A DNA stretch of 64,000 bases, from NCBI GenBank assembly GCA_963755455.1, contig CAVWJH010000001.1, forward strand, positions 146,864-210,863, read 5' to 3'. This document shows positions 1 to 64,000 of this stretch, in pieces; the stretch's first letter is position 1; each line of letters starts with the position of its first letter. Source of the DNA: an uncultured Verrucomicrobiae bacterium (GTDB lineage Bacteria; Verrucomicrobiota; Verrucomicrobiia; Limisphaerales; UBA11358). The position numbers and the translations under genes are program-made. A model generated the notes under the pieces. That model searched no databases and was not told where the DNA came from. It was given only the letters and a program-made list of their open reading frames with translations.

Positions 1-470
1 GCCACGACCGCTATTTTCTCAACCGCGTCTGCACGGACATTCTGGCGTTTGAAGGCGATGGCAAAATCCATCACAGCGTCGGCGACTACGATTATTATCT
101 GGAGAAGAAAAAGAAGGCGGAGGCAGCGGCGGCCCGGCAGAGCGCCGCCATCCTTGCCACGAACAAATCTGAAAAGTCAGCGGCACTCGCCCGCGAGGCC
201 GCTACGAAGACAAACAAGCCGCGCAAACTGTCCTTCAAAGAAACGCGCGAACTCGAAGGCATGGAAGCGCAAATTCACGCCGTCGAAGCCGAAGTCGCGC
301 GCATCGAAGGTTTGTTCGCCGACCCGGAATTTTTCCGCAAACACGCGGCGCAGGTGAACCAACTCACGGCCGAACTCGAAGCGGCGAAGGAAAACGTCAC
401 GAAGCTTTATGCTCGCTGGGAGGAACTGGAGGCGGTCCGGGCGGCTTCGACGGATGCAAAGGCTGGTTGA
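1..470 (+). CDS. ABC-F family ATPase (Uup-like), C-terminal part; 5' end outside the window
   Basis: Frame 3 reads HDRYFLNRVCTDILAFEGDGKIHHSVGDYDYYLEKKKK...KLSFKETRELEGMEAQIHAVEAEVARIEGLF...KLYARWEELE. This matches the end of the second ABC domain plus the charged linker and C-terminal coiled coil typical of ABC-F proteins. Stop at 468-470. Confidence 0.6.
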   Translation, partial: HDRYFLNRVCTDILAFEGDGKIHHSVGDYDYYLEKKKKAEAAAARQSAAILATNKSEKSAALAREAATKTNKPRKLSFKETRELEGMEAQIHAVEAEVARIEGLFADPEFFRKHAAQVNQLTAELEAAKENVTKLYARWEELEAVRAASTDAKAG

Positions 471-696
471 TGCGATGCGCCTTGAGTTCGGCGTAGATGG
501 ATTGCGCGAGGCCGGACTTCGCGAAGCCGACGGCCTTCGCGCCTTTGATGTTGAAAAACTTTTCAAAATCCGCCGCCGTGAAATGCTGCACGACCGGATA
601 ATGCGTGAAGTCTTTCAACACTTCCTCGCGGCTGGCTTCGGCGATGATGTCCGTGGTGATGAGAACAAAATGCAGATTGCTTTTGTTCGCGCGCAA
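397..696 (-). CDS. Hypothetical protein (about 80-99 aa)
   Basis: ORF with TTG start. Its last ~24 codons are antisense to the ABC-F 3' end, so the true stop or frame is uncertain. No family recognised. Confidence 0.25.
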   Translation of the reverse strand: MRANKSNLHFVLITTDIIAEASREEVLKDFTHYPVVQHFTAADFEKFFNIKGAKAVGFAKSGLAQSIYAELKAHRINQPLHPSKPPGPPPVPPSEHKAS

Positions 697-794
697 CGCT
701 GTCGCGGCCGACGAGCAGCAGCTCGGTTTTCAGCACGAAACGGAAATAATTGTTCGACCAGCGGAACTGGCTGGCGCTGGAACGTCGCCGTTCA

Positions 795-2800
795 TCACGC
801 CACTTTCACTTTGACCTTGTGGCCTTTGATTTCCGCGCGGTTCAGCTTGGCGATGATGCCGTTGGCGTGTTCGCTGGCCACGTCCACAAACGAATGCCGC
901 TCGCGCACGTCCACCGTGCCGACGACTTTGCCGGGCAGGCCGGTTTCGCCGGCGACGGAGTTCACGAAATCAATCGGCGCGACGCCTTGTTCCTTGCCGA
1001 CGCTGATCCAGAGGCGCGTCTGGTCGGCGGGCGTCGCGCGGCTGACTTTGGGTTTCGGCGCGGCGGCGGGCGCGGGCTTGGGCTTGAGAAATAATTTTGA
1101 TTCCGGCTTCGGTTCGGGCGTTTTCACCGAGGCCAGAATTTCCGCGTCGGAAAAAGTTTTTACAGCTTCGGTTTTCACTTCGACCGGCGGTTTGTGCATC
1201 CGGCGGCGGAACAATGTTTTTCACCGGCGCGCAGGGCGCGGCTTTCCACGGCGTCGGTTTTGGATTTTTTCGGCGCGGCGAATTTTGATTCGGCGCGCGG
1301 CGGACGGTCTTCAAACCGGCGCGGGCGTTCGTCGCGGCGGTTGTCAAAACTTGGCCGGCGGTCATCGCGGTAACGGGCGTTGCGCGGCGGCACGATCTTC
1401 AAAACGGCCCCGCGATCATCGCGTCGCTCGCGAAAGGCGGCGTTCTCGCGCTGCGGGCGTTCGTATTCTTCGCGTCTTCGGCGCGGGCTTGGCGCGCGCC
1501 TTCGCCGCTTTGCAACTGATGAATCAGCGCGGACGCGATGTCGGTGGAGCTGAAACCTTCCTCCAGCAGGCGTTCGACGAGGTGATCCTGTTTTTGATAT
1601 TCGCCGCTGGTGAGCAGCGACGCGGAGCTTGTCGAGAAACACATTTGCGCGCGCTTCGTGCGACTTCATCGGCGGTCGGGATTTTGCCGCGCTGAATCCG
1701 CACGTTCGTGAAACGCTCGATGTTGCGGATTTGAAACAGTTCGCGGCCGGACACGAACGAAATCGCGCGCCCGCTGCGTGCCCGCGCGTCCGGTGCGCCC
1801 GATGCGATGCACATAATCTTCCGCGTCGTAAGGCAGATCGTAATTGAACACGACCTGCACGTCGTCCACGTCAATGCCGCGCGCGGCGACGTCCGTGGCC
1901 ACGAGAAATTCCAGGCCGGACTTGCGGAATTTGTTCATCACGCGGTCGCGCATGCGCCTGCGTCATGTCGCCGTGCAACCGGTCGGCCATGATAACCCTG
2001 CGCTTCGAGATGATCCACAAGATCGTCCACCATGCGCTTGGTGTTGCAAAAAATGATGCCCAGCTTGAGGTCGTAAATGTCAATCAGCCGCGTGAGCAGT
2101 TCGATTTTGTAGCGGCGGTCCACTTCGTAATAAACCTGCTCGACGGTCGGCACGGTCATCGCCTTTTGCTCGATCTTCACGTTCTGCGGATCGCGCGAAT
2201 ATTTTTCGATCAGGTCGCGGATCGGCTTCGGCATCGTGGCGGAAAAGAAAACCGTCTGCCGTTCCTTCGGCGCGTCTTTCAAAATGGTTTCGATGTCGTC
2301 GCGGAAACCCATGTTCAGCATCACGTCGGCCTCGTCGAGGATGACCATCTTGATCGTTGTCGAGCCGCAGCGTGCCGCGCCGCATGTGATCCATCACGCG
2401 GCCCGGCGTGCCGATGACGATTTGCGCGCCCTGCCGCAGGCCGAAAAACTGGCGCTCGTAGGATTGCCCGCCGTAAATCGGCAGCGACGATGATGCCGCG
2501 CTTGAAAAACGCGAGCTTGTGGATTTCCTCGGCCACCTGCACGGCCAGTTCGCGCGTCGGGCAAAGGATCAAAACTTGCACGGCGCGTTCAGATTCGGAT
2601 CGTCTTTTTCAATCGGCCGGAATGCGCGAACGCCGCGGTCTTGCCGGAGCCGGTCTGCGACTGGCCGACGACGTCCGTCCGCTCATCAGCACGGGAATGG
2701 CCTCGGCCTGGATGGGCGCGGCCTGTTCAAAGCCCAGTTTGTCAATGGCCTTGAGCATTTCGGCGGAAAGGCCGAGTTCGGAAAAAAGTTTTGGTGTCAT
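795..2800 (-). pseudogene. deaD: DEAD-box ATP-dependent RNA helicase (DeaD/CsdA-like) with C-terminal DbpA-type RNA-binding domain; at least 5 frame disruptions
   Basis: Consecutive minus-strand ORF fragments carry FSELGLSAEMLKAIDKLGFEQAAPIQ (Q motif), [22 protein letters not shown] (DEAD), [20 protein letters not shown] and [10 protein letters not shown]. The tail ...LWISVGKEQGVAPIDFVNSVAGETGLPGKVVGTVDVRERHSFVDV... is a DbpA domain. Confidence 0.85.
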
Positions 2801-2901
2801 TCAATGTCTTGCGACGATTCCAGACTAGCGGAGTTTGGGATGGAATGAGAGCTATTTCTGCGGTGCAAAACCGGCGGAATTCATCACCTCGATTTTTTTG
2901 C

Positions 2902-2930
2902 TTGACATACATATAAAGTCTATGTATTGT
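2902..2930 (+). promoter_or_regulatory. Sigma70-like promoter (TTGACA-17-TATTGT) overlapping a TACATA-N7-TATGTA palindrome, 6 nt upstream of the padR ATG
   Basis: TTGACA at 2902-2907 and TATTGT at 2925-2930. Inverted repeat TACATA 2908-2913 / TATGTA 2921-2926. No Shine-Dalgarno before ATG 2937, so a leaderless transcript is possible. Confidence 0.35.
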
Positions 2931-2936
2931 GTCCCT

Positions 2937-3269
2937 ATGATTCGCAAAGAACTCGTCGCCGCCTCGGCTGAACCGTTGATTTTGTCGCTGCTCGCAAAGG
3001 GCGAGAGTTACGGTTACGCCATCATCCAGGAAGTCAAGGCGCGCTCGGACGGCAAATTGAACTGGACGGACGGGATGCTTTACCCAGTGCTGCACCGGAT
3101 GGAACATCGGGGCTTGATCAAATCACGCTGGGCGGAAAGCGAAACCGGGCGGAAGCGGAAATATTACTCGCTCAAAAAAGACGGCAAAACGGCGATGGCC
3201 AAACACCACGAACAATGGTCGCTGGTTCATTCCGTTTTGGCCGGATTGAAAAAGGAACAATATGTTTGA
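2937..3269 (+). CDS. PadR family transcriptional regulator
   Basis: LILSLLAKGESYGYAIIQEVKARSDGKLNWTDGMLYPVLHRMEHRGLIKSRW...GRKRKYYSLKKDG is a canonical PadR winged helix. Its stop overlaps the next ATG (ATGTTTGA). Confidence 0.9.
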   Translation: MIRKELVAASAEPLILSLLAKGESYGYAIIQEVKARSDGKLNWTDGMLYPVLHRMEHRGLIKSRWAESETGRKRKYYSLKKDGKTAMAKHHEQWSLVHSVLAGLKKEQYV

Positions 3270-3913
3270 CCTTGAAAAATCCATCGCGGACTGGCGAAAC
3301 CAAATGCTCGCCGCCGGAATCAAAACGCCCGTGCCGCTGGAAGAGTTGGAAATTCATCTGCGCGAAGAAATCGAGCGGCAAATGCAATCGGGGTTGAGTG
3401 CGCAACGGGCGTGCGACGTCGCCACCAGAAAAAATTGGCGGCGCATCCGAACTAAAAAAGGAATTCAAGAAAACAGCCGATCCGTTGGATATGTGGCTCG
3501 TGAAACGAATGGGAATCGCCTGTGGCGCCTTCTCGCTGTTATTTTCAATGTGGATCCTTTTTTTCCTTTTCACCGATGAAATAAGTTTCATCACGAAAAT
3601 CTGCGGCCTGGCCGCTGTTGCCGCCGCCGGATTAAGCTGGAGATACAGCCATACGTTTCTTCCGGTAATCCGTCGTCGGTGGATCCGGGCGGCGATCGGA
3701 GGACTGTGTTGTCTTGGCGGTATTGTTTGGATTCGGCTTTTTTGCATCCATTTAGCCCCCGATTTGCTGGTGCGGGCGTTCGAAACCGCCACCATGCGCG
3801 GTTGGTTTTTAGTTTTGTTTCTGTGGGCGTGGAGCGTGGTCGCCATGTTTGGCGGAATTGCATTTGGATTGGAAAAGGCCGCGCGCGGGAAAGACACCGT
3901 GACGGTTTCATAA
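3262..3913 (+). pseudogene. PadR-associated membrane protein (N-terminal MFDLEKSIADWRNQMLAAGIK helix plus multi-TM C-terminus); one frameshift at an A6 run near 3425
   Basis: ORF 3262.. and ORF 3398..3913 join as ...SAQRACDVATRK|IGGASELKKEFKK..., parallel to the intact paralog (AFEMAALQIGQADVLKTEFVK). The C-terminus is hydrophobic. Confidence 0.6.
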
Positions 3914-3924
3914 AACGAAACAAT

Positions 3925-4644
3925 ATGTTTGACCTTGAAAAATCCATCGCGGACTGGCGAAACCAAATGCTCGCCGCCGGAATCAAAACACCCGTGCCGC
4001 TGGAAGAGTTGGAAATTCATTTGCGCGAAAATATCGAGCAGCAGATGCAATCAGGCGCAAATGAGCAACGAGCTTTTGAAATGGCTGCCTTGCAAATTGG
4101 TCAAGCCGATGTCTTGAAAACGGAATTTGTAAAAGCTGGCGGAGAAATTCCCGAAAGATTGAAGCAGTTCTTTTTTACCCTCGCAGGCACTCCAAACTAT
4201 CAACTCGCTACTAATATGAATACGACCAATTCAAACATCGAACCGCGCTGGGCAACTTATGCCAAGGCTGGCACCTTCCTTTTTCCTACGGTTTTTCTAT
4301 GGCTTTTAACCGTTGTCTTTGTTTTGCCAAAGGCGAATGAAATTTGTTCAGTGGCGGGCACAACTGTTTTTAATTTTGCGCAGCCTGTTCCTGCCATATT
4401 AAGAGTTTGGGCTACAACTGGCCAGACCTTGGTTTTTCTAACGAGCCACGGTTTTTTAATCGGCGGCGCAATCGTCTTGGCGTTCATTTTGTTAGAACGG
4501 TATTTCAGCCAGTGGCCACGCTATCGCCGGACGGCAATTGGCATTGTGGTTTTTCTTTTGAACGCGGTCGTTCTTCTTTCGCTGACCCTGATGATTATTT
4601 CGATTCTCGACGCAGCGCCAGCTTTGTATCATCATGCCCATTAA
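3925..4644 (+). CDS. PadR-associated membrane protein, tandem paralog of 3262..3913
   Basis: ATG at 3925. The first ~100 nt are nearly identical to 3262-3360. The C-terminal half holds several hydrophobic segments (FLFPTVFLWLLTVVFVL, FLIGGAIVLAFILL, IGIVVFLLNAVVLLSLTLMIISIL). Confidence 0.65.
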   Translation: MFDLEKSIADWRNQMLAAGIKTPVPLEELEIHLRENIEQQMQSGANEQRAFEMAALQIGQADVLKTEFVKAGGEIPERLKQFFFTLAGTPNYQLATNMNTTNSNIEPRWATYAKAGTFLFPTVFLWLLTVVFVLPKANEICSVAGTTVFNFAQPVPAILRVWATTGQTLVFLTSHGFLIGGAIVLAFILLERYFSQWPRYRRTAIGIVVFLLNAVVLLSLTLMIISILDAAPALYHHAH

Positions 4645-4664
4645 CTGATGAAGGTTGACCGCGC

Positions 4665-4714
4665 GCCTCCAGAATTTTTTTCAATTCCTCCGCCGCCCTG
4701 CCGCCGAAACCGGC
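4665..4714. repeat. Degenerate duplicate of the uvrC 3' end (distal copy)
   Basis: Hand alignment with 5208-5257 gives 44/50 identical. The minus-strand translation AGFGGRAAEELKKILEAR compares with PGFGGKAAEELKKFLEARI* of the real uvrC. Confidence 0.7.
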
Positions 4715-4748
4715 TTGCGCAAAAGTGACAGCCGGTTAAACTTGTTCC

Positions 4749-4946
4749 ATGAGTTTTGAGCAGCTCAAACGCGAAGTGACGGCATTGAATGACCGCGAGC
4801 GGGCGGAGTTGATTCGCTACACGCTTCAACTACGTCACGAGCACGACGCGGAATATCGCCGCGAAGTCACCGAAAGTTTGAACGACCGCGACAAATCGCA
4901 CTGGCTCACGCCGGAAGAATTAGAGCGCCGCCTCGACAACAATTAA
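4749..4946 (+). CDS. Putative antitoxin (small helical addiction-module component)
   Basis: 65-aa ORF MSFEQLKREVTALNDRERAELIRYTLQL...LTPEELERRLDNN, 4 nt upstream of a RelE/ParE-like ORF. Confidence 0.5.
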   Translation: MSFEQLKREVTALNDRERAELIRYTLQLRHEHDAEYRREVTESLNDRDKSHWLTPEELERRLDNN

Positions 4947-4950
4947 GGCC

Positions 4951-5201
4951 ATGCGGCCTTATGCCATTTACATCAACGAAGCAGCGTCGAGTTTCGTGCC
5001 GCGTTACGGTTCGCAACGCGAAAGAGTGATGAATTTTGTCCGTTCGCTTGCCGAAAGTCCAAACACGTCCGGGGATTTTCAGAAAAGGACGCCGCCGGCC
5101 GGATTGTCCAGGTAAAAATCATTGGCCGTTATGCGGTGACGTTTTGGGCCGACCACGCCATTTCAGAAATCAAAGTGACGCACATCAAGCCAGCGGATTA
5201 A
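4951..5201 (+). pseudogene. RelE/ParE-superfamily-like toxin, one frameshift near 5085-5100
   Basis: MRPYAIYINEAASSFVPRYGSQRERVMNFVRSLAESPNTSGDFQ then, after a frame change, KDAAGRIVQVKIIGRYAVTFWADHAISEIKVTHIKPAD*. Absent from the ORF track because both halves are under 60 aa. Its stop overlaps the convergent uvrC stop. Confidence 0.45.
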
Positions 5202-6813
5202 ATCCGTGCCTCCAAAAACTTTTTCAATTCCTCCGCCGCCTTGCCGCCGAAGCCGGGCACTTCGGAGATTTGTTCAACCGTCGCCAGTTGCAATCGCCGC
5301 ACCGAGCCGAATTTTTTCAGCAACGCCGATTTGCGCCGCTCGCCGATGCCGGGAAATTCGTCCAGCACGCTCTCGGAAATCCGCTTGAGCCGCAACTGCG
5401 CGTTGTAGGAATTCGCCACGCGATGCGATTCGTCGCGGATGCGTTGCAACAATTTCACCGCCGGATGATCCAGTCCCAGCCGCAACGGTTCGCTTTTGCC
5501 CGGCAGATAAATTTCCTCAAATTCCTTGGCCAGCCCGATGACGGGAATTTTTTCGAGGCCGAGTTTTTCCAATTCAGCAACCGCCATGCCGAGCTGACCT
5601 TTGCCGCCGTCAATCAAAATCAAATCCGGCAGATTGGAATTGGCCGATGGAAATTGGGAAGTCTTGACCGGAATTCGCTGGCGAACTTTGCGGCTCGTTT
5701 CATTCAACGAGCGTTTGTAATTCCTCCGGCACAGCGTGACCGTCGTCGTCATTCTTTGTTTTTTGGGTTGGCGCGACGCTTTCATTCAGCAGCCGTGAAT
5801 AACGCCGCCGCACGACTTCCGCCATGCTCGCAAAATCGTCCTGGCCTTCGACGGTTTTGATTTTGAAGCGACGATAATTCGCGCGGTCGGGCCGGCCATT
5901 TTTGAAACTCACCAGCGACGCGACGGCGAACGTGCCGCTGATGTTGGAAATGTCAAAGCCTTCAATGCGCTGCGGCGGCGCCGGCAAATTCAGAACTTTC
6001 GCGAGTTGCGCCAAATCATTTTGCGGCTGGCACATTGCCCGGCAACGAATACGGAATGCGCGCAAATTTTTCCGTTTTCTTCCAAGTGTCTTTCAAGTCG
6101 CGAACCAAGTCGCGCAGGCTCGCGGCTTTTTCAAAATCCTGCGCCGCCGCCGCCTTTTTCATTTCGCCTTCGAGCTGTTCCTGCATTTCGCGGCATTGGC
6201 CTTCAAGAAAACCGCACGCGGCCTTGACCTGTTCGAGATATTGCTCGCGCGAAACATTTCCGACGCACGGCGCGGTGCAGTATTTCAGATGCGCGTAAAG
6301 GCAATGTTTGTAATCGCTCTCGCCCGGCGTGAACACGCGGCAGCCGCGCAGATTGAATTGCCGTTGCGCGAGCGTGACGACGTTCCGCGCCGCCGTCGCG
6401 TTGACGAACGGCCCGAAATAGCGCGCGCCGTCGTCTTTTTTGAAACGCGCAAAAGAAAAATTCGGGATCGGGTCGTTCAGATTCACTTTCAACATCAAAA
6501 ACCGTTTGTCGTCGCGGAAGCTGATGTTGTAGCGCGGCTTGAATTCCTTGATGAGTTTGCTTTCGAGCAGGAGCGCCTCGGGTTCGCTGCGGACGACGTG
6601 GAAATCGAAATCGTGAATCGCCTCGACGAGCGCGTTGAATTTCAAATCCCAGCCCATGCGCCGCGACGATTGAAAATACTGGCTGACGCGTTTGCGCAGA
6701 TTGAGCGCCTTGCCGACGTAAATGACCGTGCCGAAGCGGTCGCGGTGCAGATACACGCCCGGCTTGTGCGGCAACGCGCTGAATTTTTTGCGGATGGCTT
6801 CGGTCACAGGCAT
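5198..6813 (-). pseudogene. uvrC: Excinuclease ABC subunit C, two frame disruptions (near 6040 and 5760)
   Basis: GVYLHRDRFGTVIYVGKALNLRKRVSQYF (GIY-YIG), UVR-domain-like [43 protein letters not shown] and a C-terminal (HhH)2 GIGERRKSALLKKFGS...ISEVPGFGGKAAEEL. Confidence 0.9.
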
Positions 6814-6854
6814 GAAGAGAATTTCAACGCAAAGGCGCAAAGACGCAAAGGAAT

Positions 6855-7517
6855 TTATTCCGGCTTCTGGCTTCTGACTTCTGACTTCTGTTTCATGTGC
6901 CGGTGGACGAGGAAATAATACATTCCGCCGAAAACCAGCGCCGCGCCGCCGAGCCAGAGCGTGATGTGGTGTCCTTCGTCCTCGCCCATTTTCACGCCGA
7001 CATAGCAAAGCACGAAACACCAGATCACCGCGCCGAGCAGCGTGAAAATGGAAAACAGCCGGTAATCCATCCGCGTGATGCCGGTGGGAATGCCGACAAG
7101 CTGCCGCGCGCCGGGCAGCATCCGCGCAACGAGCACGCCCATCGCGCCGTAGTGCGACATCCACTGCTCGGCCTTTTCCAGTTTTTCCGGCGGAAACAAA
7201 ATAAATTTTCCGTAACGCAACACCAGCGGCCGTCCGGCGGCGCGCACCAGCCAATACATCGCCGATGCGCCGAGCCACGAACCGAACGCGCCCGCAATGA
7301 CGATGCCAATTTCAGCCGCCCAGCCGGAAAGATGAAGCTGAAAAATATTCAATCCATCCGTCCACGCCAGATGCGCGGCGGGCGGGATGATGAATTCGCT
7401 CGGCAGCGGCAGGAAGGAGCCTTCCAAAGCCATCAACAGCGCGACAAGCGCAAAGCCGCCGGTTTTGAGCGCGCCGAGATACCAGACGATGAGCGGCTGA
7501 AATAAATTTTTGAGCAT
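6855..7517 (-). CDS. DedA family membrane protein
   Basis: LMALEGSFLPLPSEFIIPPAA...YGKFILFPPEKLEKAEQWMSHYGAMGVLVARMLPGARQLVGIPTGITRM is a DedA/SNARE-associated signature. The last ~12 codons (KQKSEVRSQKPE) are encoded by a heptamer array. Confidence 0.85.
   Translation of the reverse strand: MLKNLFQPLIVWYLGALKTGGFALVALLMALEGSFLPLPSEFIIPPAAHLAWTDGLNIFQLHLSGWAAEIGIVIAGAFGSWLGASAMYWLVRAAGRPLVLRYGKFILFPPEKLEKAEQWMSHYGAMGVLVARMLPGARQLVGIPTGITRMDYRLFSIFTLLGAVIWCFVLCYVGVKMGEDEGHHITLWLGGAALVFGGMYYFLVHRHMKQKSEVRSQKPE
6859..6890. repeat. Heptanucleotide-periodic array (GGCTTCT/GACTTCT, about 4.5 units)
   Basis: ggcttctggcttctgacttctgacttctg. It is preceded at 6825-6855 by a REP-like caacgcaaaggcgcaaagacgcaaagg. 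Confidence 0.75.
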
Positions 7518-7528
7518 GAATTAAATTT

Positions 7529-7747
7529 TCATGCCGCAACTGGCGAAAGTAATGCCAATTCAGAATTTTCCAAAACGCGCCGGGTCAGATCACGAGTCAC
7601 GGACGGAAAACATTCGAGGAATTCGTCGAGCGTGTAATTGTTTTCCAGATACTCGAAGAGCGTCTTCACCGGCACGCGCGTGCCTTTGAACACCGGCGTC
7701 CCGCCGAGAATGTCCGAGTCAACCGTGATGAGGTCGTTCGACTTCAT
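7529..7747 (-). CDS. DUF433 domain protein (antitoxin-like), no partner ORF seen
   Basis: ITVDSDILGGTPVFKGTRVPVKTLFEYLENNYTLDEFLECFPSVTRD matches the DUF433 pattern. Confidence 0.8.
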   Translation of the reverse strand: MKSNDLITVDSDILGGTPVFKGTRVPVKTLFEYLENNYTLDEFLECFPSVTRDLTRRVLENSELALLSPVAA

Positions 7748-7749
7748 GC

Positions 7750-8330
7750 GAGGAATTTAACACATCTTGCCGCTGGCAGTAAATCTTCGATTCTTTGAAC
7801 CTGAAGGCTTGAACGCGCGCGGTTTGCTTGGAAATTTTTTTGGCCGGGCGCGCCGGCAAATTTGTGAAATCGCTGGCCGATACATGAAAACGATTTAGCC
7901 ACAGATGAAACACGGATTGAACACGGATTTTTGAAATCATTTTGCGATGGACGTTTGGGGCGATTGGCGGTTGAATTTTTTGTCGCGCGAAGGACGCGAA
8001 GGCGGCGAAGTCCGTAGGAGCGGAATCATCAGTGAAAGAATTAACGCAAAGACGCCAAGACGCAATGAGCGCAAAGCAAAAATTCCTTGCGACTTCGCGC
8101 CTTTGCGTCTTTGCGTTGAAAATTTCCCCGCCGAATATGCCGCCCCGACGGGGCTGAAATTTTATTTTGGTTTTGGTTCTACAAATATGCCGCGCCGACG
8201 GCGCTGGGGACGAACGCCGTGCCAAAATCATTTTGCGTTGGACGTTTGGGGGGAGCGCGCGCGTCTCGCGTGCGGATGCGGGCGTCGCGCCCGGAACATT
8301 GTTGGACAAATTAGTTTTGGGAACGGGTTC
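7750..8330. repeat. REP-rich intergenic region with at least four repeat families
   Basis: TTAGCCACAGATGAAACACGGATT (recurs at 23446). AATCATTTTGCG-TGGACGTTTGGGG at 7934 and 8224. Hairpin AACGCAAAGACGC.../...GCGTCTTTGCGTT at 8041-8117. AATATGCCGC-CCGACGG-GCTG at 8134 and 8184. GGGAGCGCGCGCGTCTCGCGTG (reverse copy near 52805). Confidence 0.55.
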
Positions 8331-8624
8331 ATGCTGCGTCAAGGCTGGGCGACGTTGGATTTCAAAGACGTGGAGGAACTGGCGCAATTGAAGAAGCTGC
8401 ATGAGACTTTGCAGAAGGAAATCGCGGCAATCACAGAATCGTTGAAGGAATTGCGCGCAAGTCCAGATTATGAACTTTGCCAGTTGGCGGAGCAGAAGCC
8501 GGGCATTTTAGACGAGCTTGCGGCGGAACGGACGAAGCAGCTTGAAGTTGAAAATGCGGAGTTGGAATTGCAGGCGGAACGGCTGGCGAAGGAGATCAAG
8601 CAATTGGACGGCAAGGTGGGTTAA
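8331..8624 (+). CDS. Hypothetical coiled-coil protein
   Basis: ATG at 8331. The 97-aa product (LKKLHETLQKEIAAITESLKELRA...LEVENAELELQAERLAKEIKQLDGK) is helical and charged. The part of the ORF upstream of the ATG is REP translation. Confidence 0.35.
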   Translation: MLRQGWATLDFKDVEELAQLKKLHETLQKEIAAITESLKELRASPDYELCQLAEQKPGILDELAAERTKQLEVENAELELQAERLAKEIKQLDGKVG

Positions 8625-8679
8625 TAATCGTTCGGGAATTCCCCAATCGCCAGCCAGGCACCGGAATGGCTGATTTTGA

Positions 8680-9000
8680 ACCCGGAACGTCAAAAATGGG
8701 CGGCAACAGCGTAAAATTTTGCGGAGGAACGGCTTGATTGCCGTTGGCCAGCCTAAAAACGGCGGTGCAATGCCCAAAAACACCGGGGGAAAGCGAAAAA
8801 TGGCCGGGGGAAATGGATAATTGCGCGGGGGAACACCAATTGTCCGGAGGGAAAGCGATAATTGGGCGGTGGAAATGGGAAATTGCCCGGGGGAAAGCGT
8901 CCGATGCGCGGGGGAACCGGATAATTGTGCGGGGAACGTCCCAAATCTGCGGGGGAAAAGGCGCGGTGGCGGGGGACAACCGGAAATCATCACGTCCAGC
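8680..9000. repeat. Degenerate tandem array, about 15-17 units of 20-22 bp (consensus roughly CGGGGGAAANNGNNAATTGNG)
   Basis: Units read by eye, e.g. cgggggaaagcgaaaaatggc / cgggggaaatggataattgcg / cgggggaacaccaattgtc / cggagggaaagcgataattggg / cggtggaaatgggaaattgcc / cgggggaaagcgtccgatgcg / cgggggaaccggataattgtg. Confidence 0.6.
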
Positions 9001-9053
9001 CACCGGAATGAAGCGGCATCCGCACGGGACATTCCGCTTTTACTTGAGAAAAT

Positions 9054-9125
9054 AATTCTGCTGCTTCTCGCTGACGGGCATTCCAAGTTTTTCCATCACG
9101 GCCAGCATATCTTCCAAGATTTTGC
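9054..9125. repeat. Degenerate duplicate of the udg 3' end (distal copy)
   Basis: Hand alignment with 9856-9927 gives 65/72 identical. The minus-strand frame gives [27 protein letters not shown], versus [28 protein letters not shown] in the real gene. Confidence 0.75.
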
Positions 9126-9197
9126 ACGAAGGCAAAAATAAAATCCGGCGCTGGAAATTCCATTCGCCAATCCCGCAAAAACGATTACATTGTTTCC

Positions 9198-9428
9198 ATG
9201 AGCTATCTCACGCTGGAAGTGGAGATTGACCACGGAAAAGTGGCCGCGAAAGAGCCGTCGAAACTGCCGGAAAAGGCCAGCGGCCTGCTCACAATTTTCC
9301 AGCCGGAAACTGCGGAGGCCGCCAGGTTCACGCCGCTCCAGGCGCTGGACGCCCTGCAAAAACATCTGCGCCTCGACGCCGCGCACGCCGCAGACTGGAT
9401 GGCGACCGTGCGCGAAGCGAGACGTTAG
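9198..9428 (+). CDS. Putative antitoxin paired with the downstream PIN toxin
   Basis: 76-aa ORF ending 20 nt upstream of a PIN-domain ORF. No family recognised. Confidence 0.5.
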   Translation: MSYLTLEVEIDHGKVAAKEPSKLPEKASGLLTIFQPETAEAARFTPLQALDALQKHLRLDAAHAADWMATVREARR

Positions 9429-9448
9429 CCGCGCGAAATGTTCGGAGC

Positions 9449-9820
9449 ATGATTCATTTCGACACTAATTGTCTGATTCAAACCGCCATCGCCGGATCGT
9501 TCGCGCATGAACGATTTCGCGCGTGGGCGTCTGCGCGGGAAAATTTCAACGTCAGTAGCGTCGCATGGGCGGAATTTTTGTGTGGGCCGCTGGATGCCAC
9601 CGCCGAATCCATCGCGCGGCAGATTTTTCCAAATCCCGAACCGCTGCTTCCGGCTGACGCCACGCTCGCGGCAAAATTATTCAACCAGACCGGACGCCGT
9701 TCCCGAAGTCTGGCGGATTGCATGATCGCGGCGGTGGCAATTCGTTGCGGCGCAAAACTGGCGACAATCAACGCGGCGGATTTTCAGCCGTTCGCCCAGC
9801 ATGGTTTGAATTTGGCTTGA
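9449..9820 (+). CDS. vapC: PIN domain toxin (VapC-like)
   Basis: [10 protein letters not shown]...[10 protein letters not shown]...[26 protein letters not shown] has the PIN acidic-residue pattern and the typical C-terminal motif. Confidence 0.8.
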
Positions 9821-9838
9821 GTCGCGGACGGTTTATTT

Positions 9839-10760
9839 TCACGCCTTCAAAAAGAAATTCCGCTGCTTCTCGCTGATGGGCATTTCGAGTTTTTCCATCA
9901 CGGCCAGCATGTCTTCCCAGACTTTGCGCTTCTCGCTCATCGCCTGGTTGCGCAGCAGATACGCCGGATGATACGTCGGCATGAGCGGCGTGCCGCGATA
10001 CGTCTGCCAGTTGCCGCGCAGCTTCGTGATGCCGACGGTCTTGCCAAGCAAACCTTCCACCGCCGTCGCGCCGAGCGCGACGAGAACTTTCGGGCCGGAT
10101 CAAATCAATCTGCTCGTGCAGATACGGAATGCACGTCGCCATTTCGTCGGGCGTCGGCTTGCGGTTGCCGGCGGACTGGCCGGGCGTGTCGGGCCGGCAT
10201 TTCAAAATGTTGGCGATGTAAACATCCGCGCGCGAAAGTCCGGTGGCCTGGATGATTTTCGTGAGCAATTGTCCGGCGCGGCCGACGAACGGTTCGCCCT
10301 GCTCGTCTTCATCCGCGCCCGGCGCTTCGCCGACGAACATCAGTTGCGCGTCAATGCTGCCGACGCCGAACACGACGTTCTTGCGCGACGACGCGAGGTG
10401 CGGGCATTTCACGCAGGACAAGGCGCGCTTTCGCAATTCGGCGAAGGCGGCGGCTTTTTCGGGCGAAGAACTGATGATTTGAGATTTGAGATTTTGAATT
10501 TCAGATGTTGGCGCGGTGGACGGAGGCGTGGCGGCGATTTTTTTTGCGGGCATGGAAATTGTGGTTTGAGTTTTAGAAGCGGGTGCGGCGGACGTTTTCT
10601 CAATTTCAGGTTTGAAATTTGAAATTTGAAATTTCGGCGCCGCCTGCGCAAGCGCGCGGAGCGTTTCTTTCGAGACGGCGACATTTCGCACGCCGCGCGA
10701 TTTCAATTCTTCGAGATGATGGATTGTCGCGTCGAGCAGTTCGTTGTAAGCAACGGCCAT
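9839..10760 (-). pseudogene. udg: Family 4 uracil-DNA glycosylase with a ~110-aa N-terminal extension; one frameshift near 10085
   Basis: [51 protein letters not shown]...ANILKCRP...IDLIRP then a frame change to ...[37 protein letters not shown]. Confidence 0.85.
10475..10636. repeat. Two heptamer-periodic arrays inside the udg N-terminal extension (10475-10506 and 10603-10636)
   Basis: gatttgagatttgagattttgaatttcag and aatttcaggtttgaaatttgaaatttgaaatttcg, translated in frame as [11 protein letters not shown] and [13 protein letters not shown]. Confidence 0.75.
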
Positions 10761-10908
10761 GTTTCCATCGTAGCGTGTGGAGCGGCGGCTGCACGAAAAA
10801 TTTCAGTGCGGCGCGCCGCCGGCGCGACGATGGCGCTCGCGGCGGGCGACAGTTTTCGCCGGGCCGGAGAAATGCCCAAGGTTCTTGCGTCGAAATTTAG
10901 AGTTAAAT

Positions 10909-11850
10909 TTACGGCGCGGCGGATGCCGGAATGGGAATTTCAGGACGGATGGAAGTTTTTTCCGCCGTGGGAAAATCTTTAGGCACGGGATAGGTGACGG
11001 GGCGGTTGGCGAGCCATTGCAACGCGCGGATGATCATCGTCTGGACGCCGGCGCAGCGCAGACTTTCGGGCTGCACGTCGCCTGCCCAGACGTGGCCGAA
11101 CGTGGCGATGTAGGCGCGGCCATTGCCGTATTTCACCGTCCACTCAACCGGCCAGTTCAAGCCGAATTGCGGATCGCGGGCGTAGGACAACACCTGAATG
11201 TTGGTCGCCGGGCCGCGCGCGTAGTAATAAACTTCCAGATGCGGCGTGAGCCACTCCTTCGGCACGCCGTCGTGGATCGGATGGTCGCCGAGCAGATGCA
11301 CCAGCACGTTGCCGTTCGGCGCGTGGCCGGTTCCCATGCCCTCGCCGGGCGGATGGAAGACGAGTTTTTCGTCGTCGCTGATGGAAATGGCCGTGCCGTA
11401 GGATTTCGGACGCCAGCCGAGGCCGATGATTTCATTGTATTCCGGCCAGTTGGCAAAAGCATTTTGCGCGGAGTGGTAAATATAAACGCCGCCGCCGTCG
11501 CGCACATAATTTGCGAAGTCCTCCTGCACCGGCTTCGGCCACGACGGGCCGCTGTGGTTGATGTCGTTGCAGGTCTGGATCACCACGTCGTAATCCTTGA
11601 ATTTCGGACGCCACTGATCCCAGCCGTTTGTGGACCTGGGCGGCGGGGTGGTGGAAACCGACACGTCGAAAAGTCCCGTCGGCTCGAGAATTCCCCGCAG
11701 CAGCGCGGTGTTATATTTCCAGGCGTGGTTGCTGTAGCCGTCCACGATGAGGACTTTGATTTTGCCGGAGGGCGCGGGCGCGTCGCCGGCGGCAATGGTG
11801 AACAGGGATGCCGCGCCGAGAAGGAGGGTGATGAGACGGATTTTTTTCAT
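10909..11850 (-). CDS. ThuA (trehalose utilisation) domain protein with signal peptide
   Basis: MKKIRLITLLLGAASLFTIAAG then KVLIVDGYSNH...YDVVIQTCNDI...VRDGGGVYIYHSAQNAF. Start taken at ATG 11850. Confidence 0.8.
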   Translation of the reverse strand: MKKIRLITLLLGAASLFTIAAGDAPAPSGKIKVLIVDGYSNHAWKYNTALLRGILEPTGLFDVSVSTTPPPRSTNGWDQWRPKFKDYDVVIQTCNDINHSGPSWPKPVQEDFANYVRDGGGVYIYHSAQNAFANWPEYNEIIGLGWRPKSYGTAISISDDEKLVFHPPGEGMGTGHAPNGNVLVHLLGDHPIHDGVPKEWLTPHLEVYYYARGPATNIQVLSYARDPQFGLNWPVEWTVKYGNGRAYIATFGHVWAGDVQPESLRCAGVQTMIIRALQWLANRPVTYPVPKDFPTAEKTSIRPEIPIPASAAP

Positions 11851-12024
11851 ACTGGTTTCAATGGTCAAACCGGAATTGCAAACGAATGTGGCTGTGTCCG
11901 GCCAATTAAACAAATTTTTGCGGGCGGCGCAACGGGAGAAGACAGCATTTTCAGTCGCCGGTTTCAACAAGCCGCCTTCTGGATATCATGGCCAGATTTT
12001 TTAACGCCTTCCGTTGCGCCCGTT

Positions 12025-13459
12025 TCACGGTTTCGACGGCAATTCTGGTTTATCGCCGCCGATTTGCGTGCGGAACTGCGGCAGGCTTTGCGGATGATGC
12101 TGCTGGATGTAGGCGATGAGTTTCTCACGGATGTCGCAGCGCAAGTCCCACGATTTCGAGGAATCTCGCCGAAGTGGCCAGCACGCGGATTTGCATGGTT
12201 TTTTCCGTGGCGTCGGTCACCTGCAGGTTCCAAAAGCGTTTGTCCCAAAGCGGATTTGGCTCGATGATTTCCTTGAGCGCCTTTCGGATTTCATCCAGCG
12301 GCATCGTGTAGTCCACCCACACAAACACCGAGCCGAGCAACTGCGCGGAGGCGCGCGTCCAGTTTTGAAACGGCTTTTCGATGAAGTAGCTCAGCGGAAT
12401 GATGAGCCGGCGGTCGTCCCAAATGTGAAGGGTCACATAAGTCAGCGAGATTTCCTCAATGCGTCCCCATTCGCCCTCGACGATGACGACATCGTCCAGG
12501 CGGATGGGCTGGGTCATGGCGAGCTGGAAGCCGGCGAAGAGATTGGCAATCGTTTTTTGCGCGGCGAATCCGAGGATGACGCCCACCACGCCGGCGGACG
12601 CGAGCAGGCTGGTTCCCAACCGCCGCACTTCCTCGAACAGCATCAGGATGGAAGCGATGGTGAAGAGGGCGATGACGGCGTAAAGCACCTTGCTGATGAC
12701 GTGGACCTGGGTGTAAATCTTGCGGGCCTGGAGATTGTCGGACGCCTTGATGTCGTATTCCGTGAGGACGGCTTTTTCGCCGAGGCTTACGGCCTGAAAC
12801 AGGATGACCGACACTGCGACGATCAGCAGGATGCTGGTGCCTCTGGCAAGGACGTCCGTGTATTCCGGCGGCAGGTTGAGAATGGGCAGCGCAAAAATAA
12901 TTCCCACGACCGGCACGATGACGCGCAGGCTTTTTCCAATCAGCGGCACGAACAAATCGTCCAGCTTGCTGCTGGTTTTGGCGGCCAAAGCCGCAAGCCG
13001 CGCCTCCAGCACGCGGGTGAACCGGAAGAACAGCCAGAACAGCACCGCGAAAACACCGAGATCAAACACCTTGTCAAAACCCGCCCGCACAGCGTCCAAT
13101 CCCTCGTCCGGCGGAATTTTCAGCAGCAGCGGCGTCGCGGCCAGATAGATGCCGTAAATCCAGATCAGTGCATACAGCGGCTTGCCGAGCGCGCCGAAGA
13201 CGTGGCGGTGCAGTTCCTTGCCGGCGGTCACCGTGGCCTGCCGCGTTTTGCGCCGCAGAAATGCGACGGCCAGACCGTTGACGAGCAGAACAAACAGCAC
13301 GAGGAACAAGACCGTTCCCAAGTCCGCCCAGGTGACGTCGCCAAGAACAGCGGCGTTGACGCCGGGGCCGAACAGGGTTTCCAGTCCGCTTGAAATGAGC
13401 GCGGTCAAGCCGGCGAAGAGCGGGTCCAGATAATTTTTTCCTGTCATCGTTGCATCCAT
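12025..13459 (-). pseudogene. Mechanosensitive ion channel (MscS family), one frameshift near 12160
   Basis: GVVGVILGFAAQKTIANLFAGFQLAMTQPIRLDDVVIVEGEWGRIEEISLTYVTLHIWDDRRLIIPLSYF. After VLATSA the frame changes to DSSKSWDLRCDIREKLIAYIQQHHPQSLPQFR..., the usual family C-terminus, with stop at 12025-12027. Confidence 0.8.
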
Positions 13460-13465
13460 ACAATT

Positions 13466-14002
13466 TCAGAGAACCGGCGGTGGAACAGTCGTTGAACTTT
13501 CGGGCGGCGGCGTCACGCGGGCCGGTTCCACACCGTTCAAAATGATCGGCACATCCTTGTGTTTCTGCGGGTCGTCGCTCCAGACATAGAAGTTCCGCCA
13601 GCGGCTGCCGGGCTTGGCGCGCCGGATGCTCTCAAACCACGGATGCTGGTCGGACGTGTGGTTCAACACGAGTTCCGTGATGACGCGCAGACCGCGCCAG
13701 TGCGCCTCGCGAAGAAAGGTTTTGAAATCGCCGAGCGCGCCATACATCGGATGCACGTCGCAGTAATCAGCGATGTCGTAACCGTCGTCACGCAGCGGCG
13801 ACGGATAAAACGGCAGCAGCCAGATCGCCGTCACGCCGAGATCCTTGATGTAATCCAGTTTTTGCGTCAGCCCGGCAAAATCGCTCGCGCCGTCACCGTC
13901 CGCGTTGTAAAACGCGCGGACATGGATCTCGTAAATGACGCCGCTTTTATACCAGAACGGCTCCTGGCCCAGACCGGCGCGGCTGCGTTTTGATTGCGTC
14001 AT
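13466..14002 (-). pseudogene. treS: Truncated trehalose synthase / alpha-amylase family gene (N-terminal ~150 codons only)
   Basis: [65 protein letters not shown]...[13 protein letters not shown]...[12 protein letters not shown]. Similarity is then lost, and the mscS-like gene starts 7 nt further on. Confidence 0.75.
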
Positions 14003-14233
14003 AAATCAAGAAATCAAATGACATTAAAATTCGGGGGCGCGAACCCGCTTGTCCTCAATTGAGGAAAAGTAAATTGTTTTGGCCCCCGGTGCAAATGTCT
14101 TATTGAGCTTGCGGAGTCGCTCGTCGGTCGGCGTGGCTCAACTTTGGATTGTTAGGAGAAGTTTTTTTATGGCCGGAGTGCTGCGATTCTTTCACGCGAA
14201 ATGAAATCAGCATTTATTACACGGCAGAAAATT

Positions 14234-15088
14234 TCACTGCGTCTTTCCCGCCGGTAATTCAACCACCATTCCCTCCTTCGCGGCGTCCACTTTCATTTTT
14301 GACTTCGCCTTCGCCACGAGTTTGCGCGCGTGCTTCACAAAGCCGTCAATTTTTTTGTCGTCGCTGTCGGGGTCGTGGTGAAAGAACAGCAGTTTTTTCA
14401 CGTTCGCCTTTAGCGCGAGCGCCACGGAATCGTCCACGCAGCCGTGCCCCCAGCCGATGTGTTTTTTGTATCCCGCCCGGTCGAATTGCGAGTCGAGGAT
14501 GAGCAGGTCGGAGTCGCGGACGAACTCGGCCATTTCCCGGTCCACGCCGCCGATGTGCGGCTCGGTGTCGGGGAAAAACGAGACGATGCCGTCGGGCGAA
14601 AACAGCCGGTAGCCGACGCACATTCCCGGATGGTTCGCGCGCAGCGCCCGCACGATGACCGGGCCGATGTCGAAGTTGAAGTCCTTGAGTTCCTCGATCT
14701 GGATGTTGCTCGGCAGCCTGTCGAACGCCACGGGAAAATAGGTGCTTTCCATCTGGCCGGTGAGCATGGCGGACAATCCCTTGCGCGCGTCCTGGCAGCC
14801 GATGATCCTCAACCGGCAGCGCGGATCGTAAATCGGCGGAAAAAACGGCAGCCCCTGGATGTGATCCCAATGCGTGTGCGTCAGCAGCATCGTCAGGTTC
14901 AGCGGCTTGTTCCTGTATGTCTTCAGCAGCGCGGCACCAAGCTGCCGCAATCCCGTGCCGGCATCCAGGATGATGATCTCGCCGCCCGCGCGGATTTCGA
15001 CGCAGGTCGTGTTGCCGCCGTAACGCACCGTGCCCGGCCCCGGCGTGGAGATCGAGCCGCGCACGCCCCAAAATTTAACGCGCATCAC
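14234..15088 (-). CDS. MBL-fold metallo-hydrolase
   Basis: VKFWGVRGS...ILDAGTG...LLTHTHWDHIQGLPFF...FFHHDPDSDD (HxHxDH motif). Confidence 0.85.
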   Translation of the reverse strand: MMRVKFWGVRGSISTPGPGTVRYGGNTTCVEIRAGGEIIILDAGTGLRQLGAALLKTYRNKPLNLTMLLTHTHWDHIQGLPFFPPIYDPRCRLRIIGCQDARKGLSAMLTGQMESTYFPVAFDRLPSNIQIEELKDFNFDIGPVIVRALRANHPGMCVGYRLFSPDGIVSFFPDTEPHIGGVDREMAEFVRDSDLLILDSQFDRAGYKKHIGWGHGCVDDSVALALKANVKKLLFFHHDPDSDDKKIDGFVKHARKLVAKAKSKMKVDAAKEGMVVELPAGKTQ

Positions 15089-15204
15089 GCGCGGATGAAA
15101 ACATCTTTCCGGGCGGCATGGAAGAAAAAACGTGGGACAGAATGATTTAACCGCCCTGTGATTTTTCTCCGCGCTTTTGCGCCTTTGCGCTAAAATCCGC
15201 GCCT

Positions 15205-15977
15205 ATGTCTGACGGCCCAAAAAAATTCCGCATCGGCTCGGTGCAATTATCTGAACGCCGTGCCGCTCACGCGCGGCATCGAAAGCGAACTCATTCTCGC
15301 CACGCCCGCCAAGCTCGCCGAAATGCTCCGGCGCGATGAACTGGACGCCGCGCTCGTCAGCATCACCGAGGTTTTGCTCAACGACCGCTACGACATTCTG
15401 GACGGCATCGCCATCGCGTCGCTCGGCGAAGTTTACAGCGTCCTGCTCGCGCACAAAAAGCCGCTCGCGGAGGCGAAGGAAATTTTCTGCGACACCGCGT
15501 CGCTCACGAGCGTGAATTTGCTGAAAGTTTTGCTCGCCGAGAAAAATCTGTTTCCGCAATTCGTGCCGCTGGAAAATTACGAAGCCGCGCCGGAAAAAGA
15601 TTTCGTCCTGCTCATCGGCGACCGCGCGATTGATTTCCAGCGCGCGCCGCATGCGCACGAAATTTTCGACCTCGGCTGCGGCGTGGACGGAATTGACGAA
15701 TCTGCCCTTTGTTTATGCGGTCTGGGCGCTGCGGCGCGGAATTGAAAACAAGGAATTGCGCCGCGAATTGCGCGAGGCGAAAAGTTTCGGCATGGAAACT
15801 TTGGATTACCTCATCGAAACCCGCGAGGAATATGACGAGGATTTCCGCCGCGATTATCTCGGCTGGCAGATCCATTATCATCTCGCGACGGACGAAAAGC
15901 GCGGCATCGCAAAATTCTGCGAACTCTTGCGGAAGCACAACCTCGGCCCGGTGTTTGAACCGAAATTTGTTTCGTAG
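15205..15977 (+). pseudogene. mqnA: Chorismate dehydratase MqnA-like (futalosine pathway), two frame disruptions (near 15245 and 15675)
   Basis: KFRIGSV|.YLNAVPLTRGIE...AKLAEMLRRDELDAALVSITEVL...GEVYSVLLAHKKPL...DTASLTSVNLLKVLL...|AAWTELTNLPFVYAVWALRRG. Confidence 0.7.
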
Positions 15978-16049
15978 GAGACGGAGGTGACAGAGTCTCA
16001 AACTTGTTTTTCTTGGGACAATAATGAGTCTCGTCACCTCGACTCCTAC
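15974..16049. repeat. REP-like hairpin GTAGGAGACGGAGGTGACAGAGTCTC / GAGTCTCGTCACCTCGACTCCTAC between convergent genes
   Basis: Arms of ~24-26 nt (15974-15999 and 16026-16049) around a 26-nt loop. The TAG of mqnA (15975-15977) and the CTA of the minus-strand gene stop (16046-16048) are both inside the arms. A related single copy TGTAGGAGCCGAGGTTACGAGGCTC lies at ~52255. Confidence 0.65.
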
Positions 16050-16805
16050 GTTTCCCTTTCCAACTTCGCCAGCGTTTCGGGATCACGCACATCCACCCAG
16101 CGGCCCTGGATTTCCAGACCGGCGAGTTTTTGTCCGGCGGCGATGAGCGCGCTGATGGCGTCGGTCAGTTCATATTCGCCGCGCGGGGATTTTTGCAGGC
16201 GCGACGTGAATTCAAAAATCGCCGGACGAAAAATATAAATGCCCGCGTTATACCACGCCGGAACGCCGGGCTTGAGCCAGCCTTCGCGGCGCAATTGCTC
16301 CAACTGTTCGGGCGACGGTTTTTCCACGAGCCGTTTCAGGCAGAATTGTTCGTCAAAAAAATTCAGGCCGCCCTTCGTCACGTCCTCGCCGGGCGTGACG
16401 GTGATGACGCCCGCAAAATCGCCCTCGCCAAAACGCCGAAGCATCTGCGGATACGTTTCGCGGCGCGACGAGGATGTCGCCGTAAGTCAGCAGAAACGGC
16501 GAGTCGCCGACAAAATCCTTCGCGAGTTCCGGCGCCTTGCCCGTGCCGTCCTGAACGAGCTGCCGGCCAAAGGAAATCTGCGCGCCGAATTTTTTGCCGT
16601 CGCCGAAATGATTTTCGATCACGTCCGCTCGAAAACCCGTGACAATGAAAATATCTTTGATTCCCGCCGCGACGACGCCGCCGACGATGTGTTCGAGGAT
16701 CGGTTTGCCCGACACGCGGAGCATGGGCTTGGGCAACTCACTGGTGAGTTCCCGCATGCGCGTGCCTTTGCCGGCGGCGAGGATGACGGCTTTCATTTCA
16801 ACCAC
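16046..16805 (-). pseudogene. Sugar-phosphate nucleotidyltransferase family protein, one frameshift near 16450
   Basis: MKAVILAAGKGTRMRELTSELPKPMLRVSGKPILEHIV...LLTYGDILV| then ...GVITVTPGEDVTKGG...WYNAGIYIFRPAIFEF...SPRGEYELTDAI. Confidence 0.75.
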
Positions 16806-16822
16806 AGATGAACAGCGTGAAC

Positions 16823-17605
16823 TTAATTCTGTGCAAATTTGATTATCTTTCGCTGAAAATCTTCCGTTGCATCCAGCGATGAAACCATCTCTCCACCCAC
16901 GTTTGATAGTCGTGCTAAATCTGTGCGGGGAATCACTTGTTGATCCTGAAATATGAGGAGCGAATCAAATTCCACCTTTGCACGCAGCCAATGCTCCAAA
17001 ATGATAGTTACGAGACGCGCTTTGTCACGGGTTGCAACGCCAAATAAAAACAAGGGCGCACGCTTGGCTTCGACTCGGAAATCAATTGGATAACTGTCAG
17101 CTTCCGCGTGATCCGGCAGAGTGTAGTCTTGTTTGATTTTTTCCGGGGCAACCAAACTATAAAGTCTCTCTTTCAAATCTTCGTAAAAAGTGCTCGCCAC
17201 CCATGAGCGATTCAAAAATGTCAGATCATAAATTCGCGCCAGAGCTTGACCAAACTGAAGAACATTCGTGCCTAAACTATCTAGGCTAGAGTCGAGGACA
17301 AGCCTGCCTTGTTCGTCCCGCAAACCTGAATCAGCCAAAACTTGATCCAATAATTTTCCACGAGTGCCTTCGCGAAATTTGGCGAGATCGTTTTCATAAC
17401 TCAAGTGCATGAAAGTGTGTCCAAAATCAGTAAGACGAACACTTCCTGCTGCCGCTTCTTCAAGATAAAGCTGAAACGTATCACCGTCAGGAAATGTAAA
17501 TGGGGTTACGATTTGCAGATAACCTTGGCGCGTGGTTCGCACTTGAACCTCGCCGCAAAGCGACTTGCACAGCCGCTCTTTTAATTTGGGCAGGTCAAAA
17601 GTCAT
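16823..17605 (-). CDS. Uncharacterised 260-aa protein (from memory resembles the DUF1828/DUF1829 architecture; needs an HMM check)
   Basis: Intact ORF. The N-terminus reads ...LQIVTPFTFPDGDTFQLYLEEAAAGSVRLTDFGHTFMHL. Its ATG overlaps the upstream stop (ATGA at 17602-17605). GC is lower than the flanks. Confidence 0.6.
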   Translation of the reverse strand: MTFDLPKLKERLCKSLCGEVQVRTTRQGYLQIVTPFTFPDGDTFQLYLEEAAAGSVRLTDFGHTFMHLSYENDLAKFREGTRGKLLDQVLADSGLRDEQGRLVLDSSLDSLGTNVLQFGQALARIYDLTFLNRSWVASTFYEDLKERLYSLVAPEKIKQDYTLPDHAEADSYPIDFRVEAKRAPLFLFGVATRDKARLVTIILEHWLRAKVEFDSLLIFQDQQVIPRTDLARLSNVGGEMVSSLDATEDFQRKIIKFAQN

Positions 17606-18123
17606 TGGAATAGTTCTGGATGATCAGGTTCTGCTTCGAGACCTGCAATGTTGCAATCTGCCATCAAGCGATGCAATGCGCCGCTACACGTTTGATAAGA
17701 ACCGGCAGCTTCGGCAAAGCCGTCAGGCTTCCTATTCGCTTGGATGTATCGCTCGGTTGTCCGATGAATATGGCAAACGAATTCAAGACGGATGCCTTCG
17801 AGTCGGTTTGGGTGACTGTGACTCGAACCGTTGTAACGCGCTAAAATCAATTCTTCGCCGCCAGCGGGCAACCACTGGAGGCCACAAGAAAAATCATCAC
17901 TAATTGTTTTGTTCTGTCGCACAAACAAACGAAACCGTTCGCTACCATCCAAACTTTCGACAATATACTCATGTTTGTCATGGTTCGCATCTGTGACATT
18001 TCTCGCAGTGGGATTTGAGACGCGCTTGGGCATGAGCAAAAGTTGCCCGATGCGCTCGTCTGTTAAAGATTCAAAAGCCATAACGCGATGACGGAGCGTA
18101 ACTAACTCATCCCGCACGGACAA
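17602..18123 (-). CDS. Uncharacterised 173-aa protein, first gene of a two-gene low-GC module
   Basis: Intact ORF with His-rich motifs ARYNGSSHSHPN and FVCHIHRTTERY. No family recognised. Confidence 0.6.
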   Translation of the reverse strand: MSVRDELVTLRHRVMAFESLTDERIGQLLLMPKRVSNPTARNVTDANHDKHEYIVESLDGSERFRLFVRQNKTISDDFSCGLQWLPAGGEELILARYNGSSHSHPNRLEGIRLEFVCHIHRTTERYIQANRKPDGFAEAAGSYQTCSGALHRLMADCNIAGLEAEPDHPELFQ

Positions 18124-18200
18124 TCAGAAATTAATCAGCCACAACATGGCTAAAATTCATTTGGCAAACAATAACTGTTCGTTTCGCGTCCGCGAGCGGC

Positions 18201-19102
18201 TTAAAACTTCGTCAGCTTTTCCAGTTCCTTCACGCGCTTTTCGATGTCGGCGCGTTTGATCTTGGTCGTGCGCGTTCAGGCCGAATCCTTCGCAGCAGAA
18301 CGACGCGGTGACGCTGCCGTAAATCATCGCGCGCCGGATGTTCGCGTCAATCGCGCCCTTGGCCGTCGCCAGATAATCCCATCATGCCGCCGACGAACGA
18401 ATCGCCCGCGCCGGTCGGGTCCACGACCTTGTGCAGCGGATACGCCGGGCAGATGAAAAATCCCTTCGGCCCGGACAAGATCGAGCCGTGCGAACCTTTT
18501 TTGATGATGACGTATTTCGGGCCGAGCTTGTGGATTTTTTTCAGCGCGGCGAAGACGTTGTCTTCCTTCGTCAGCTGATGCGCCTCGCTGTCGTTCAGCA
18601 CAAAGCCGTCAATGCGCGGCAGCAGTTTCAGCAAATCGGCGAGCGCGATGTTCAGCCACAAATCCATCGAGTCGGCCACGACGAATTTCGGCTTCTTCAT
18701 CTGGTCGAGCACGCGATGCTGGAGCGCGGGCGCGATGTTGCCGAGCAGCACGAACTGGCGAGTTTTGATACGACTGCGGCAGCGTCGGCGAAAAAGTTTC
18801 GATCACGCCGAGTTCGGTCGCAGCGTGCGGCGGTTGTTCATGTTCAATTCGTATTCGCCCGACCAGTGAAAAGTTTTGCCCGGCAAAATCTGCAGACCTT
18901 CGAGATCAATTTTGTGCCGGCGATAAAGCTCGATGTATTTTTTCGGAAAATCCTCGCCGACGCCGCCGACCAGTTTCACCGGCGAAAAAAAACTCGCCGC
19001 GACCGCCGCGTGGCTGGCCGAGCCGCCGAGCAGGCGCGGATTTTCCGCCGTCGGAGTTTTGATGGAATCGAGTGCGGTGGTGCCGACAATTAAAACGCTC
19101 AT
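18201..19102 (-). pseudogene. PfkB-family carbohydrate kinase, at least 2-3 frame disruptions
   Basis: MSVLIVGTTALDSIKTP...GGSASHAA..., LNDSEAHQLT..., VIIKKGSHGS..., VVDPTGAGDSFVGG (PfkB signature), then a tail ...ADIEKRVKELEKLTKF* in another frame. Confidence 0.75.
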
Positions 19103-19155
19103 GGATTAGTTGATAGTTTATGAGTTGAAAGTTGCGAGCAGGAAAATCGGGGCAT

Positions 19156-19540
19156 TTACTTTTTCTGGATCAATTCAATTTCATAGCCTTCCGGCGCGTC
19201 AATGAAGGCGAAGGTCGTGCCGCTGGAACTGGTCGTCGGGCCGTCGGAAAATTTCAGGCCGTGCTTGGCGAGGTGTTTGGCAAATTCGTCGAGGCTGTCC
19301 ACTTCAAACGCGAGGTGCGTCAGATCGGGCTGGCACTTTCACCGGCTCGCTGCCGGGAAAATAGCAGATTTCAATCTCTTCCTCGCTGCCGGGCGCTTTC
19401 AGAAAAACCAGTTCCGAGCCGCGCGGCGATTTGTGCCGCTTGACTTCTTCCAGGCCGAGAACGTCGCGGTAAAATTTCACCGTGCGTTCCAGATCATTCA
19501 CGCGGTAGCGCGTGTGCAGTAGTTTTCCAACTTTGCTCAT
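19156..19540 (-). pseudogene. VOC/glyoxalase family protein, one frameshift near 19335
   Basis: LLHTRYRVNDLERTVKFYRDVLGLEEV...ELVFLK...EIEICYF, then in another frame ...LTHLAFEVDSLDEFAKHLAKHGLKFSDGP...FIDAPEGYEIELIQKK*. Confidence 0.7.
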
Positions 19541-19553
19541 GCGCGAAATTTAA

Positions 19554-19640
19554 CCAGTCCAACAGTCCAAAGTCCAATGTCCAAAGTCGGCGCAGGTTGT
19601 TGACTTTGGACTTTAGACTTTGGACTTTAGACTTTAGACT
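19554..19640. repeat. Heptamer-periodic hairpin (AGTCCAA units / GACTTTG-GACTTTA units) in a divergent promoter region
   Basis: Left arm cagtccaacagtccaaagtccaatgtccaaagtc and right arm gactttggactttagactttggactttagactttagactt. It lies between the VOC start (19540, minus) and the nusB start (19647, plus). Confidence 0.85.
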
Positions 19641-19646
19641 TGATTT

Positions 19647-20145
19647 ATGGGCAAACGACGTGAAGCGCGCGAACGCGCGGTGCAATTTCTGTTTCAGCAC
19701 GACCTGAACCCGCCGGAAAATCTTGAACTGGAACTGGCGCACGTTCTGGAATTCCCAGCGCGCCGCCGCCATCGAGGACGAAAAAGGCGCGGCGCATTGG
19801 GGCGAAGAAATCGAACTGCCGCCGCCGACCGCCGAGGAGGCCGAGACGCGCCTGTTCGCCGAGCCGCTCATCCGCGGCGCGCTGGAACATCGCGACGCGA
19901 TTGACGAAAAAATCAAAAGCCACGCGAAGAACTGGGATTTTCACCGCATCGCCGCCGTGGACCGCAACATCATGCGGCTGGCGATTTACGAAATGCTGCA
20001 TCGCGAGGACATTCCGCCCGTCGTCAGCATCAACGAGGCGGTGGACATCGCCAAAAAATTTTCCACGCAGGACAGCGGCAAATTCGTGAACGGCATTCTC
20101 GACAAAATCCGCGGCGAAATTCTCCGGCCGGCGCGCAACTGTGAA
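19647..20145 (+). pseudogene. nusB: Transcription antitermination factor NusB, one frameshift near 19740; no stop before the next gene in the current frame
   Basis: MGKRREARERAVQFLFQHDL... then ...[50 protein letters not shown]. Confidence 0.8.
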
Positions 20146-20951
20146 ATGAAATTCGCCGATTTACATCTGCACACGCAGTTTTCCGACGGCACGTTCACGC
20201 CGGAGGAACTGGTCGGTGCACGGCGCAGAAGCTCGGCTTGGCGGCATCGCGCTGACCGACCACGACACGGTCGAAGGCTGCGCGCGCACGGCGGCGGCGT
20301 GCGCGGCGGTGAAGATGGAATTCATTCCCGGCACGGAACTCACCGCCGAACACGACGACACGGAAGTCCACATCTCTCGGCTATTTTCTCGACACGCAAA
20401 ACCAGAAATTGCTGGCGGAAATCGCCAAGTTCCAAGTCCGTCCGGCAGAACCGCATCCACGAAATGGTCGCGGCGCATGAACAAGCTCGGCGTGCCGCTC
20501 AAGGCCGAATCGGTTTTCGCGCTGGCCAATTGCAAATCGCCCGGCCGCCCGCACGTCGCGCGCGCGCTGGTGAAGGCCAGACTCGATCGGCAATCTGGAC
20601 GAGGCGTTTGAGCGGTTTCTGAAAAAAGGCCGGCCCGCGTGGGTGCCCAAGACCAAAATGTCCGCGCTCGAAGGCATCGAATTGATTCATCAGGCCGGCG
20701 GCCTCGCGGTCATGGCGCATCCCGGCTTGAACCGCACGGACGACATCATTCCCGACCTCGTGGACGCCGGGCTGGACGGCATCGAATGTTTTCACACGAA
20801 ACATTCCACCGTGATGTCCGAGCGTTATCTGGAAATTGCGGAAAAATATGATCTGCTCGTCACCGGCGGCAGCGACTGCCACGGCTTCAGCAAAAACAAG
20901 CCGCTCATCGGCACGGTGAAACTGCCTTACGAACACGTTGAAAGACTGTAA
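20146..20951 (+). pseudogene. PHP domain phosphoesterase (TrpH/YciV-like), at least 5 frame disruptions
   Basis: [23 protein letters not shown] / [12 protein letters not shown]...FIPGTELT / [13 protein letters not shown] / RQNRIHEMV / [12 protein letters not shown] / LIHQAGGLAVMAHP...GIECFH...VTGGSDCHG are spread over all three frames. Confidence 0.8.
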
Positions 20952-21000
20952 AGCCGCGAAAAAATCCGCCGATCGAAAAACGCGCAGCATCGCAAAATAG

Positions 21001-21033
21001 TTTCTTCATTCTGCATTCTTAATTCTTCATTTC
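21001..21033. repeat. Heptamer-periodic array (TTCTTCA/TTCTGCA/TTCTTAA) upstream of ftsY
   Basis: tttcttcattctgcattcttaattcttcatttc. Confidence 0.6.
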
Positions 21034-21037
21034 CAAC

Positions 21038-21953
21038 ATGGGACTTTTTGCCAAATTCAAAGCCGGCCTCGCCAAGACGCACGCCAAGCTCACGCACGAA
21101 ATCAAGCGCATCGTCACGCGCTCGCCCAAGCTGACCGCCGAGTCGCTGGAAGAAATCGAGCACGCGCTCATCGCCGCCGATCTGGGCATGGCGATGACCA
21201 CGCAAATCATCGCCGCCGTCAAGAAAGCTTACGAAACGCAGGGCGCGCGGGACTGGACTATCTCGCCATCGCGCGCGCGGAAATTGAGAAAAGTCTTTCC
21301 GCGAACAAACCCGAAGTCTGCGCGAAATTCCCGGCGGCACCTGCGTCGTTTCCATCGTCGGCGTGAACGGCACGGGCAAGACCACGACGAGCGCGAAGCT
21401 CGCGCATTATTTTCAGGCGCAGAAAAAATCCGTGCTGCTCGCCGCGTGCGACACGTTTCGCGCGGCGGCGATTGAGCAGATCAAATTGTGGGGCACGCGC
21501 CTCAAAGTCGAAGTCATCGCCGGCAGCTTACGGCGCGGACGCGGCGTCCGTGGCGCACGACGCCGTCACCGCCGCGCAGGCGCGCAAGGCGGATTATCTG
21601 TTCATTGACACGGCGGGACGCTTGCACACGAAGCACAATTTGATGCAGGAATTGCAGAAGTTGCATCGCGTCATCGGCAAGCAACTCGCGGGCGCGCCGC
21701 ACGAAGTGCTGCTGGTGCTCGACGCGCAGCGACCGGCATGAACGCGCTGAACCAGGCGCGCGAATTTCACAAGGCCGTGCCGCTCACCGGCCTCATCGTG
21801 ACCAAGCTCGACGGCACGAGCAAAGGCGGCATGGTCGTGGCGATTCAGAAGGAACTCGGCCTGCCCATCAAATTCATCGGCCTCGGCGAGCAGCCGGACG
21901 ATTTGCAGCCCTTCGACGCGAAACAATTCGCGCAGGCGTTGTTTGAGGAATGA
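21038..21953 (+). pseudogene. ftsY: Signal recognition particle receptor FtsY, 4 frame disruptions
   Basis: MGLFAKFKAGLAKT...LEEIEHALIAADLGM / [19 protein letters not shown]...[15 protein letters not shown] / [16 protein letters not shown] / TGLIVTKLDGTSKGG...IKFIGLGE. Confidence 0.85.
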
Positions 21954-22027
21954 AATTATTCACTTAATACCAAGGCACAAAGATTGTAGAAACATGGGTT
22001 TTCCTTTATCACAAAAGAGAAATAATT

Positions 22028-23385
22028 ATGTTCAAACACCTAACCCGGCCTGGGCTGATCACATTGTTGGCGTCCGTGTCATTTTCCGCGACCAGTTTTG
22101 GGGCGAATCCCTTCATCACCAGCATTTACACCGCCGATCCGTCCGCTCATGTGTGGGCGGATGGCCGGCTGTATGTCTATCCCTCGCGCGACATGGATCC
22201 GCCACGCGGCTGCGACCTGATGGACCGGTATCATGTGTTCTCAACGGACAACATGGTGGATTGGCGGGACGAAGGGGAAATTCTACGGGCGAGCCAGGTG
22301 CTCGTGGGGCAGGCCGGAAGGCGGTTTCATGTGGGCGCCGGATTGCGCGTATCGCGACGGAACATATTATTATTATTTCCCGCATCCGAGCGACACGAAA
22401 TGGAACGACTCCTGGAAAATTGGCGTGGCGACGAGCGAAAAGCCGGCGAGCGATTTCAAAGCCGGCGGTTACATCGAAGGCCTTGGCGGTTTCGCGATGA
22501 TTGATCCGGCGGTGTTCATGGATGACGACGGCCACGCTTATATTTATTTCGGCGGCGGCGGCCATTGCGCGGGCGTGAAATTGAAACCGGACATGACGGA
22601 AATTGGACGGAACGGTCCAGCCGATGACCGGCCTGGAGGATTTTCACGAAGCCACCTGGGTTTTCAAACGCAACGGCATTTATTACCTGACTTACGCGGA
22701 CAATCATCCTCGACACAACGAGATGCGCTATGCCACCAGCACCAACGCGCTCGGTCCGTGGACCTACAAGGGAGTCTATCTGGAAGGGACCGACTGCGAC
22801 ACCACGCACGGCTCCGTGGTGGAATACAAAGGTCAATGGTATCAGTTCTATCACAACTGCAGCATTTCCAGGCAGGGCAATCTGCGTTCGATATGCGTGG
22901 ATAAAATAAATTTCAATGATGACGGGACAATACAGATGATCGTGCAAACCAAGACCGGCGTGCCGTCCGTCGGCCCGGCTCCGGTGCCCAATCCGAACAC
23001 GGTCAAATATGTGGCCGGGAATGCCAGCGTCACCAATGGTGCGACCATCGAAAGCGACAGCGCGGCCTCCAGCGGCAAGAGCGTGCAGAATCTCAATTTC
23101 ACCAATTCCTGTTTGCAGTTTGACAATGTGGACGGCGGCGAAAATGGCGGCCGGGCCACGATTGACATCTATTACGCCACCGCCGAAAAGTCCGAGCTCA
23201 GGTTGAGCGTGAACGACGCCGATTATTCGTTCATCAACACGCTTTCCACCGGCGGCTGGACCAATTACACCGGCCATTCGTATCTGACCGTTCCATTGAA
23301 CTCCGGCAAAGCCAACACCATCAAGCTCACCGGCGGCCACGGCGGGGTCAACGTGGATTACATCACCGTCAGCCCGCTGCCGTGA
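22028..23385 (+). pseudogene. Secreted glycoside hydrolase family 43-like enzyme with C-terminal CBM6/35-like domain, 2 frame disruptions
   Basis: Signal peptide, then NPFITSIYTADPSAHVWADGRLYVYPSRD, WAPDCAYRDGTYYYYF, IDPAVFMDDDGHAYIYFGG, HEATWVFKRNGIYYLTYA and HGSVVEYKGQWYQFYH. The C-terminus reads ...GGWTNYTGHSYLTVPLNSGKANTIKLTG...VDYITV. Confidence 0.8.
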
Positions 23386-23401
23386 CGCGCTGCCGGCCGG
23401 C

Positions 23402-23445
23402 GCGAAGCAATTTGCGCAGGCGTTGTTTGAGGAATAAAAATTATT
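23402..23445. repeat. Duplicate of the ftsY 3' end (distal copy)
   Basis: gcgaagcaatttgcgcaggcgttgtttgaggaataaaaattatt versus 21918-21960 gcgaaacaattcgcgcaggcgttgtttgaggaatgaaattatt. It still reads AKQFAQALFEE*. The two coding differences seen are synonymous, and the stop codon differs (TGA vs TAA). Confidence 0.7.
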
Positions 23446-23511
23446 TTAGCCACAGATGAAACACAGATTTTGGAAGTTGTAACGTCGTGAATCAATTGCA
23501 CTAAAAGTAAA

Positions 23512-23673
23512 ATGAAAGCGATGGAACAAATCCAAAATCTTCTTCGCTCTGCGTTGAAGTCAAAGCCTGTAATTGATTGGGGAAAACTTGATTGGGAGAA
23601 ACTTCAGGCAGCTTACAAGAAAAACAACCCCAAGCCTGACACCGGACCGCGAGAAACCATTTTGATTTTTTAA
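23512..23673 (+). CDS. Small hypothetical protein (53 aa), low GC
   Basis: ATG..TAA ORF MKAMEQIQNLLRSALKSKPVIDWGKLDWEKLQAAYKKNNPKPDTGPRETILIF. Not in the ORF track because it is under 60 aa. No family recognised. Confidence 0.25.
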   Translation: MKAMEQIQNLLRSALKSKPVIDWGKLDWEKLQAAYKKNNPKPDTGPRETILIF

Positions 23674-23686
23674 TCCGTTTCAATTT

Positions 23687-24841
23687 GTGGCAAAAAAAGA
23701 TTTCCAATTCATGCGGCTCGCCCTCCGGCTCGCCCGGCGCGGCTATGGCGCAACGTCACCGAATCCGATGGTCGGCGCGGTGCTGGTGAAAGGCGGAAAA
23801 ATCATCGGGCGCGGCTGGCATCGGCGCGCGGGTTTGCCGCACGCGGAAATCGAGGCGCTCCGCGACGCGCAAAAGCGCGGCCACAATCCGCGCGGCGCGA
23901 CGCTTTACGTCACGCTCGAACCGTGCTGCACGCACGGCCGCACGCCGCCTTGCACGGACGCCATCATTGCCGCCGGAATAAAAAAAGTTGTCGTTGGCGC
24001 GACTGATCCGAATCCGAAACACGCAGGCAAAGGGTTTAAGATTTTGCAGCGCGCGGGAATTGAAGTCGTTCACGGAATTTTGGGCGGCGAATGCGCGAAG
24101 CTGAACGAGGCTTTCAATCACTGGATTGTCCACCGCACGCCGTTCGTCACCGTGAAGGCAGCAATGACATTGGACGGCAAAATTGCGACGGCCAGTGGCG
24201 AATCCAAATGGATCACCGGCGAAAAAGCCCGCGCGCAAGGAATGAAATTGCGGCAGGGCGCGGACGCGATTCTCGTCGGCGTGAATACAATTTTGGCGGA
24301 CGACCCGTCGTTGACGTTTCGGCCAGTCCAAAGCCCGAAGTCCAAAGTCCAAAGCCGGAAGCCGGTTCGACGAATTATTTTGGATTCAATGGCGCGGACG
24401 CCGTTAAACGCAAAAGTCGTCAGCGATGAATTTCCGGCGCTGACGACAATTGTTGTCGGCGAACGCGCGCCGAAAAAGCGCGTGGCAACATTGGCGAAAC
24501 TGACAAATGTTCTTGTTGCACCTACAACGAAAAACTTGTCACTTGTCACTCGTCACTCGTCACTCGATTTGCGCTGGCTGTTGGAAAAACTCGGTTCGGA
24601 AAACGTGACGAGCCTGCTGGTCGAAGGCGGCGGCGAGGTGAACGCGTCGTTTCTGCTCGGCGGTTTTGCGCAGCGCGTCGCATTTTTCTATGCGCCGAAA
24701 ATTCTGGGCGCACGCGACTCGCGAAAAGCCGTCGCGGGCGAAGGCGTGAAAGATCCGACTGACGCGATTCAATTGCGCGAAGTCGAATGGCGTCAGCTTG
24801 GCGAGGATTTGCTGCTGACGGCGTTGGTGGTTGCAAGTTGA
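23687..24841 (+). CDS. ribD: Bifunctional riboflavin biosynthesis protein RibD (pyrimidine deaminase / uracil reductase)
   Basis: MRLALRLARRGYGATSPNPMVGAVLV...HAEIEAL...TLEPCCTHGRTPPC (CMP/dCMP deaminase zinc site), then ...VTVKAAMTLDGKIAT...GESKWITG...ILVGVNTILADDPSLT...LLVEGGG. Start is GTG 23687 or ATG 23711. Confidence 0.9.
   Translation: MAKKDFQFMRLALRLARRGYGATSPNPMVGAVLVKGGKIIGRGWHRRAGLPHAEIEALRDAQKRGHNPRGATLYVTLEPCCTHGRTPPCTDAIIAAGIKKVVVGATDPNPKHAGKGFKILQRAGIEVVHGILGGECAKLNEAFNHWIVHRTPFVTVKAAMTLDGKIATASGESKWITGEKARAQGMKLRQGADAILVGVNTILADDPSLTFRPVQSPKSKVQSRKPVRRIILDSMARTPLNAKVVSDEFPALTTIVVGERAPKKRVATLAKLTNVLVAPTTKNLSLVTRHSSLDLRWLLEKLGSENVTSLLVEGGGEVNASFLLGGFAQRVAFFYAPKILGARDSRKAVAGEGVKDPTDAIQLREVEWRQLGEDLLLTALVVAS
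24325..24365. repeat. In-frame heptamer array inside ribD (AGTCCAA/AGCCCGA/AGCCGGA, about 6 units)
   Basis: agtccaaagcccgaagtccaaagtccaaagccggaagccgg encodes PVQSPKSKVQSRKP between LTFR and VRRIILDS. Confidence 0.8.
24535..24567. repeat. In-frame heptamer array inside ribD (CTTGTCA/CTCGTCA, about 5 units)
   Basis: cttgtcacttgtcactcgtcactcgtcactcga encodes NLSLVTRHSS just before LDLRWLLEKLG. The heptamer family matches the pilin-associated hairpins. Confidence 0.8.
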
Positions 24842-24894
24842 AGGTTGAAAGTTGCAGTGGAAAAACTTGCAACTTGCAACCTGCAACCTGCAAC
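24829..24894. repeat. Heptamer-periodic hairpin between ribD and ribE
   Basis: ggttgcaagttgaaggttgaaagttgcag / loop / cttgcaacttgcaacctgcaacctgcaac. The ribD stop codon (24839-24841) lies inside the left arm. Confidence 0.85.
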
Positions 24895-24902
24895 ATCACC
24901 TC

Positions 24903-25514
24903 ATGTTCACCGGCATCATTCAAGAAACTGGAAAGGTCGAGAAAATCGAACACGGGGAAAAATCAATCGCGCTGACGGTTCGCGCGAAAAATTCCGCGCG
25001 CGGCTTGAAAACCGGCGGCAGCCTTGCGGTCAACGGCTGCTGTTTGACGGCGGTGAAAAATTCCGCGCGCGGCAAGTTCAAACTGGTTCAATTTGATTTG
25101 CTGGCGGAAACGTGGAAACGGACGAATTTCCAGTTTCTCAAAACCGGCTCGCTGGTGAATCTGGAGCGGCCATTGCGCGCGGGCGACGAATTCGGCGGGC
25201 ATTTTGTGACGGGACACATTGACGGCGCGGGTAAAATTTCGCGCTGGGAAAAATCTGGCGCGGATCACGTCCTGGAAATCGCCGCGCTGGAAAACGTGAT
25301 GCGTTATGTCATCGAGAAAGGCTCGATTGCGATTGACGGCATCAGTTTGACGGTCGCGGGCGTCGGGCAAAAAAGCTTTCGCGTCTGGATCATTCCGCAC
25401 ACGTTCGATGTGACGGCGTTGCATGAAAAAAAAGTTGGCGACGCGGTGAATCTTGAGGCGGACCTGCTCGGCAAATACGCGGAGAAATTTTCACGGCGGC
25501 GGGCGGCGGGCTGA
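24903..25514 (+). CDS. ribE: Riboflavin synthase (alpha chain)
   Basis: MFTGIIQETGKV...GGSLAVNGCCLT...GHFVTGHIDG...KGSIAIDGISLTV...IIPHT. Confidence 0.9.
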   Translation: MFTGIIQETGKVEKIEHGEKSIALTVRAKNSARGLKTGGSLAVNGCCLTAVKNSARGKFKLVQFDLLAETWKRTNFQFLKTGSLVNLERPLRAGDEFGGHFVTGHIDGAGKISRWEKSGADHVLEIAALENVMRYVIEKGSIAIDGISLTVAGVGQKSFRVWIIPHTFDVTALHEKKVGDAVNLEADLLGKYAEKFSRRRAAG

Positions 25515-25733
25515 CCGGCCCGTGTCGGGCGTGACGGCGCGGATGTATTCGGAGGGAACTGAATTGGTCCGGCCTTGCAAATCAAGAAACACAAAATTGA
25601 AACCTTCCAGATGCGGTTTTTCCATGGCGACAACCTGCCGTCCGTTGGTGAGCAGGACGACGTAATGCTGCCGGGTGGCGCAGCCGGCAAGAAAAACCGG
25701 GACGAGCAGCAGGGCGGCCAAAAAATGTTTCAT
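25491..25733 (-). CDS. Small lipoprotein (YgdI/YgdR-like)
   Basis: MKHFLAALLLVPVFLAGC lipobox, then YVVLLTNGRQVVAMEKPHLEGFNFVFLDLQGRTNSVPSEYIRAV. Its 3' end overlaps ribE convergently. Confidence 0.55.
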   Translation of the reverse strand: MKHFLAALLLVPVFLAGCATRQHYVVLLTNGRQVVAMEKPHLEGFNFVFLDLQGRTNSVPSEYIRAVTPDTGRSARRPPP

Positions 25734-25759
25734 TGGATGCAGCGCGTTTTATTTTAATT

Positions 25760-25844
25760 TGGTGCGCGCGAGAGGACTTGAACCTCCAATCCTTGCGGAA
25801 CCAGATCCTAAGTCTGGCGTGTCTGCCAATTCCACCACGCGCGC
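25760..25844 (-). tRNA. tRNA-Leu (anticodon UAG), class II long variable arm, CCA encoded
   Basis: Reverse complement GCGCGCGTGGTGGAATTGGCAGACACGCCAGACTTAGGATCTGGTTCCGCAAGGATTGGAGGTTCAAGTCCTCTCGCGCGCACCA. The 7-bp acceptor stem pairs, the anticodon stem is CCAGA/TCTGG with loop CTTAGGA, and the T-loop is TTCAAGT. Confidence 0.9.
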
Positions 25845-25860
25845 GGCACGGACAGTTTCA

Positions 25861-25915
25861 GGATTCAAGTTTCAAGTTTCAAGTTTTCAATTGCGGAAGT
25901 TTGAAATTCATTTTC
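25861..25915. repeat. Heptamer-periodic array (TTCAAGT units) next to the tRNA
   Basis: ggattcaagtttcaagtttcaagttttcaattgcggaagtttgaaattca. Confidence 0.65.
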
Positions 25916-25961
25916 ATCGCGCGCAATTGCACGACGGCGGAAATTCGTTTAATTTCGCGCC

Positions 25962-26741
25962 ATGGATTTTCGGAGATGTTTTTTGCCCGGCGCAATTGTT
26001 TTGTGCCTCGGCGCCGTTTTGTGCGGCTGCGGGCCGGACGGCCAGGGTTCGCTGGACGACAAAATGGAGCCGCATTACATCCTCGGCGAAAACCGCGTCA
26101 ACGCGATGGATTACCAGGGCGCGGTCGAGGCGTTCGAGCAGTCGCTGGAGGTCAACCCGCACTCGGCGGCGGCGCACTTTGAACTCGCCTGCCTTTTCGA
26201 CGGAAAAATTTCCGACCCCGCCGCCGCGATTTATCATTACCAGCAATATCTGAAATACGATCCAAAGGCCGAGAACGCCGAGGTCGTCAACCAGCACATC
26301 GCCACCTGCAAACAGCAGCTCGCCGCCGACGTGATGGCCATGCCCAGCGCGCCCGCCGCGCAGCAGGAACTCGAAAAGCTCGCGGATCAAAACCGCCAGT
26401 TGCAGGATCAGATTGACCTGTTGAAAAAATGGAACGCCTATTACGCGGCGCAACTGGCGGCGTTGTCCAATTCAGTTCCCGCCCCAAATAATCCCGTAGT
26501 GCAGCAAGTTCAAAATCCGGTTCAACCTGCGCAAATTGCGCCCGCGCCCCCGCAAAATCCAACCGCCAGTCATCCCGTGATTCCCGCAGCGATGCGCACG
26601 CACGCCGTAGCCGCCGGCGAAACGGAAGCGGCCATCGCGCGCAAATACGGAATCAGGTTGAACTCGTTGCAGGCCGCGAATCCGGGCGTCAACCCCGAAA
26701 AACTCCATGTCGGGCAAATCCTGAAAATTCCGCCGACGTGA
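25962..26741 (+). CDS. Lipoprotein with TPR-like N-terminal region, coiled coil and C-terminal LysM domain
   Basis: LCLGAVLCGC lipobox; YQGAVEAFEQSLEVNPHSAAAHFELA; C-terminus HAVAAGETEAAIARKYGIRLNSLQAANPGVNPEKLHVGQILKIP (LysM). Confidence 0.8.
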   Translation: MDFRRCFLPGAIVLCLGAVLCGCGPDGQGSLDDKMEPHYILGENRVNAMDYQGAVEAFEQSLEVNPHSAAAHFELACLFDGKISDPAAAIYHYQQYLKYDPKAENAEVVNQHIATCKQQLAADVMAMPSAPAAQQELEKLADQNRQLQDQIDLLKKWNAYYAAQLAALSNSVPAPNNPVVQQVQNPVQPAQIAPAPPQNPTASHPVIPAAMRTHAVAAGETEAAIARKYGIRLNSLQAANPGVNPEKLHVGQILKIPPT

Positions 26742-26846
26742 TTCCTCCAGTTCCAGTTCACAATTTAACAATTTAACGCTCCCCGCACCGATGGATTTTC
26801 ATTTTCACACCTTGCGAAATGTCCGTTTCGGGTTCATGCTTTAGCC

Positions 26847-27083
26847 ATGCAATTGACATTGCCGGAAACCGTCGAAGCAGCGCTCTCGCCGCGCAAGGCC
26901 GCGTTGCATCTGGCGATCGGCCTGTTTGTCTCCGAGGAGGCGACGCTCGGCCAGGCGGCGGAAATCGCCGGGCTGACGCAGGCGGCGTTCCAGAAGGAAC
27001 TCGGCGCGCGGCACATTTCCATCCACTACGGCATGGATGAACTGGCCGAGGACTTGAAGGCGGTTGAATCTTTCCATCACTGA
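26847..27083 (+). CDS. UPF0175 family antitoxin-like protein
   Basis: LHLAIGLFVSEEATLGQAAEIAGLTQAAFQKELGARHISIHYG. Its stop overlaps the next ATG. Confidence 0.75.
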   Translation: MQLTLPETVEAALSPRKAALHLAIGLFVSEEATLGQAAEIAGLTQAAFQKELGARHISIHYGMDELAEDLKAVESFHH

Positions 27084-27544
27084 TGATTGTCGTTTCGGAC
27101 ACCTCGCCCATCACGGCTTTGCTGGCCGTGGAACAGGCGGAATTATTGCAACAACTTTTCGGAGAAGTCGTCGTTCCAGACGCGGTGAAAACAGAACTGC
27201 TGCGGACGCATCCAAAGTTGCCAGTTTGGTTGCACGTCCAACCGCTGCAAAATTCCGCCAAGGCGAATCTTTACGCGCGCAGCGTGGATCGCGGCGAGGC
27301 GCAGGCGATTGCGCTGGCCGAGGAACTGCGCGCCGACCATTTGTTGATTGACGAACGCAAGGGCCGGCGGCTGGCGCAGCAACAAGGTTTGCCGGTTCTG
27401 GGATTGCTCGGCGTCGTCCTGCTGGCGAGGCGGGCAAAATTAATTTCTTCCGCGCGGGCGTTGCTGGAAGAACTGGATCGCGAGGCGGGAATTTATCTGG
27501 CTGAAGAATTGAAGGACGCGGCTTTGAAAACAATTGGCGAATAA
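27083..27544 (+). CDS. DUF3368 (PIN-like) toxin-like protein
   Basis: MIVVSDTSPITALLAVEQAELLQQLFGEVVVPDAV...DRGEAQAIALAEELRADHLLIDERKGRRLA...GLPVLGLLGVVLLA. Confidence 0.75.
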   Translation: MIVVSDTSPITALLAVEQAELLQQLFGEVVVPDAVKTELLRTHPKLPVWLHVQPLQNSAKANLYARSVDRGEAQAIALAEELRADHLLIDERKGRRLAQQQGLPVLGLLGVVLLARRAKLISSARALLEELDREAGIYLAEELKDAALKTIGE

Positions 27545-27597
27545 AATTTGCGTGCTATTTTTCACGGCGATAACGGGGGTTGATTTTCAGGACAAAT

Positions 27598-27626
27598 CAA
27601 AAAACGCGAAGTTTTTGCTTCGCGCC
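27598..27626 (-). terminator. Rho-independent terminator candidate downstream of the TPR gene
   Basis: The minus strand reads gcgcgaagcaaaaacttcgcgtttttt: stem CGCGAAG/CTTCGCG, then a T-run. Confidence 0.5.
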
Positions 27627-27713
27627 TTGTTGCCATTGCTGTGGCCTTACTCCTTTTTGGTTATTTTTGTTTGCAGTGGTTCATGGAAATTTCTGCGGCC
27701 TTGGGTGCAGAAT

Positions 27714-28961
27714 TCAGTTTTTCAAAGCATTTAGCTTCATTTCGGCACTATTATACTCGAAATAACCGGTTTCAGGATAACCCACCTGTCCCATATCAAC
27801 GCATTTTTGGAGAAAATATATTGCGCCGCTCTTATCTCCGGCAATCAAGCGTTTCATTCCCGCATAATAATAAGCCATGCGAAGGTCTTGCTTTTGAATT
27901 ATTTGAGATAAAGCCGAATTGGTTGCAGACCGGAAAAAATCATTTTCAGAAATTAAGTTTGCAAGAAGTTCGTCAATCAAAGCAAACGAAAATGGCAGTG
28001 GCTCGCCTCGGGTATCTGACTGCATCTTAATCTCCCTATATTCCGAAGTGTTGGTAAATCGCCTCATTTCATCGGTCACTTCTTTTTGCTCGCCCAACTG
28101 TATGCGAATCAAGGTCACACGATTTTTGATGAAAGGTTCGGAACTTATTTCCTCTGCTTTATTAAAATTCGTTAGTGCTGGTCGCAATTCTGACAAATCA
28201 TTTTGCATCAAGGCAAGCATATCGTAGCTTGCTCCATTTTTTGGATTCAGTTCAATCGCCTTTGTGAAATCGCCAATCGCTCCGCTGTAATTTTTGGAAC
28301 TTCGCCTTAAAATGCCGCGTAAATCATAATAAAAGGAATTTCTAGGGTCTAACTCGATGGCTTTGTCCAGATCGGCAATTGCCCCAGTCAAATCTGCGTG
28401 CAATCTAAAATATATTGTAAAGCCACGGCTATAGTAGGCCGCTGCGTTTGTGGGATTGAATTCAATGGATTTTGTAAAGTCTGCAACAGCCCCATCATAA
28501 TCATTAAGGCGTAACTCCAAATTGGCCCGCAAGCCGTAGGGGTCATTGGGATTTTTAGGATTTAATTTAATCGCCATGCCATAGTCAACGATAGCATTTG
28601 TATAATCACCAATTTGCTCTTCTGCGTAACCGCGATGTAAGTAAGCACTGTCATTTGTTGGGTTTAATTTTATTGACTCTATAAAGTCATTGATTGCGAC
28701 ATCGAAATGTTTCAAATGGATCATCGCGCAGCCTCGAAGATAAATGGATTCGGCGGATTTCGGATCCAACTTACTGGCACGGTTGCAATCATCCAGTGCG
28801 CCGGCAAAATCTCCGGCGTCATCCTTGGCGCGTGCTGAGTGGTCAAGTGATTTAACTTCTTTCGACACATCAGTCCGTGAGCATGAAGAAAGAAGAACCA
28901 ATGCGGATAGTAAAATTACGCATATTGTCTTTTGAAAAATCGTCGTCACTTTGACAGGCAA
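27714..28961 (-). CDS. TPR-repeat lipoprotein, low GC
   Basis: LLSSC lipobox. About 7 TPR units (AINDFIESIKLNPTNDSAYLHRGYA; AIVDYGMAIKLNPKN; AVADFTKSIEFNPTNAAAYYSRG; AIADLDKAIELDPRN; AIGDFTKAIELNPKN) plus a ~140-aa unrecognised C-terminal region. Confidence 0.85.
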   Translation of the reverse strand: MPVKVTTIFQKTICVILLSALVLLSSCSRTDVSKEVKSLDHSARAKDDAGDFAGALDDCNRASKLDPKSAESIYLRGCAMIHLKHFDVAINDFIESIKLNPTNDSAYLHRGYAEEQIGDYTNAIVDYGMAIKLNPKNPNDPYGLRANLELRLNDYDGAVADFTKSIEFNPTNAAAYYSRGFTIYFRLHADLTGAIADLDKAIELDPRNSFYYDLRGILRRSSKNYSGAIGDFTKAIELNPKNGASYDMLALMQNDLSELRPALTNFNKAEEISSEPFIKNRVTLIRIQLGEQKEVTDEMRRFTNTSEYREIKMQSDTRGEPLPFSFALIDELLANLISENDFFRSATNSALSQIIQKQDLRMAYYYAGMKRLIAGDKSGAIYFLQKCVDMGQVGYPETGYFEYNSAEMKLNALKN

Positions 28962-29030
28962 TTTAATAATTAGTCCTTAATAATTTCGCAAAGACACGCG
29001 CTGCTTCTATTTGCGGACTTTCAATTGAAC

Positions 29031-31091
29031 TCAAGCCGCCGTGGCAATGCCCGAATCCACCGGCAGCAGGACGCGCACGATGCCAGGCTGGCCCGGCTGC
29101 GGCGGGACGATCTCCAGCTTGCCGTGGTGCGTCTCGATGATTTTGCGGCTGACGGTCAGGCCGAGTCCTAGCCCCACGGCGCGCGTGGTGAAAAATGGCG
29201 ACGGCACTTTTTCGGCGGCCTCGGCGGTGAACCCGTCGCCGTTGTCCTGAACCTCAATCTCCAGATTCTGTTTCCCGTCGTCGCCGGCCGCCAGCCGCAG
29301 GCGCACGAGGATTTTCGGCTCCTTGGGATTCGCCTGAAGCGCGTTCAGGATGATTTCCGACAGCGCGTGCTTGAGCGCGGCACGGTCGCCGGTGATGACG
29401 ACCGGCTTGCCGCCATCTTCAATCTGCAACTTCGCGTTTTCGGCGGGCAGATGCTTGCGCGCCTCCTGATAAGATTCGTTGACGAGTTCGCCGACGGAGA
29501 CCGCCTCCTGTTCGATGTGGCCTTCGCGCGCGAGAAAACGCATCTGGCTGACCAGCCGCGAGACGCGCTTGACGCCGTCGGCAAGCGCGTGGTCGAGCGA
29601 TTCGCGGAATTCCTTGTCCTTGTATTTTTCCACGAGCAACTGCTGGTGCGTGGAGAGCGGAACCATCGCGTTGCCGATCTCGTGCGCCATGCGGTCGGCC
29701 ATGGAGCGGATGAGCCGCAGGTTCGCGGCCTCGGCCTCGAGGTTCCGCAACTGTTCGGCCTGCGTGAGGTCGTCGGCGGTGAGCAGCGCGGAAATCGGCA
29801 CGGTGGAATTCGCGCGCTGAAACGGCACGACGCTGATGCTGTAAATCGTGCCGGGCGCATTTTCCGGCTCGTAACGATACGGACCCATCACCGCGCCGGT
29901 TTTAAGAACCTGGTAAATTTTCGCGCCGAGCGCCTGCGGCAAATCGCTGAATTCCAAGCCGCCGGTCTGCTTGTTTTTGTGGCCGAAATGCCGCCGCGCC
30001 GCCTTGTTCGCGTGCAACACTTTCAAATCGCGCCCGACGACGATGCACGCGCTGCTCAATTCGCGCAGCACGTCGGTCATCATCTCGTGGTTTTCGGAAA
30101 GCTGGTCGTGCAGCCAGATGTTGCCCATGCCGAGGCCGACCTGTCCGAGCAGATGGAAAATCAATTCCAATTCCGCATTCGTCAGCGGCTCGCCCGTCAC
30201 GCGCCCGTCGAAAACGGCGACGCCGATGATGGTCTCGCGGTTGAGGATCGGCACGGCGACCTGCGCGCGGAGCAGTTCAAATTCCTTTTGCGCCTCGACA
30301 TCCGCGCGCGCCTCGTCGCTGTCGCGGCGCAGAATCCGGCCAAGCCGCGCAAGCTGTCCGCCGATGCCGGAGTCCAGCGACAGTTCAAAATGTTCGAGCA
30401 GCCCGGACGCAAGCCCGATGGCGGCGGCGGAACGCAGCGATTTTGTGTCGTCCGGCGAAAAATTCTCGGCCATTGGCGAGAACGGACGGTTCAGGAAAAT
30501 CGCCGCGCGGTTGACGCTCAAGATTTCACGCAGGAACATCAGGAATTGCTTCAGCATCGCCTCCGCGTCGAGCGAGTGCGTGAGGATGGACGAGAAATCG
30601 CGCAGCACGTCGAGCGTGTGCTCCGCGTTGACGAACCGCTCGGCCGGGGAAATCTCCTGCTGGCGGAACGGCGGCATTTGCGACGGTGAAACCGGAGGCG
30701 GTTGCGACGGGCGCGAAGCCGTTTGCGGCGATGGCGCGCTTTCGGTGCGTTCCAGCAGCGACGCCAGCAGCCGCGTGCGGACGGGTTTTGTCAGGATGTG
30801 CGTGAGGCCGTGCAGAAACGCCTCCTCTTCCCACGCCGACTCGCTGTAGGCGGTGTAGGCGATGATGGCGCACTTGGGATCGCGGCGGCGGAGACGTTCG
30901 ATGACCCAGACCAGCTCCACGTCCATCATGTCCGTGTCGAGGATGCACGCGGCGACCAGGCCGTGGACGAGCAACGGCTCGGCCTCGTCCACGTTGAGCC
31001 GGTGGACGACGCGGTATTGCTCGGGACTCAACCCCGCGCGTATCGTCTCTGCGAAGGCGGGATGATTGGACAATGCCAGGATCGTTTTCAT
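29031..31091 (-). CDS. Sensor histidine kinase with N-terminal receiver-like domain, GAF and PAS-like regions
   Basis: N-terminus ...ACILDTDM...IIAYTAY...ILTKP, lacking the N-terminal acidic pair. H-box MADRMAHEIGNAMVPL. N/G boxes IILNALQA, VQDNGDGF, GLGLGLTVSRKI. Confidence 0.85.
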   Translation of the reverse strand: MKTILALSNHPAFAETIRAGLSPEQYRVVHRLNVDEAEPLLVHGLVAACILDTDMMDVELVWVIERLRRRDPKCAIIAYTAYSESAWEEEAFLHGLTHILTKPVRTRLLASLLERTESAPSPQTASRPSQPPPVSPSQMPPFRQQEISPAERFVNAEHTLDVLRDFSSILTHSLDAEAMLKQFLMFLREILSVNRAAIFLNRPFSPMAENFSPDDTKSLRSAAAIGLASGLLEHFELSLDSGIGGQLARLGRILRRDSDEARADVEAQKEFELLRAQVAVPILNRETIIGVAVFDGRVTGEPLTNAELELIFHLLGQVGLGMGNIWLHDQLSENHEMMTDVLRELSSACIVVGRDLKVLHANKAARRHFGHKNKQTGGLEFSDLPQALGAKIYQVLKTGAVMGPYRYEPENAPGTIYSISVVPFQRANSTVPISALLTADDLTQAEQLRNLEAEAANLRLIRSMADRMAHEIGNAMVPLSTHQQLLVEKYKDKEFRESLDHALADGVKRVSRLVSQMRFLAREGHIEQEAVSVGELVNESYQEARKHLPAENAKLQIEDGGKPVVITGDRAALKHALSEIILNALQANPKEPKILVRLRLAAGDDGKQNLEIEVQDNGDGFTAEAAEKVPSPFFTTRAVGLGLGLTVSRKIIETHHGKLEIVPPQPGQPGIVRVLLPVDSGIATAA

Positions 31092-31225
31092 CGCGTTCCG
31101 AATTTACGGCGACTGTTCTCGAATGCCGTTACTAGCCGTCTAGTTTCCACACCCACGCGAAAAGGTCAATGCAATCTTGTTACGGCAATGTTAATTTTCA
31201 AACGATCCTGCCAATTTCAGGCAAA

Positions 31226-32170
31226 TCAGCCTCCCATCGTGTCAACCGAAGTCATCCGGCGGATTTCCAGTTCGTCGTAGCGCCTTTGGATTGAAGGCAG
31301 CGTCAGCGAAAAAACCAGCGTGAGAATGACTCCGGGCAGGAGCAGCGCATACCAGACGGCGTAAGGCTGGCTGGACACGACGGCGGCAAATCCCGCAATC
31401 GTCAGCAGAATTCCCAGCGCGATGAAAATTTTCATCGTGGTCAGGACGAAACTGCGCGCTTTGCCTTTTGAGGCAAGCAAGCCGAGCAGCGCGCCAAAGC
31501 AGCCGATGACCGAACCGCCGATTCCGCCGATCAAGCCGATTTGTTCCGGAGACCACCAACTGCCTGAGACTCCAAAAAATCTTATCGGGCGAAGATAAAC
31601 TGTTCCGGTGGATGGCAAAAAGATTTCAAGTTTTAATTCATCGGAGCGAGTTTGATTGTCATAAGGTGCGCGACGAAGGCTGAAATAATATTTGTCCCAA
31701 TTTTGTGTGCCATCAAAGTAGTCGCCATGATAATTGGTGATATTGTCTCCGCCTGCCGCTTGTGGAGGAAATTTTTCAAAAAAGCAGACGTTTGGATAAT
31801 TGGTGGAATTGTCCACGCCGAAAAGCTCGTTATCTAAAGATGTGAAAAACATTTGAGGTGGCAAACGGAAACCATTAGGTAAACGAACGTTCTCGCATTT
31901 CATTTCCCACTCAATTGTGTTCGCCTTTTGAATCAATGACGAATTTGTAATCGTCAAAAGTAAAACTTTCAACGGCTTGTCGTTAGTATTCTCAATTTTC
32001 AAAATGGATATGCCGTCCATCGAAACGATCTGACAGTTGGTGAATTGCACCGACAAATCTTTCCAATTATAAACGTGCAAGGTTTTTGGCAGTTGGCGCG
32101 GAGACGATTCCTGCGCCATCGCTGATGAAATGAGCAGCAGCAACAAGTTCAGTTGAATTAACCTTTTCAT
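31226..32170 (-). CDS. Uncharacterised membrane protein: signal peptide, ~190-aa extracytoplasmic domain, three C-terminal TM helices; low GC
   Basis: MKRLIQLNLLLLLISSAMAQ; TM candidates IGLIGGIGGSVIGCFGALLGLLA, IFIALGILLTIAGFAAVV, VWYALLLPGVILTLVFSLTL. ATGA overlap with the upstream ORF. Confidence 0.7.
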   Translation of the reverse strand: MKRLIQLNLLLLLISSAMAQESSPRQLPKTLHVYNWKDLSVQFTNCQIVSMDGISILKIENTNDKPLKVLLLTITNSSLIQKANTIEWEMKCENVRLPNGFRLPPQMFFTSLDNELFGVDNSTNYPNVCFFEKFPPQAAGGDNITNYHGDYFDGTQNWDKYYFSLRRAPYDNQTRSDELKLEIFLPSTGTVYLRPIRFFGVSGSWWSPEQIGLIGGIGGSVIGCFGALLGLLASKGKARSFVLTTMKIFIALGILLTIAGFAAVVSSQPYAVWYALLLPGVILTLVFSLTLPSIQRRYDELEIRRMTSVDTMGG

Positions 32171-32472
32171 TTTGTTCCTTTCTTTTGGTTTTGATAGGCG
32201 GTCAGAAGTTTTTTGAAAACCTGCGAGTCCAGCTTGCCGTCGGCAAAGTGCGCGCGGAGCTGGCGCTCGAAATCGTCGTCAATCTTCTGGCTGTCGAGGA
32301 TTTTGATCTTCTCAATCAGCCGGTCCAGCCGCAGCCGGAGCGTCGGATAGGAAACATTGTAGGCGTCCGCCAAATCCTTGAGCGAGCCGGAAAACAGGAT
32401 GAACCGCTTGACGAAGGCCACGTCCTCGTCTTCAAGAAAATTCATCCAATGCTTTTTGTCGGGATCGCTCAT
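32167..32472 (-). CDS. Small HTH protein resembling the C-terminal half of DUF2089 (no zinc ribbon)
   Basis: LEDEDVAFVKRFILFSGSLKDLADAYNVSYPTLRLRLDRLIEKI resembles the DUF2089 pattern (..FI..FL...GN(I/L)KE.....(I/V)SYPT(V/L)R.RLD). This call is from memory. Confidence 0.55.
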   Translation of the reverse strand: MSDPDKKHWMNFLEDEDVAFVKRFILFSGSLKDLADAYNVSYPTLRLRLDRLIEKIKILDSQKIDDDFERQLRAHFADGKLDSQVFKKLLTAYQNQKKGTK

Positions 32473-32588
32473 TTAATAAAATTCAATCGTTCTTTCGTTT
32501 TATACAACTAAACAAAGTTAAAGTCAACATAAATTTTATTAAAAAGACGCGGCACAATTTAAGGCTGCATTGGGCGGGAATTTGCCCG

Positions 32589-33344
32589 ATGATGCCTTCC
32601 ATGATTCGCCTTGATCAAGCGCTGGTGGAACGCGGCCTTTGCGAAAGCCGCGAACGCGCCAAGCGCGCCATCCTCGCCGGACAAGTCCGCGTCAATTCCC
32701 AGACCGCGCGCAAGGCCAGCGATTCCGTCAAGGCCGGAGATGAAATTTCCCTGGCCGCGCCGGAAAAATTCGTCAGCCGCGGCGGGCACAAGCTCGAACA
32801 CGCGCTCAAGCATTTTCAACTGGACGTTGCCGGAATGACTGCGATTGACATCGGCGCGTCAACCGGCGGTTTCACGGACTGCCTTTTGCAACATGGCGCG
32901 GCGAAAGTTTTTGCAATTGACGTTGGCCAAGGCCAGCTTGCATGGAAACTGCGCAAGGACAAGCGCGTCGTCGTCATGGAAAAAACCAACGCGCGGCATT
33001 TGAAGCCGGGGCAAATGCCGGAAACATTTTCGCCCGCCGACCTAGTGGTGATTGACTGCTCGTTCATTTCGCTGCGAAACATTTTGCCAGCGGCGGTTGC
33101 TTTGTTAAAATCAAACGGCAAAATCGTGGCGCTCGTCAAACCGCAGTTCGAGGCCGGCAGGGCCGAGGCGGACAAGGGCCGGGGCGTCATCACGGATTCC
33201 GCCGTGCATGAGCGGGTGCTGAAGGAACTGGAAAATTTTGCCGCCGCGCAAAAAAATCTGGCCTGGCGCGGCGTGGTGGAATCGCCGCTGACCGGCCCGG
33301 CGGGCAACAAGGAATTTTTGGCATTGATTGAAAGAACAAGCTGA
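32589..33344 (+). CDS. tlyA: TlyA family 16S/23S rRNA (cytidine-2'-O)-methyltransferase
   Basis: IRLDQALVERGLCESRERAKRAILAGQVRVN (S4 domain)...VSRGGHKLEHAL...AIDIGASTGGFTDCLLQHGAAKVFAIDVG...LVKPQFE. Confidence 0.85.
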   Translation: MMPSMIRLDQALVERGLCESRERAKRAILAGQVRVNSQTARKASDSVKAGDEISLAAPEKFVSRGGHKLEHALKHFQLDVAGMTAIDIGASTGGFTDCLLQHGAAKVFAIDVGQGQLAWKLRKDKRVVVMEKTNARHLKPGQMPETFSPADLVVIDCSFISLRNILPAAVALLKSNGKIVALVKPQFEAGRAEADKGRGVITDSAVHERVLKELENFAAAQKNLAWRGVVESPLTGPAGNKEFLALIERTS

Positions 33345-34170
33345 CAAAATAAAACGCATCGGGCTGATCGGTAATACTGGCAAGGCCGCGTGCGCCCAAA
33401 TCGTCCGCAAGGCCGCGCGGCTCATCGAGGCCGCCGGGCGCAAGGCTGTCGTGGACGGTGACATCGCGACACTCGCGCGCGGGTCGGACTTGCTGCTGGT
33501 TTTCGGCGGCGACGGCACGATGCTGCGCGCCGCGCGCGACATCGCCGGGTCGCCCACGCCGATTCTCGGCATCAACATCGGCGGCCTCGGTTTTCTCACC
33601 GCCCTGCCGTCAGGCAAGCTCGCGCACGCGCTGGAACAAATCTGGAGCGGCAATTTCAAATTTGAATCGCGCGCGTTGATTGAGGCCGTCGGCGTCTGCA
33701 ACGGGGAAAAAATCCACGAAACCGCGCTCAACGACATTGTCGTCAGCCGCGGCGCGGTGTCGCGGCTCATCACGCTGGACGTGGGCGTGGACGGCGAGCT
33801 GATCACGCGCTACCGCTGCGACGGGCTGATCATCAGTTCGCCGACCGGCTCGACGGCGTATTCGCTTTCGGCGGGTGGCGCGGTGTTGTTGCCGACGGCG
33901 GAAGTTTTTGCGCTCACGCCGATCTGCCCGCACGCGCTGTCGAACCGTTCCATCATTCTGCCGCTGTCCTCGAAAATTTCCGTGAAGGCCGTCAGCCCGC
34001 ATCCCGCGACGATTTTGAGCGTGGACGGCCAGGTTGTCGCGGAGCTTGACGCGGATGATGAAGTCACCATCCGCCGCAGCCGCCGCAAAATCCGTTTGAT
34101 GCACCTGGCGGACAATTCTTTTCTGGAGGCGCTGCGCCGGAAGCTGCAATGGCGCGGGGCGTATCTCTGA
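33328..34170 (+). CDS. nadK: NAD(+) kinase
   Basis: DLLLVFGGDGTMLRAAR...GINIGGLGFLT...NDIVV...YRCDGLIISSPTGSTAYSLSAGG. TTG start, overlapping the tlyA end. Confidence 0.85.
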   Translation: MKEQADKIKRIGLIGNTGKAACAQIVRKAARLIEAAGRKAVVDGDIATLARGSDLLLVFGGDGTMLRAARDIAGSPTPILGINIGGLGFLTALPSGKLAHALEQIWSGNFKFESRALIEAVGVCNGEKIHETALNDIVVSRGAVSRLITLDVGVDGELITRYRCDGLIISSPTGSTAYSLSAGGAVLLPTAEVFALTPICPHALSNRSIILPLSSKISVKAVSPHPATILSVDGQVVAELDADDEVTIRRSRRKIRLMHLADNSFLEALRRKLQWRGAYL

Positions 34171-34254
34171 AATGAAAAATGCGAAATTAAAAATTAAAAA
34201 TGGCCGCCAACGAACCGTGGCCGCATTCATTTTGCATTTTTAATTTTTAATTTC
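34171..34254. repeat. AT-rich heptamer-periodic hairpin (AAATTAA units) between nadK and the LacI gene
   Basis: aatgaaaaatgcgaaattaaaaattaaaaatg / ggccgccaacgaaccgtggccg / cattcattttgcatttttaatttttaatttc. Confidence 0.8.
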
Positions 34255-34262
34255 TTATTCCC

Positions 34263-35279
34263 ATGGTCCGACTCAAAGACATTGCCCGGCACGCCGCCGT
34301 TTCCGTGATGACGGTCTCGAAGGCGCTGCGCGACGCGCCGGACGTTTCCGCCGCGACGAAGGCCAGGATCAAACTGCTCGCGCAGCAGATGGGCTACGTC
34401 CCGGATTCCAGCGCGCAGGGCTTGCGGACGAAGACGACGAAACTTTTCGGCCTCGTCATCCCGTCCATCACAAACCCGATTTACGCGCGGATCGTTTTTG
34501 CAATTGAAGAGCGTGCGCACGATCTCGGCTACGACGTGCTGCTCGGCCATTCGCTCAACAAGCCGGAGCGCGAGGAGCATTGCATCCGCCATTTTCTTTC
34601 GCGGCGCGTGGACGGGCTTTTCATTTCGCCGGTTTATCGTTTTGAGGCCGAGGCGCGGATTTACCAGGAAATTCTGGCGCGCAACACGCCGACGGTTTTG
34701 CTCGGCTCACCCGCGCCGTTCTGCAAAAATTTTCCGAGCGTCGAGATTGATGAACTCATCGCTAGCTACAATGTGACGCAGCATTTGTTGAAGCTCGGCC
34801 ACAAGCGAATCGCCTATTTCACCGGTCCGCAGGTTGCGCCGTGGGCGCACGAGCGCTTCAACGGCTACCGCCGCGCGCTGCGCGAGGCCGGGATGGACGT
34901 GGACGACAAGCTGATTTTCCAGTCCGGCAACACGATTGAGGACGGCACGAACACCGCGCTACAGATGCTTAATGAAAATTGCAACGCGACCGCAGTGCAG
35001 GCCGTCAGCGATCTCGTGGCCATCGGCTGCGCGGACGCGCTGCTCTCGCAGGGGTTGAAAATTCCAGAGGACATTTCCGTCGTCGGCTTTGGAAACATTC
35101 TGACCTCGGCACATTTCCGCGTGCCGCTGACGACGGTGCGCCAGCCGAAATTCCGGCTGGGCATCGCCGCCGTGGAGATGATGACGGGCTTGATTCGCGG
35201 CGAGCCTGTCCAGTCCAGACGCCTGCCCGCCGAACTGCTTGAACGGAAAAGTTCCGCGCCGCCAGCCACTCTGCATTGA
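34263..35279 (+). CDS. LacI family transcriptional regulator
   Basis: VRLKDIARHAAVSVMTVSKALRDAPDVSAATKARI (HTH), then a periplasmic-binding-like fold (FGLVIPSITNPIYA..., RIAYFTGP...). Confidence 0.9.
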   Translation: MVRLKDIARHAAVSVMTVSKALRDAPDVSAATKARIKLLAQQMGYVPDSSAQGLRTKTTKLFGLVIPSITNPIYARIVFAIEERAHDLGYDVLLGHSLNKPEREEHCIRHFLSRRVDGLFISPVYRFEAEARIYQEILARNTPTVLLGSPAPFCKNFPSVEIDELIASYNVTQHLLKLGHKRIAYFTGPQVAPWAHERFNGYRRALREAGMDVDDKLIFQSGNTIEDGTNTALQMLNENCNATAVQAVSDLVAIGCADALLSQGLKIPEDISVVGFGNILTSAHFRVPLTTVRQPKFRLGIAAVEMMTGLIRGEPVQSRRLPAELLERKSSAPPATLH

Positions 35280-35346
35280 CATTTGGCGGATAAGATGAAA
35301 ACTTCTCTGCGCGTTCCAGAATAAAAAACATTTGCTGTAAAACATT

Positions 35347-37056
35347 GTGGCGGAAAAAGACGATTATCTGTTGGATCTGCTGGTTGACCTCGGCTTCACA
35401 AACGCCGGGGAGGTCGCCAAGGCGCGTGCGGAGGCCGGAGCGGCCAACGTGGGCGTGGTGGACTTTCTTGTCGCCAACAAAATCATCCGCCCGACGGACG
35501 TGGCGCAGGCCAAGGCCGCGCAGTTCGGCGCGGAAGTCGTCCACCTCGGCGCGATGCAAATCGAGGACGACGTCATCTCCATCATCCCTCGCAACGTCGC
35601 AAAAAAATACCGCGTCATCCCGCTCTTCAAAGCCGACGGAAAAGTCGCCGTCGCCCTCGCCGACCCCTCCGACCTCAACACCATAGATTCTCTGACACAC
35701 CTGCTCGGCGCGGAAGTTGAAGTGCGCGTCGCCTCCGAACCCGACATCGAAGCCGCGCTCGGCAAGTATTACGGCGGCGAGAAAAAGCGCGTGGACGACG
35801 GTGTCTTCAAGGACGTGATGCAAGAACTCACCGAGTCCGACGTCCACATCGGCGCGCTCGAAGACGACGGCGGCGCCATCGAGGCCGACGCCCCCCTCAT
35901 CCGGCTCGTCAACCAGATCATCACCGATGCCTTCAAACTGCGCGCCTCCGACATCCACCTCGAACCGATGGAAAAGCGCTTCCGCCTGCGCTACCGCATA
36001 GACGGAATGTTGCAGGAAATCAAAGCCCCGCCAAAACGGCTCCAGGCGGCCATCATCGCGCGGCTGAAAATCCAGTCGAACATGGTCATCTCCGAACACC
36101 GCATCCCGCAAGACGGACGCATCCAGACCAAAGCAGGAAACAAATTCATAGACCTGCGCGTTTCCTGCCTGCCCACCAACCACGGCGAAAGCATCGTCAT
36201 GCGCATCCTGGACAAGGAAGGACTGAAACTCGGCCTGCCCGAACTCGGATTTTTCCAGGACGACCAGCAGACATTTGAAAAAGTCATCGGTCTGCCCGAC
36301 GGCATCCTGCTCGTCACCGGACCTACCGGCTCTGGCAAGACCACCACACTTTACTCCTGCCTCCACTTCATCAACCGGCCCGACCGCAAAATCATCACCG
36401 TCGAAGACCCCGTCGAATACGTCCTGGCTGGCATCAACCAGGTGCAAGTCAGCGAACAGGTCGGCCTCACCTTCGCCGCCGCCCTGCGCGCCATATTACG
36501 CCAGGCACCCAACGTCGTCATGCTTGGGGAAATTCGCGACTTCGAGACCGCCTCCATTGCCATCAACGCCTCACTCACCGGGCACCTTGTTTTTTCCACC
36601 CTGCACACCAACGACGCGCCCGGTGCCGTCGCGCGCCTGGTTGACATGGGAGTAAAGCCATTTCTGGTCGCCTCCTCCACGCGCTGCCTTATGGCGCAAC
36701 GGCTCGTGCGCAAAGTGTGCAAGAAATGCGGGCAGGCCTACGCGCCCACGGAAAATGAAATGCGCGCCCTGCAACTCACGCCGGACATGATGAAGAGCGC
36801 CACGCCCATGAAAGGGAGCGGCTGCGGCAACTGCGGCAACACCGGCAACCGCGGACGCTTCGGCATCTTTGAAATTTTTCTGATAGACGACGAGGCTCGG
36901 AAATTGATTTACGACCGCGCACCCACGAGCGTGCTGCGCTCGCGCGCCCGCGAAATGGGGATGCGGACATTGCGCGAAGACGGCATCCGCAAAGTCCTTG
37001 CCGGCCTGACCACGCCCGATGAAGTCATCCGCGCCACCATCGGCGATGAAGCGTGA
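35347..37056 (+). CDS. pilB: Type IV pilus / T2SS assembly ATPase (PilB/GspE family), copy 1
   Basis: N-terminal T2SSE_N-like domain (LLDLLVDLGF...IPRNVAKKYRVIPL), [23 protein letters not shown] (Walker A), VMLGEIRD (Walker B region), LTGHLVFSTLHTND, and a tetracysteine CKKC...CGNCGNTG. Confidence 0.9.
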   Translation: MAEKDDYLLDLLVDLGFTNAGEVAKARAEAGAANVGVVDFLVANKIIRPTDVAQAKAAQFGAEVVHLGAMQIEDDVISIIPRNVAKKYRVIPLFKADGKVAVALADPSDLNTIDSLTHLLGAEVEVRVASEPDIEAALGKYYGGEKKRVDDGVFKDVMQELTESDVHIGALEDDGGAIEADAPLIRLVNQIITDAFKLRASDIHLEPMEKRFRLRYRIDGMLQEIKAPPKRLQAAIIARLKIQSNMVISEHRIPQDGRIQTKAGNKFIDLRVSCLPTNHGESIVMRILDKEGLKLGLPELGFFQDDQQTFEKVIGLPDGILLVTGPTGSGKTTTLYSCLHFINRPDRKIITVEDPVEYVLAGINQVQVSEQVGLTFAAALRAILRQAPNVVMLGEIRDFETASIAINASLTGHLVFSTLHTNDAPGAVARLVDMGVKPFLVASSTRCLMAQRLVRKVCKKCGQAYAPTENEMRALQLTPDMMKSATPMKGSGCGNCGNTGNRGRFGIFEIFLIDDEARKLIYDRAPTSVLRSRAREMGMRTLREDGIRKVLAGLTTPDEVIRATIGDEA

Positions 37057-37154
37057 TGACAAAAATGACCAAACCATAATGACGAATGACCAAAGAATTT
37101 CCAAATGTCCGAATGACAAACAAATTAGTCATTAGGATTTAGTAATTAGTCATT
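37055..37154. repeat. Heptamer-periodic arrays (AATGACC/AATGACG units and their partial complement TTAGTCATT) between pilB and pilT
   Basis: gatgacaaaaatgaccaaaccataatgacgaatgaccaaag ... aatgtccgaatgacaaacaa attagtcattaggatttagtaattagtcatt. Confidence 0.65.
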
Positions 37155-37163
37155 TTATTTTTT

Positions 37164-38288
37164 ATGTCCTATCAAATGTCAGACCTGTTGCAGTTGGTGG
37201 TGGCCGAGGGCGCCTCCGACCTGCACATCCGCGTGGGCATCCCGCCGACAATCCGCGTCCACGGCATATTGCATCGCATCGAAGGACCGCCGCTCAAGCC
37301 GGAGGACGCGGAGGAAATTATGCGCAGCATCACGTCGGAAGAGCATATCCAGAGCACGCGCGAACGCGGCGGCGCGGACTTTGGATTTGCGTTTGGCGAC
37401 GCCGCGCGCTTCCGCGTGAGCGTCTTCAAGGAAAGGGGAAATTTCGCGATGGTGTTGCGGCAGATTCCCAGCAAGCTGCTGACGATGGAGCAGATCGGAA
37501 TTCCGCCCAGCGCCAAGGAACTGCTTTACAAGCCGCGCGGACTTGTTCTTGTCACAGGCCCGACGGGTTCGGGAAAAACGACGACGCTCGCCTCGATGAT
37601 CAACATCATCAACGAAGAGCGCGAAGAGGCGCACATCATCACCGTCGAAGACCCGATTGAGTATTATCACAAGCATAAAAAAGCCGTCGTCACGCAGCGC
37701 GAAATCGGCGTGGACGTGCCGAACTTTGCCGAGGCGCTGCGCCGCGCTTTGCGCCAGGACCCGGACATCATCCTCGTCGGCGAAATGCGCGACCTGGAAA
37801 CGATTGAAGCGGCCATCACGGCGGCGGAAACCGGCCACTTGGTTTTCGGAACGCTGCACACGACGGGCGCGGCGAAAACGATTGACCGCATCACGAACGC
37901 ATTTCCGACGAACCAGCAGGAAATGGTTCGCATCCAGCTCTCGACCGTCATGCAGGCGGTCATTTCGCAACTGTTGATTCCGCGCGTGGACAAGCCGGGC
38001 CGCGTGGCCGTTTTTGAAATCATGGTCAACACGCCGTCCATCGCCGCGCTCATCCGCGACAACAAGACGTTCCGAATCCAATCCGACATCCAAACCGGAT
38101 CGAAATGGGGCATGGTGACGCTCGACTCTTTTCTGATGGACAAATACCAGCAGGGTTTGATCGCGCGCGAGGAAGTGATCACGAAGGCGCAGGACCCGAC
38201 CACAATCCAGGCGAAGTTGCAGGAACTCGAACTGGCGCAGTCCATCAGCGGCGGCGGCAAAAATCCGCCGCAGAACCCGGGCAAATGA
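37164..38288 (+). CDS. pilT: Twitching motility (retraction) ATPase PilT
   Basis: [12 protein letters not shown]..., [57 protein letters not shown] and AIRNLIRE-like AALIRDNK. Confidence 0.9.
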
Positions 38289-38303
38289 TTTTTTATTGAT
38301 AAC

Positions 38304-40010
38304 ATGGCGGAAGAAATTTCAGATCCGTTGCTGTCGCTCATCAGGGAGCGGGACTTGATTGACGACCTGCAATACGAGGATGTTGTTGCCGAACACCAGC
38401 GCAACGCCACGCCCATCATCCAGATTTTGCAGGACATGGGCGTGATGAAGCTCCACGACATCCTGCAGGTGATGGCCGGGGCGCTCGGCACGGAAATTGT
38501 CTCGCTGCGCGACCGGGAATTCCCACCCGAACTCCTGAACATGGTTCCGGCGAACGTCGCGCAGATGTATCGCTGCGTCCCCGTTTCGTGGAGCGGCGAC
38601 ATTTTGCAGATCGCGCTGGCCAATCCGCTGGATCCGGCGCGCGCGGACGAAATCCATTTTGCCGTCAAGCGCGACTTGCAGGTGGTTGTCGCCGATCCGG
38701 CGGAGATTGACAAGACGATTGAACGGCTTTACGGCCAGAGCGAGTCGGAAAATTTTTCCGCAATCCTCAAGGAACTCGGGGCGGACACCGACATCGGGCG
38801 CGAAGCCGCCGAAGCCGGCGACGACGCGGCGGCGGCCGAGGCGCTGGCCGACGCGGCACCGATCGTGAAGTTCGTCAATCTGGTTTTGCAGCAGGCCGTG
38901 CAGGACCGCGCGAGCGACATCCACTTCGAGCCGTTTGAGACGGAATTCCGCATCCGCTACCGCGTGGACGGCGCGCTGTATGAAATGGCTCCGCCGCCCA
39001 AACACCTCGCGCTGCCGGTGATTTCTCGCCTGAAAATCATGGCGAACCTGAACATCTCCGAAACGCGCCTGCCGCAGGACGGACGCATCAATTATCCGAT
39101 GCCCGGCGGACGACAAATTGATTTGCGTATGTCCACGCTGCCGACGCAGTTCGGCGAATCCGTCGTGCTGCGCGTGCTGGACCGTTCGTCCGTGAATCTG
39201 GAACTGGAGTCGCTCGGATTTCCCAAGAGCGTTTTTGATTTTGTGTCCGAGGTGATCCAGCGGCCCAACGGGATTTTTGTGGTGACGGGGCCGACGGGCT
39301 GTGGCAAGACGACGACGCTTTATTCCTGCCTCCGGCGGGTCAATGTGATTGATTCCAAACTGCTCACGGCGGAAGACCCGGTGGAGTTTGACATCGAGGG
39401 CATCATGCAGGTGGCCATCAACGACGCGGCGGGCATGACGTTCGGCAAGGCGCTGCGGTCGTTTTTACGCCAGGACCCGGATATAATAATGGTGGGTGAA
39501 ATGCGCGATCTGGAGACAGCGCAGATTTCGGTGCAGGCGTCGCTCACGGGGCATCTGGTGCTCTCGACGCTGCACACGAATGATTCGCCGGGTGCGGTCA
39601 CGCGCCTGGTGGACATGGGCGTGGAGCCGTTTTTGATTTCGAGCACGCTGATGGCGGTGCTGGGCCAGCGGCTGGTGCGCACGGTTTGCAAAAATTGCCG
39701 GACGCCTTTTGAGCCGACGGAGAGCCAGTTGGAATTGCTGAACCTCTCGCCGCATGATCTGGGGGACAAGACGTTTCATTACGGGCGTGGCTGTTCGACG
39801 TGCAATGACACGGGTTACAAGGGGCGCAAGGGCATTTTTGAGCTGCTGGTTGTCAGCGAGGCGATCCGGACGCTTATCAATGAGCGGGCACCCACGGTGG
39901 TGCTGCGCCAGAAGGCAGTGGAACTGGGCATGGTGACGTTGCGTGAGGACGGGTTGCGCGCGATTTTTGAGGGTGATACGACGATTGAAGAGGTGGTGAA
40001 ATATACCTAG
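38304..40010 (+). CDS. Type IV pilus / T2SS assembly ATPase (PilB/GspE family), copy 2
   Basis: Same architecture as copy 1 ([49 protein letters not shown]...CSTCNDTG) but clearly divergent in sequence. Confidence 0.9.
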
Positions 40011-40168
40011 CGGATGCGGGATATTGGCGAGAACACCGCGAATTTTCATTCCGCATTCAGCACTCGACTTTCCGCGTTTGTAAATTCCAGATTTTGACTT
40101 GCAAGTTGACAGGAGATGGTTGAATGTCAATCATCAGCCAATTGTCAACTGTTTATATTTATTGACTT

Positions 40169-41513
40169 ATGCCTAGATACGATTATGTGGCGCTGGACGG
40201 GCGCGGCAAAGAGCAGAAGGGTTCGATTGATGTCGCCAGCCAGAATGAGGCGATCAGCCGCGTGAAGGACATGGGCTTGTTCCCGACGAAGATCGCGGAG
40301 GGCGCGAAGGTGCAGGACAAGTCGGCGAAGAAGAAGGCGAAGTCCAAGCCGGCGGCCAAGGGCGGCAAAAAGGGCGGCGGGATGAGCATGGAGATCAAAA
40401 TCCCGGGCTTGAGCGGCAGGGTCAAGCCGAAGGTGCTGACGACTTTTACGCGGCAACTGGCGACGTTGGTGGATGCAGGTCTGCCGTTGCTGCGAGGGTT
40501 GCGTGTGCTGGAGAAACAGGAGCGCAATGTGACGCTCAAGAGGATTTTAAGTGAACTGGCTCTGGCGATTGAGGGTGGCAGCACTTTCTCGGAGGCGCTG
40601 GCGCAGCATCCCAAAGTGTTCAACCGGCTGTTCATCAACATGGTCAAGGCGGGCGAGCTGGGCGGCGTGCTGGAAGTTGTGCTTAAACGCCTCGCCGAAT
40701 TTTCCGAAAAGGCGCAGAAGATCAAGGGCAAGGTCAAGGCGGCGATGTTTTATCCCGTGGCCGTGTTGATCGTCGCCACCGGCATCATGATCCTGCTGAT
40801 GGTGTTTGTCATTCCCCGGTTCAAGGACGTTTTTGCCGGCATGAACATCAAGATGCCGTGGTTCACGACGTTTGTGCTGGCCATCAGCGACGCCATCCGG
40901 CTCCACATTTTGCAGGTGTTGGGCTGGCTTGTGGTGGCCGTCGTGATTTTCCTAATCATCATAAAAAAAACAAAATCGGGCCGCTATGTCTGGGACAAGT
41001 TCAAGCTCAAGATGCCCGCGCTCGGCCCGGTCATCAGCAAGGTCGCCATCTCGCGCTTCACGCGCACGCTTGGCACGCTCGTCAGCAGCGGCGTCCCGAT
41101 TTTGCAGGCGCTGACGATCGTGAAGGAAACCGCCGGCAACGTCATCATCAGCAACGCCGTCAGCAAAGTCCACGAAAGCGTGAAGGAAGGCGAAACCATC
41201 ACCGCGCCACTCGAGGCCTCCGCCGTTTTTCCGCCGATGGTCGTCAGCATGGTGGACGTCGGCGAACAGACCGGTGCCCTGCCCGAAATGCTTTTGAAAA
41301 TCGCCGACAACTACGACGAAGAGGTGGACAACGCCGTCGCTGCCATGACTTCGCTGCTCGAACCCATCATGATTGTGCTTTCTGGCAGTCATCGTCGGCA
41401 GCATCGTGATCGCCATGTTTTTGCCCCTGATTGCGATGATCACGCAAATGAGCGGCGACAATGGCGGCAGTGTCGTGGCGGAGATTAAACGTCGCATCAT
41501 CATATTTTCTTAA
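40169..41513 (+). pseudogene. pilC: Pilus/T2SS platform protein PilC/GspF, one frameshift in a T-run near 41380
   Basis: Two GspF repeats (FTRQLATLVDAGLPLLRGL...; FTRTLGTLVSSGVPILQAL...). After LLEPIMIV the frame changes to LAVIVGSIVIAMFLPLIAMI..., with stop at 41511-41513. An unusual Lys-rich insert (KSAKKKAKSKPAAKGGKKGGG) sits near the N-terminus. Confidence 0.85.
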
Positions 41514-41530
41514 AAAGCCGCAGAAATCCG

Positions 41531-41575
41531 TTGACAAACACCATGCTCAAGTGTAAATACAATGTAATTACATTG
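41531..41575 (+). promoter_or_regulatory. Sigma70-like promoter (TTGACA-17-TAAATA) followed by a perfect 16-bp palindrome CAATGTAATTACATTG upstream of brnT
   Basis: TTGACA at 41531-41536, TAAATA at 41554-41559, palindrome at 41560-41575. This is the position expected for an autoregulatory TA operator. Confidence 0.45.
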
Positions 41576-41605
41576 CATGGGCGTATTAAATACAATTAGC
41601 TCGCC

Positions 41606-41890
41606 ATGGAGTTTGATTGGAATAATCCGCCCTTTGAAATGGATGGTTCTTTGACTCAACGGGAAATTGAAGAATCCTTTGAAGACCCGTTTGCCGTCCG
41701 GCTGCTGCCCGACTCGCCGAGGTTTGGCGTGCAGGCGCGGTTTTTCAATCTTGGAATGTCCGCCGGCGGCATCGGGGTTTTCAGCGTGTATCGGACAAAC
41801 GGCCGCTCCGTCCGCGTTTTGCACGCGCGCACGTTTGCTCCGGAAGAAAGATTTTTTTACCAGCGAAAAATGGACCAGACGCTTTCGTGA
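41606..41890 (+). CDS. brnT: BrnT family toxin (DUF497)
   Basis: FDWNNPPFE...TQREIEESFEDPFAVRLLPD...RFFNLGMSAGGIGVFSVYRTNGRSVRVLHARTFAPEERFFY. Confidence 0.8.
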   Translation: MEFDWNNPPFEMDGSLTQREIEESFEDPFAVRLLPDSPRFGVQARFFNLGMSAGGIGVFSVYRTNGRSVRVLHARTFAPEERFFYQRKMDQTLS

Positions 41891-41895
41891 AAAAT

Positions 41896-41971
41896 CATTC
41901 TCGTCGTCATTCTCGTCCTCGTCCTCAAATTTTTGGTTTGAAGATGAGGATGACGATGAGTGCGGGAATGA
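41896..41971. repeat. Imperfect periodic hairpin (CTCGTC/TCATTCT-type units) in the brnT-brnA spacer
   Basis: tcattctcgtcgtcattctcgtcctcgtcctca ... tgaagatgaggatgacgatgagtgcgggaatga. By hand, about 24/33 arm positions are complementary. Confidence 0.55.
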
Positions 41972-41983
41972 GATGCAAAACAG

Positions 41984-42259
41984 ATGCGAACTTTTGCCAA
42001 CTGGGAAGACGTGCCGATTTTCGACAGCGAAAACGCGGAGTCGGATTTCTGGTCGGAGAACCGGCCCGACCTGCGGCTGATGGAGGCGGCCACGGCGGGC
42101 AGCGCCGAGGCGTCCGAGTCCGTGACCATCACGCTGCGGATTGACCCGCGGATGCTCGCGCGCATCAAGCGGCTCGCGCGCGCGCGGTATCTGAACTACC
42201 AGAGCATGATCAAGCAATGGTTGAGCGAGCGGATGGAAGACGAATTGCGCGACAAATAA
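41984..42259 (+). CDS. brnA: BrnA-like antitoxin (CopG/RHH-type C-terminus)
   Basis: ...ESVTITLRIDPRMLARIKRLARARYLNYQSMIKQWLSERMEDE. Confidence 0.7.
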   Translation: MRTFANWEDVPIFDSENAESDFWSENRPDLRLMEAATAGSAEASESVTITLRIDPRMLARIKRLARARYLNYQSMIKQWLSERMEDELRDK

Positions 42260-42269
42260 TTATATGAAA

Positions 42270-42299
42270 AGTGACAAGTGGCGAGTGACAAGTGGCGAG
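42270..42299. repeat. Heptamer array (GTGACAA/GTGGCGA) upstream of the first pseudopilin
   Basis: agtgacaagtggcgagtgacaagtggcgag. Confidence 0.75.
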
Positions 42300-42302
42300 A
42301 AA

Positions 42303-43011
42303 ATGATGAGCAACAAGCGGCAAGTGATGCGCCTGAACAAAGCTCATCACTCCGGCTTTCACCCTCATTGAACTGCTCGTCGTCATCTCCATCATCGGCG
42401 TGCTGGCCGCGTTCACCCTCACGGTTTTGAAATCGGTGAAAAGGCACCAATACATTTCCCACACGCAGGCGGAAATGGGGCTGCTGGAAACCGCCATCCA
42501 GCGCTACCACGACGCCTACGGATTTTATCCGCCGGGCAATGGCAGCGGCGATCCACGGGTCAACCAGCTTTATTACGAACTGGAAGGGACGACTTTTAAT
42601 CCGGCAAATAATTCATACACAACCCTGGATGGCGGCTTGCAAATCAGCTCCAACAACCTGAACAAGGCGTTTGGCGTCGGCGGCTTCATCAATTGCACCA
42701 GGCCCGGCTCCGCTGAAGACGCTCATTCCGCCCAAAATTTTCTGCCCGGCTTGAAACCAAGGCAATATAATGCGGTTACAAACCCGTCGCCTGGCGGTCC
42801 GCTCGTCACCATCCTCACCGGTTCGGTTGGCGGGCCGGATCAAAATTACAAGCCGTTCGGTGCGTCTGGCCTGAATCCCTGGCGCTACGCTTGTCCCGGA
42901 ACGAACAACCCCAGCTCGTATGATTTGTGGATTCAACTGGTGATCAATGGGCAAACCAACCTCATCTGCAACTGGAGCGGGCAGGTGCGGATCAACAGCC
43001 CGCTGCCGTGA
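42303..43011 (+). pseudogene. Prepilin-type N-terminal cleavage/methylation domain protein (pseudopilin 1), one frameshift in a T-run near 42357
   Basis: MMSNKRQVMRLNKAHHSG|FTLIELLVVISIIGVLAAFTL... is restored by removing one T from ggctttcacc (compare ggcttcaccctcatcgaactg at 43325). Confidence 0.75.
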
Positions 43012-43037
43012 AAATTTTTATGCGCGACGATAAAAAA

Positions 43038-43126
43038 AGTGACAAGTGGCAAGTGACAAGTGACGGGAAAATGGTGCGCCGGGGAAAAAACCCGTCACTC
43101 GTCACTCGATCACTCGATCACTTGAC
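43038..43126. repeat. Heptamer-periodic hairpin (GTGACAA/GTGGCAA arm and CACTCGT/CACTCGA arm)
   Basis: agtgacaagtggcaagtgacaagtgacggg ... cccgtcactcgtcactcgatcactcgatcacttgac. Confidence 0.85.
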
Positions 43127-43294
43127 AATGCGCGGCCAAATCCCGTGGCCGTGGACTGGCACGACTGCGCGTGGTCGCCGCAAATCGTCGTTCAGACGCC
43201 GTCGCGAACGCAAAACTGGTTCGAGACAAAACAATTGCCCGCACCGCCGCAAATTCTCCATACTCCGCGCCGCAACCGGACCGATTTCAAAACC

Positions 43295-44093
43295 ATGAAA
43301 ACCATCCTGCCATCGTCACGCCGCCATCGCGCCGGCTTCACCCTCATCGAACTGCTCGTCGTCATTGCCATCATCGCAATTCTGGCGGCGATGCTGCTGC
43401 CGGCCATCCCGTATGCCGTGAACCTCGCAAAGAAGAAAAAGGCGCTTATCGAAGAACAGGGGATTGTCACGGCCATCGAAGGTTACGATTCGGAATATGG
43501 CCGCTTTCCGGTTTCGACCAACGCGCAAAATCAGGCCGAATCAAACGCGAGGTCTCCCAAAAACAACCCGGATTTTACTTATGGGGGAACGTTATTAGCG
43601 GAACGACGGTAGGCACTCAAATTTCCGGCGTAGTCTTAACGAATAACGAGGTGATCGCCATTTTGATGGATATGCAAACTTATCCCGGCAGCGGAGCTCC
43701 AACCATAAACAACAATCACGTCAAAAATCCGAAGCAGACAAAATTCCTGAACGCCACGATGACAAGCGACCCGACGTTGCCGGGTGTCGGCCCGGATCTG
43801 GTCTATCGCGACCCGTGGGGCAATCCCTATGTCATCAGCATGGATCTGAATTACGACGACCAGTGTGAGGATGCGTTTTATTGCCAATGGGCTGTTTCTG
43901 AGAATCCACCGGGAGGCAGCAGCCAGTCTGGTTACAATGGACTGGTCAATCCATATCATGGGCCGCAGGGGTGAAGGATCGTTTTCAATATCACGGCAAG
44001 GTCATGGTCTGGTCCGCCGGTCCGGACAAAAAAATTGTTAATGGGCCGGCAAATCAAGGTGTCAACAAAGACAATGTTTTGAGCTGGCAGTGA
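43295..44093 (+). pseudogene. GspG-like major pseudopilin (pseudopilin 2), two frame disruptions (near 43590 and 43970)
   Basis: MKTILPSSRRHRAG|FTLIELLVVIAIIAILAAMLLPA..., later DPWGNPYVISMD and a tail ...VMVWSAGPDKK...VLSWQ*. Confidence 0.8.
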
Positions 44094-44100
44094 AACTTCC

Positions 44101-44121
44101 ATTTACGATTTACGATTCATA
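44101..44121. repeat. Short heptamer array (ATTTACG, about 3 units)
   Basis: atttacgatttacgattcata. Confidence 0.5.
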
Positions 44122-44136
44122 CTGAGGTTTCACGAT

Positions 44137-45016
44137 TTGCAGAAAATCGTCGGAGTCCGTTTCCATCAATCATCAACATTCCCGCGCGCCTTCACGCTGA
44201 TTGAACTGCTGGCTGTGATTACGATTTTGGGCATCATCGCGGGGCTGGCGGTTCCGGCACTGAAGGAGCTCGGCAAATCAAACGGAAACATCGGCGCGTC
44301 ACGGCAGTTGCTCGCCGACGTCGGGCGTGCGCGGCAACTGGCCATGGCCGACCACACGACAGTCTATATGATTTTCGTCAAAACAAATTTTTGGATGACG
44401 CCCAATTTTCCAAATTTTTGGTGGAACAATCCGTTGATGACCACCGCCGAGAAAACCGTGGCGACCAACTTGTGCGACAAGCAATTGACGGGTTACACCT
44501 TTGTCAGCCTGCGTTCGGCGGGAGACCAGCCGGGGCGCGTCACGGTGCGTTATCTGGCACCGTGGCAAAATCTGCCGGCCGGCACCTTCATCGCGCCGCA
44601 AAAATTTCAGCCTCCCTCCAGTCCGCCGTTCCACATTCCGGGTTATGATCCAGCCATCCAATATTTACGGCTTCAACATCACCAACAACATTCCGTTTCC
44701 AACCGAAGACAGCCCGAAGTCGCCGGTTTTATATCTTCCGTATATCGCCTTTAATTATCTTGGACAGCTTACATCCGACGGGCAGAACCTTGCCGCCAGC
44801 GATGAATACATTCCCCTCGCGCAGGGCAGTGTCTTGCCGGCGATAAACCCGGCAACCAAGGCATTGATCCTCGAGGCCGCTCCCGCCGGTTCGGCGTCCA
44901 TTTTAGAAACTCCGCCCGGCAACAGCGGCATTGGTAACAACAACCTTTCCTACAACATCGTCCACATTGACCGGCTGACGGGGCGGGCCACCTTGGAATT
45001 CTACAAAATGAAATAA
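44137..45016 (+). pseudogene. Pseudopilin 3 (GspH/FimT-like), one frameshift near 44645
   Basis: ...SSTFPRA|FTLIELLAVITILGIIAGLAVPAL...SRQLLADVGRARQLAM, then a frame change to ...IYGFNITNNIPFP...RLTGRATLEFYKMK*. TTG start. Confidence 0.7.
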
Positions 45017-45030
45017 TTCAGGAACTCAAT

Positions 45031-46386
45031 ATGAAAAAAACATCGCAATTGATCATGGGGTTGATTTTGTGCGGGGTTCTGACTACCTCCGCCACGGCGC
45101 AATCCATCTATTCCACACCTTACACTTTTACCACCATTGCCGGAACCGCCGGAAACAACGGCGGCAATGACGGCACAAATGGCACGGCGCAACTCTACTG
45201 GCCGGAGGGCATCGCCGTGGACACCAATGGCAATCTCTATGTGGCGGACAACTATGAGGACACCATCCGCAAGGTCGCGCCGTCCGGCACAAACTGGGTG
45301 GTGACCACCATCGCTGGAACTGCTGGAACCAGCGGTGGCAATGACGGAACAAATGGCGCCGCACGCTTCATCGAACCGGTCGGCATCACGATTGACGGAA
45401 CAGGCAACCTGTATGTGGCGGATTCTGGCAACGACACCATTCGTGAAATCACGCCGTCGGGGACGAACTGGGTGGTGACCACCATTGCCGGAACCGCCGA
45501 GATTGGGGGTTTTGCCGACGGGACGAATGGCAGCGCACAATTCAACGACCCATCCGGCATCGCGGTGGATACCAACGGCATCCTTTATGTGGCCGATGCT
45601 TACAACTGCACCATCCGTGAAGTCGCGCCGTCGGGGACGAACTGGGTGGTGACCACCATTGCCGGGACGGCGACGAACATTGACGGGATGGTGCCGAACT
45701 ATGGCAGCGCCGACGGGACAAATGGCGCCGCGCAGTTCTCCGGGCCGTCCAGCATCACGGTTGACGGGTCGGGCAATCTGTATGTGGCGGACACCTACAA
45801 CGACACCATCCGCAAGATTGCACCGTCGGGGACAAACTGGGTGGTGAGCACGATTGCGGGCCAGGTTGGAAACAGCGGCATCGCCGACGGGACGAATTTT
45901 GCCGCGCAATTCTACTATCCATCCGGAATCGCATCAGATCGCTCCGGCAATTTATATGTGGCCGATACCTACAACTACACCATCCGCAAGATTACGCCGT
46001 CGGGGACGAACTGGGTGGTGAGCACGCTGGCGGGGGTGGCTGGCATCAATGGCAGCAACGACGGCACCGGAACCAACGCGCTGTTTTACTATCCTTATGC
46101 CGTTGCGGCGGACGGCGCGGGACATCTTTTTGTGGGAGACACCATCAACGGCACCATCCGGCAGGGCTGGATCGCGGCGATTCCAAATCTGAAGGTTGTC
46201 CTGACCGCAACGAACAGCGTGGTTGTTTCCTGGCCCAATCTGGGCGGCTACACGCTGCAAACCAATTCGGATTTGACGGCGACCCACTGGGCCGGTTACG
46301 GCGGCTCTGTCACGACCGTCAACGGCACAAACAGCGTCACCCTCTCGCCGCCGTCCGGGAAACTGTTTTTCCGTTTGACGAATTGA
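45031..46386 (+). CDS. Secreted six-bladed NHL-repeat beta-propeller protein with a ~70-aa C-terminal beta-sandwich-like domain ending FFRL
   Basis: Signal peptide MKKTSQLIMGLILCGVLTTSATA. Six units of ...G(I/L)AVDxxGNLYVAD..NDTIRK(I/V)xPSGTNWVV(T/S)TIAGTAG..G..DGTN.... The C-terminus reads VVVSWPNLGGYTLQTNSDL...WAGYGG...GKLFFRLTN. Confidence 0.85.
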   Translation: MKKTSQLIMGLILCGVLTTSATAQSIYSTPYTFTTIAGTAGNNGGNDGTNGTAQLYWPEGIAVDTNGNLYVADNYEDTIRKVAPSGTNWVVTTIAGTAGTSGGNDGTNGAARFIEPVGITIDGTGNLYVADSGNDTIREITPSGTNWVVTTIAGTAEIGGFADGTNGSAQFNDPSGIAVDTNGILYVADAYNCTIREVAPSGTNWVVTTIAGTATNIDGMVPNYGSADGTNGAAQFSGPSSITVDGSGNLYVADTYNDTIRKIAPSGTNWVVSTIAGQVGNSGIADGTNFAAQFYYPSGIASDRSGNLYVADTYNYTIRKITPSGTNWVVSTLAGVAGINGSNDGTGTNALFYYPYAVAADGAGHLFVGDTINGTIRQGWIAAIPNLKVVLTATNSVVVSWPNLGGYTLQTNSDLTATHWAGYGGSVTTVNGTNSVTLSPPSGKLFFRLTN

Positions 46387-46392
46387 AGATCA

Positions 46393-47199
46393 ATGAAATT
46401 TCGCCCGCAACATTATCATCCGCAATCGGCCTTCACGATGATCGAGGTCGCCATCAGCCTGGCGATCATCGGCATCGCGCTCGTCGGCATCATCGGCGTG
46501 CTGCCGCTGGGATTGAACACGCAGCGCGTCAATCGCGAGCAGACCGTCATCAACCAGGACGCGACCGTTTTCATGGAGGACATCCGCAACGGCGCACGCG
46601 GCGCGGATGATTTGACGAATTATGTTTATGCCATCGTGATTACGAAAGCCGCCAGTCAAAACGTCTATATCAACCCGACGCTTGCCGGCGCGATGGGTTT
46701 TTCCACTGCCATTTTGCCTACGACGCCGCCCATTCAATCGTATCCCATACTGACCAACGGCGCGAACATTGTCGGCCTGTTGAGCACGCCGGAATTTTTG
46801 AACGTGGACGGCGGGATTGCGGACAGCACTTACACGGCGGCGATGAGCAATCACATTGTGGCCAGCGTCCGCTCCATCAACGGGCCGGCGTTTGAAAAAC
46901 CGCCGCAGGACAACGCCATTTTGAAGCAGGATTCATTCAGCTACCGCATTTATTGCGTCAACGCGCCGGTGGCGGTTGATACCAATGCAGTCGCCAATCC
47001 CGGTTACACGCGCCAGCTCGCCGCCAACCTGCACGACCTGCGCCTGACGTTTCTCTGGCCGGTGCTGCCAACCGGCAAACTGCCGGCGCAGCCCTTCCTT
47101 GCGACGTATCGAACCCTCGTCGCCGGGCAGGTTGCGCAGGACGCCGTCAACACCAATTTGTTTTTTTACCAGCCGCAATCATTCACCACCGCGCCGTGA
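46393..47199 (+). CDS. Pseudopilin 4 (prepilin-type N-terminal domain, GspI-position)
   Basis: MKFRPQHYHPQSA|FTMIEVAISLAIIGIALVGIIGVLPLGL. Confidence 0.8.
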   Translation: MKFRPQHYHPQSAFTMIEVAISLAIIGIALVGIIGVLPLGLNTQRVNREQTVINQDATVFMEDIRNGARGADDLTNYVYAIVITKAASQNVYINPTLAGAMGFSTAILPTTPPIQSYPILTNGANIVGLLSTPEFLNVDGGIADSTYTAAMSNHIVASVRSINGPAFEKPPQDNAILKQDSFSYRIYCVNAPVAVDTNAVANPGYTRQLAANLHDLRLTFLWPVLPTGKLPAQPFLATYRTLVAGQVAQDAVNTNLFFYQPQSFTTAP

Positions 47200-48152
47200 A
47201 AACAAAAACAACAGTGGCAAGTGGCAAGTGGCAAGTGGCAAGAGCCTCGTCGCGAGGATTTTGTCTTGTCACTCGTCACACGTCACTTGTCACCCGCTCC
47301 GCCTTCACTCTCATCGAGGTGATGGTGGCGGTGGCGCTGCTCTCGCTCATCGTCATCGCGCTGATGGCGGTGTTCAACAGCACGCAGGCGGCGTTCCGCG
47401 CGGGCGTCACGCAGGCGGGCATTCTGGAGGGCGGGCGCGCGACGATGGATTTGATCTCGCAGGATTTGAAGGAGATGGCGCCGTCGGACGGTGTCAGCAA
47501 TGGCGTGGTGAATTTTTACGCCTACGTCGTCAGTTCGCCCGGCCCGCTTGTCCAGACGCTGACCGCCAGCAGCCGGTCGCGGACAAACGTCCTGGAAACA
47601 ATTTTTATCTTGAGCCGCGACAACCAGACTTGGATCGGCACGGGCTATGTCGTGGACACTTCGGCCACGGCGTCCATCAATCCGCTCTACCGTTTCACCC
47701 CCGCCGATTTGCCGCCGCGTCCAGCCCCGTGGCAGATTTTTACCAATTTTCTCGCCAACAGCACGCTTCCGATTTCGCAAAACAACACCAACATGAGCCA
47801 TCTGCTGGACGGCGTGGTGGATTTTCGCGTGCGCGCCTTTGACACCAACGGCGGGCGGATGAACAATCAAGTTGTTTTTACCAGCGGTCAGTTCACCACC
47901 AACGAAAATGTTTATTATCTGCCGTCCGGTTCCGGCTCCGGCTTTGGCGAGACGGGCTTTGTCATGTTCAGCAACACGCTGCCCGCGTCCGTGGAGATTG
48001 ACATGGCCACGCTCGAAGACCGCACCTTGCAGCGCGCCGAATCGCTGCCGAACAACCTGCGCACATCCTATTTGCAGGGTCAGGCAGGCAACGTCCAGGT
48101 TTTCCGCCAGAGCGTTTCCATTCCCAATGTTGACCCGTCCGCCTATCAATGA
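47196..48152 (+). CDS. Pseudopilin 5 (GspJ/PulJ-like) with an unusually long leader
   Basis: GTG overlaps the upstream stop (GTGA). MKTKTTVASGKWQVARASSRGFCLVTRHTSLVTRSA|FTLIEVMVAVALLSLIVIALMAVFNSTQAAFR. Confidence 0.8.
   Translation: MKTKTTVASGKWQVARASSRGFCLVTRHTSLVTRSAFTLIEVMVAVALLSLIVIALMAVFNSTQAAFRAGVTQAGILEGGRATMDLISQDLKEMAPSDGVSNGVVNFYAYVVSSPGPLVQTLTASSRSRTNVLETIFILSRDNQTWIGTGYVVDTSATASINPLYRFTPADLPPRPAPWQIFTNFLANSTLPISQNNTNMSHLLDGVVDFRVRAFDTNGGRMNNQVVFTSGQFTTNENVYYLPSGSGSGFGETGFVMFSNTLPASVEIDMATLEDRTLQRAESLPNNLRTSYLQGQAGNVQVFRQSVSIPNVDPSAYQ
47213..47293. repeat. Heptamer-periodic hairpin (GTGGCAA x4 arm / TTGTCAC-type arm) lying inside the pseudopilin 5 leader-coding region
   Basis: agtggcaagtggcaagtggcaagtggcaag agcctcgtcgcgagg attttgtcttgtcactcgtcacacgtcacttgtcacc. 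Confidence 0.85.
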
Positions 48153-51100
48153 AAATAAAAAGTGACAAGTGGCAAGTGACAAGTGATAAGCGCCGTTGCC
48201 CGGCGCGCGGTGGAACTTTTGCCGCCCATCACTCGTCACTTATCACTCGCCACTCCGAAAACGGCGTCGCGCTGATCATCACGCTCATCCTGCTGGCCGT
48301 GACACTCGTCATGGCGCTCGCGTTCCTGGCCATCAGCCGCCGCGAAAGCGGTTCCGTGACGACCGCCGGCGAGACCGCCACCGCGCGCCTTGCCGCCGAC
48401 GCCGCGCTTGCCAATGCCGAGGCGCAGGCCGTGGCCGGCATCCTCTCCACGACCAATCCCTACGATTTCGGCCTGCTCGTCTCGACGAACGCCCCGCCGT
48501 TGAATTTCAACAACGGTTTGGGCGACTACACCAGTTTGCAAATCAGCCCGCGCCCGCCGGTGTTCATTCCGCAAAACGGCACGAACGATTTTCGTTTTTA
48601 CCTCGACCTGAACCGCAACGGGCATTTTGACTCCAACGGCATCGTGGCGGATGTGGACAACACGGGAGTGACGAATGGAAATTTCTCCTTTGAAACCGGC
48701 GACCCCGAATGGATCGGCGTGCTGGAGCATCCCGACCAGCCGTATGGGCCGGACAACCTGTTCATCGCGCGCTACGCCTTCATCGCCCTGCCCGTCGGCA
48801 ACGCGCTCGACTTGAATTACATTCACAATCAGGTTCTTGATGAACGTTCTTCGACGGTAAATCCACCGAAAGGAATTAACAACAATCCTGAAAATGATTT
48901 ATATTTTCGCAACCAAGATATTGGTTCCTGGGAATTGAACCTCGCGGCATTTCTAGCCGATGTAAACACGAATCAGTGGGGAAGAATTATTGATCCGCCG
49001 AACATCATCGGCAACGGCAGTGGCTATTACACTTACAACGAAACTTCAGGAAATCCGAATCATGGCGCTGCCTTTGACGACGCCCGCGCGCTGCTCGCGT
49101 ATCGTTACGCGAACAATTACAACACGCTTGCCTGGGTCCAGACCCTTTTCGGCAACACCGGCGCGACGGCGTTTCGGAACGATGGCATTGACGGCTATTC
49201 CGACGGGCCGCTGCAGACGACTTTTGACACCAATGAGGATTTTGTTTTCAGTAGCGCCAAGGACATTCCCACACTGCCGTGGGCGGGCGCGGACAGCACC
49301 AACCATTTCTTCACGCCGTCGGATTTGTTCGACCCGGCGAAAAGCTCGCCGGCTTTCACCAACCGACTGCTCATTGCCGACGCGCAAACGGACACCTACG
49401 ACCGCTACACCTATTACCGGCTGCTCTCGCAGCTTGGCACGGACTCCGATCCGGAATCGGGGCAAGATGAATTTGAACTACGACAATCTCGATCGCGGCT
49501 TCAACGGCGTTTTGAACACCAACGGAACCGCGAGCGCGACGAATTTTGTTCCCTGGACGCCGCTGGGATTTTTCACCAACGCCGCCGACCGGATGCTGCG
49601 CGAATATACTGCGAACTGGATCAATCAAAACTACGCCGGTTTCACCAACACTTTCGGCGTCTCGACGACCAGCGCCTTTGGCGTGACGAACATCCCGGTT
49701 TATGTCAATGGACGGTTTGTCTATACACCCGCCGTTCACCGCATCCTCCAACTGGCCGCGAACATTTACGACGCGACGGTGAGCAACAGGAAGAACGGCT
49801 CGCCCGATTATCCCGATGTCTTCCGTCCGCTGTTCAGCAAGGATGCGGCGGGCGATGTTTTCATCTCCGGCTACACGAACTTGAACAATGGCGGCGTTCC
49901 CAATACTGTTTCAGGGCCGGGCGATCCACAGCTTTCCCAGCCATTTGATGTAGCGTATATTTCCGGCTTGTCCGGCGTCATTACCAACGTGCCGGACAAC
50001 ATCTACGGCGTGCCGTGGATCATCGGCGCGAAGAAAGGCTTCCCGAACTTCAACGAAATTTCGATGGAGAACAGTCTGGCCGTCACGCGGCGGCTTCAAC
50101 TGACCCGCACGACAAATAGTTATGTGCCGGTCATCACCGGCACGAACCAGATGTATACGATGAGTTTGAGCAGTTCAATCGGGGTCGAGCTGTGGAATTC
50201 TTACAGCTCCAATTATCCCGGCACGATCCAGATTGACGTGAATGAAAATGCTTGGACGATGATCACCAATTACGATCGGGGTGCGCGTGAATGGAAAGTG
50301 AATCCATTTCCATTTACAACCAACAATTTTATTGCTCCCTATGTTCCTTATGTAATCAATTCATGGCCGGGATCCGGCGTGGGTTGGAGAAGCAGTGGCA
50401 GTCCGAATACCGCCTCATTTGTCCCTTTTGTTTTTACCGGCCCCACTCTGACCAACTCGGTTTATTATTCGTCTTATTATGCAGGCGCGCCAGGCGTGCC
50501 TGCCGGGACTGATTTGTTTTCCACAAACAGCTTGCCGAGTCCCGTTCCTTGGGAACCTACTTCGACGGATGGGAACGGTTTTCATTTCCCGCAGTTTGGA
50601 GTGCTGATAACGAACCGGTTGCAGGTCTTCATGCTGGATGTCAGTGGCGGCGTGTATCACGTCATTGATTATGTCCATTTTGAAGGGCCGGACAGCCCCT
50701 TCAACGTGAATGCAAGTCTGGTTGATAATGACGGCCTGAATAATTATGTGGGCGTGTGGGATACAAATTATCCAACTGGCAGCGTGCCGCCAGCCGGAGT
50801 GACTTATGGCATCTTGAATCAAATCAGGATTTCAAAAAGTGGTGCGCCAGATCAGGATTTAGATGGTTTGTGGCAGGCAGATCCCGAAGCGGTTCCCCTT
50901 GGCGGAACCATAGCCCAACAGCAGGCATTTTTTCAGGCATTTTTCCTGCCGGGCAATCATTCTGGCAGCACAACGAATTTGGAATTAAGCGTGGAAGCGC
51001 CTTACGCGCCGACTCGTTATATTTCACAATATACCACCTGGCAGGTTAATGATCCGCTCGTGCATTATCTGGCCAGCGACATTGATGCGCCGCCACTAAA

Positions 51101-52211
51101 TAACACATCCATACCGCAACCCGGTTTGAATCACTACAATTTCCCCATCACGAACGGATTGACGAGCCTTAACTTGGGGCAATTGAATGATCGTTATATG
51201 CCGTGGGGTGGCAACTCGAAGCTGGCGGCTGAAGGACAGGCGTTGCAATTTGACCCAAATGCCTACAATTCGGCGGAGCGCGATCCGCTGGCGTCTTCAT
51301 CGGACAACTGGGATTTTCCGACGAACAAACTGCCGACGACCGGCTGGCTGGGTCGCGTGCATCGCGGCACGCCGTGGCAGACGGTCTATCTCAAGTCGTC
51401 GCCGATAGACACCGCCACATGGGCGACGTGGACGGGCGATACGCAGACAAGTTTCAACCAATACTTCGACGCGGCCAATTCCGCGCCGGCGCAGGACCGT
51501 CTGCTGTTCGATCTTTTCACGACGGCGTTCAACGACAACGCCACGCGCGGCCAGCTTTCGGTCAACGTCGCCGCCAACGATCCCGATCCGGCGGCGGGAC
51601 TCGCGGCGTGGTCGGCGTTGTTGAGCGGCGTCGTTGCGCTGACAAACAATCCGTTTGCCGGAACCGTGACCAACACAATCATCCAGCCTGCCGGGATTTA
51701 CGATGCGACATTGCCGCTGACCAACCAGCCGCCGCTCGCGCAAATTGTCGAGGGCATCAACAGCGGGCGGACAAACTTTGTGGGCGCGGACAGATTGCGC
51801 GGCTCGTTTGAGCACGTCGGCGACATTTTGTCCGTGCCGCAATTGACGGACAAGTCGCCATTCATTTCCATCATTCCGCAAACCGTTGACGGCGCTGGAC
51901 AGATCATACCGCCAGTTTATCCCAACGACGAAGTCATGGAATGGCTGCCGCAGCAGGTGATGTCGCTGCTGCGCGTGGGCACGCCGCGCTATGTGATTTA
52001 CAGCTACGGCCAGGCGCTCAAGCCCGCGCCCTCTCCAAACGGCATTTATACGGCGAATGGGTTGCTGATCACGAATTACCAGATCGTGTCGGAAGCCGCC
52101 ACGCGCGCGGTGGTGCGCTTTGACAGCACGGTGACGAACATCAACGGCACGCTCTCCGTGACGAACAACCGCGCGGTGATCGAGAGTTATAACATTTTGC
52201 CGCCGGATTGA
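48149..52211 (+). pseudogene. Giant GspK/PilX-like minor pseudopilin (~1350 codons), one frameshift in a G-run near 49465
   Basis: ATG overlaps the upstream stop (ATGA). ...HSENG|VALIITLILLAVTLVMALAFLAISRRE... The ORFs 48149..49948 and 48990..52211 join at ...GTDSDPESG|KMNLNYDNLD. Confidence 0.7.
48161..48254. repeat. Heptamer-periodic hairpin inside the GspK-like leader-coding region
   Basis: agtgacaagtggcaagtgacaagtgata ... catcactcgtcacttatcactcgccact. Confidence 0.85.
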
Positions 52212-52214
52212 ACA

Positions 52215-52920
52215 ACCGCCAAGACGCAAAGGCACAAAGATGAAGACAATATTTTGTAGGAGCCGAGGTTACGAGGCTCAAATTAAAAAGTTGGAGACTC
52301 CTTGCGTGGTCTTCTGCATAGCGACGGACTTTGTAAGGAAAACGGTCAAAAACCGCCATTTTGGGATGAATTGCCTCAAAACAACGGGATTATCCAGATG
52401 ACAAACATATTAAAACGCCAATTTCGCTTGGCCGGATGGTCGGGCAACTTGGCCGGATGGTCGGGCAACTTGGCCGGATGGTTGGGCAACTTGGCCGGAT
52501 GGTTGGGCAACTTGGCCGGATGGTCGGACGACTTGGCCGGATGGTCGGGCGACTTGGCCGGACGGTCGGACGACTTGGCCGGACGGTCGGGCGACTTGGC
52601 CGGACGGTCGGACGACTTGGCCGGATGGTCGGGAAACTTACCCGAACGGTCGGGAGATTTAGCTGGAGGGTCGAGCAATATGCGGCTGCGGTTCGATGCG
52701 CCCTGCGCCGAACACTTCGTGCGGACAACTCGTTTGCGGAAGGCGGACGAATTGCTCCGGTCATGCGCGCCAGAAAGTCAACGACGTGGCGTCGTTGACG
52801 GCACGCGAGGCGCGTGCGCTCCCAAAAATTTTAAGGTTTCAATTTTGAAAAATGGCATACAGAGGGTAGTCTATACCAGTAATAATGCCGACTCTTGGCG
52901 CTCTTTGCGTCTTGGCGGTT
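52215..52920. repeat. Intergenic repeat block bounded by a perfect 18-bp inverted repeat (AACCGCCAAGACGCAAAG / CTTTGCGTCTTGGCGGTT)
   Basis: Left copy at 52215-52232 and right copy at 52903-52920. The interior holds a GTAGGAG-type REP (~52255), a 21-bp minisatellite and a CACGCGAGGCGCGTGCGCTCCC REP (~52805). Confidence 0.6.
52428..52679. repeat. Tandem minisatellite, 12 x 21 bp (TTGGCCGGATGGTCGGGCAAC and variants)
   Basis: Twelve head-to-tail units counted by hand. The first ten are near-identical, with patterned variants (GGCAAC, TTGGGCAAC, GGACGAC/GGGCGAC alternation). The last two are degenerate. Confidence 0.9.
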
Positions 52921-52933
52921 AAGTGTTTTATTT

Positions 52934-55900
52934 ATGCGTTCGAGAACGACAATCTGGATTGCGCTGAGTCTGCTGCTGGCGGCGGGCGCGTGGTTTTTCT
53001 GGCCGCACGCAAAGCGCGTGGCGGTGGAAAAATTCATGCCGCCCATCGCCGGCGCGTTTCATTCCGCCTCGACCGCGCCGCAGATCTTTCCGTTGAATGC
53101 CGTTTCCAAAAATTCCGCCAAAATAGTTGCGGCGGCGGCGGAGACAAACCGGTTCGCATATCGTTTGAGCAACACGACGAAGTCCATCGGCGAACTGATG
53201 AACGACCGTCATGCGATCCTGCTGGAGAACGCGCTGATTGACACGAGCGCGAAGCTGGATTTTTCCATTCCCAAAAATTTGCAGGCGCAGGGCGATCCGG
53301 GCGCGTATTTCGTGCAGGCGGACGGGACGATTGGCCCGGCGTTCCGCGCAATGCTGTCGGCGGCGGGCGCGCAGATCGTTTCCTACTTCCCGAACAACGC
53401 GTATCTCGTCCGCGTTTCGGCGGGCGGCGCGGGCGCGCTGGCCGCGAATCCGCTGGCGCAGTCGGTGATTCCCTACGAGCCGTATTACAAGGTGCAATCG
53501 CCGCTGATCGCGTATGACCAGACCACTTTGCCGGCGGGCGCGACGTTGAACCTCGGATTGTTCGCGGATAATCCGGCGGCGACCATCAAGCAGATTGAGA
53601 AGCTCGGCGGAACCATTTTGTCGCAAGAAAGCGAGCCGTTCGGACTGGAAGTGCGCGTGCGTCCGCCGTCGGACTGGACGGCACTGGCGCAACTGCCCGG
53701 CGTGCAGATCGTCGAGCAGAGCCGCACGCGCGAACTGGCCGACGACCTGTCGCGCGTGACAACGGGCGTGGCCGTGAACACGACCACCAATGCGAATTAT
53801 CTCGGACTGACCGGCAAGAACGTGGTCGTGGCGGAGGACGATTCGGGCGTTGACGCGACGCATCCTGATTTTGCGACGGGGCGCGTGATTGGCGACGCGG
53901 CGGGAAGTTTGGTGGATACGAACGGCCACGGCACATTTGTAGCGGGCATCATCGCGGGCAACGGCGCGGAATCAATGACCGTGACGAACGCGCAAGGTTC
54001 GATCAATCCCGGGACAAACGGGCAATATCGTGGCATGGCGCCGCTGGCGACGTTGTATTCCGTCGGCGGCATTGATGGCGGCGCGGACACGAATGTGATT
54101 TCCGACCGTTACCTTCAGGAATCCGCTGCGCGGACAAACGCGCTGATTGCCAACGAGAGCTGGGGCTACGGCGGCGACAATTTATACGACCTGGCGGCGG
54201 CGAGCTACGACGCGGCGACGCGCGATGCCCTGATGCAAGTCACCGGCCCGCAGCCGGTGTTGTTTGTGTTTGCGGCGGGCAATGACGGCCAGATTGGCAG
54301 AAACGGTGCCAACGGTGACGACTCCGGCGGCGGCGGCACGCCGGACACGATCACGTCGCCCGGCACGGCGAAGGACGTGCTCACGATCAGCGCGCTGGAG
54401 CAGGATCGCGGCATCACCAACACTTACGACCCGCGCGGCACCACCAATCCGGTTGAGGCATGGAATGCGGGGACGGATTCGAGTTCGGAGGTGGCGGATT
54501 ATTCGAGCCGTGGCAACGTCGGCATCGGCACGGAAGGGCAGTGGGGGCGGTTCAAGCCGGACGTGGTCGCGCCGGGATCGTTCGTGATCTCCACGCGCTC
54601 GCAGCAATGGGACCAGCAGGCGTATTACAATCCGAGCAATACTTATGTCAATGACGCGACCTTCCAGTTGGTGGACACGAACGCGCTGAATTATTACAAC
54701 TTCCCGTTTGTCGTCCAGAACAACGCCGTCAGCGTCAGCCTCCGGGTCCAGCCGAACGATTTGTCGCCCGTGCCATTTCCGCCGGATATGCCGATTTATG
54801 TTTCGCTGAACAATTATCCCGACCCGGCGAATCCGGGGACGTATGATTTCGTGTCCGAATAATATCGTGACGATTCCGCCGGCTGGTATTCCAGACGGCC
54901 CGACATATCTTCAGAGCATCATCAACAATCTGGGCGGCTTCAACTTTGCGGTCGGCGACGGCACGAACATTCCGGTCAATTACGATTTGGTGGCGGAAAT
55001 GGTCACGACCAACGACATGGGCGATTATTACACGGTGTTGAGCAATTTGAACAACTCGCTGGATGGCGACGTGCCGCCGCATTATTACCGCTACGAGAGC
55101 GGCACGAGCATGGCGGCGGCGGGCGTGTCTGGCGTGCTGGCCTTGATGCAGGATTATTTCACGAACACGCTGCATCTTACGCCCAGCCCGGCGCTGCTCA
55201 AGGCGATGCTCATCAACGGCGCGCGTCCGACCGGCTACTACAATTTGCAGGTGGACAACAGCATCAACCCCGAAGGCTGGGGACTGGTCAACCTGCCCAA
55301 TTCCATTCCGGCGGGAATCACCAACACGGCGGCCACCGCCACCAATTCATTTTTCTATGTTGACCAAAGCCCGACCAACGAGCTGGCCACGGGCGACAGC
55401 CGGACATATACCATTTCCCTCTCGGCGGGCGCGATGTCCGTGCCGTTGCGTTTCACGCTCGCGTGGACCGATCCGCCCGGCAACCCCGCCGCCGCCATCA
55501 AGCTCGTCAACAACCTTGATCTGATCGTCACCAACATGGACAACACGAATGTCTATTACGGCAACGACATCGGTCCCAACCAGGTCTTCAACACGCCGGA
55601 AAGCTCCACCAACGCGGCACCCAGCCTGGACGGCATCAACAATGTTGAAAATGTTTTCCTGCCCGCAAACGCCGGAACGAACTTCACGGTCGTCATCCGG
55701 GCAACCGCCGTGAACGTCAACGCCGTTTCCGAGCAGACGAACAATGCGGCGGGAGTTTTTGCGCCGAACATCGTGCAGGATTTTGCGTTCGTCATTTCCA
55801 GCGGCAACGGGTCGAACACCAACGGCTTTGCCATCACGGGCAGTTCGCTGGTGTCAAATCCCACCGGCGATCAGCGCATTACGATTGACAGCGCCACAAA

Positions 55901-58900
55901 CGCCACGCCGTTGATGAACCAGTTCGTCGGCGCGAGTTCGCCGCTGCTCGGCACAAATACCGTTAGCTTCGGGGCGAACACAAATGAACTCGTCACTGTG
56001 GGCCAGACCAACCAGTGGCATTTCTATGTTGTCACCAATTACGGCGCGTCCAGCGACTTCACCAACGCGGCATTCGTCACTTTCCTGCCGCCGACGGCGG
56101 CGATTCCGCGCGGGGGGGTTTTCGCAAATTCCGACGCCAATTCCACGCGGCCCGAGGCGGACATTGACCTGTTTGTGACAACCGATCCCGGTTTGACGAA
56201 TCTTGATCCGAACGTGATTTCCAACTGCATCATCAATCCGCAAGTCGGGAAGTCGTCGCCAGTCGGAGTGAATGGGACATTTTACGGTGCGGCTTTGGAT
56301 CGCGGCGGCTCGGAATTTGTCGTGGACACCAATTCCACGCCGGGACAGGTTTATTACGTCGGGGTTCAATCCGAAGATCAGATGGCTTCTGAATACGCCT
56401 TTCTGTCGGAGTTCAGCAACATTCCGTTCAGCAGTCTGGACAACAATGGAAACGAATCCGCTGTGTTTTATCCGGTGAACATTCCCGACGGCGATGCGAC
56501 GCATCCGGGATACACGAACAGCCTCGCCCTGACCATCTTCCCGGTGGAAATCGAGCGCGTCGTGGTGACCAACACCCTCACGCAGCAAAATGCCGGCGAC
56601 CTCGTGATCTCGGTGAACCATTCCACCGTGGCGAACGGCGACGGCTCGGTGGTCCTGTTGAACCACGATTCGCCAAATGCAGCCGGCACCTACACGACCA
56701 TTTATGACGACAGCGGCCAGAACGACATTTTGAACTCGCAGCCTTCGGACGGGCCCGGCTCTTTGGGCGCGTTCACCGGGCAGGAAGGAATGGGAGTATG
56801 GCTGCTGCACGTTTCGGACAACGCGCCCAGCTTCGTCGGCAGCGTCCAGGGCAGCCTGTTCATCCAGCCGCACATTCCTCTTGGAAGTGGCACGACCAAC
56901 ACGGTCGCGCCGGGCAAGTGGTATTACAACTTCGTAGACGTGCCGCCGGGCGCGACAAACCTGACCATCAGCGTGACGAACTTGACTTCCCCGCCGCTGC
57001 CTCTGGATGTGTATGTCAAATTAGGCGCACAGCCGACGACCAACGATTTTGACAAGATGATGGTGACTCCCACCGTGCCGTTGCCAAATCCGGGCGGTTC
57101 GCTGTCCATCGGGCCGACGGACGTGCCGCCGATTCAGCCCGGGCGTTATTACGTCGGCGTCTATAATCCAAACCCGGTCGGCAGCGCGGATCAAAGATTT
57201 TCACTTTTTGCGGCCATTCTGCCGCCGTCGCCCAGCGCGACGCCGGTGGATTTTGCCGCCGCCGGCCCGGTGCCGCTGCTCGATGACGCGATAACCATCT
57301 CCAGCAATTCGATCATTACCATGACCAACACCGAACCGATCGTGTCGGTCAACGTCGGCATCGTCGTGGATCATCCACGCATCTCGGATCTGGCGTTCAC
57401 ACTCATCAGCCCGGACGGCCGGCGCATTCTGCTCATGGAAAATCGCGGCGGCACCACCACCAACGGCGCGGGCGCAAGTGCTCTTGTCACGAATTCTATC
57501 ATCGTGTCGAGCAATGACTTTGAAGGATTGACGGCGACAAATTATATTGCGGGTCAAACCGTGGGTGGATGGAGTGTGGCATCAGGCCAAGTCAGCGTCG
57601 TCACCAACCCTGCGAACGCCTACGAAGGCAGCAACTTTCTGGCGCTGGCCAGCGGTTCGATTTCAACCAACCTGCCCACGGTGGCGGGACAGACTTATAC
57701 GTTGACGTTCGCTTATCGCGGGCCGGGAATCGCCGGCTGGTGGCGCGGGGAAAACAATGTCAACGATGCCATCTACGGAAATAATGGCACGGTTCAAAAT
57801 GCCGGTTTTACCAACGGTGTTGTCGGCCGGGCATTCTCAAATGATCCTGAAAATTATCCATATGGGACATACAATGGTTTTGACGTTCCAGACCAGCCAG
57901 CTTACCAACTGACCAACTCGTTGTCCATTGAAGGATGGGTCAGACCGCGTGGTGATGGCTACGCCATCTTCTGGCGCGGAGACAGCACGCCGGGGTATGA
58001 CCCTTATTTCCTTGGGATGCAGGGAAACAATACCGCCGGTTTCTACATTACAGACGCGGCCAACAACTCCACCAATGTGAACGGCACACTGACTTACAAT
58101 GTATGGCATCATGTTGCTGCCACGCTGGATGGCACTTCCGGCAATATGTCGCTCTATGTTGATGGCGTGCTCACCAGTCAAATCAATACTCCATTGAGGC
58201 CCTTCGGAGCGTTGAATCCCGGGATGTCTCCGGGTATCGGCATTGCGAATGTGAACGATGGTCAAAACAATTTCCCGTTCACTGGTGACATTGACGAGAT
58301 CTCGCTTTACTCGCGCGCTATAAGCGCCAGCGAGGTCAAGGCGATTTTCAACGCTAGAGCAGGCAAGTTCGATCAGGCTGAATTTGCCAATTCGCCATCT
58401 TTAAGCCTGGCCGAAGCCCAAGTCAGCGTGAATGGCAGCGATTCACCCGCTTTCTTCGGTAGCAACACCGTATGGCAGACTTATACAAACACATTCACCG
58501 CCACTTCGACCGGCACGCCGCTGGTCATCAGCGGCATCGAGCCGGGGATGTTGCTTGACGCGATCAACTTGACGACGGTGCAGACAAATACTCAATATCA
58601 ATATCTCACTTTCACCGAGGACACGAACCTGACCACGACGCCCATCAAGTTCGCCGTGCCGCCGTTCGTGCCGGATACTAATACGGCTGTTTTGTTCACC
58701 AACAGTTTTGAAGGAACAGCCGCTGCGGATTATGCCAGTGGTCAAACTGCGGCTGGGTGGACGGTGGAAACGAATCAGGTCAGCGTTGTCGCCGACGCCA
58801 ACACAACTCCGTATGGCAGCAACTTCCTGGCACTGGCAAATGGAACAATTTTGACCAATCTGCCGACCGTCGCGGGACGGACATACACGTTGTCATTTGC

Positions 58901-60587
58901 CTATCGCGGGCCGGGAATCGTCGGTTGGTGGCGTGGTGAGACCAACACGCTTGATTCTATCGGCGGCAATAATGGTTCGTTCCTTGGCTCTGCCAGCTAC
59001 ACCAATGGAGAAGTGGGAAACGCCATGTCATTCAATGGCGTCAACAACGGAGTGCTCGTTCCGGCGTCTGCAAATCTGAATGTAGGCGCGGACAATGGAT
59101 TAACCATCGAAGCCTGGGTCAATCCTTCCGAGATCACCCCCGGTGGCAAAGCTAACCCAGTGGTTGAATGGAATGAAGGCGACGGTTATAATTTTGGATC
59201 GGCTTTCTGGTTGACCCATCCGACTGACCCCAGCGGCAATTTCTTTGCAAATCTCGTTGATACTGGTGGAACTTGGCATACAATCTTTTCACCGTCAGGA
59301 CTTATCCAGACAAATGTTTATCAGCACGTTGCCGTGACGTATAATAAAATAACCGGCAACGCGGCACTTTTCTACAATGGTGTGCAGGTGACTAACATGA
59401 ATCTTGAATCTTTTACGCCTCAAACGAGCTATCCACTTTATATTGGTGAGAGACCTCCAGGTGATATCAATAGCTGGGTATTTTCCGGATCCATTGATGA
59501 ACCATCTATTTATAACCGCGCGCTTTCCGCAAGTGAGATTGCAGCCATTTACAGTAACGGCATTGCAGGCAAATTCAATCCCGTTGAATTCAGCACTTCA
59601 CCTGCGCAGAGCCTTGCCGAAGCCCAAGTCAGCGTGAATGGCCAGACATCTGCCACCCTTTACGGAAACAACACCAGTTGGCAGACGGAAACCATCACTT
59701 TCACAGCGACGCAAAACGGAACGCCGTTGCAAATCTCCGGCATCGAGCCGGGAATGTTGCTGGACGATTTTGTGCTGACCCAGGAGCCGGGAAATCTTTA
59801 TTACCTGCCCGAGCAATCGCTCGCTCCGCTCGACGGCGAGAGCGCCGCCGGCGAATGGCAGTTGGAAATCCAGGACGACCGCGCCGGTGCCTATGCCTCG
59901 AACAATCCGCCCGCGCTCGTAAGCTGGGAGTTGCAGTTTGTCTTTGCTGACACCAACGCGGTGCCGTCAGTCTTGAGCGGCGGCATCGGTCAATCCAATC
60001 AATTCATCCCGGCCGGCGACATCGCGTGGTATCAAATTAGTGTGCCGGCAAATGCGAATTACGCGACGAACATCCTTCGCTTTGCCAGCGCGCCGGTCAA
60101 CGTCTGGTTCAGCACGAATTCGCCGCCGACAATCACGAATACCGGCGATGTGGATTTGATTTCTGATTCAACCGGCAATTCCGTGTTGTTGGGCACGAAC
60201 GGTTCGCCGGTCAACACAACGTGGGCTTACATCGTCCCCGGCTTGACTTATTATCTCGGCGTGCAAAACGCGGGCAGCTCCACCGTCAATTACGGGATTG
60301 AAGTGGATTTTGACCGCGGCAACTCGACAAATTCAACCTTGCCTCAAATTGTTGTTAGCAAAGTCGCGCAAACTGGCGGCGGCACGATTCAATTCCAATG
60401 GACGGCTTCATCCAGTTCGCCAGTCGAGGTGCAATGGACGACGAATCTCGCGTCGCAGGTTTGGAACACGATCACCAACCCCGCCACGACCACCAGCAAC
60501 GGCGTGTCCACGTTCACGGACGACGGCTCGCAGACCGCGCCATTGGGCGCAGTGCGCTTCTACCGGCTCGTGCAGCCGTCGCCATAA
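52934..60587 (+). pseudogene. Giant S8 (subtilisin-family) peptidase (~2550 codons) with P-domain-like and duplicated LamG-type modules; one frameshift near 54858
   Basis: Signal anchor MRSRTTIWIALSLLLAAGAWFFW. Asp VVVAEDDSGVD (~53836), His NGHGTFVAGI (53927) and Ser SGTSMAAAGVSG (55107) are split between ORFs 52895..54862 and 54843..60587. HPRISDLAFTLISPDGRRILLMENRGG is P-domain-like. There are two LamG_3-like modules, and the C-terminus ends RFYRLVQPSP. Confidence 0.85.
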
Positions 60588-61449
60588 GGCAAACATAAAC
60601 TCTTCGTTGCGGGTTTTGTTTTCTGAAATTTTCCGCGCGCAATCCATCTTTGCTTTCCCGCCGGTTTTGGAATATCCTTGCCGATTGTCTGATTTGGAAA
60701 ATTCGCAATTGTGAGCAAAGAATTCATCAAGATCGGCGGCGCGCGTGAGCACAATCTCAAAAATCTCACGCTCGCAAATTCCGCGCGACAAGCTGGTGGT
60801 CGTCACCGGCTTGAGCGGCAGCGGCAAATCGTCGCTCGCGTTCGACACGATTTACGCCGAGGGCCAGCGCAAATACGTCGAATCGCTTTCCGCCTACGCG
60901 CGGCAGTTTCTGGACCAGTTGCAGAAGCCGGACGTGGATTTCATCGAGGGACTTTCGCCGGCCATTGCGATTGAGCAGCGAAGTTCCGGCAGCAGCCCGC
61001 GCTCGATCATCGCCACGACGACGGAAATTTACGATTACCTGCGCCTGCTTTACGCGCACATCGGCCAGGCGCATTGTCCCGGAAACCGGCGTGCCCATTT
61101 CCACGCAAAGCACCAGCGACATCGTGGACAAAATCCTCGCGCTGCCGCCGAAAACGAAAGTCATGCTGCTCGCGCCGGTCGTGCGCCGGCAGAAAGGCGA
61201 GTTCCGCGACGTGTTTGAACGCCTCGCCCGCGAAGGCTTTGTGCGCGCGCGCGTGGACGGCGAATTGGTCGAACTCGGCGAAAACATCGCGCGCGTCAAA
61301 GCTCGACAAAAAGAAATTTCACAACATCGAAGCCGTCGTGGACCGGCTCGTGATTGACGACAAAATCCGCGTCCGGCTCGGCGATTCCGTCGAGACCGCG
61401 TTGCGCTGGGGCGAAGGCGTGATGTTCACGCTGCATCAAATGCCTGACG

Positions 61450-61531
61450 AGTCCAAAGCCCAAAGTCCAAAGTCCAAAGTTGCCGAAACGGGAAATCAAT
61501 CGGCAATCGGCAATCGACAATCGGCAATTGG
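61450..61531. repeat. Two adjacent heptamer arrays inside uvrA (AGTCCAA/AGCCCAA units, then AATCGGC units)
   Basis: agtccaaagcccaaagtccaaagtccaaag ttgccgaaacggga aatcaatcggcaatcggcaatcgacaatcggcaattgg. The uvrA frame changes from 0 to 2 somewhere across this stretch. Confidence 0.8.
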
Positions 61532-62105
61532 ATCGAAACGCTGCACTCGAACAAAATGTGTTCGCCCGCGACCGGCAAAAGTTTTGATCCGCCGACGCCG
61601 AAACATTTTTCCTTCAACGCGCCCGCCGGCGCGTGTCCGGTCTGCCACGGCCTCGGCCAGAAAATGGTTTTCGACGAGCATCTGGTCGTGCCGAATTTTG
61701 ACGAGCCGCTGGAAAGCGCCATCCAGCCGTGGCGGCGCGCGGGCAAGCGGATGAACATTTATTACAAGGCGATGCTGCGCTCCGTCGCCGCGCATTTCAA
61801 CGTGGACTTGCAAACGCCGTGGAAGGATTTGCCGGAGGATTTCAAAAAAGTTTTGCTGAACGGTTCCGGCGAGGACGAAATTGATTTCAAATTCTGGCGC
61901 GCGGGCAAGGTCAGCAAAATTTCCCGTCCGTTTGAAGGCGTGCTGCCGAATCTCGAACGGCTACGCGACCGAAAGCGAAAGCGAATTCATCCGCAACCGG
62001 CTCAAAGCATACATGAGCCCGCAGTTCTGCGACGCGTGCAAAGGCAAACGGCTGAAGCCGGAAATTCTCGCGGTGACGCTGGGCGGTGAGGAATTTGTTT
62101 CCCAG

Positions 62106-62145
62106 TTAAAAACTAAAAATTCAAAACTCAAAACCCTTAAAATTC
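62106..62145. repeat. In-frame AT-rich heptamer array inside uvrA (AAAAACT/AAAAATT/CAAAACT units)
   Basis: ttaaaaactaaaaattcaaaactcaaaacccttaaaattc encodes QLKTKNSKLKTLKI between LGGEEFVS and PGLSIMDV. Confidence 0.75.
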
Positions 62146-63744
62146 CCGGCCTGTCCATCATGGACGTTTGCGGTTTGTCCGTGGAAAAGGCGGATGAATT
62201 TTTTGCCGCGCTCAAGCTGACGGAGTTCGAGCTGAAAATCGCCGCCGAAGTCATCAAGGAAATCCGCGCGCGGCTCGGCTTTCTGAAAAATGTCGGCCTC
62301 GGTTATCTCACGCTGGACCGCGAAAGCGGCACGTTGAGCGGCGGCGAGGCGCAGCGCATCCGGCTGGCCACGCAGATCGGCGCGGCGCTCGTCGGCGTGC
62401 TTTACGTTTTGGACGAGCCGAGCATCGGCCTGCATCAGCGCGACAACGACCGTTTGCTTGCCACGCTGAAAGGCCTGCGCGATTTGGGCAACACGGTTCT
62501 GGTCGTCGAGCACGACGCGGACACGATTCGCAGCGCGGATTACATTTTGGATTTGGGGCCGGGCGCGGGCGTTCACGGCGGCGAACTGGTGGCGGCGGGC
62601 ACGTTGCCGGAAATTTTGCAGAGCAAAAATTCGCTCACGGCGCAATATCTGACGGGCGAATTGCAAATTCCGGTTCCGAAAAAACGAATTTTGCCGTCGG
62701 AAGAAAAGGGCTGGCTGGAAGTCCTCGGCGCGAAGGAAAACAATTTGCAGAACATTGACGTGCGGATTCCGCTCGGCACGTTCACCTGCGTCACCGGCGT
62801 GAGCGGCTCCGGCAAAAGCACGCTGGTCAACGACATTTTGCAGCGCGCGCTGTTCCGCAAATTTTACGGCTCAAAGGAACGTCCCGGCGACGCATCGCGC
62901 GCTGAAGGGTTTTGAAAGTCTCGACAAGGTCATCGTGATTGACCAGTCGCCGATTGGCCGGACGCCGCGCAGCAATCCGGCGACTTACACCGGCATGTTC
63001 AATCACATCCGCGATTTGTTCGCGCGACTGCCGGCGGCGAAAGTGCGCGGCTACGAGCCGGGCCGTTTCAGCTTCAACGTCAAGGGCGGCCGCTGCGAAA
63101 AATGCGAGGGCGACGGCGTGCTGAAAATTGAAATGAATTTTCTGCCGGCGGTTTATGTGACGTGCGAGGCGTGCAACGGCAAGCGATACAATCGCGAGAC
63201 GCTGGAAATTTCCTACAAGGGCAAAAACATCGCCGATGTTCTGGACATGACGGTGGACGAGGCGGTGGATTTTTTCCGCGCCGTGCCGAAGATTTACGAT
63301 CCGCTGCTGACGCTGGCGGAAGTCGGCCTCGGTTACATCCATCTCGGCCAGCAGGCGACGACGTTGAGCGGCGGCGAGGCGCAGCGCGTGAAGCTGGCGA
63401 CGGAACTCTGCCGCAAGGCGACGGGCCGGACGCTTTACATTCTGGACGAGCCGACGACCGGCCTGCATTTTCACGACGTGGCGAAATTGCTGGAAGTGCT
63501 GTTCAAACTGCGCGCGACGGGCAACACGCTGCTCATCATCGAGCACAATCTGGACGTGATCAAAACGGCGGACTGGATCATTGACCTCGGCCCGGAAGGC
63601 GGCGCCGGCGGCGGAAAAATTGTCGCGGAAGGTCCGCCGGAGAAAATTGCCGGGTGCGCCGGAAGTTTTACGGGGCATTATTTGAAAGGCGTCTTGGGGT
63701 GAAGCATGGATTGACACAACTGTAAAATCTGATAATCTGATTTT

Positions 63745-64000
63745 ATGAAATTGAAGGAAATCACGGTGACGGAAGCCGCGCGCAGCTTTGCCCACTGCGT
63801 CAATCAAGTCCGTTACCAAAATGCGGGTTTCGTTTTGGTAAAGAACGGCAGGCGGTTTGCGCGGCTGGTTCCCGACGGTGAAAAAACCTGCACGGGCCGC
63901 AACCTGGCGGAAGCGATTGGCCGTTTCCGTCTTTCCGGGTCTGAAGCGGGCGCGTGGCAAAAAGACCTGGCGAAGGCGCGCAAATCCCTGAAACCCGCAA
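63745..64000 (+). CDS. Phd/YefM-like antitoxin, 3' end outside the window
   Basis: MKLKEITVTEAARSFAHCVNQVRYQNAGFVLVKNGRRFARLVPDGEK... The ORF is open to the window end. Confidence 0.55.
   Translation, partial: MKLKEITVTEAARSFAHCVNQVRYQNAGFVLVKNGRRFARLVPDGEKTCTGRNLAEAIGRFRLSGSEAGAWQKDLAKARKSLKPA

Follow-up and report, generated by a model that had tools for sequence, protein, structure and literature searches.

The window analyzed here, a 64,000-nucleotide stretch of DNA from an uncultured Verrucomicrobiota genome, carries a pilus-type operon that is followed on the same strand by a very large gene for a predicted subtilisin-type (S8) protease. The genes occur in the order two PilB-type ATPases, PilT, PilC, pseudopilins (G, H, I and J-like), a giant K-like pseudopilin and, in last position, the protease. 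The features of the region are as follows.

35347–48152, plus strand: operon upstream of the giant gene, with two PilB/GspE-type ATPases, PilT, a PilC/GspF platform protein and pseudopilins
45031–46386, plus strand: NHL propeller gene, inside the pilin block
48149–52211, plus strand: giant GspK/PilX-like pseudopilin gene, upstream neighbor of the protease, frame-broken at ~49462
52934–54859, plus strand: 5' part of the protease gene (window frame 2), with signal or anchor, propeptides, S8 core and start of the insert
52934–53008, plus strand: N-terminal hydrophobic signal or anchor
~53303–53719, plus strand: two I9-like propeptide domains, beta-alpha-beta-beta-alpha-beta (AF2 pLDDT 73–83, in a model that is otherwise poor)
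~54617 to ~55082, plus strand: inserted beta domain between the VVAPG strand and the Ser helix, spanning the frame-change site
54851–54859, plus strand: frame-change site (frame 2 to frame 3), in the inserted beta domain and outside the catalytic core
54858–55784, plus strand: remainder of the insert, S8 C-terminal part with the Ser, and jelly-roll
~55332–55784, plus strand: KP-43-type jelly-roll, matching residues 248–423 of 1wmd
56553–56849, plus strand: weak P-domain-like segment (16.5 bits, under the Pfam cut-off; a hint)
56934–57164, plus strand: PPC (pre-peptidase C-terminal)-like segment (20.7 bits, under the Pfam cut-off; a hint)
57345–57464, plus strand: N-terminal half of a split proprotein-convertase P-domain (HPRISDLAFTLISPDGRRILLMENRGG; Pfam E 4e-15, profile positions 3–43 of 86)
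57489–58598, plus strand: module 1, choice-of-anchor-C-like jelly-roll plus LamG_3, nested in the P-domain
58677–59804, plus strand: module 2, duplicate of module 1, with LamG_3 at 59037–59543
59823–59939, plus strand: C-terminal half of the split P-domain (GEWQLEIQDD...LVSWELQFVF; profile positions 53–86, 22 bits alone)
60342–60587, plus strand: C-terminal domain of ~80 residues, ending ...RFYRLVQPSP, and stop codon

The two open reading frames of the protease region, ORF A (52895..54862) and ORF B (54843..60587), are best read as a single S8 protease gene of ~2,550 residues; joined across the frame change, they yield a read-through protein of 2,550 residues, in agreement with the ~2,550 codons estimated by the first-pass annotation. 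The Pfam model Peptidase_S8 (PF00082, gathering score 21.8 bits) is matched above that score by both frames, over positions 1–228 by ORF A (E 2e-25, 90 bits) and over positions 200–288 by ORF B (29.9 bits), and the intact orthologue at locus L043 scores 119.7 bits against the same model. The Asp-His-Ser order, the D(S/T)G, HGT and GTS(M/x)A motifs and the oxyanion-hole Asn of peptidase family S8 are all present: ORF A contains the catalytic Asp, as the second D of AEDDSG (codon 53840–53842), the catalytic His in NGHGTF (53927–53929) and the oxyanion Asn in AAGNDG (54281–54283), and ORF B contains the catalytic Ser in GTSMAAA (55107–55109). The first-pass annotation had already assigned Asp and His to the first frame and Ser to the second, and had located His (53927) and Ser (55107) exactly; its Asp is also present, with the codon lying slightly downstream of the ~53836 proposed. 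Asp, His and Ser (D303, H332 and S709 in L043 numbering) are unchanged across 15 orthologues and also in 33 wider homologues, a degree of conservation that suggests that the protease is probably active. The case that had been named as adverse to this view, in which the two frames are separate genes and the first, lacking a Ser, is inactive, thus fails, since one gene with a full triad is indicated.

The choice of ATG 52934 as start codon agrees with the N-termini of orthologues (MRSR/MRLR...), across which the hydrophobic N-terminal segment is conserved. The protein had been described as membrane-anchored, and the hydrophobic stretch does exist, but anchoring is uncertain: the stretch may act as a signal anchor that is lost upon cleavage of the two I9-like propeptides. 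Taken together, the hydrophobic N-terminus, the propeptide-like domains and the PPC, P-domain and LamG modules are traits typical of secreted proteases.

Both profile and structural comparisons point to enzymes of the KP-43/SubHal type, to which the catalytic domain and jelly-roll are assigned. KP-43 (1wmd) and SubHal (5fax), Bacillus S8A alkaline subtilases with a C-terminal beta-barrel, are matched by sequence profile with E 5e-48 over chain residues 3–241 and 248–423, and share with the protease the order of Asp, His, Asn and Ser as well as the motifs. A first AF2 model (residues 1–1150, from 15 close orthologues) reached a pLDDT of 41.9 and was excluded from the fold search; a model of the shorter catalytic and jelly-roll segment, built with an alignment of 33 more diverse sequences, reached 81.7, and with it Foldseek finds 1wmd at E 1e-36, with TM-scores on the target of 0.86 for 1wmd and 0.85 for 5fax. 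As in these enzymes, the predicted catalytic domain is followed directly by a beta-barrel or jelly-roll of similar fold. In contrast to their compact architecture of ~430 residues with an uninterrupted core, the protease is about six times longer than KP-43, carries an inserted beta domain before the Ser helix and continues for ~1,600 more residues, including the split P-domain, the LamG modules and a C-terminal sorting-type domain; in addition, its host is a diderm Verrucomicrobium and its gene lies in a pilus operon. The Tat-fimbria subunit model TafC (NF052521) was rejected because its score of 68.4 bits falls far under the cut-off of 410, and the match is limited to the LamG-like part (positions 161–367); TafC is a subunit of haloarchaeal Tat fimbriae (PMC11821415).

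The distance between the VVAPG strand and the Ser is 181 residues, in line with the ~180 first reported, and corresponds to a net insertion of ~140–150 residues relative to KP-43; KP-43 and distant homologues lack the insert, and some family members have a short version of it. Further downstream, the P-domain segment that the first-pass annotation had placed at ~57370–57450 is recovered by Pfam within 57345–57464, where it begins HPRISDLAF..., as half of a domain: when the two halves are joined in silico, they cover profile positions 3–86 (53 bits, E 3e-14). The ~780 residues that separate them hold the nested modules, and the two large jelly-roll and LamG_3 modules that had been recognized from the sequence are indeed duplicates of 390 residues each, with 45% mutual identity (E 2e-82) and a LamG_3 domain in each (Pfam E 2e-40). 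The presence of a P-domain sequence above the Pfam cut-off is reminiscent of kexin and furin (S8B). However, in S8B enzymes the P-domain follows the catalytic domain directly and packs onto it, whereas here it lies ~600 residues farther downstream and is divided into two halves, and in both profile and fold matches the catalytic domain is nearer to S8A enzymes. Close homologues differ freely from one another in the length and module content of their C-terminal 1,000–3,500 residues; the modules include LamG, NHL, RCC1, cadherin-like and glycosyl-hydrolase types.

The association of the protease with the operon extends well beyond the window. Of 40 sampled relatives, 25, which represent 12 families of Limisphaerales, have the protease next to the K-like gene and in the same orientation, and the two genes are linked in 19 of ~25 evaluable public loci; the same-strand adjacency persists across these families at protein identities of 40–60%. 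Both orthologues are missing from the genomes of six sampled relatives, and a subclade of three genomes (G015, G041 and G043) retains both genes, unlinked. In three others (G026, G027 and G028) the K-like gene is present and the protease unseen, and these are uninformative on its absence because their contigs stop right after the K-like gene. In other Verrucomicrobiota, the protease was found in none of 100 sampled genomes at E <= 1e-50. The spacer between the K-like gene and the protease measures 722 nt here and 20–950 nt in relatives; no promoter or terminator consensus was found in the 722-nt spacer, and a scan of the 3' end also returned nothing usable. The protease is thus conserved as the last gene of an operon that, among the sampled genomes, is confined to the order Limisphaerales. 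Its place directly downstream of the pilus operon, as initially described, is conserved, and since linkage recurs elsewhere, the test by which the association was to be refuted, namely that protease and operon are never linked in other genomes, leaves it standing. The conservation of the protease as the last gene of the operon suggests that filament and protease probably work together.

The nature of the filament is indicated by gene content. PilT is encoded in the operon, and a secretin is not (six are found elsewhere in the genome); consequently, what had been termed a secretion-type pilus system is a pilus-type operon, but one whose gene set resembles that of a retractile type IV filament rather than that of a classical, secretion-only type II secretion system (T2SS). 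Two groups of pilus-linked proteins offer points of comparison. PilY1/PilC proteins, which are large and not themselves pilins, are encoded behind the minor pilins of type IVa pili, as in the Pseudomonas operon fimU-pilVWXY1E, and are carried at the tip. The protease occupies a comparable slot, as a large, signal-bearing non-pilin encoded, in the window and in 25/40 relatives, right after G, H, I, J and giant K-like genes, in an operon that includes PilT; a variable outward-facing region is common to both. The resemblance is nevertheless positional only, the protease being an enzyme, and the C-terminal beta-propeller of PilY1/PilC gave no Pfam match in either ORF or in the intact orthologue at E <= 1. 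PulA, the pullulanase of Klebsiella, and SslE/YghJ, a large metalloprotease of E. coli, are operon-encoded, dedicated T2SS substrates. They too are very large hydrolases with a Sec-dependent N-terminus, encoded beside a pseudopilus machine, although machine-dependent export is putative for the protease described here. In addition, their systems possess their own secretin and GspC/L/M and are devoid of PilT, whereas the operon in the window has PilT without a secretin, and both are lipoproteins, while the protease lacks a lipobox Cys.

Based on these observations, the reading that we favor, with some reservation, is that the locus encodes one pre-pro-subtilase of ~2,550 residues, interrupted by a long-read indel, which is the conserved terminal gene of the operon and a passenger of the filament. 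The protease would be exported by Sec via its N-terminal hydrophobic segment, and the two I9-like propeptides would aid folding before being removed autocatalytically, which would release the protein from the inner membrane. In its mature form, and equipped with lectin-like modules, the enzyme would then reach the cell surface or the medium as a dedicated passenger of the filament machine, either expelled in the manner of T2SS substrates or kept with the giant K-like subunit at the tip of the filament, and once outside it would bind and cleave glycan-bearing or proteinaceous material. That the protease is a cargo or surface effector of the filament system is plausible in view of the adjacency of the genes.

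A different route of export is suggested by the C-terminal domain, which had been reported as shared by the protease and the NHL protein. BLASTP of one protein against the other does not detect it, and neither Pfam nor NCBIfam contains a match; a profile built from the genome's own C-termini recovers both (E 2e-17 for the protease, E 2e-4 for the NHL protein). The sharing is therefore real, but it is generic and provides no specific tie between the two: the domain is found on 45 ORFs of the genome, other S8 proteases included, 43 of them bearing it at the extreme C-terminus. Furthermore, relatives without the orthologous giant K-like gene and protease still have 18–92 copies, with 92 matches in G011, whose sole K-like gene is a shorter paralogue, and 18 in G009, where no K-like gene was matched. 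Occurrence on 44 other ORFs and in relatives devoid of the operon implies that export could proceed by a general, filament-independent route that recognizes the ...FYRL domain, in which case the linkage would reflect co-regulation only, for example with the pilus attaching the cell to a substrate that the protease digests. The lack of a secretin in the operon and the retention of both genes, unlinked, in one subclade agree with such a scheme. Nevertheless, same-strand adjacency of this extent and divergence is stronger than usual for mere co-regulation, six genomes lack both orthologues, and the role of the C-terminal domain in export is itself putative; we thus regard a general route as rather unlikely.

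Much less probable is an internal role, in which the protease would serve as a mycosin-like processing or assembly factor that cleaves or stabilizes the K-like subunit or the long-leader pseudopilins, with no external substrates. The strict adjacency to the K-like gene and the N-terminal membrane segment are compatible with this idea, as is the identity of the best NCBIfam match of the catalytic part, the type VII secretion system (T7SS) mycosin model TIGR03921. However, the score of 36.9 bits lies so far under the cut-off of 278.75 that membership in the mycosin family is rejected, and PPC and P-domains are typical of secreted proteases. A C-terminal part that varies freely in length and carries lectin-type modules fits outward-facing binding and not a housekeeping processing role.

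The favored reading also entails that the frame change is artifactual. The single frameshift suspected at ~54858 is confirmed as one change, in which frame B is frame A +1 and the switch falls within 54851–54859 (frame A stop codon TAA at 54860–54862; frame B open from 54810). Orthologues align unbroken through ...PGTYDFVS in frame A and then NNIVTIPP... in frame B, and the junction is read in one frame by every orthologue examined, with ORFs of 1,700–4,448 residues. At L043, in what is apparently a short-read assembly, an intact ORF of 2,257 residues lies in the same gene order; the DNA alignment with this locus (~86% nucleotide identity over 4.6 kb) has a lone gap at the frame-change site, of a length that is not a multiple of three, and no further uncompensated indel. 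Within the first 1,500 residues, frame switches occur in 0 of 31 short-read loci versus 2 of 6 loci whose contig names suggest long-read assembly. The source genome, in 4 contigs, nevertheless has a marker completeness of 65.6%, and well-conserved sequence is interrupted in other genes too, with about five breaks in uvrA, at least two in secA, and others in the PilC gene, in two pseudopilin genes and in the giant GspK-like gene, which in relatives is one gene of 1,316–1,417 residues. Break points in the window other than that of the protease lie at about 41370, 43610, 43955, 44610, 49462, 60773, 61082, 61301, 61962 and 62890. These comparisons indicate that the frame change is most likely an indel error of long-read assembly. 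A real change, leaving a pseudogene, two products of which the first lacks the Ser, or a programmed +1 frameshift, is the most improbable of the alternatives: the change is present in the deposited sequence and no long homopolymer lies at the site, but both flanks are highly conserved, the assembly shows equivalent breaks in essential or housekeeping genes, no slippery or stimulatory motif is evident, and a programmed event, which would not be conserved because no relative has the shift, is rejected. Annotation of the split protease as one gene, with an indel that probably arose in assembly, is thus recommended, and the frame breaks call for caution in interpreting anything else found on this genome.

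Type IV filaments are known to adhere, to pull, to take up DNA and to push proteins out. In Limisphaerales, an order of abundant soil and peat Verrucomicrobia, operons of this kind end in a predicted-active protease of 2,000–4,400 residues with putative sugar-binding modules, encoded behind a tip-type pilin of 1,300–1,400 residues, and a literature search found no paper on the protease family or the operon. A bolder proposal, which we consider decidedly unlikely, is that of an enzyme-armed retractile pilus, whose tip complex would consist of the giant K-like pseudopilin and the subtilase, and which would extend the active protease with its lectin-like heads, bind polymeric material and cut it at a distance, and retract. 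If true, it would represent a functional class of type IV filament undescribed so far, in which the protease takes the place held elsewhere by PilY1 adhesins. More generally, if filament and enzyme do cooperate, this would constitute a new kind of filament passenger, and would give uncultured soil bacteria a new means of reaching polymers and breaking them down.

The giant subtilase (S8) gene at 52934-60587, deposited as two open reading frames, is one gene encoding a complete and conserved catalytic triad, whose parts are distributed as follows:

52895..54862, + strand: ORF A, 5' part of the protease gene, 655 codons
53840-42, + strand: catalytic Asp, in ORF A
53927-29, + strand: catalytic His, in ORF A
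54281-83, + strand: oxyanion Asn, in ORF A
54843..60587, + strand: ORF B, 3' part of the protease gene, 1,914 codons, in a frame one base off that of ORF A
55107-09, + strand: catalytic Ser of GTSMAAA, in ORF B

The Pfam Peptidase_S8 profile is matched over positions 1-228 by ORF A and over positions 200-288 by ORF B, and 181 residues lie between the VVAPG motif and the catalytic Ser. The ATG at 52934 is favoured as the start, since orthologues open with MRSR or MRLR followed by a hydrophobic stretch, and reading through the frame change yields a protein of 2,550 residues. The first-pass annotation, which had described a membrane-anchored subtilase of ~2550 codons, was accurate to within one or two codons regarding the two ORFs, the catalytic residues, the VVAPG-Ser spacing and the start.

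Frame A runs to a stop codon at 54860-62, overlapping frame B, which is open from 54810. Eight orthologues align unbroken across the junction, passing from ...PGTYDFVS in frame A to NNIVTIPP... in frame B, which places the frame change within 54851-54859, in agreement with the single frameshift proposed earlier at ~54858; the site belongs to an inserted beta domain outside the catalytic core. In all relatives the protease is a single ORF, of 1,700-4,448 residues. The closest public relative, locus L043 (86% protein identity to the protease), whose k141 contig names point to assembly from short reads, carries an intact protease ORF of 2,257 residues within the gene order of the window (NHL propeller gene, I-like and J-like pseudopilins, a 1,343-residue GspK/PilX-like, or K-like, gene, protease, uvrA), and in a DNA alignment of the two the protease shows a single uncompensated gap of a length not divisible by three, exactly at the frame-change site. 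Similar breaks occur in neighbouring genes, with one or two in each of the PilC-type, two pseudopilin and K-like genes, and about five in uvrA just downstream, where the protein is 85-100% identical to relatives:

41370: break at the 3' end of the PilC-type gene, against intact ORFs of three relatives
43145-44090: gene with two breaks, at 43610 and 43955, against the same
44137-45010: pseudopilin gene with a break at 44610, against the same
49462: break in the K-like gene, in a GGGG run, against one ORF of 1,316-1,417 residues in relatives
60700-63705: uvrA, with single extra bases near 60773, 61082, 61301, 61962 and 62890, against the intact uvrA of L043 and of two sampled genomes (G003, G014)

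Further uvrA differences from these three, also not multiples of three, surround heptamer arrays at 61450-61531. Elsewhere in the genome, secA (C2:566107-568595) is split at least twice, and rpoB and rpoC are intact. The assembly comprises four contigs, yet its marker completeness is only 65.6%, a combination typical of long-read assemblies that retain residual indels. Among public loci of the protease family, frame switches in the first 1,500 residues occur in none of 31 short-read loci and in two of six loci presumed, from their contig names, to be long-read. Judged by these sequence comparisons, the frame change is very probably an assembly artefact; a real pseudogene and a programmed shift would, even taken together, be quite improbable.

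The protease closes a pilus-type operon, in which it is preceded by:

upstream, + strand: LacI-type regulator
upstream, + strand: PilB/GspE-type ATPase
upstream, + strand: PilT
upstream, + strand: second PilB/GspE-type ATPase
upstream, + strand: PilC/GspF platform gene
upstream, + strand: several pseudopilins, with weak matches to GspH/I/J/PilV and 'Verru_Chthon cassette' models
45031-46386, + strand: NHL gene, inside the pilin block
48149..52211, + strand: K-like gene, directly upstream of the protease, encoding a protein of 1,350 residues that begins like a pseudopilin and matches GspK faintly

The genome contains at least six PilB/GspE-type ATPase genes, four PilT-like genes and six secretins; with all six of the latter placed (C3:165047, C1:693019, C4:496212, C4:334756, C2:480312 and C2:1016585), none is near the operon, and three lie near other ATPase genes. 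The K-like gene and the protease are separated by a spacer (52212-52933) of 722 nt here and of ~20 to 950 nt in relatives; it contains a block of repeats that includes a 21-bp minisatellite, and ORF 52302..52922 within it, which has no family match, is probably not a gene. In relatives, the C-terminal ~740 residues of the K-like pseudopilin recur as free-standing ORFs (840-1,000 residues) devoid of a pilin N-terminus (for example G011:C4:927940-930312, G015:C72:5176-7389 and G001:C293:533-2716), the first of which ends in a ...FYRL-type C-terminal domain. A literature search found no description of the operon or of the protease family.

The first-pass annotation had named synteny as a check on its proposal that the protease is a cargo or surface effector of the pilus system, and the linkage is indeed widespread. 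Forty relatives were sampled, 24 from the same genus and 16 from other families of the order; they are non-independent samples. In 25 of them, spanning 12 families, the protease gene sits next to the K-like gene in the same orientation; six have neither orthologue, and five are not judgeable because their contigs end between the two genes. In G026, G027 and G028 the contig stops immediately past the K-like gene. Among 28 public loci, 19 have the K-like gene directly upstream of the protease and about six do not, and the whole operon order is kept in seven of eight orthologue loci inspected over 40 kb around each. In one subclade (G015, G041, G043) both genes are retained but separated: the K-like gene is followed by unrelated genes, and the protease is unlinked. 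These genomes are larger (5.9-6.7 Mb), and in them (G015:C2:1-2600, G041:C2:2557000-2559000 and G043:C99:32500-34600; loci L073, L071 and L072) the K-like gene is followed, on the opposite strand, by a protein of 360-430 residues ending ...GGNGEVIVYY. The relatives belong to Verrucomicrobiota subdivision 3/Limisphaerales, from soil, peat and lakes, and no protease orthologue was detected at E <= 1e-50 in 100 other genomes sampled across the phylum. The wider family numbers at least 1,631 proteins at E <= 1e-20, the best 120 of which have 1,275-3,872 residues; names, where given, are 'S8 family serine peptidase', 'subtilisin-like proprotein convertase family protein' or other generic domain labels. 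The persistence of adjacency across families at 40-60% protein identity points to a functional tie between protease and operon.

The N-terminus, conserved in orthologues, is basic and continues with ~18-20 hydrophobic residues without Cys, which may form a signal anchor or a long signal peptide. AlphaFold2 modelled residues 1-1150 poorly as a whole (pLDDT 41.9) but gave two confident beta-alpha-beta-beta-alpha-beta domains (residues 124-180 and 205-262) that are shaped like I9-type propeptides in the prediction and are not scored by Pfam. A second model, of the catalytic region (L043 residues 268-935), built with 33 sequences including distant homologues, reached pLDDT 81.7 and pTM 0.82; Foldseek ranked KP-43 (1wmd, E 1e-36, TM 0.86 on target) and SubHal (5fax) first, and a sequence-profile search of the PDB concurred (E 5e-48). 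The protease is an S8 member with a core of the KP-43/SubHal type, and it shares with these enzymes both the subtilisin core and the jelly-roll that follows. Unlike KP-43, it carries an extra, mostly beta domain between VVAPG...STRS and YRYESGTS (model residues about 290-435), which is missing from homologues in other phyla and shortened in three family members. Downstream of the jelly-roll, Pfam detects P-domain-like and PPC-like segments, both sub-threshold. The P-domain-like segment reported earlier is present but amounts to one half (profile positions 3-43), the other (positions 53-86) being found at ORF B residues 1661-1699; joined in silico, the two halves score 53 bits over positions 3-86, so the P-domain is split. 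Nested inside it are the two large modules seen in the first pass, each of 390 residues, 45% identical to one another, and composed of a choice-of-anchor-C-like jelly-roll and a LamG_3 domain. Assignment to TafC, a haloarchaeal Tat-fimbria subunit (PMC11821415), was rejected, the match being limited to the LamG part and far below cut-off; more generally, the protease lacks the defining features of a proprotein convertase, a mycosin, TafC or PilY1.

In close homologues, 70-75% identical in the catalytic region, an NHL propeller within the protease's own C-terminal region takes the place of a LamG module (P0005, P0007, P0008, P0010, P0011, P0013, P0017, P0022 and P0030), and the free NHL gene in the pilin block is present only in the closest relatives (L043, L045). 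This fusion is a hint at a functional association of the free NHL protein with the protease.

The last ~80 residues of the protease end ...RFYRLVQPSP and form a domain ending (R)(F/Y)(F/Y)R(L/V)xxxP (examples at 60342-60584 and 46174-46383) that is without match in Pfam or NCBIfam. The motif [FYW][FYW]R[LVIM] occurs within the last 14 residues of 50 of the genome's 7,792 ORFs of at least 150 residues, versus four at a random internal position, and a profile from such tails matches 45 ORFs, in 43 of which the match sits at the very C-terminal end. Besides other S8 proteases, the 45 include the protease itself (E 2e-17) and the NHL protein (E 2e-4). Both proteins therefore carry the domain, as noted in the first pass, and its presence in 45 ORFs denotes no specific link between them. 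The relatives G028, G003 and G032 have 130, 54 and no matches, respectively; G011, without the orthologous protease and with only a shorter K-like paralogue, has 92, and G009, with no K-like match and only a distant protease paralogue, has 18. This spread marks the domain as a general module of secreted proteins in the lineage, which does not specifically tie protease, NHL protein and pilus together. It probably serves as a signal for sorting or attachment, and looks like an uncatalogued sorting/attachment domain of Limisphaerales.

The main rival to a role in the pilus system is that the protease is exported by a general route tied to this C-terminal domain, the linkage reflecting co-regulation only; the generic nature of the domain, the lack of a secretin in the operon and the survival of the protease unlinked in one subclade all favour it. 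The high variability and lectin-rich make-up of the C-terminal regions render a processing role internal to the system unlikely.

The protease has binding-type modules. Its gene holds a conserved position as the last of a type IV filament operon that includes PilT, following the gene for a giant tip-type pseudopilin, and this genomic slot resembles that of PilY1. On the most likely reading, as an effector of the filament system, the protease would be exported by Sec, its propeptides would assist folding before autocatalytic release from the N-terminal segment, and it would be delivered to the surface or medium by, or on, the filament, either held at the tip like PilY1 or pushed out like a type II secretion (T2SS) substrate. 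Its possible role would then resemble that of PulA and SslE, which are operon-encoded T2SS substrates.
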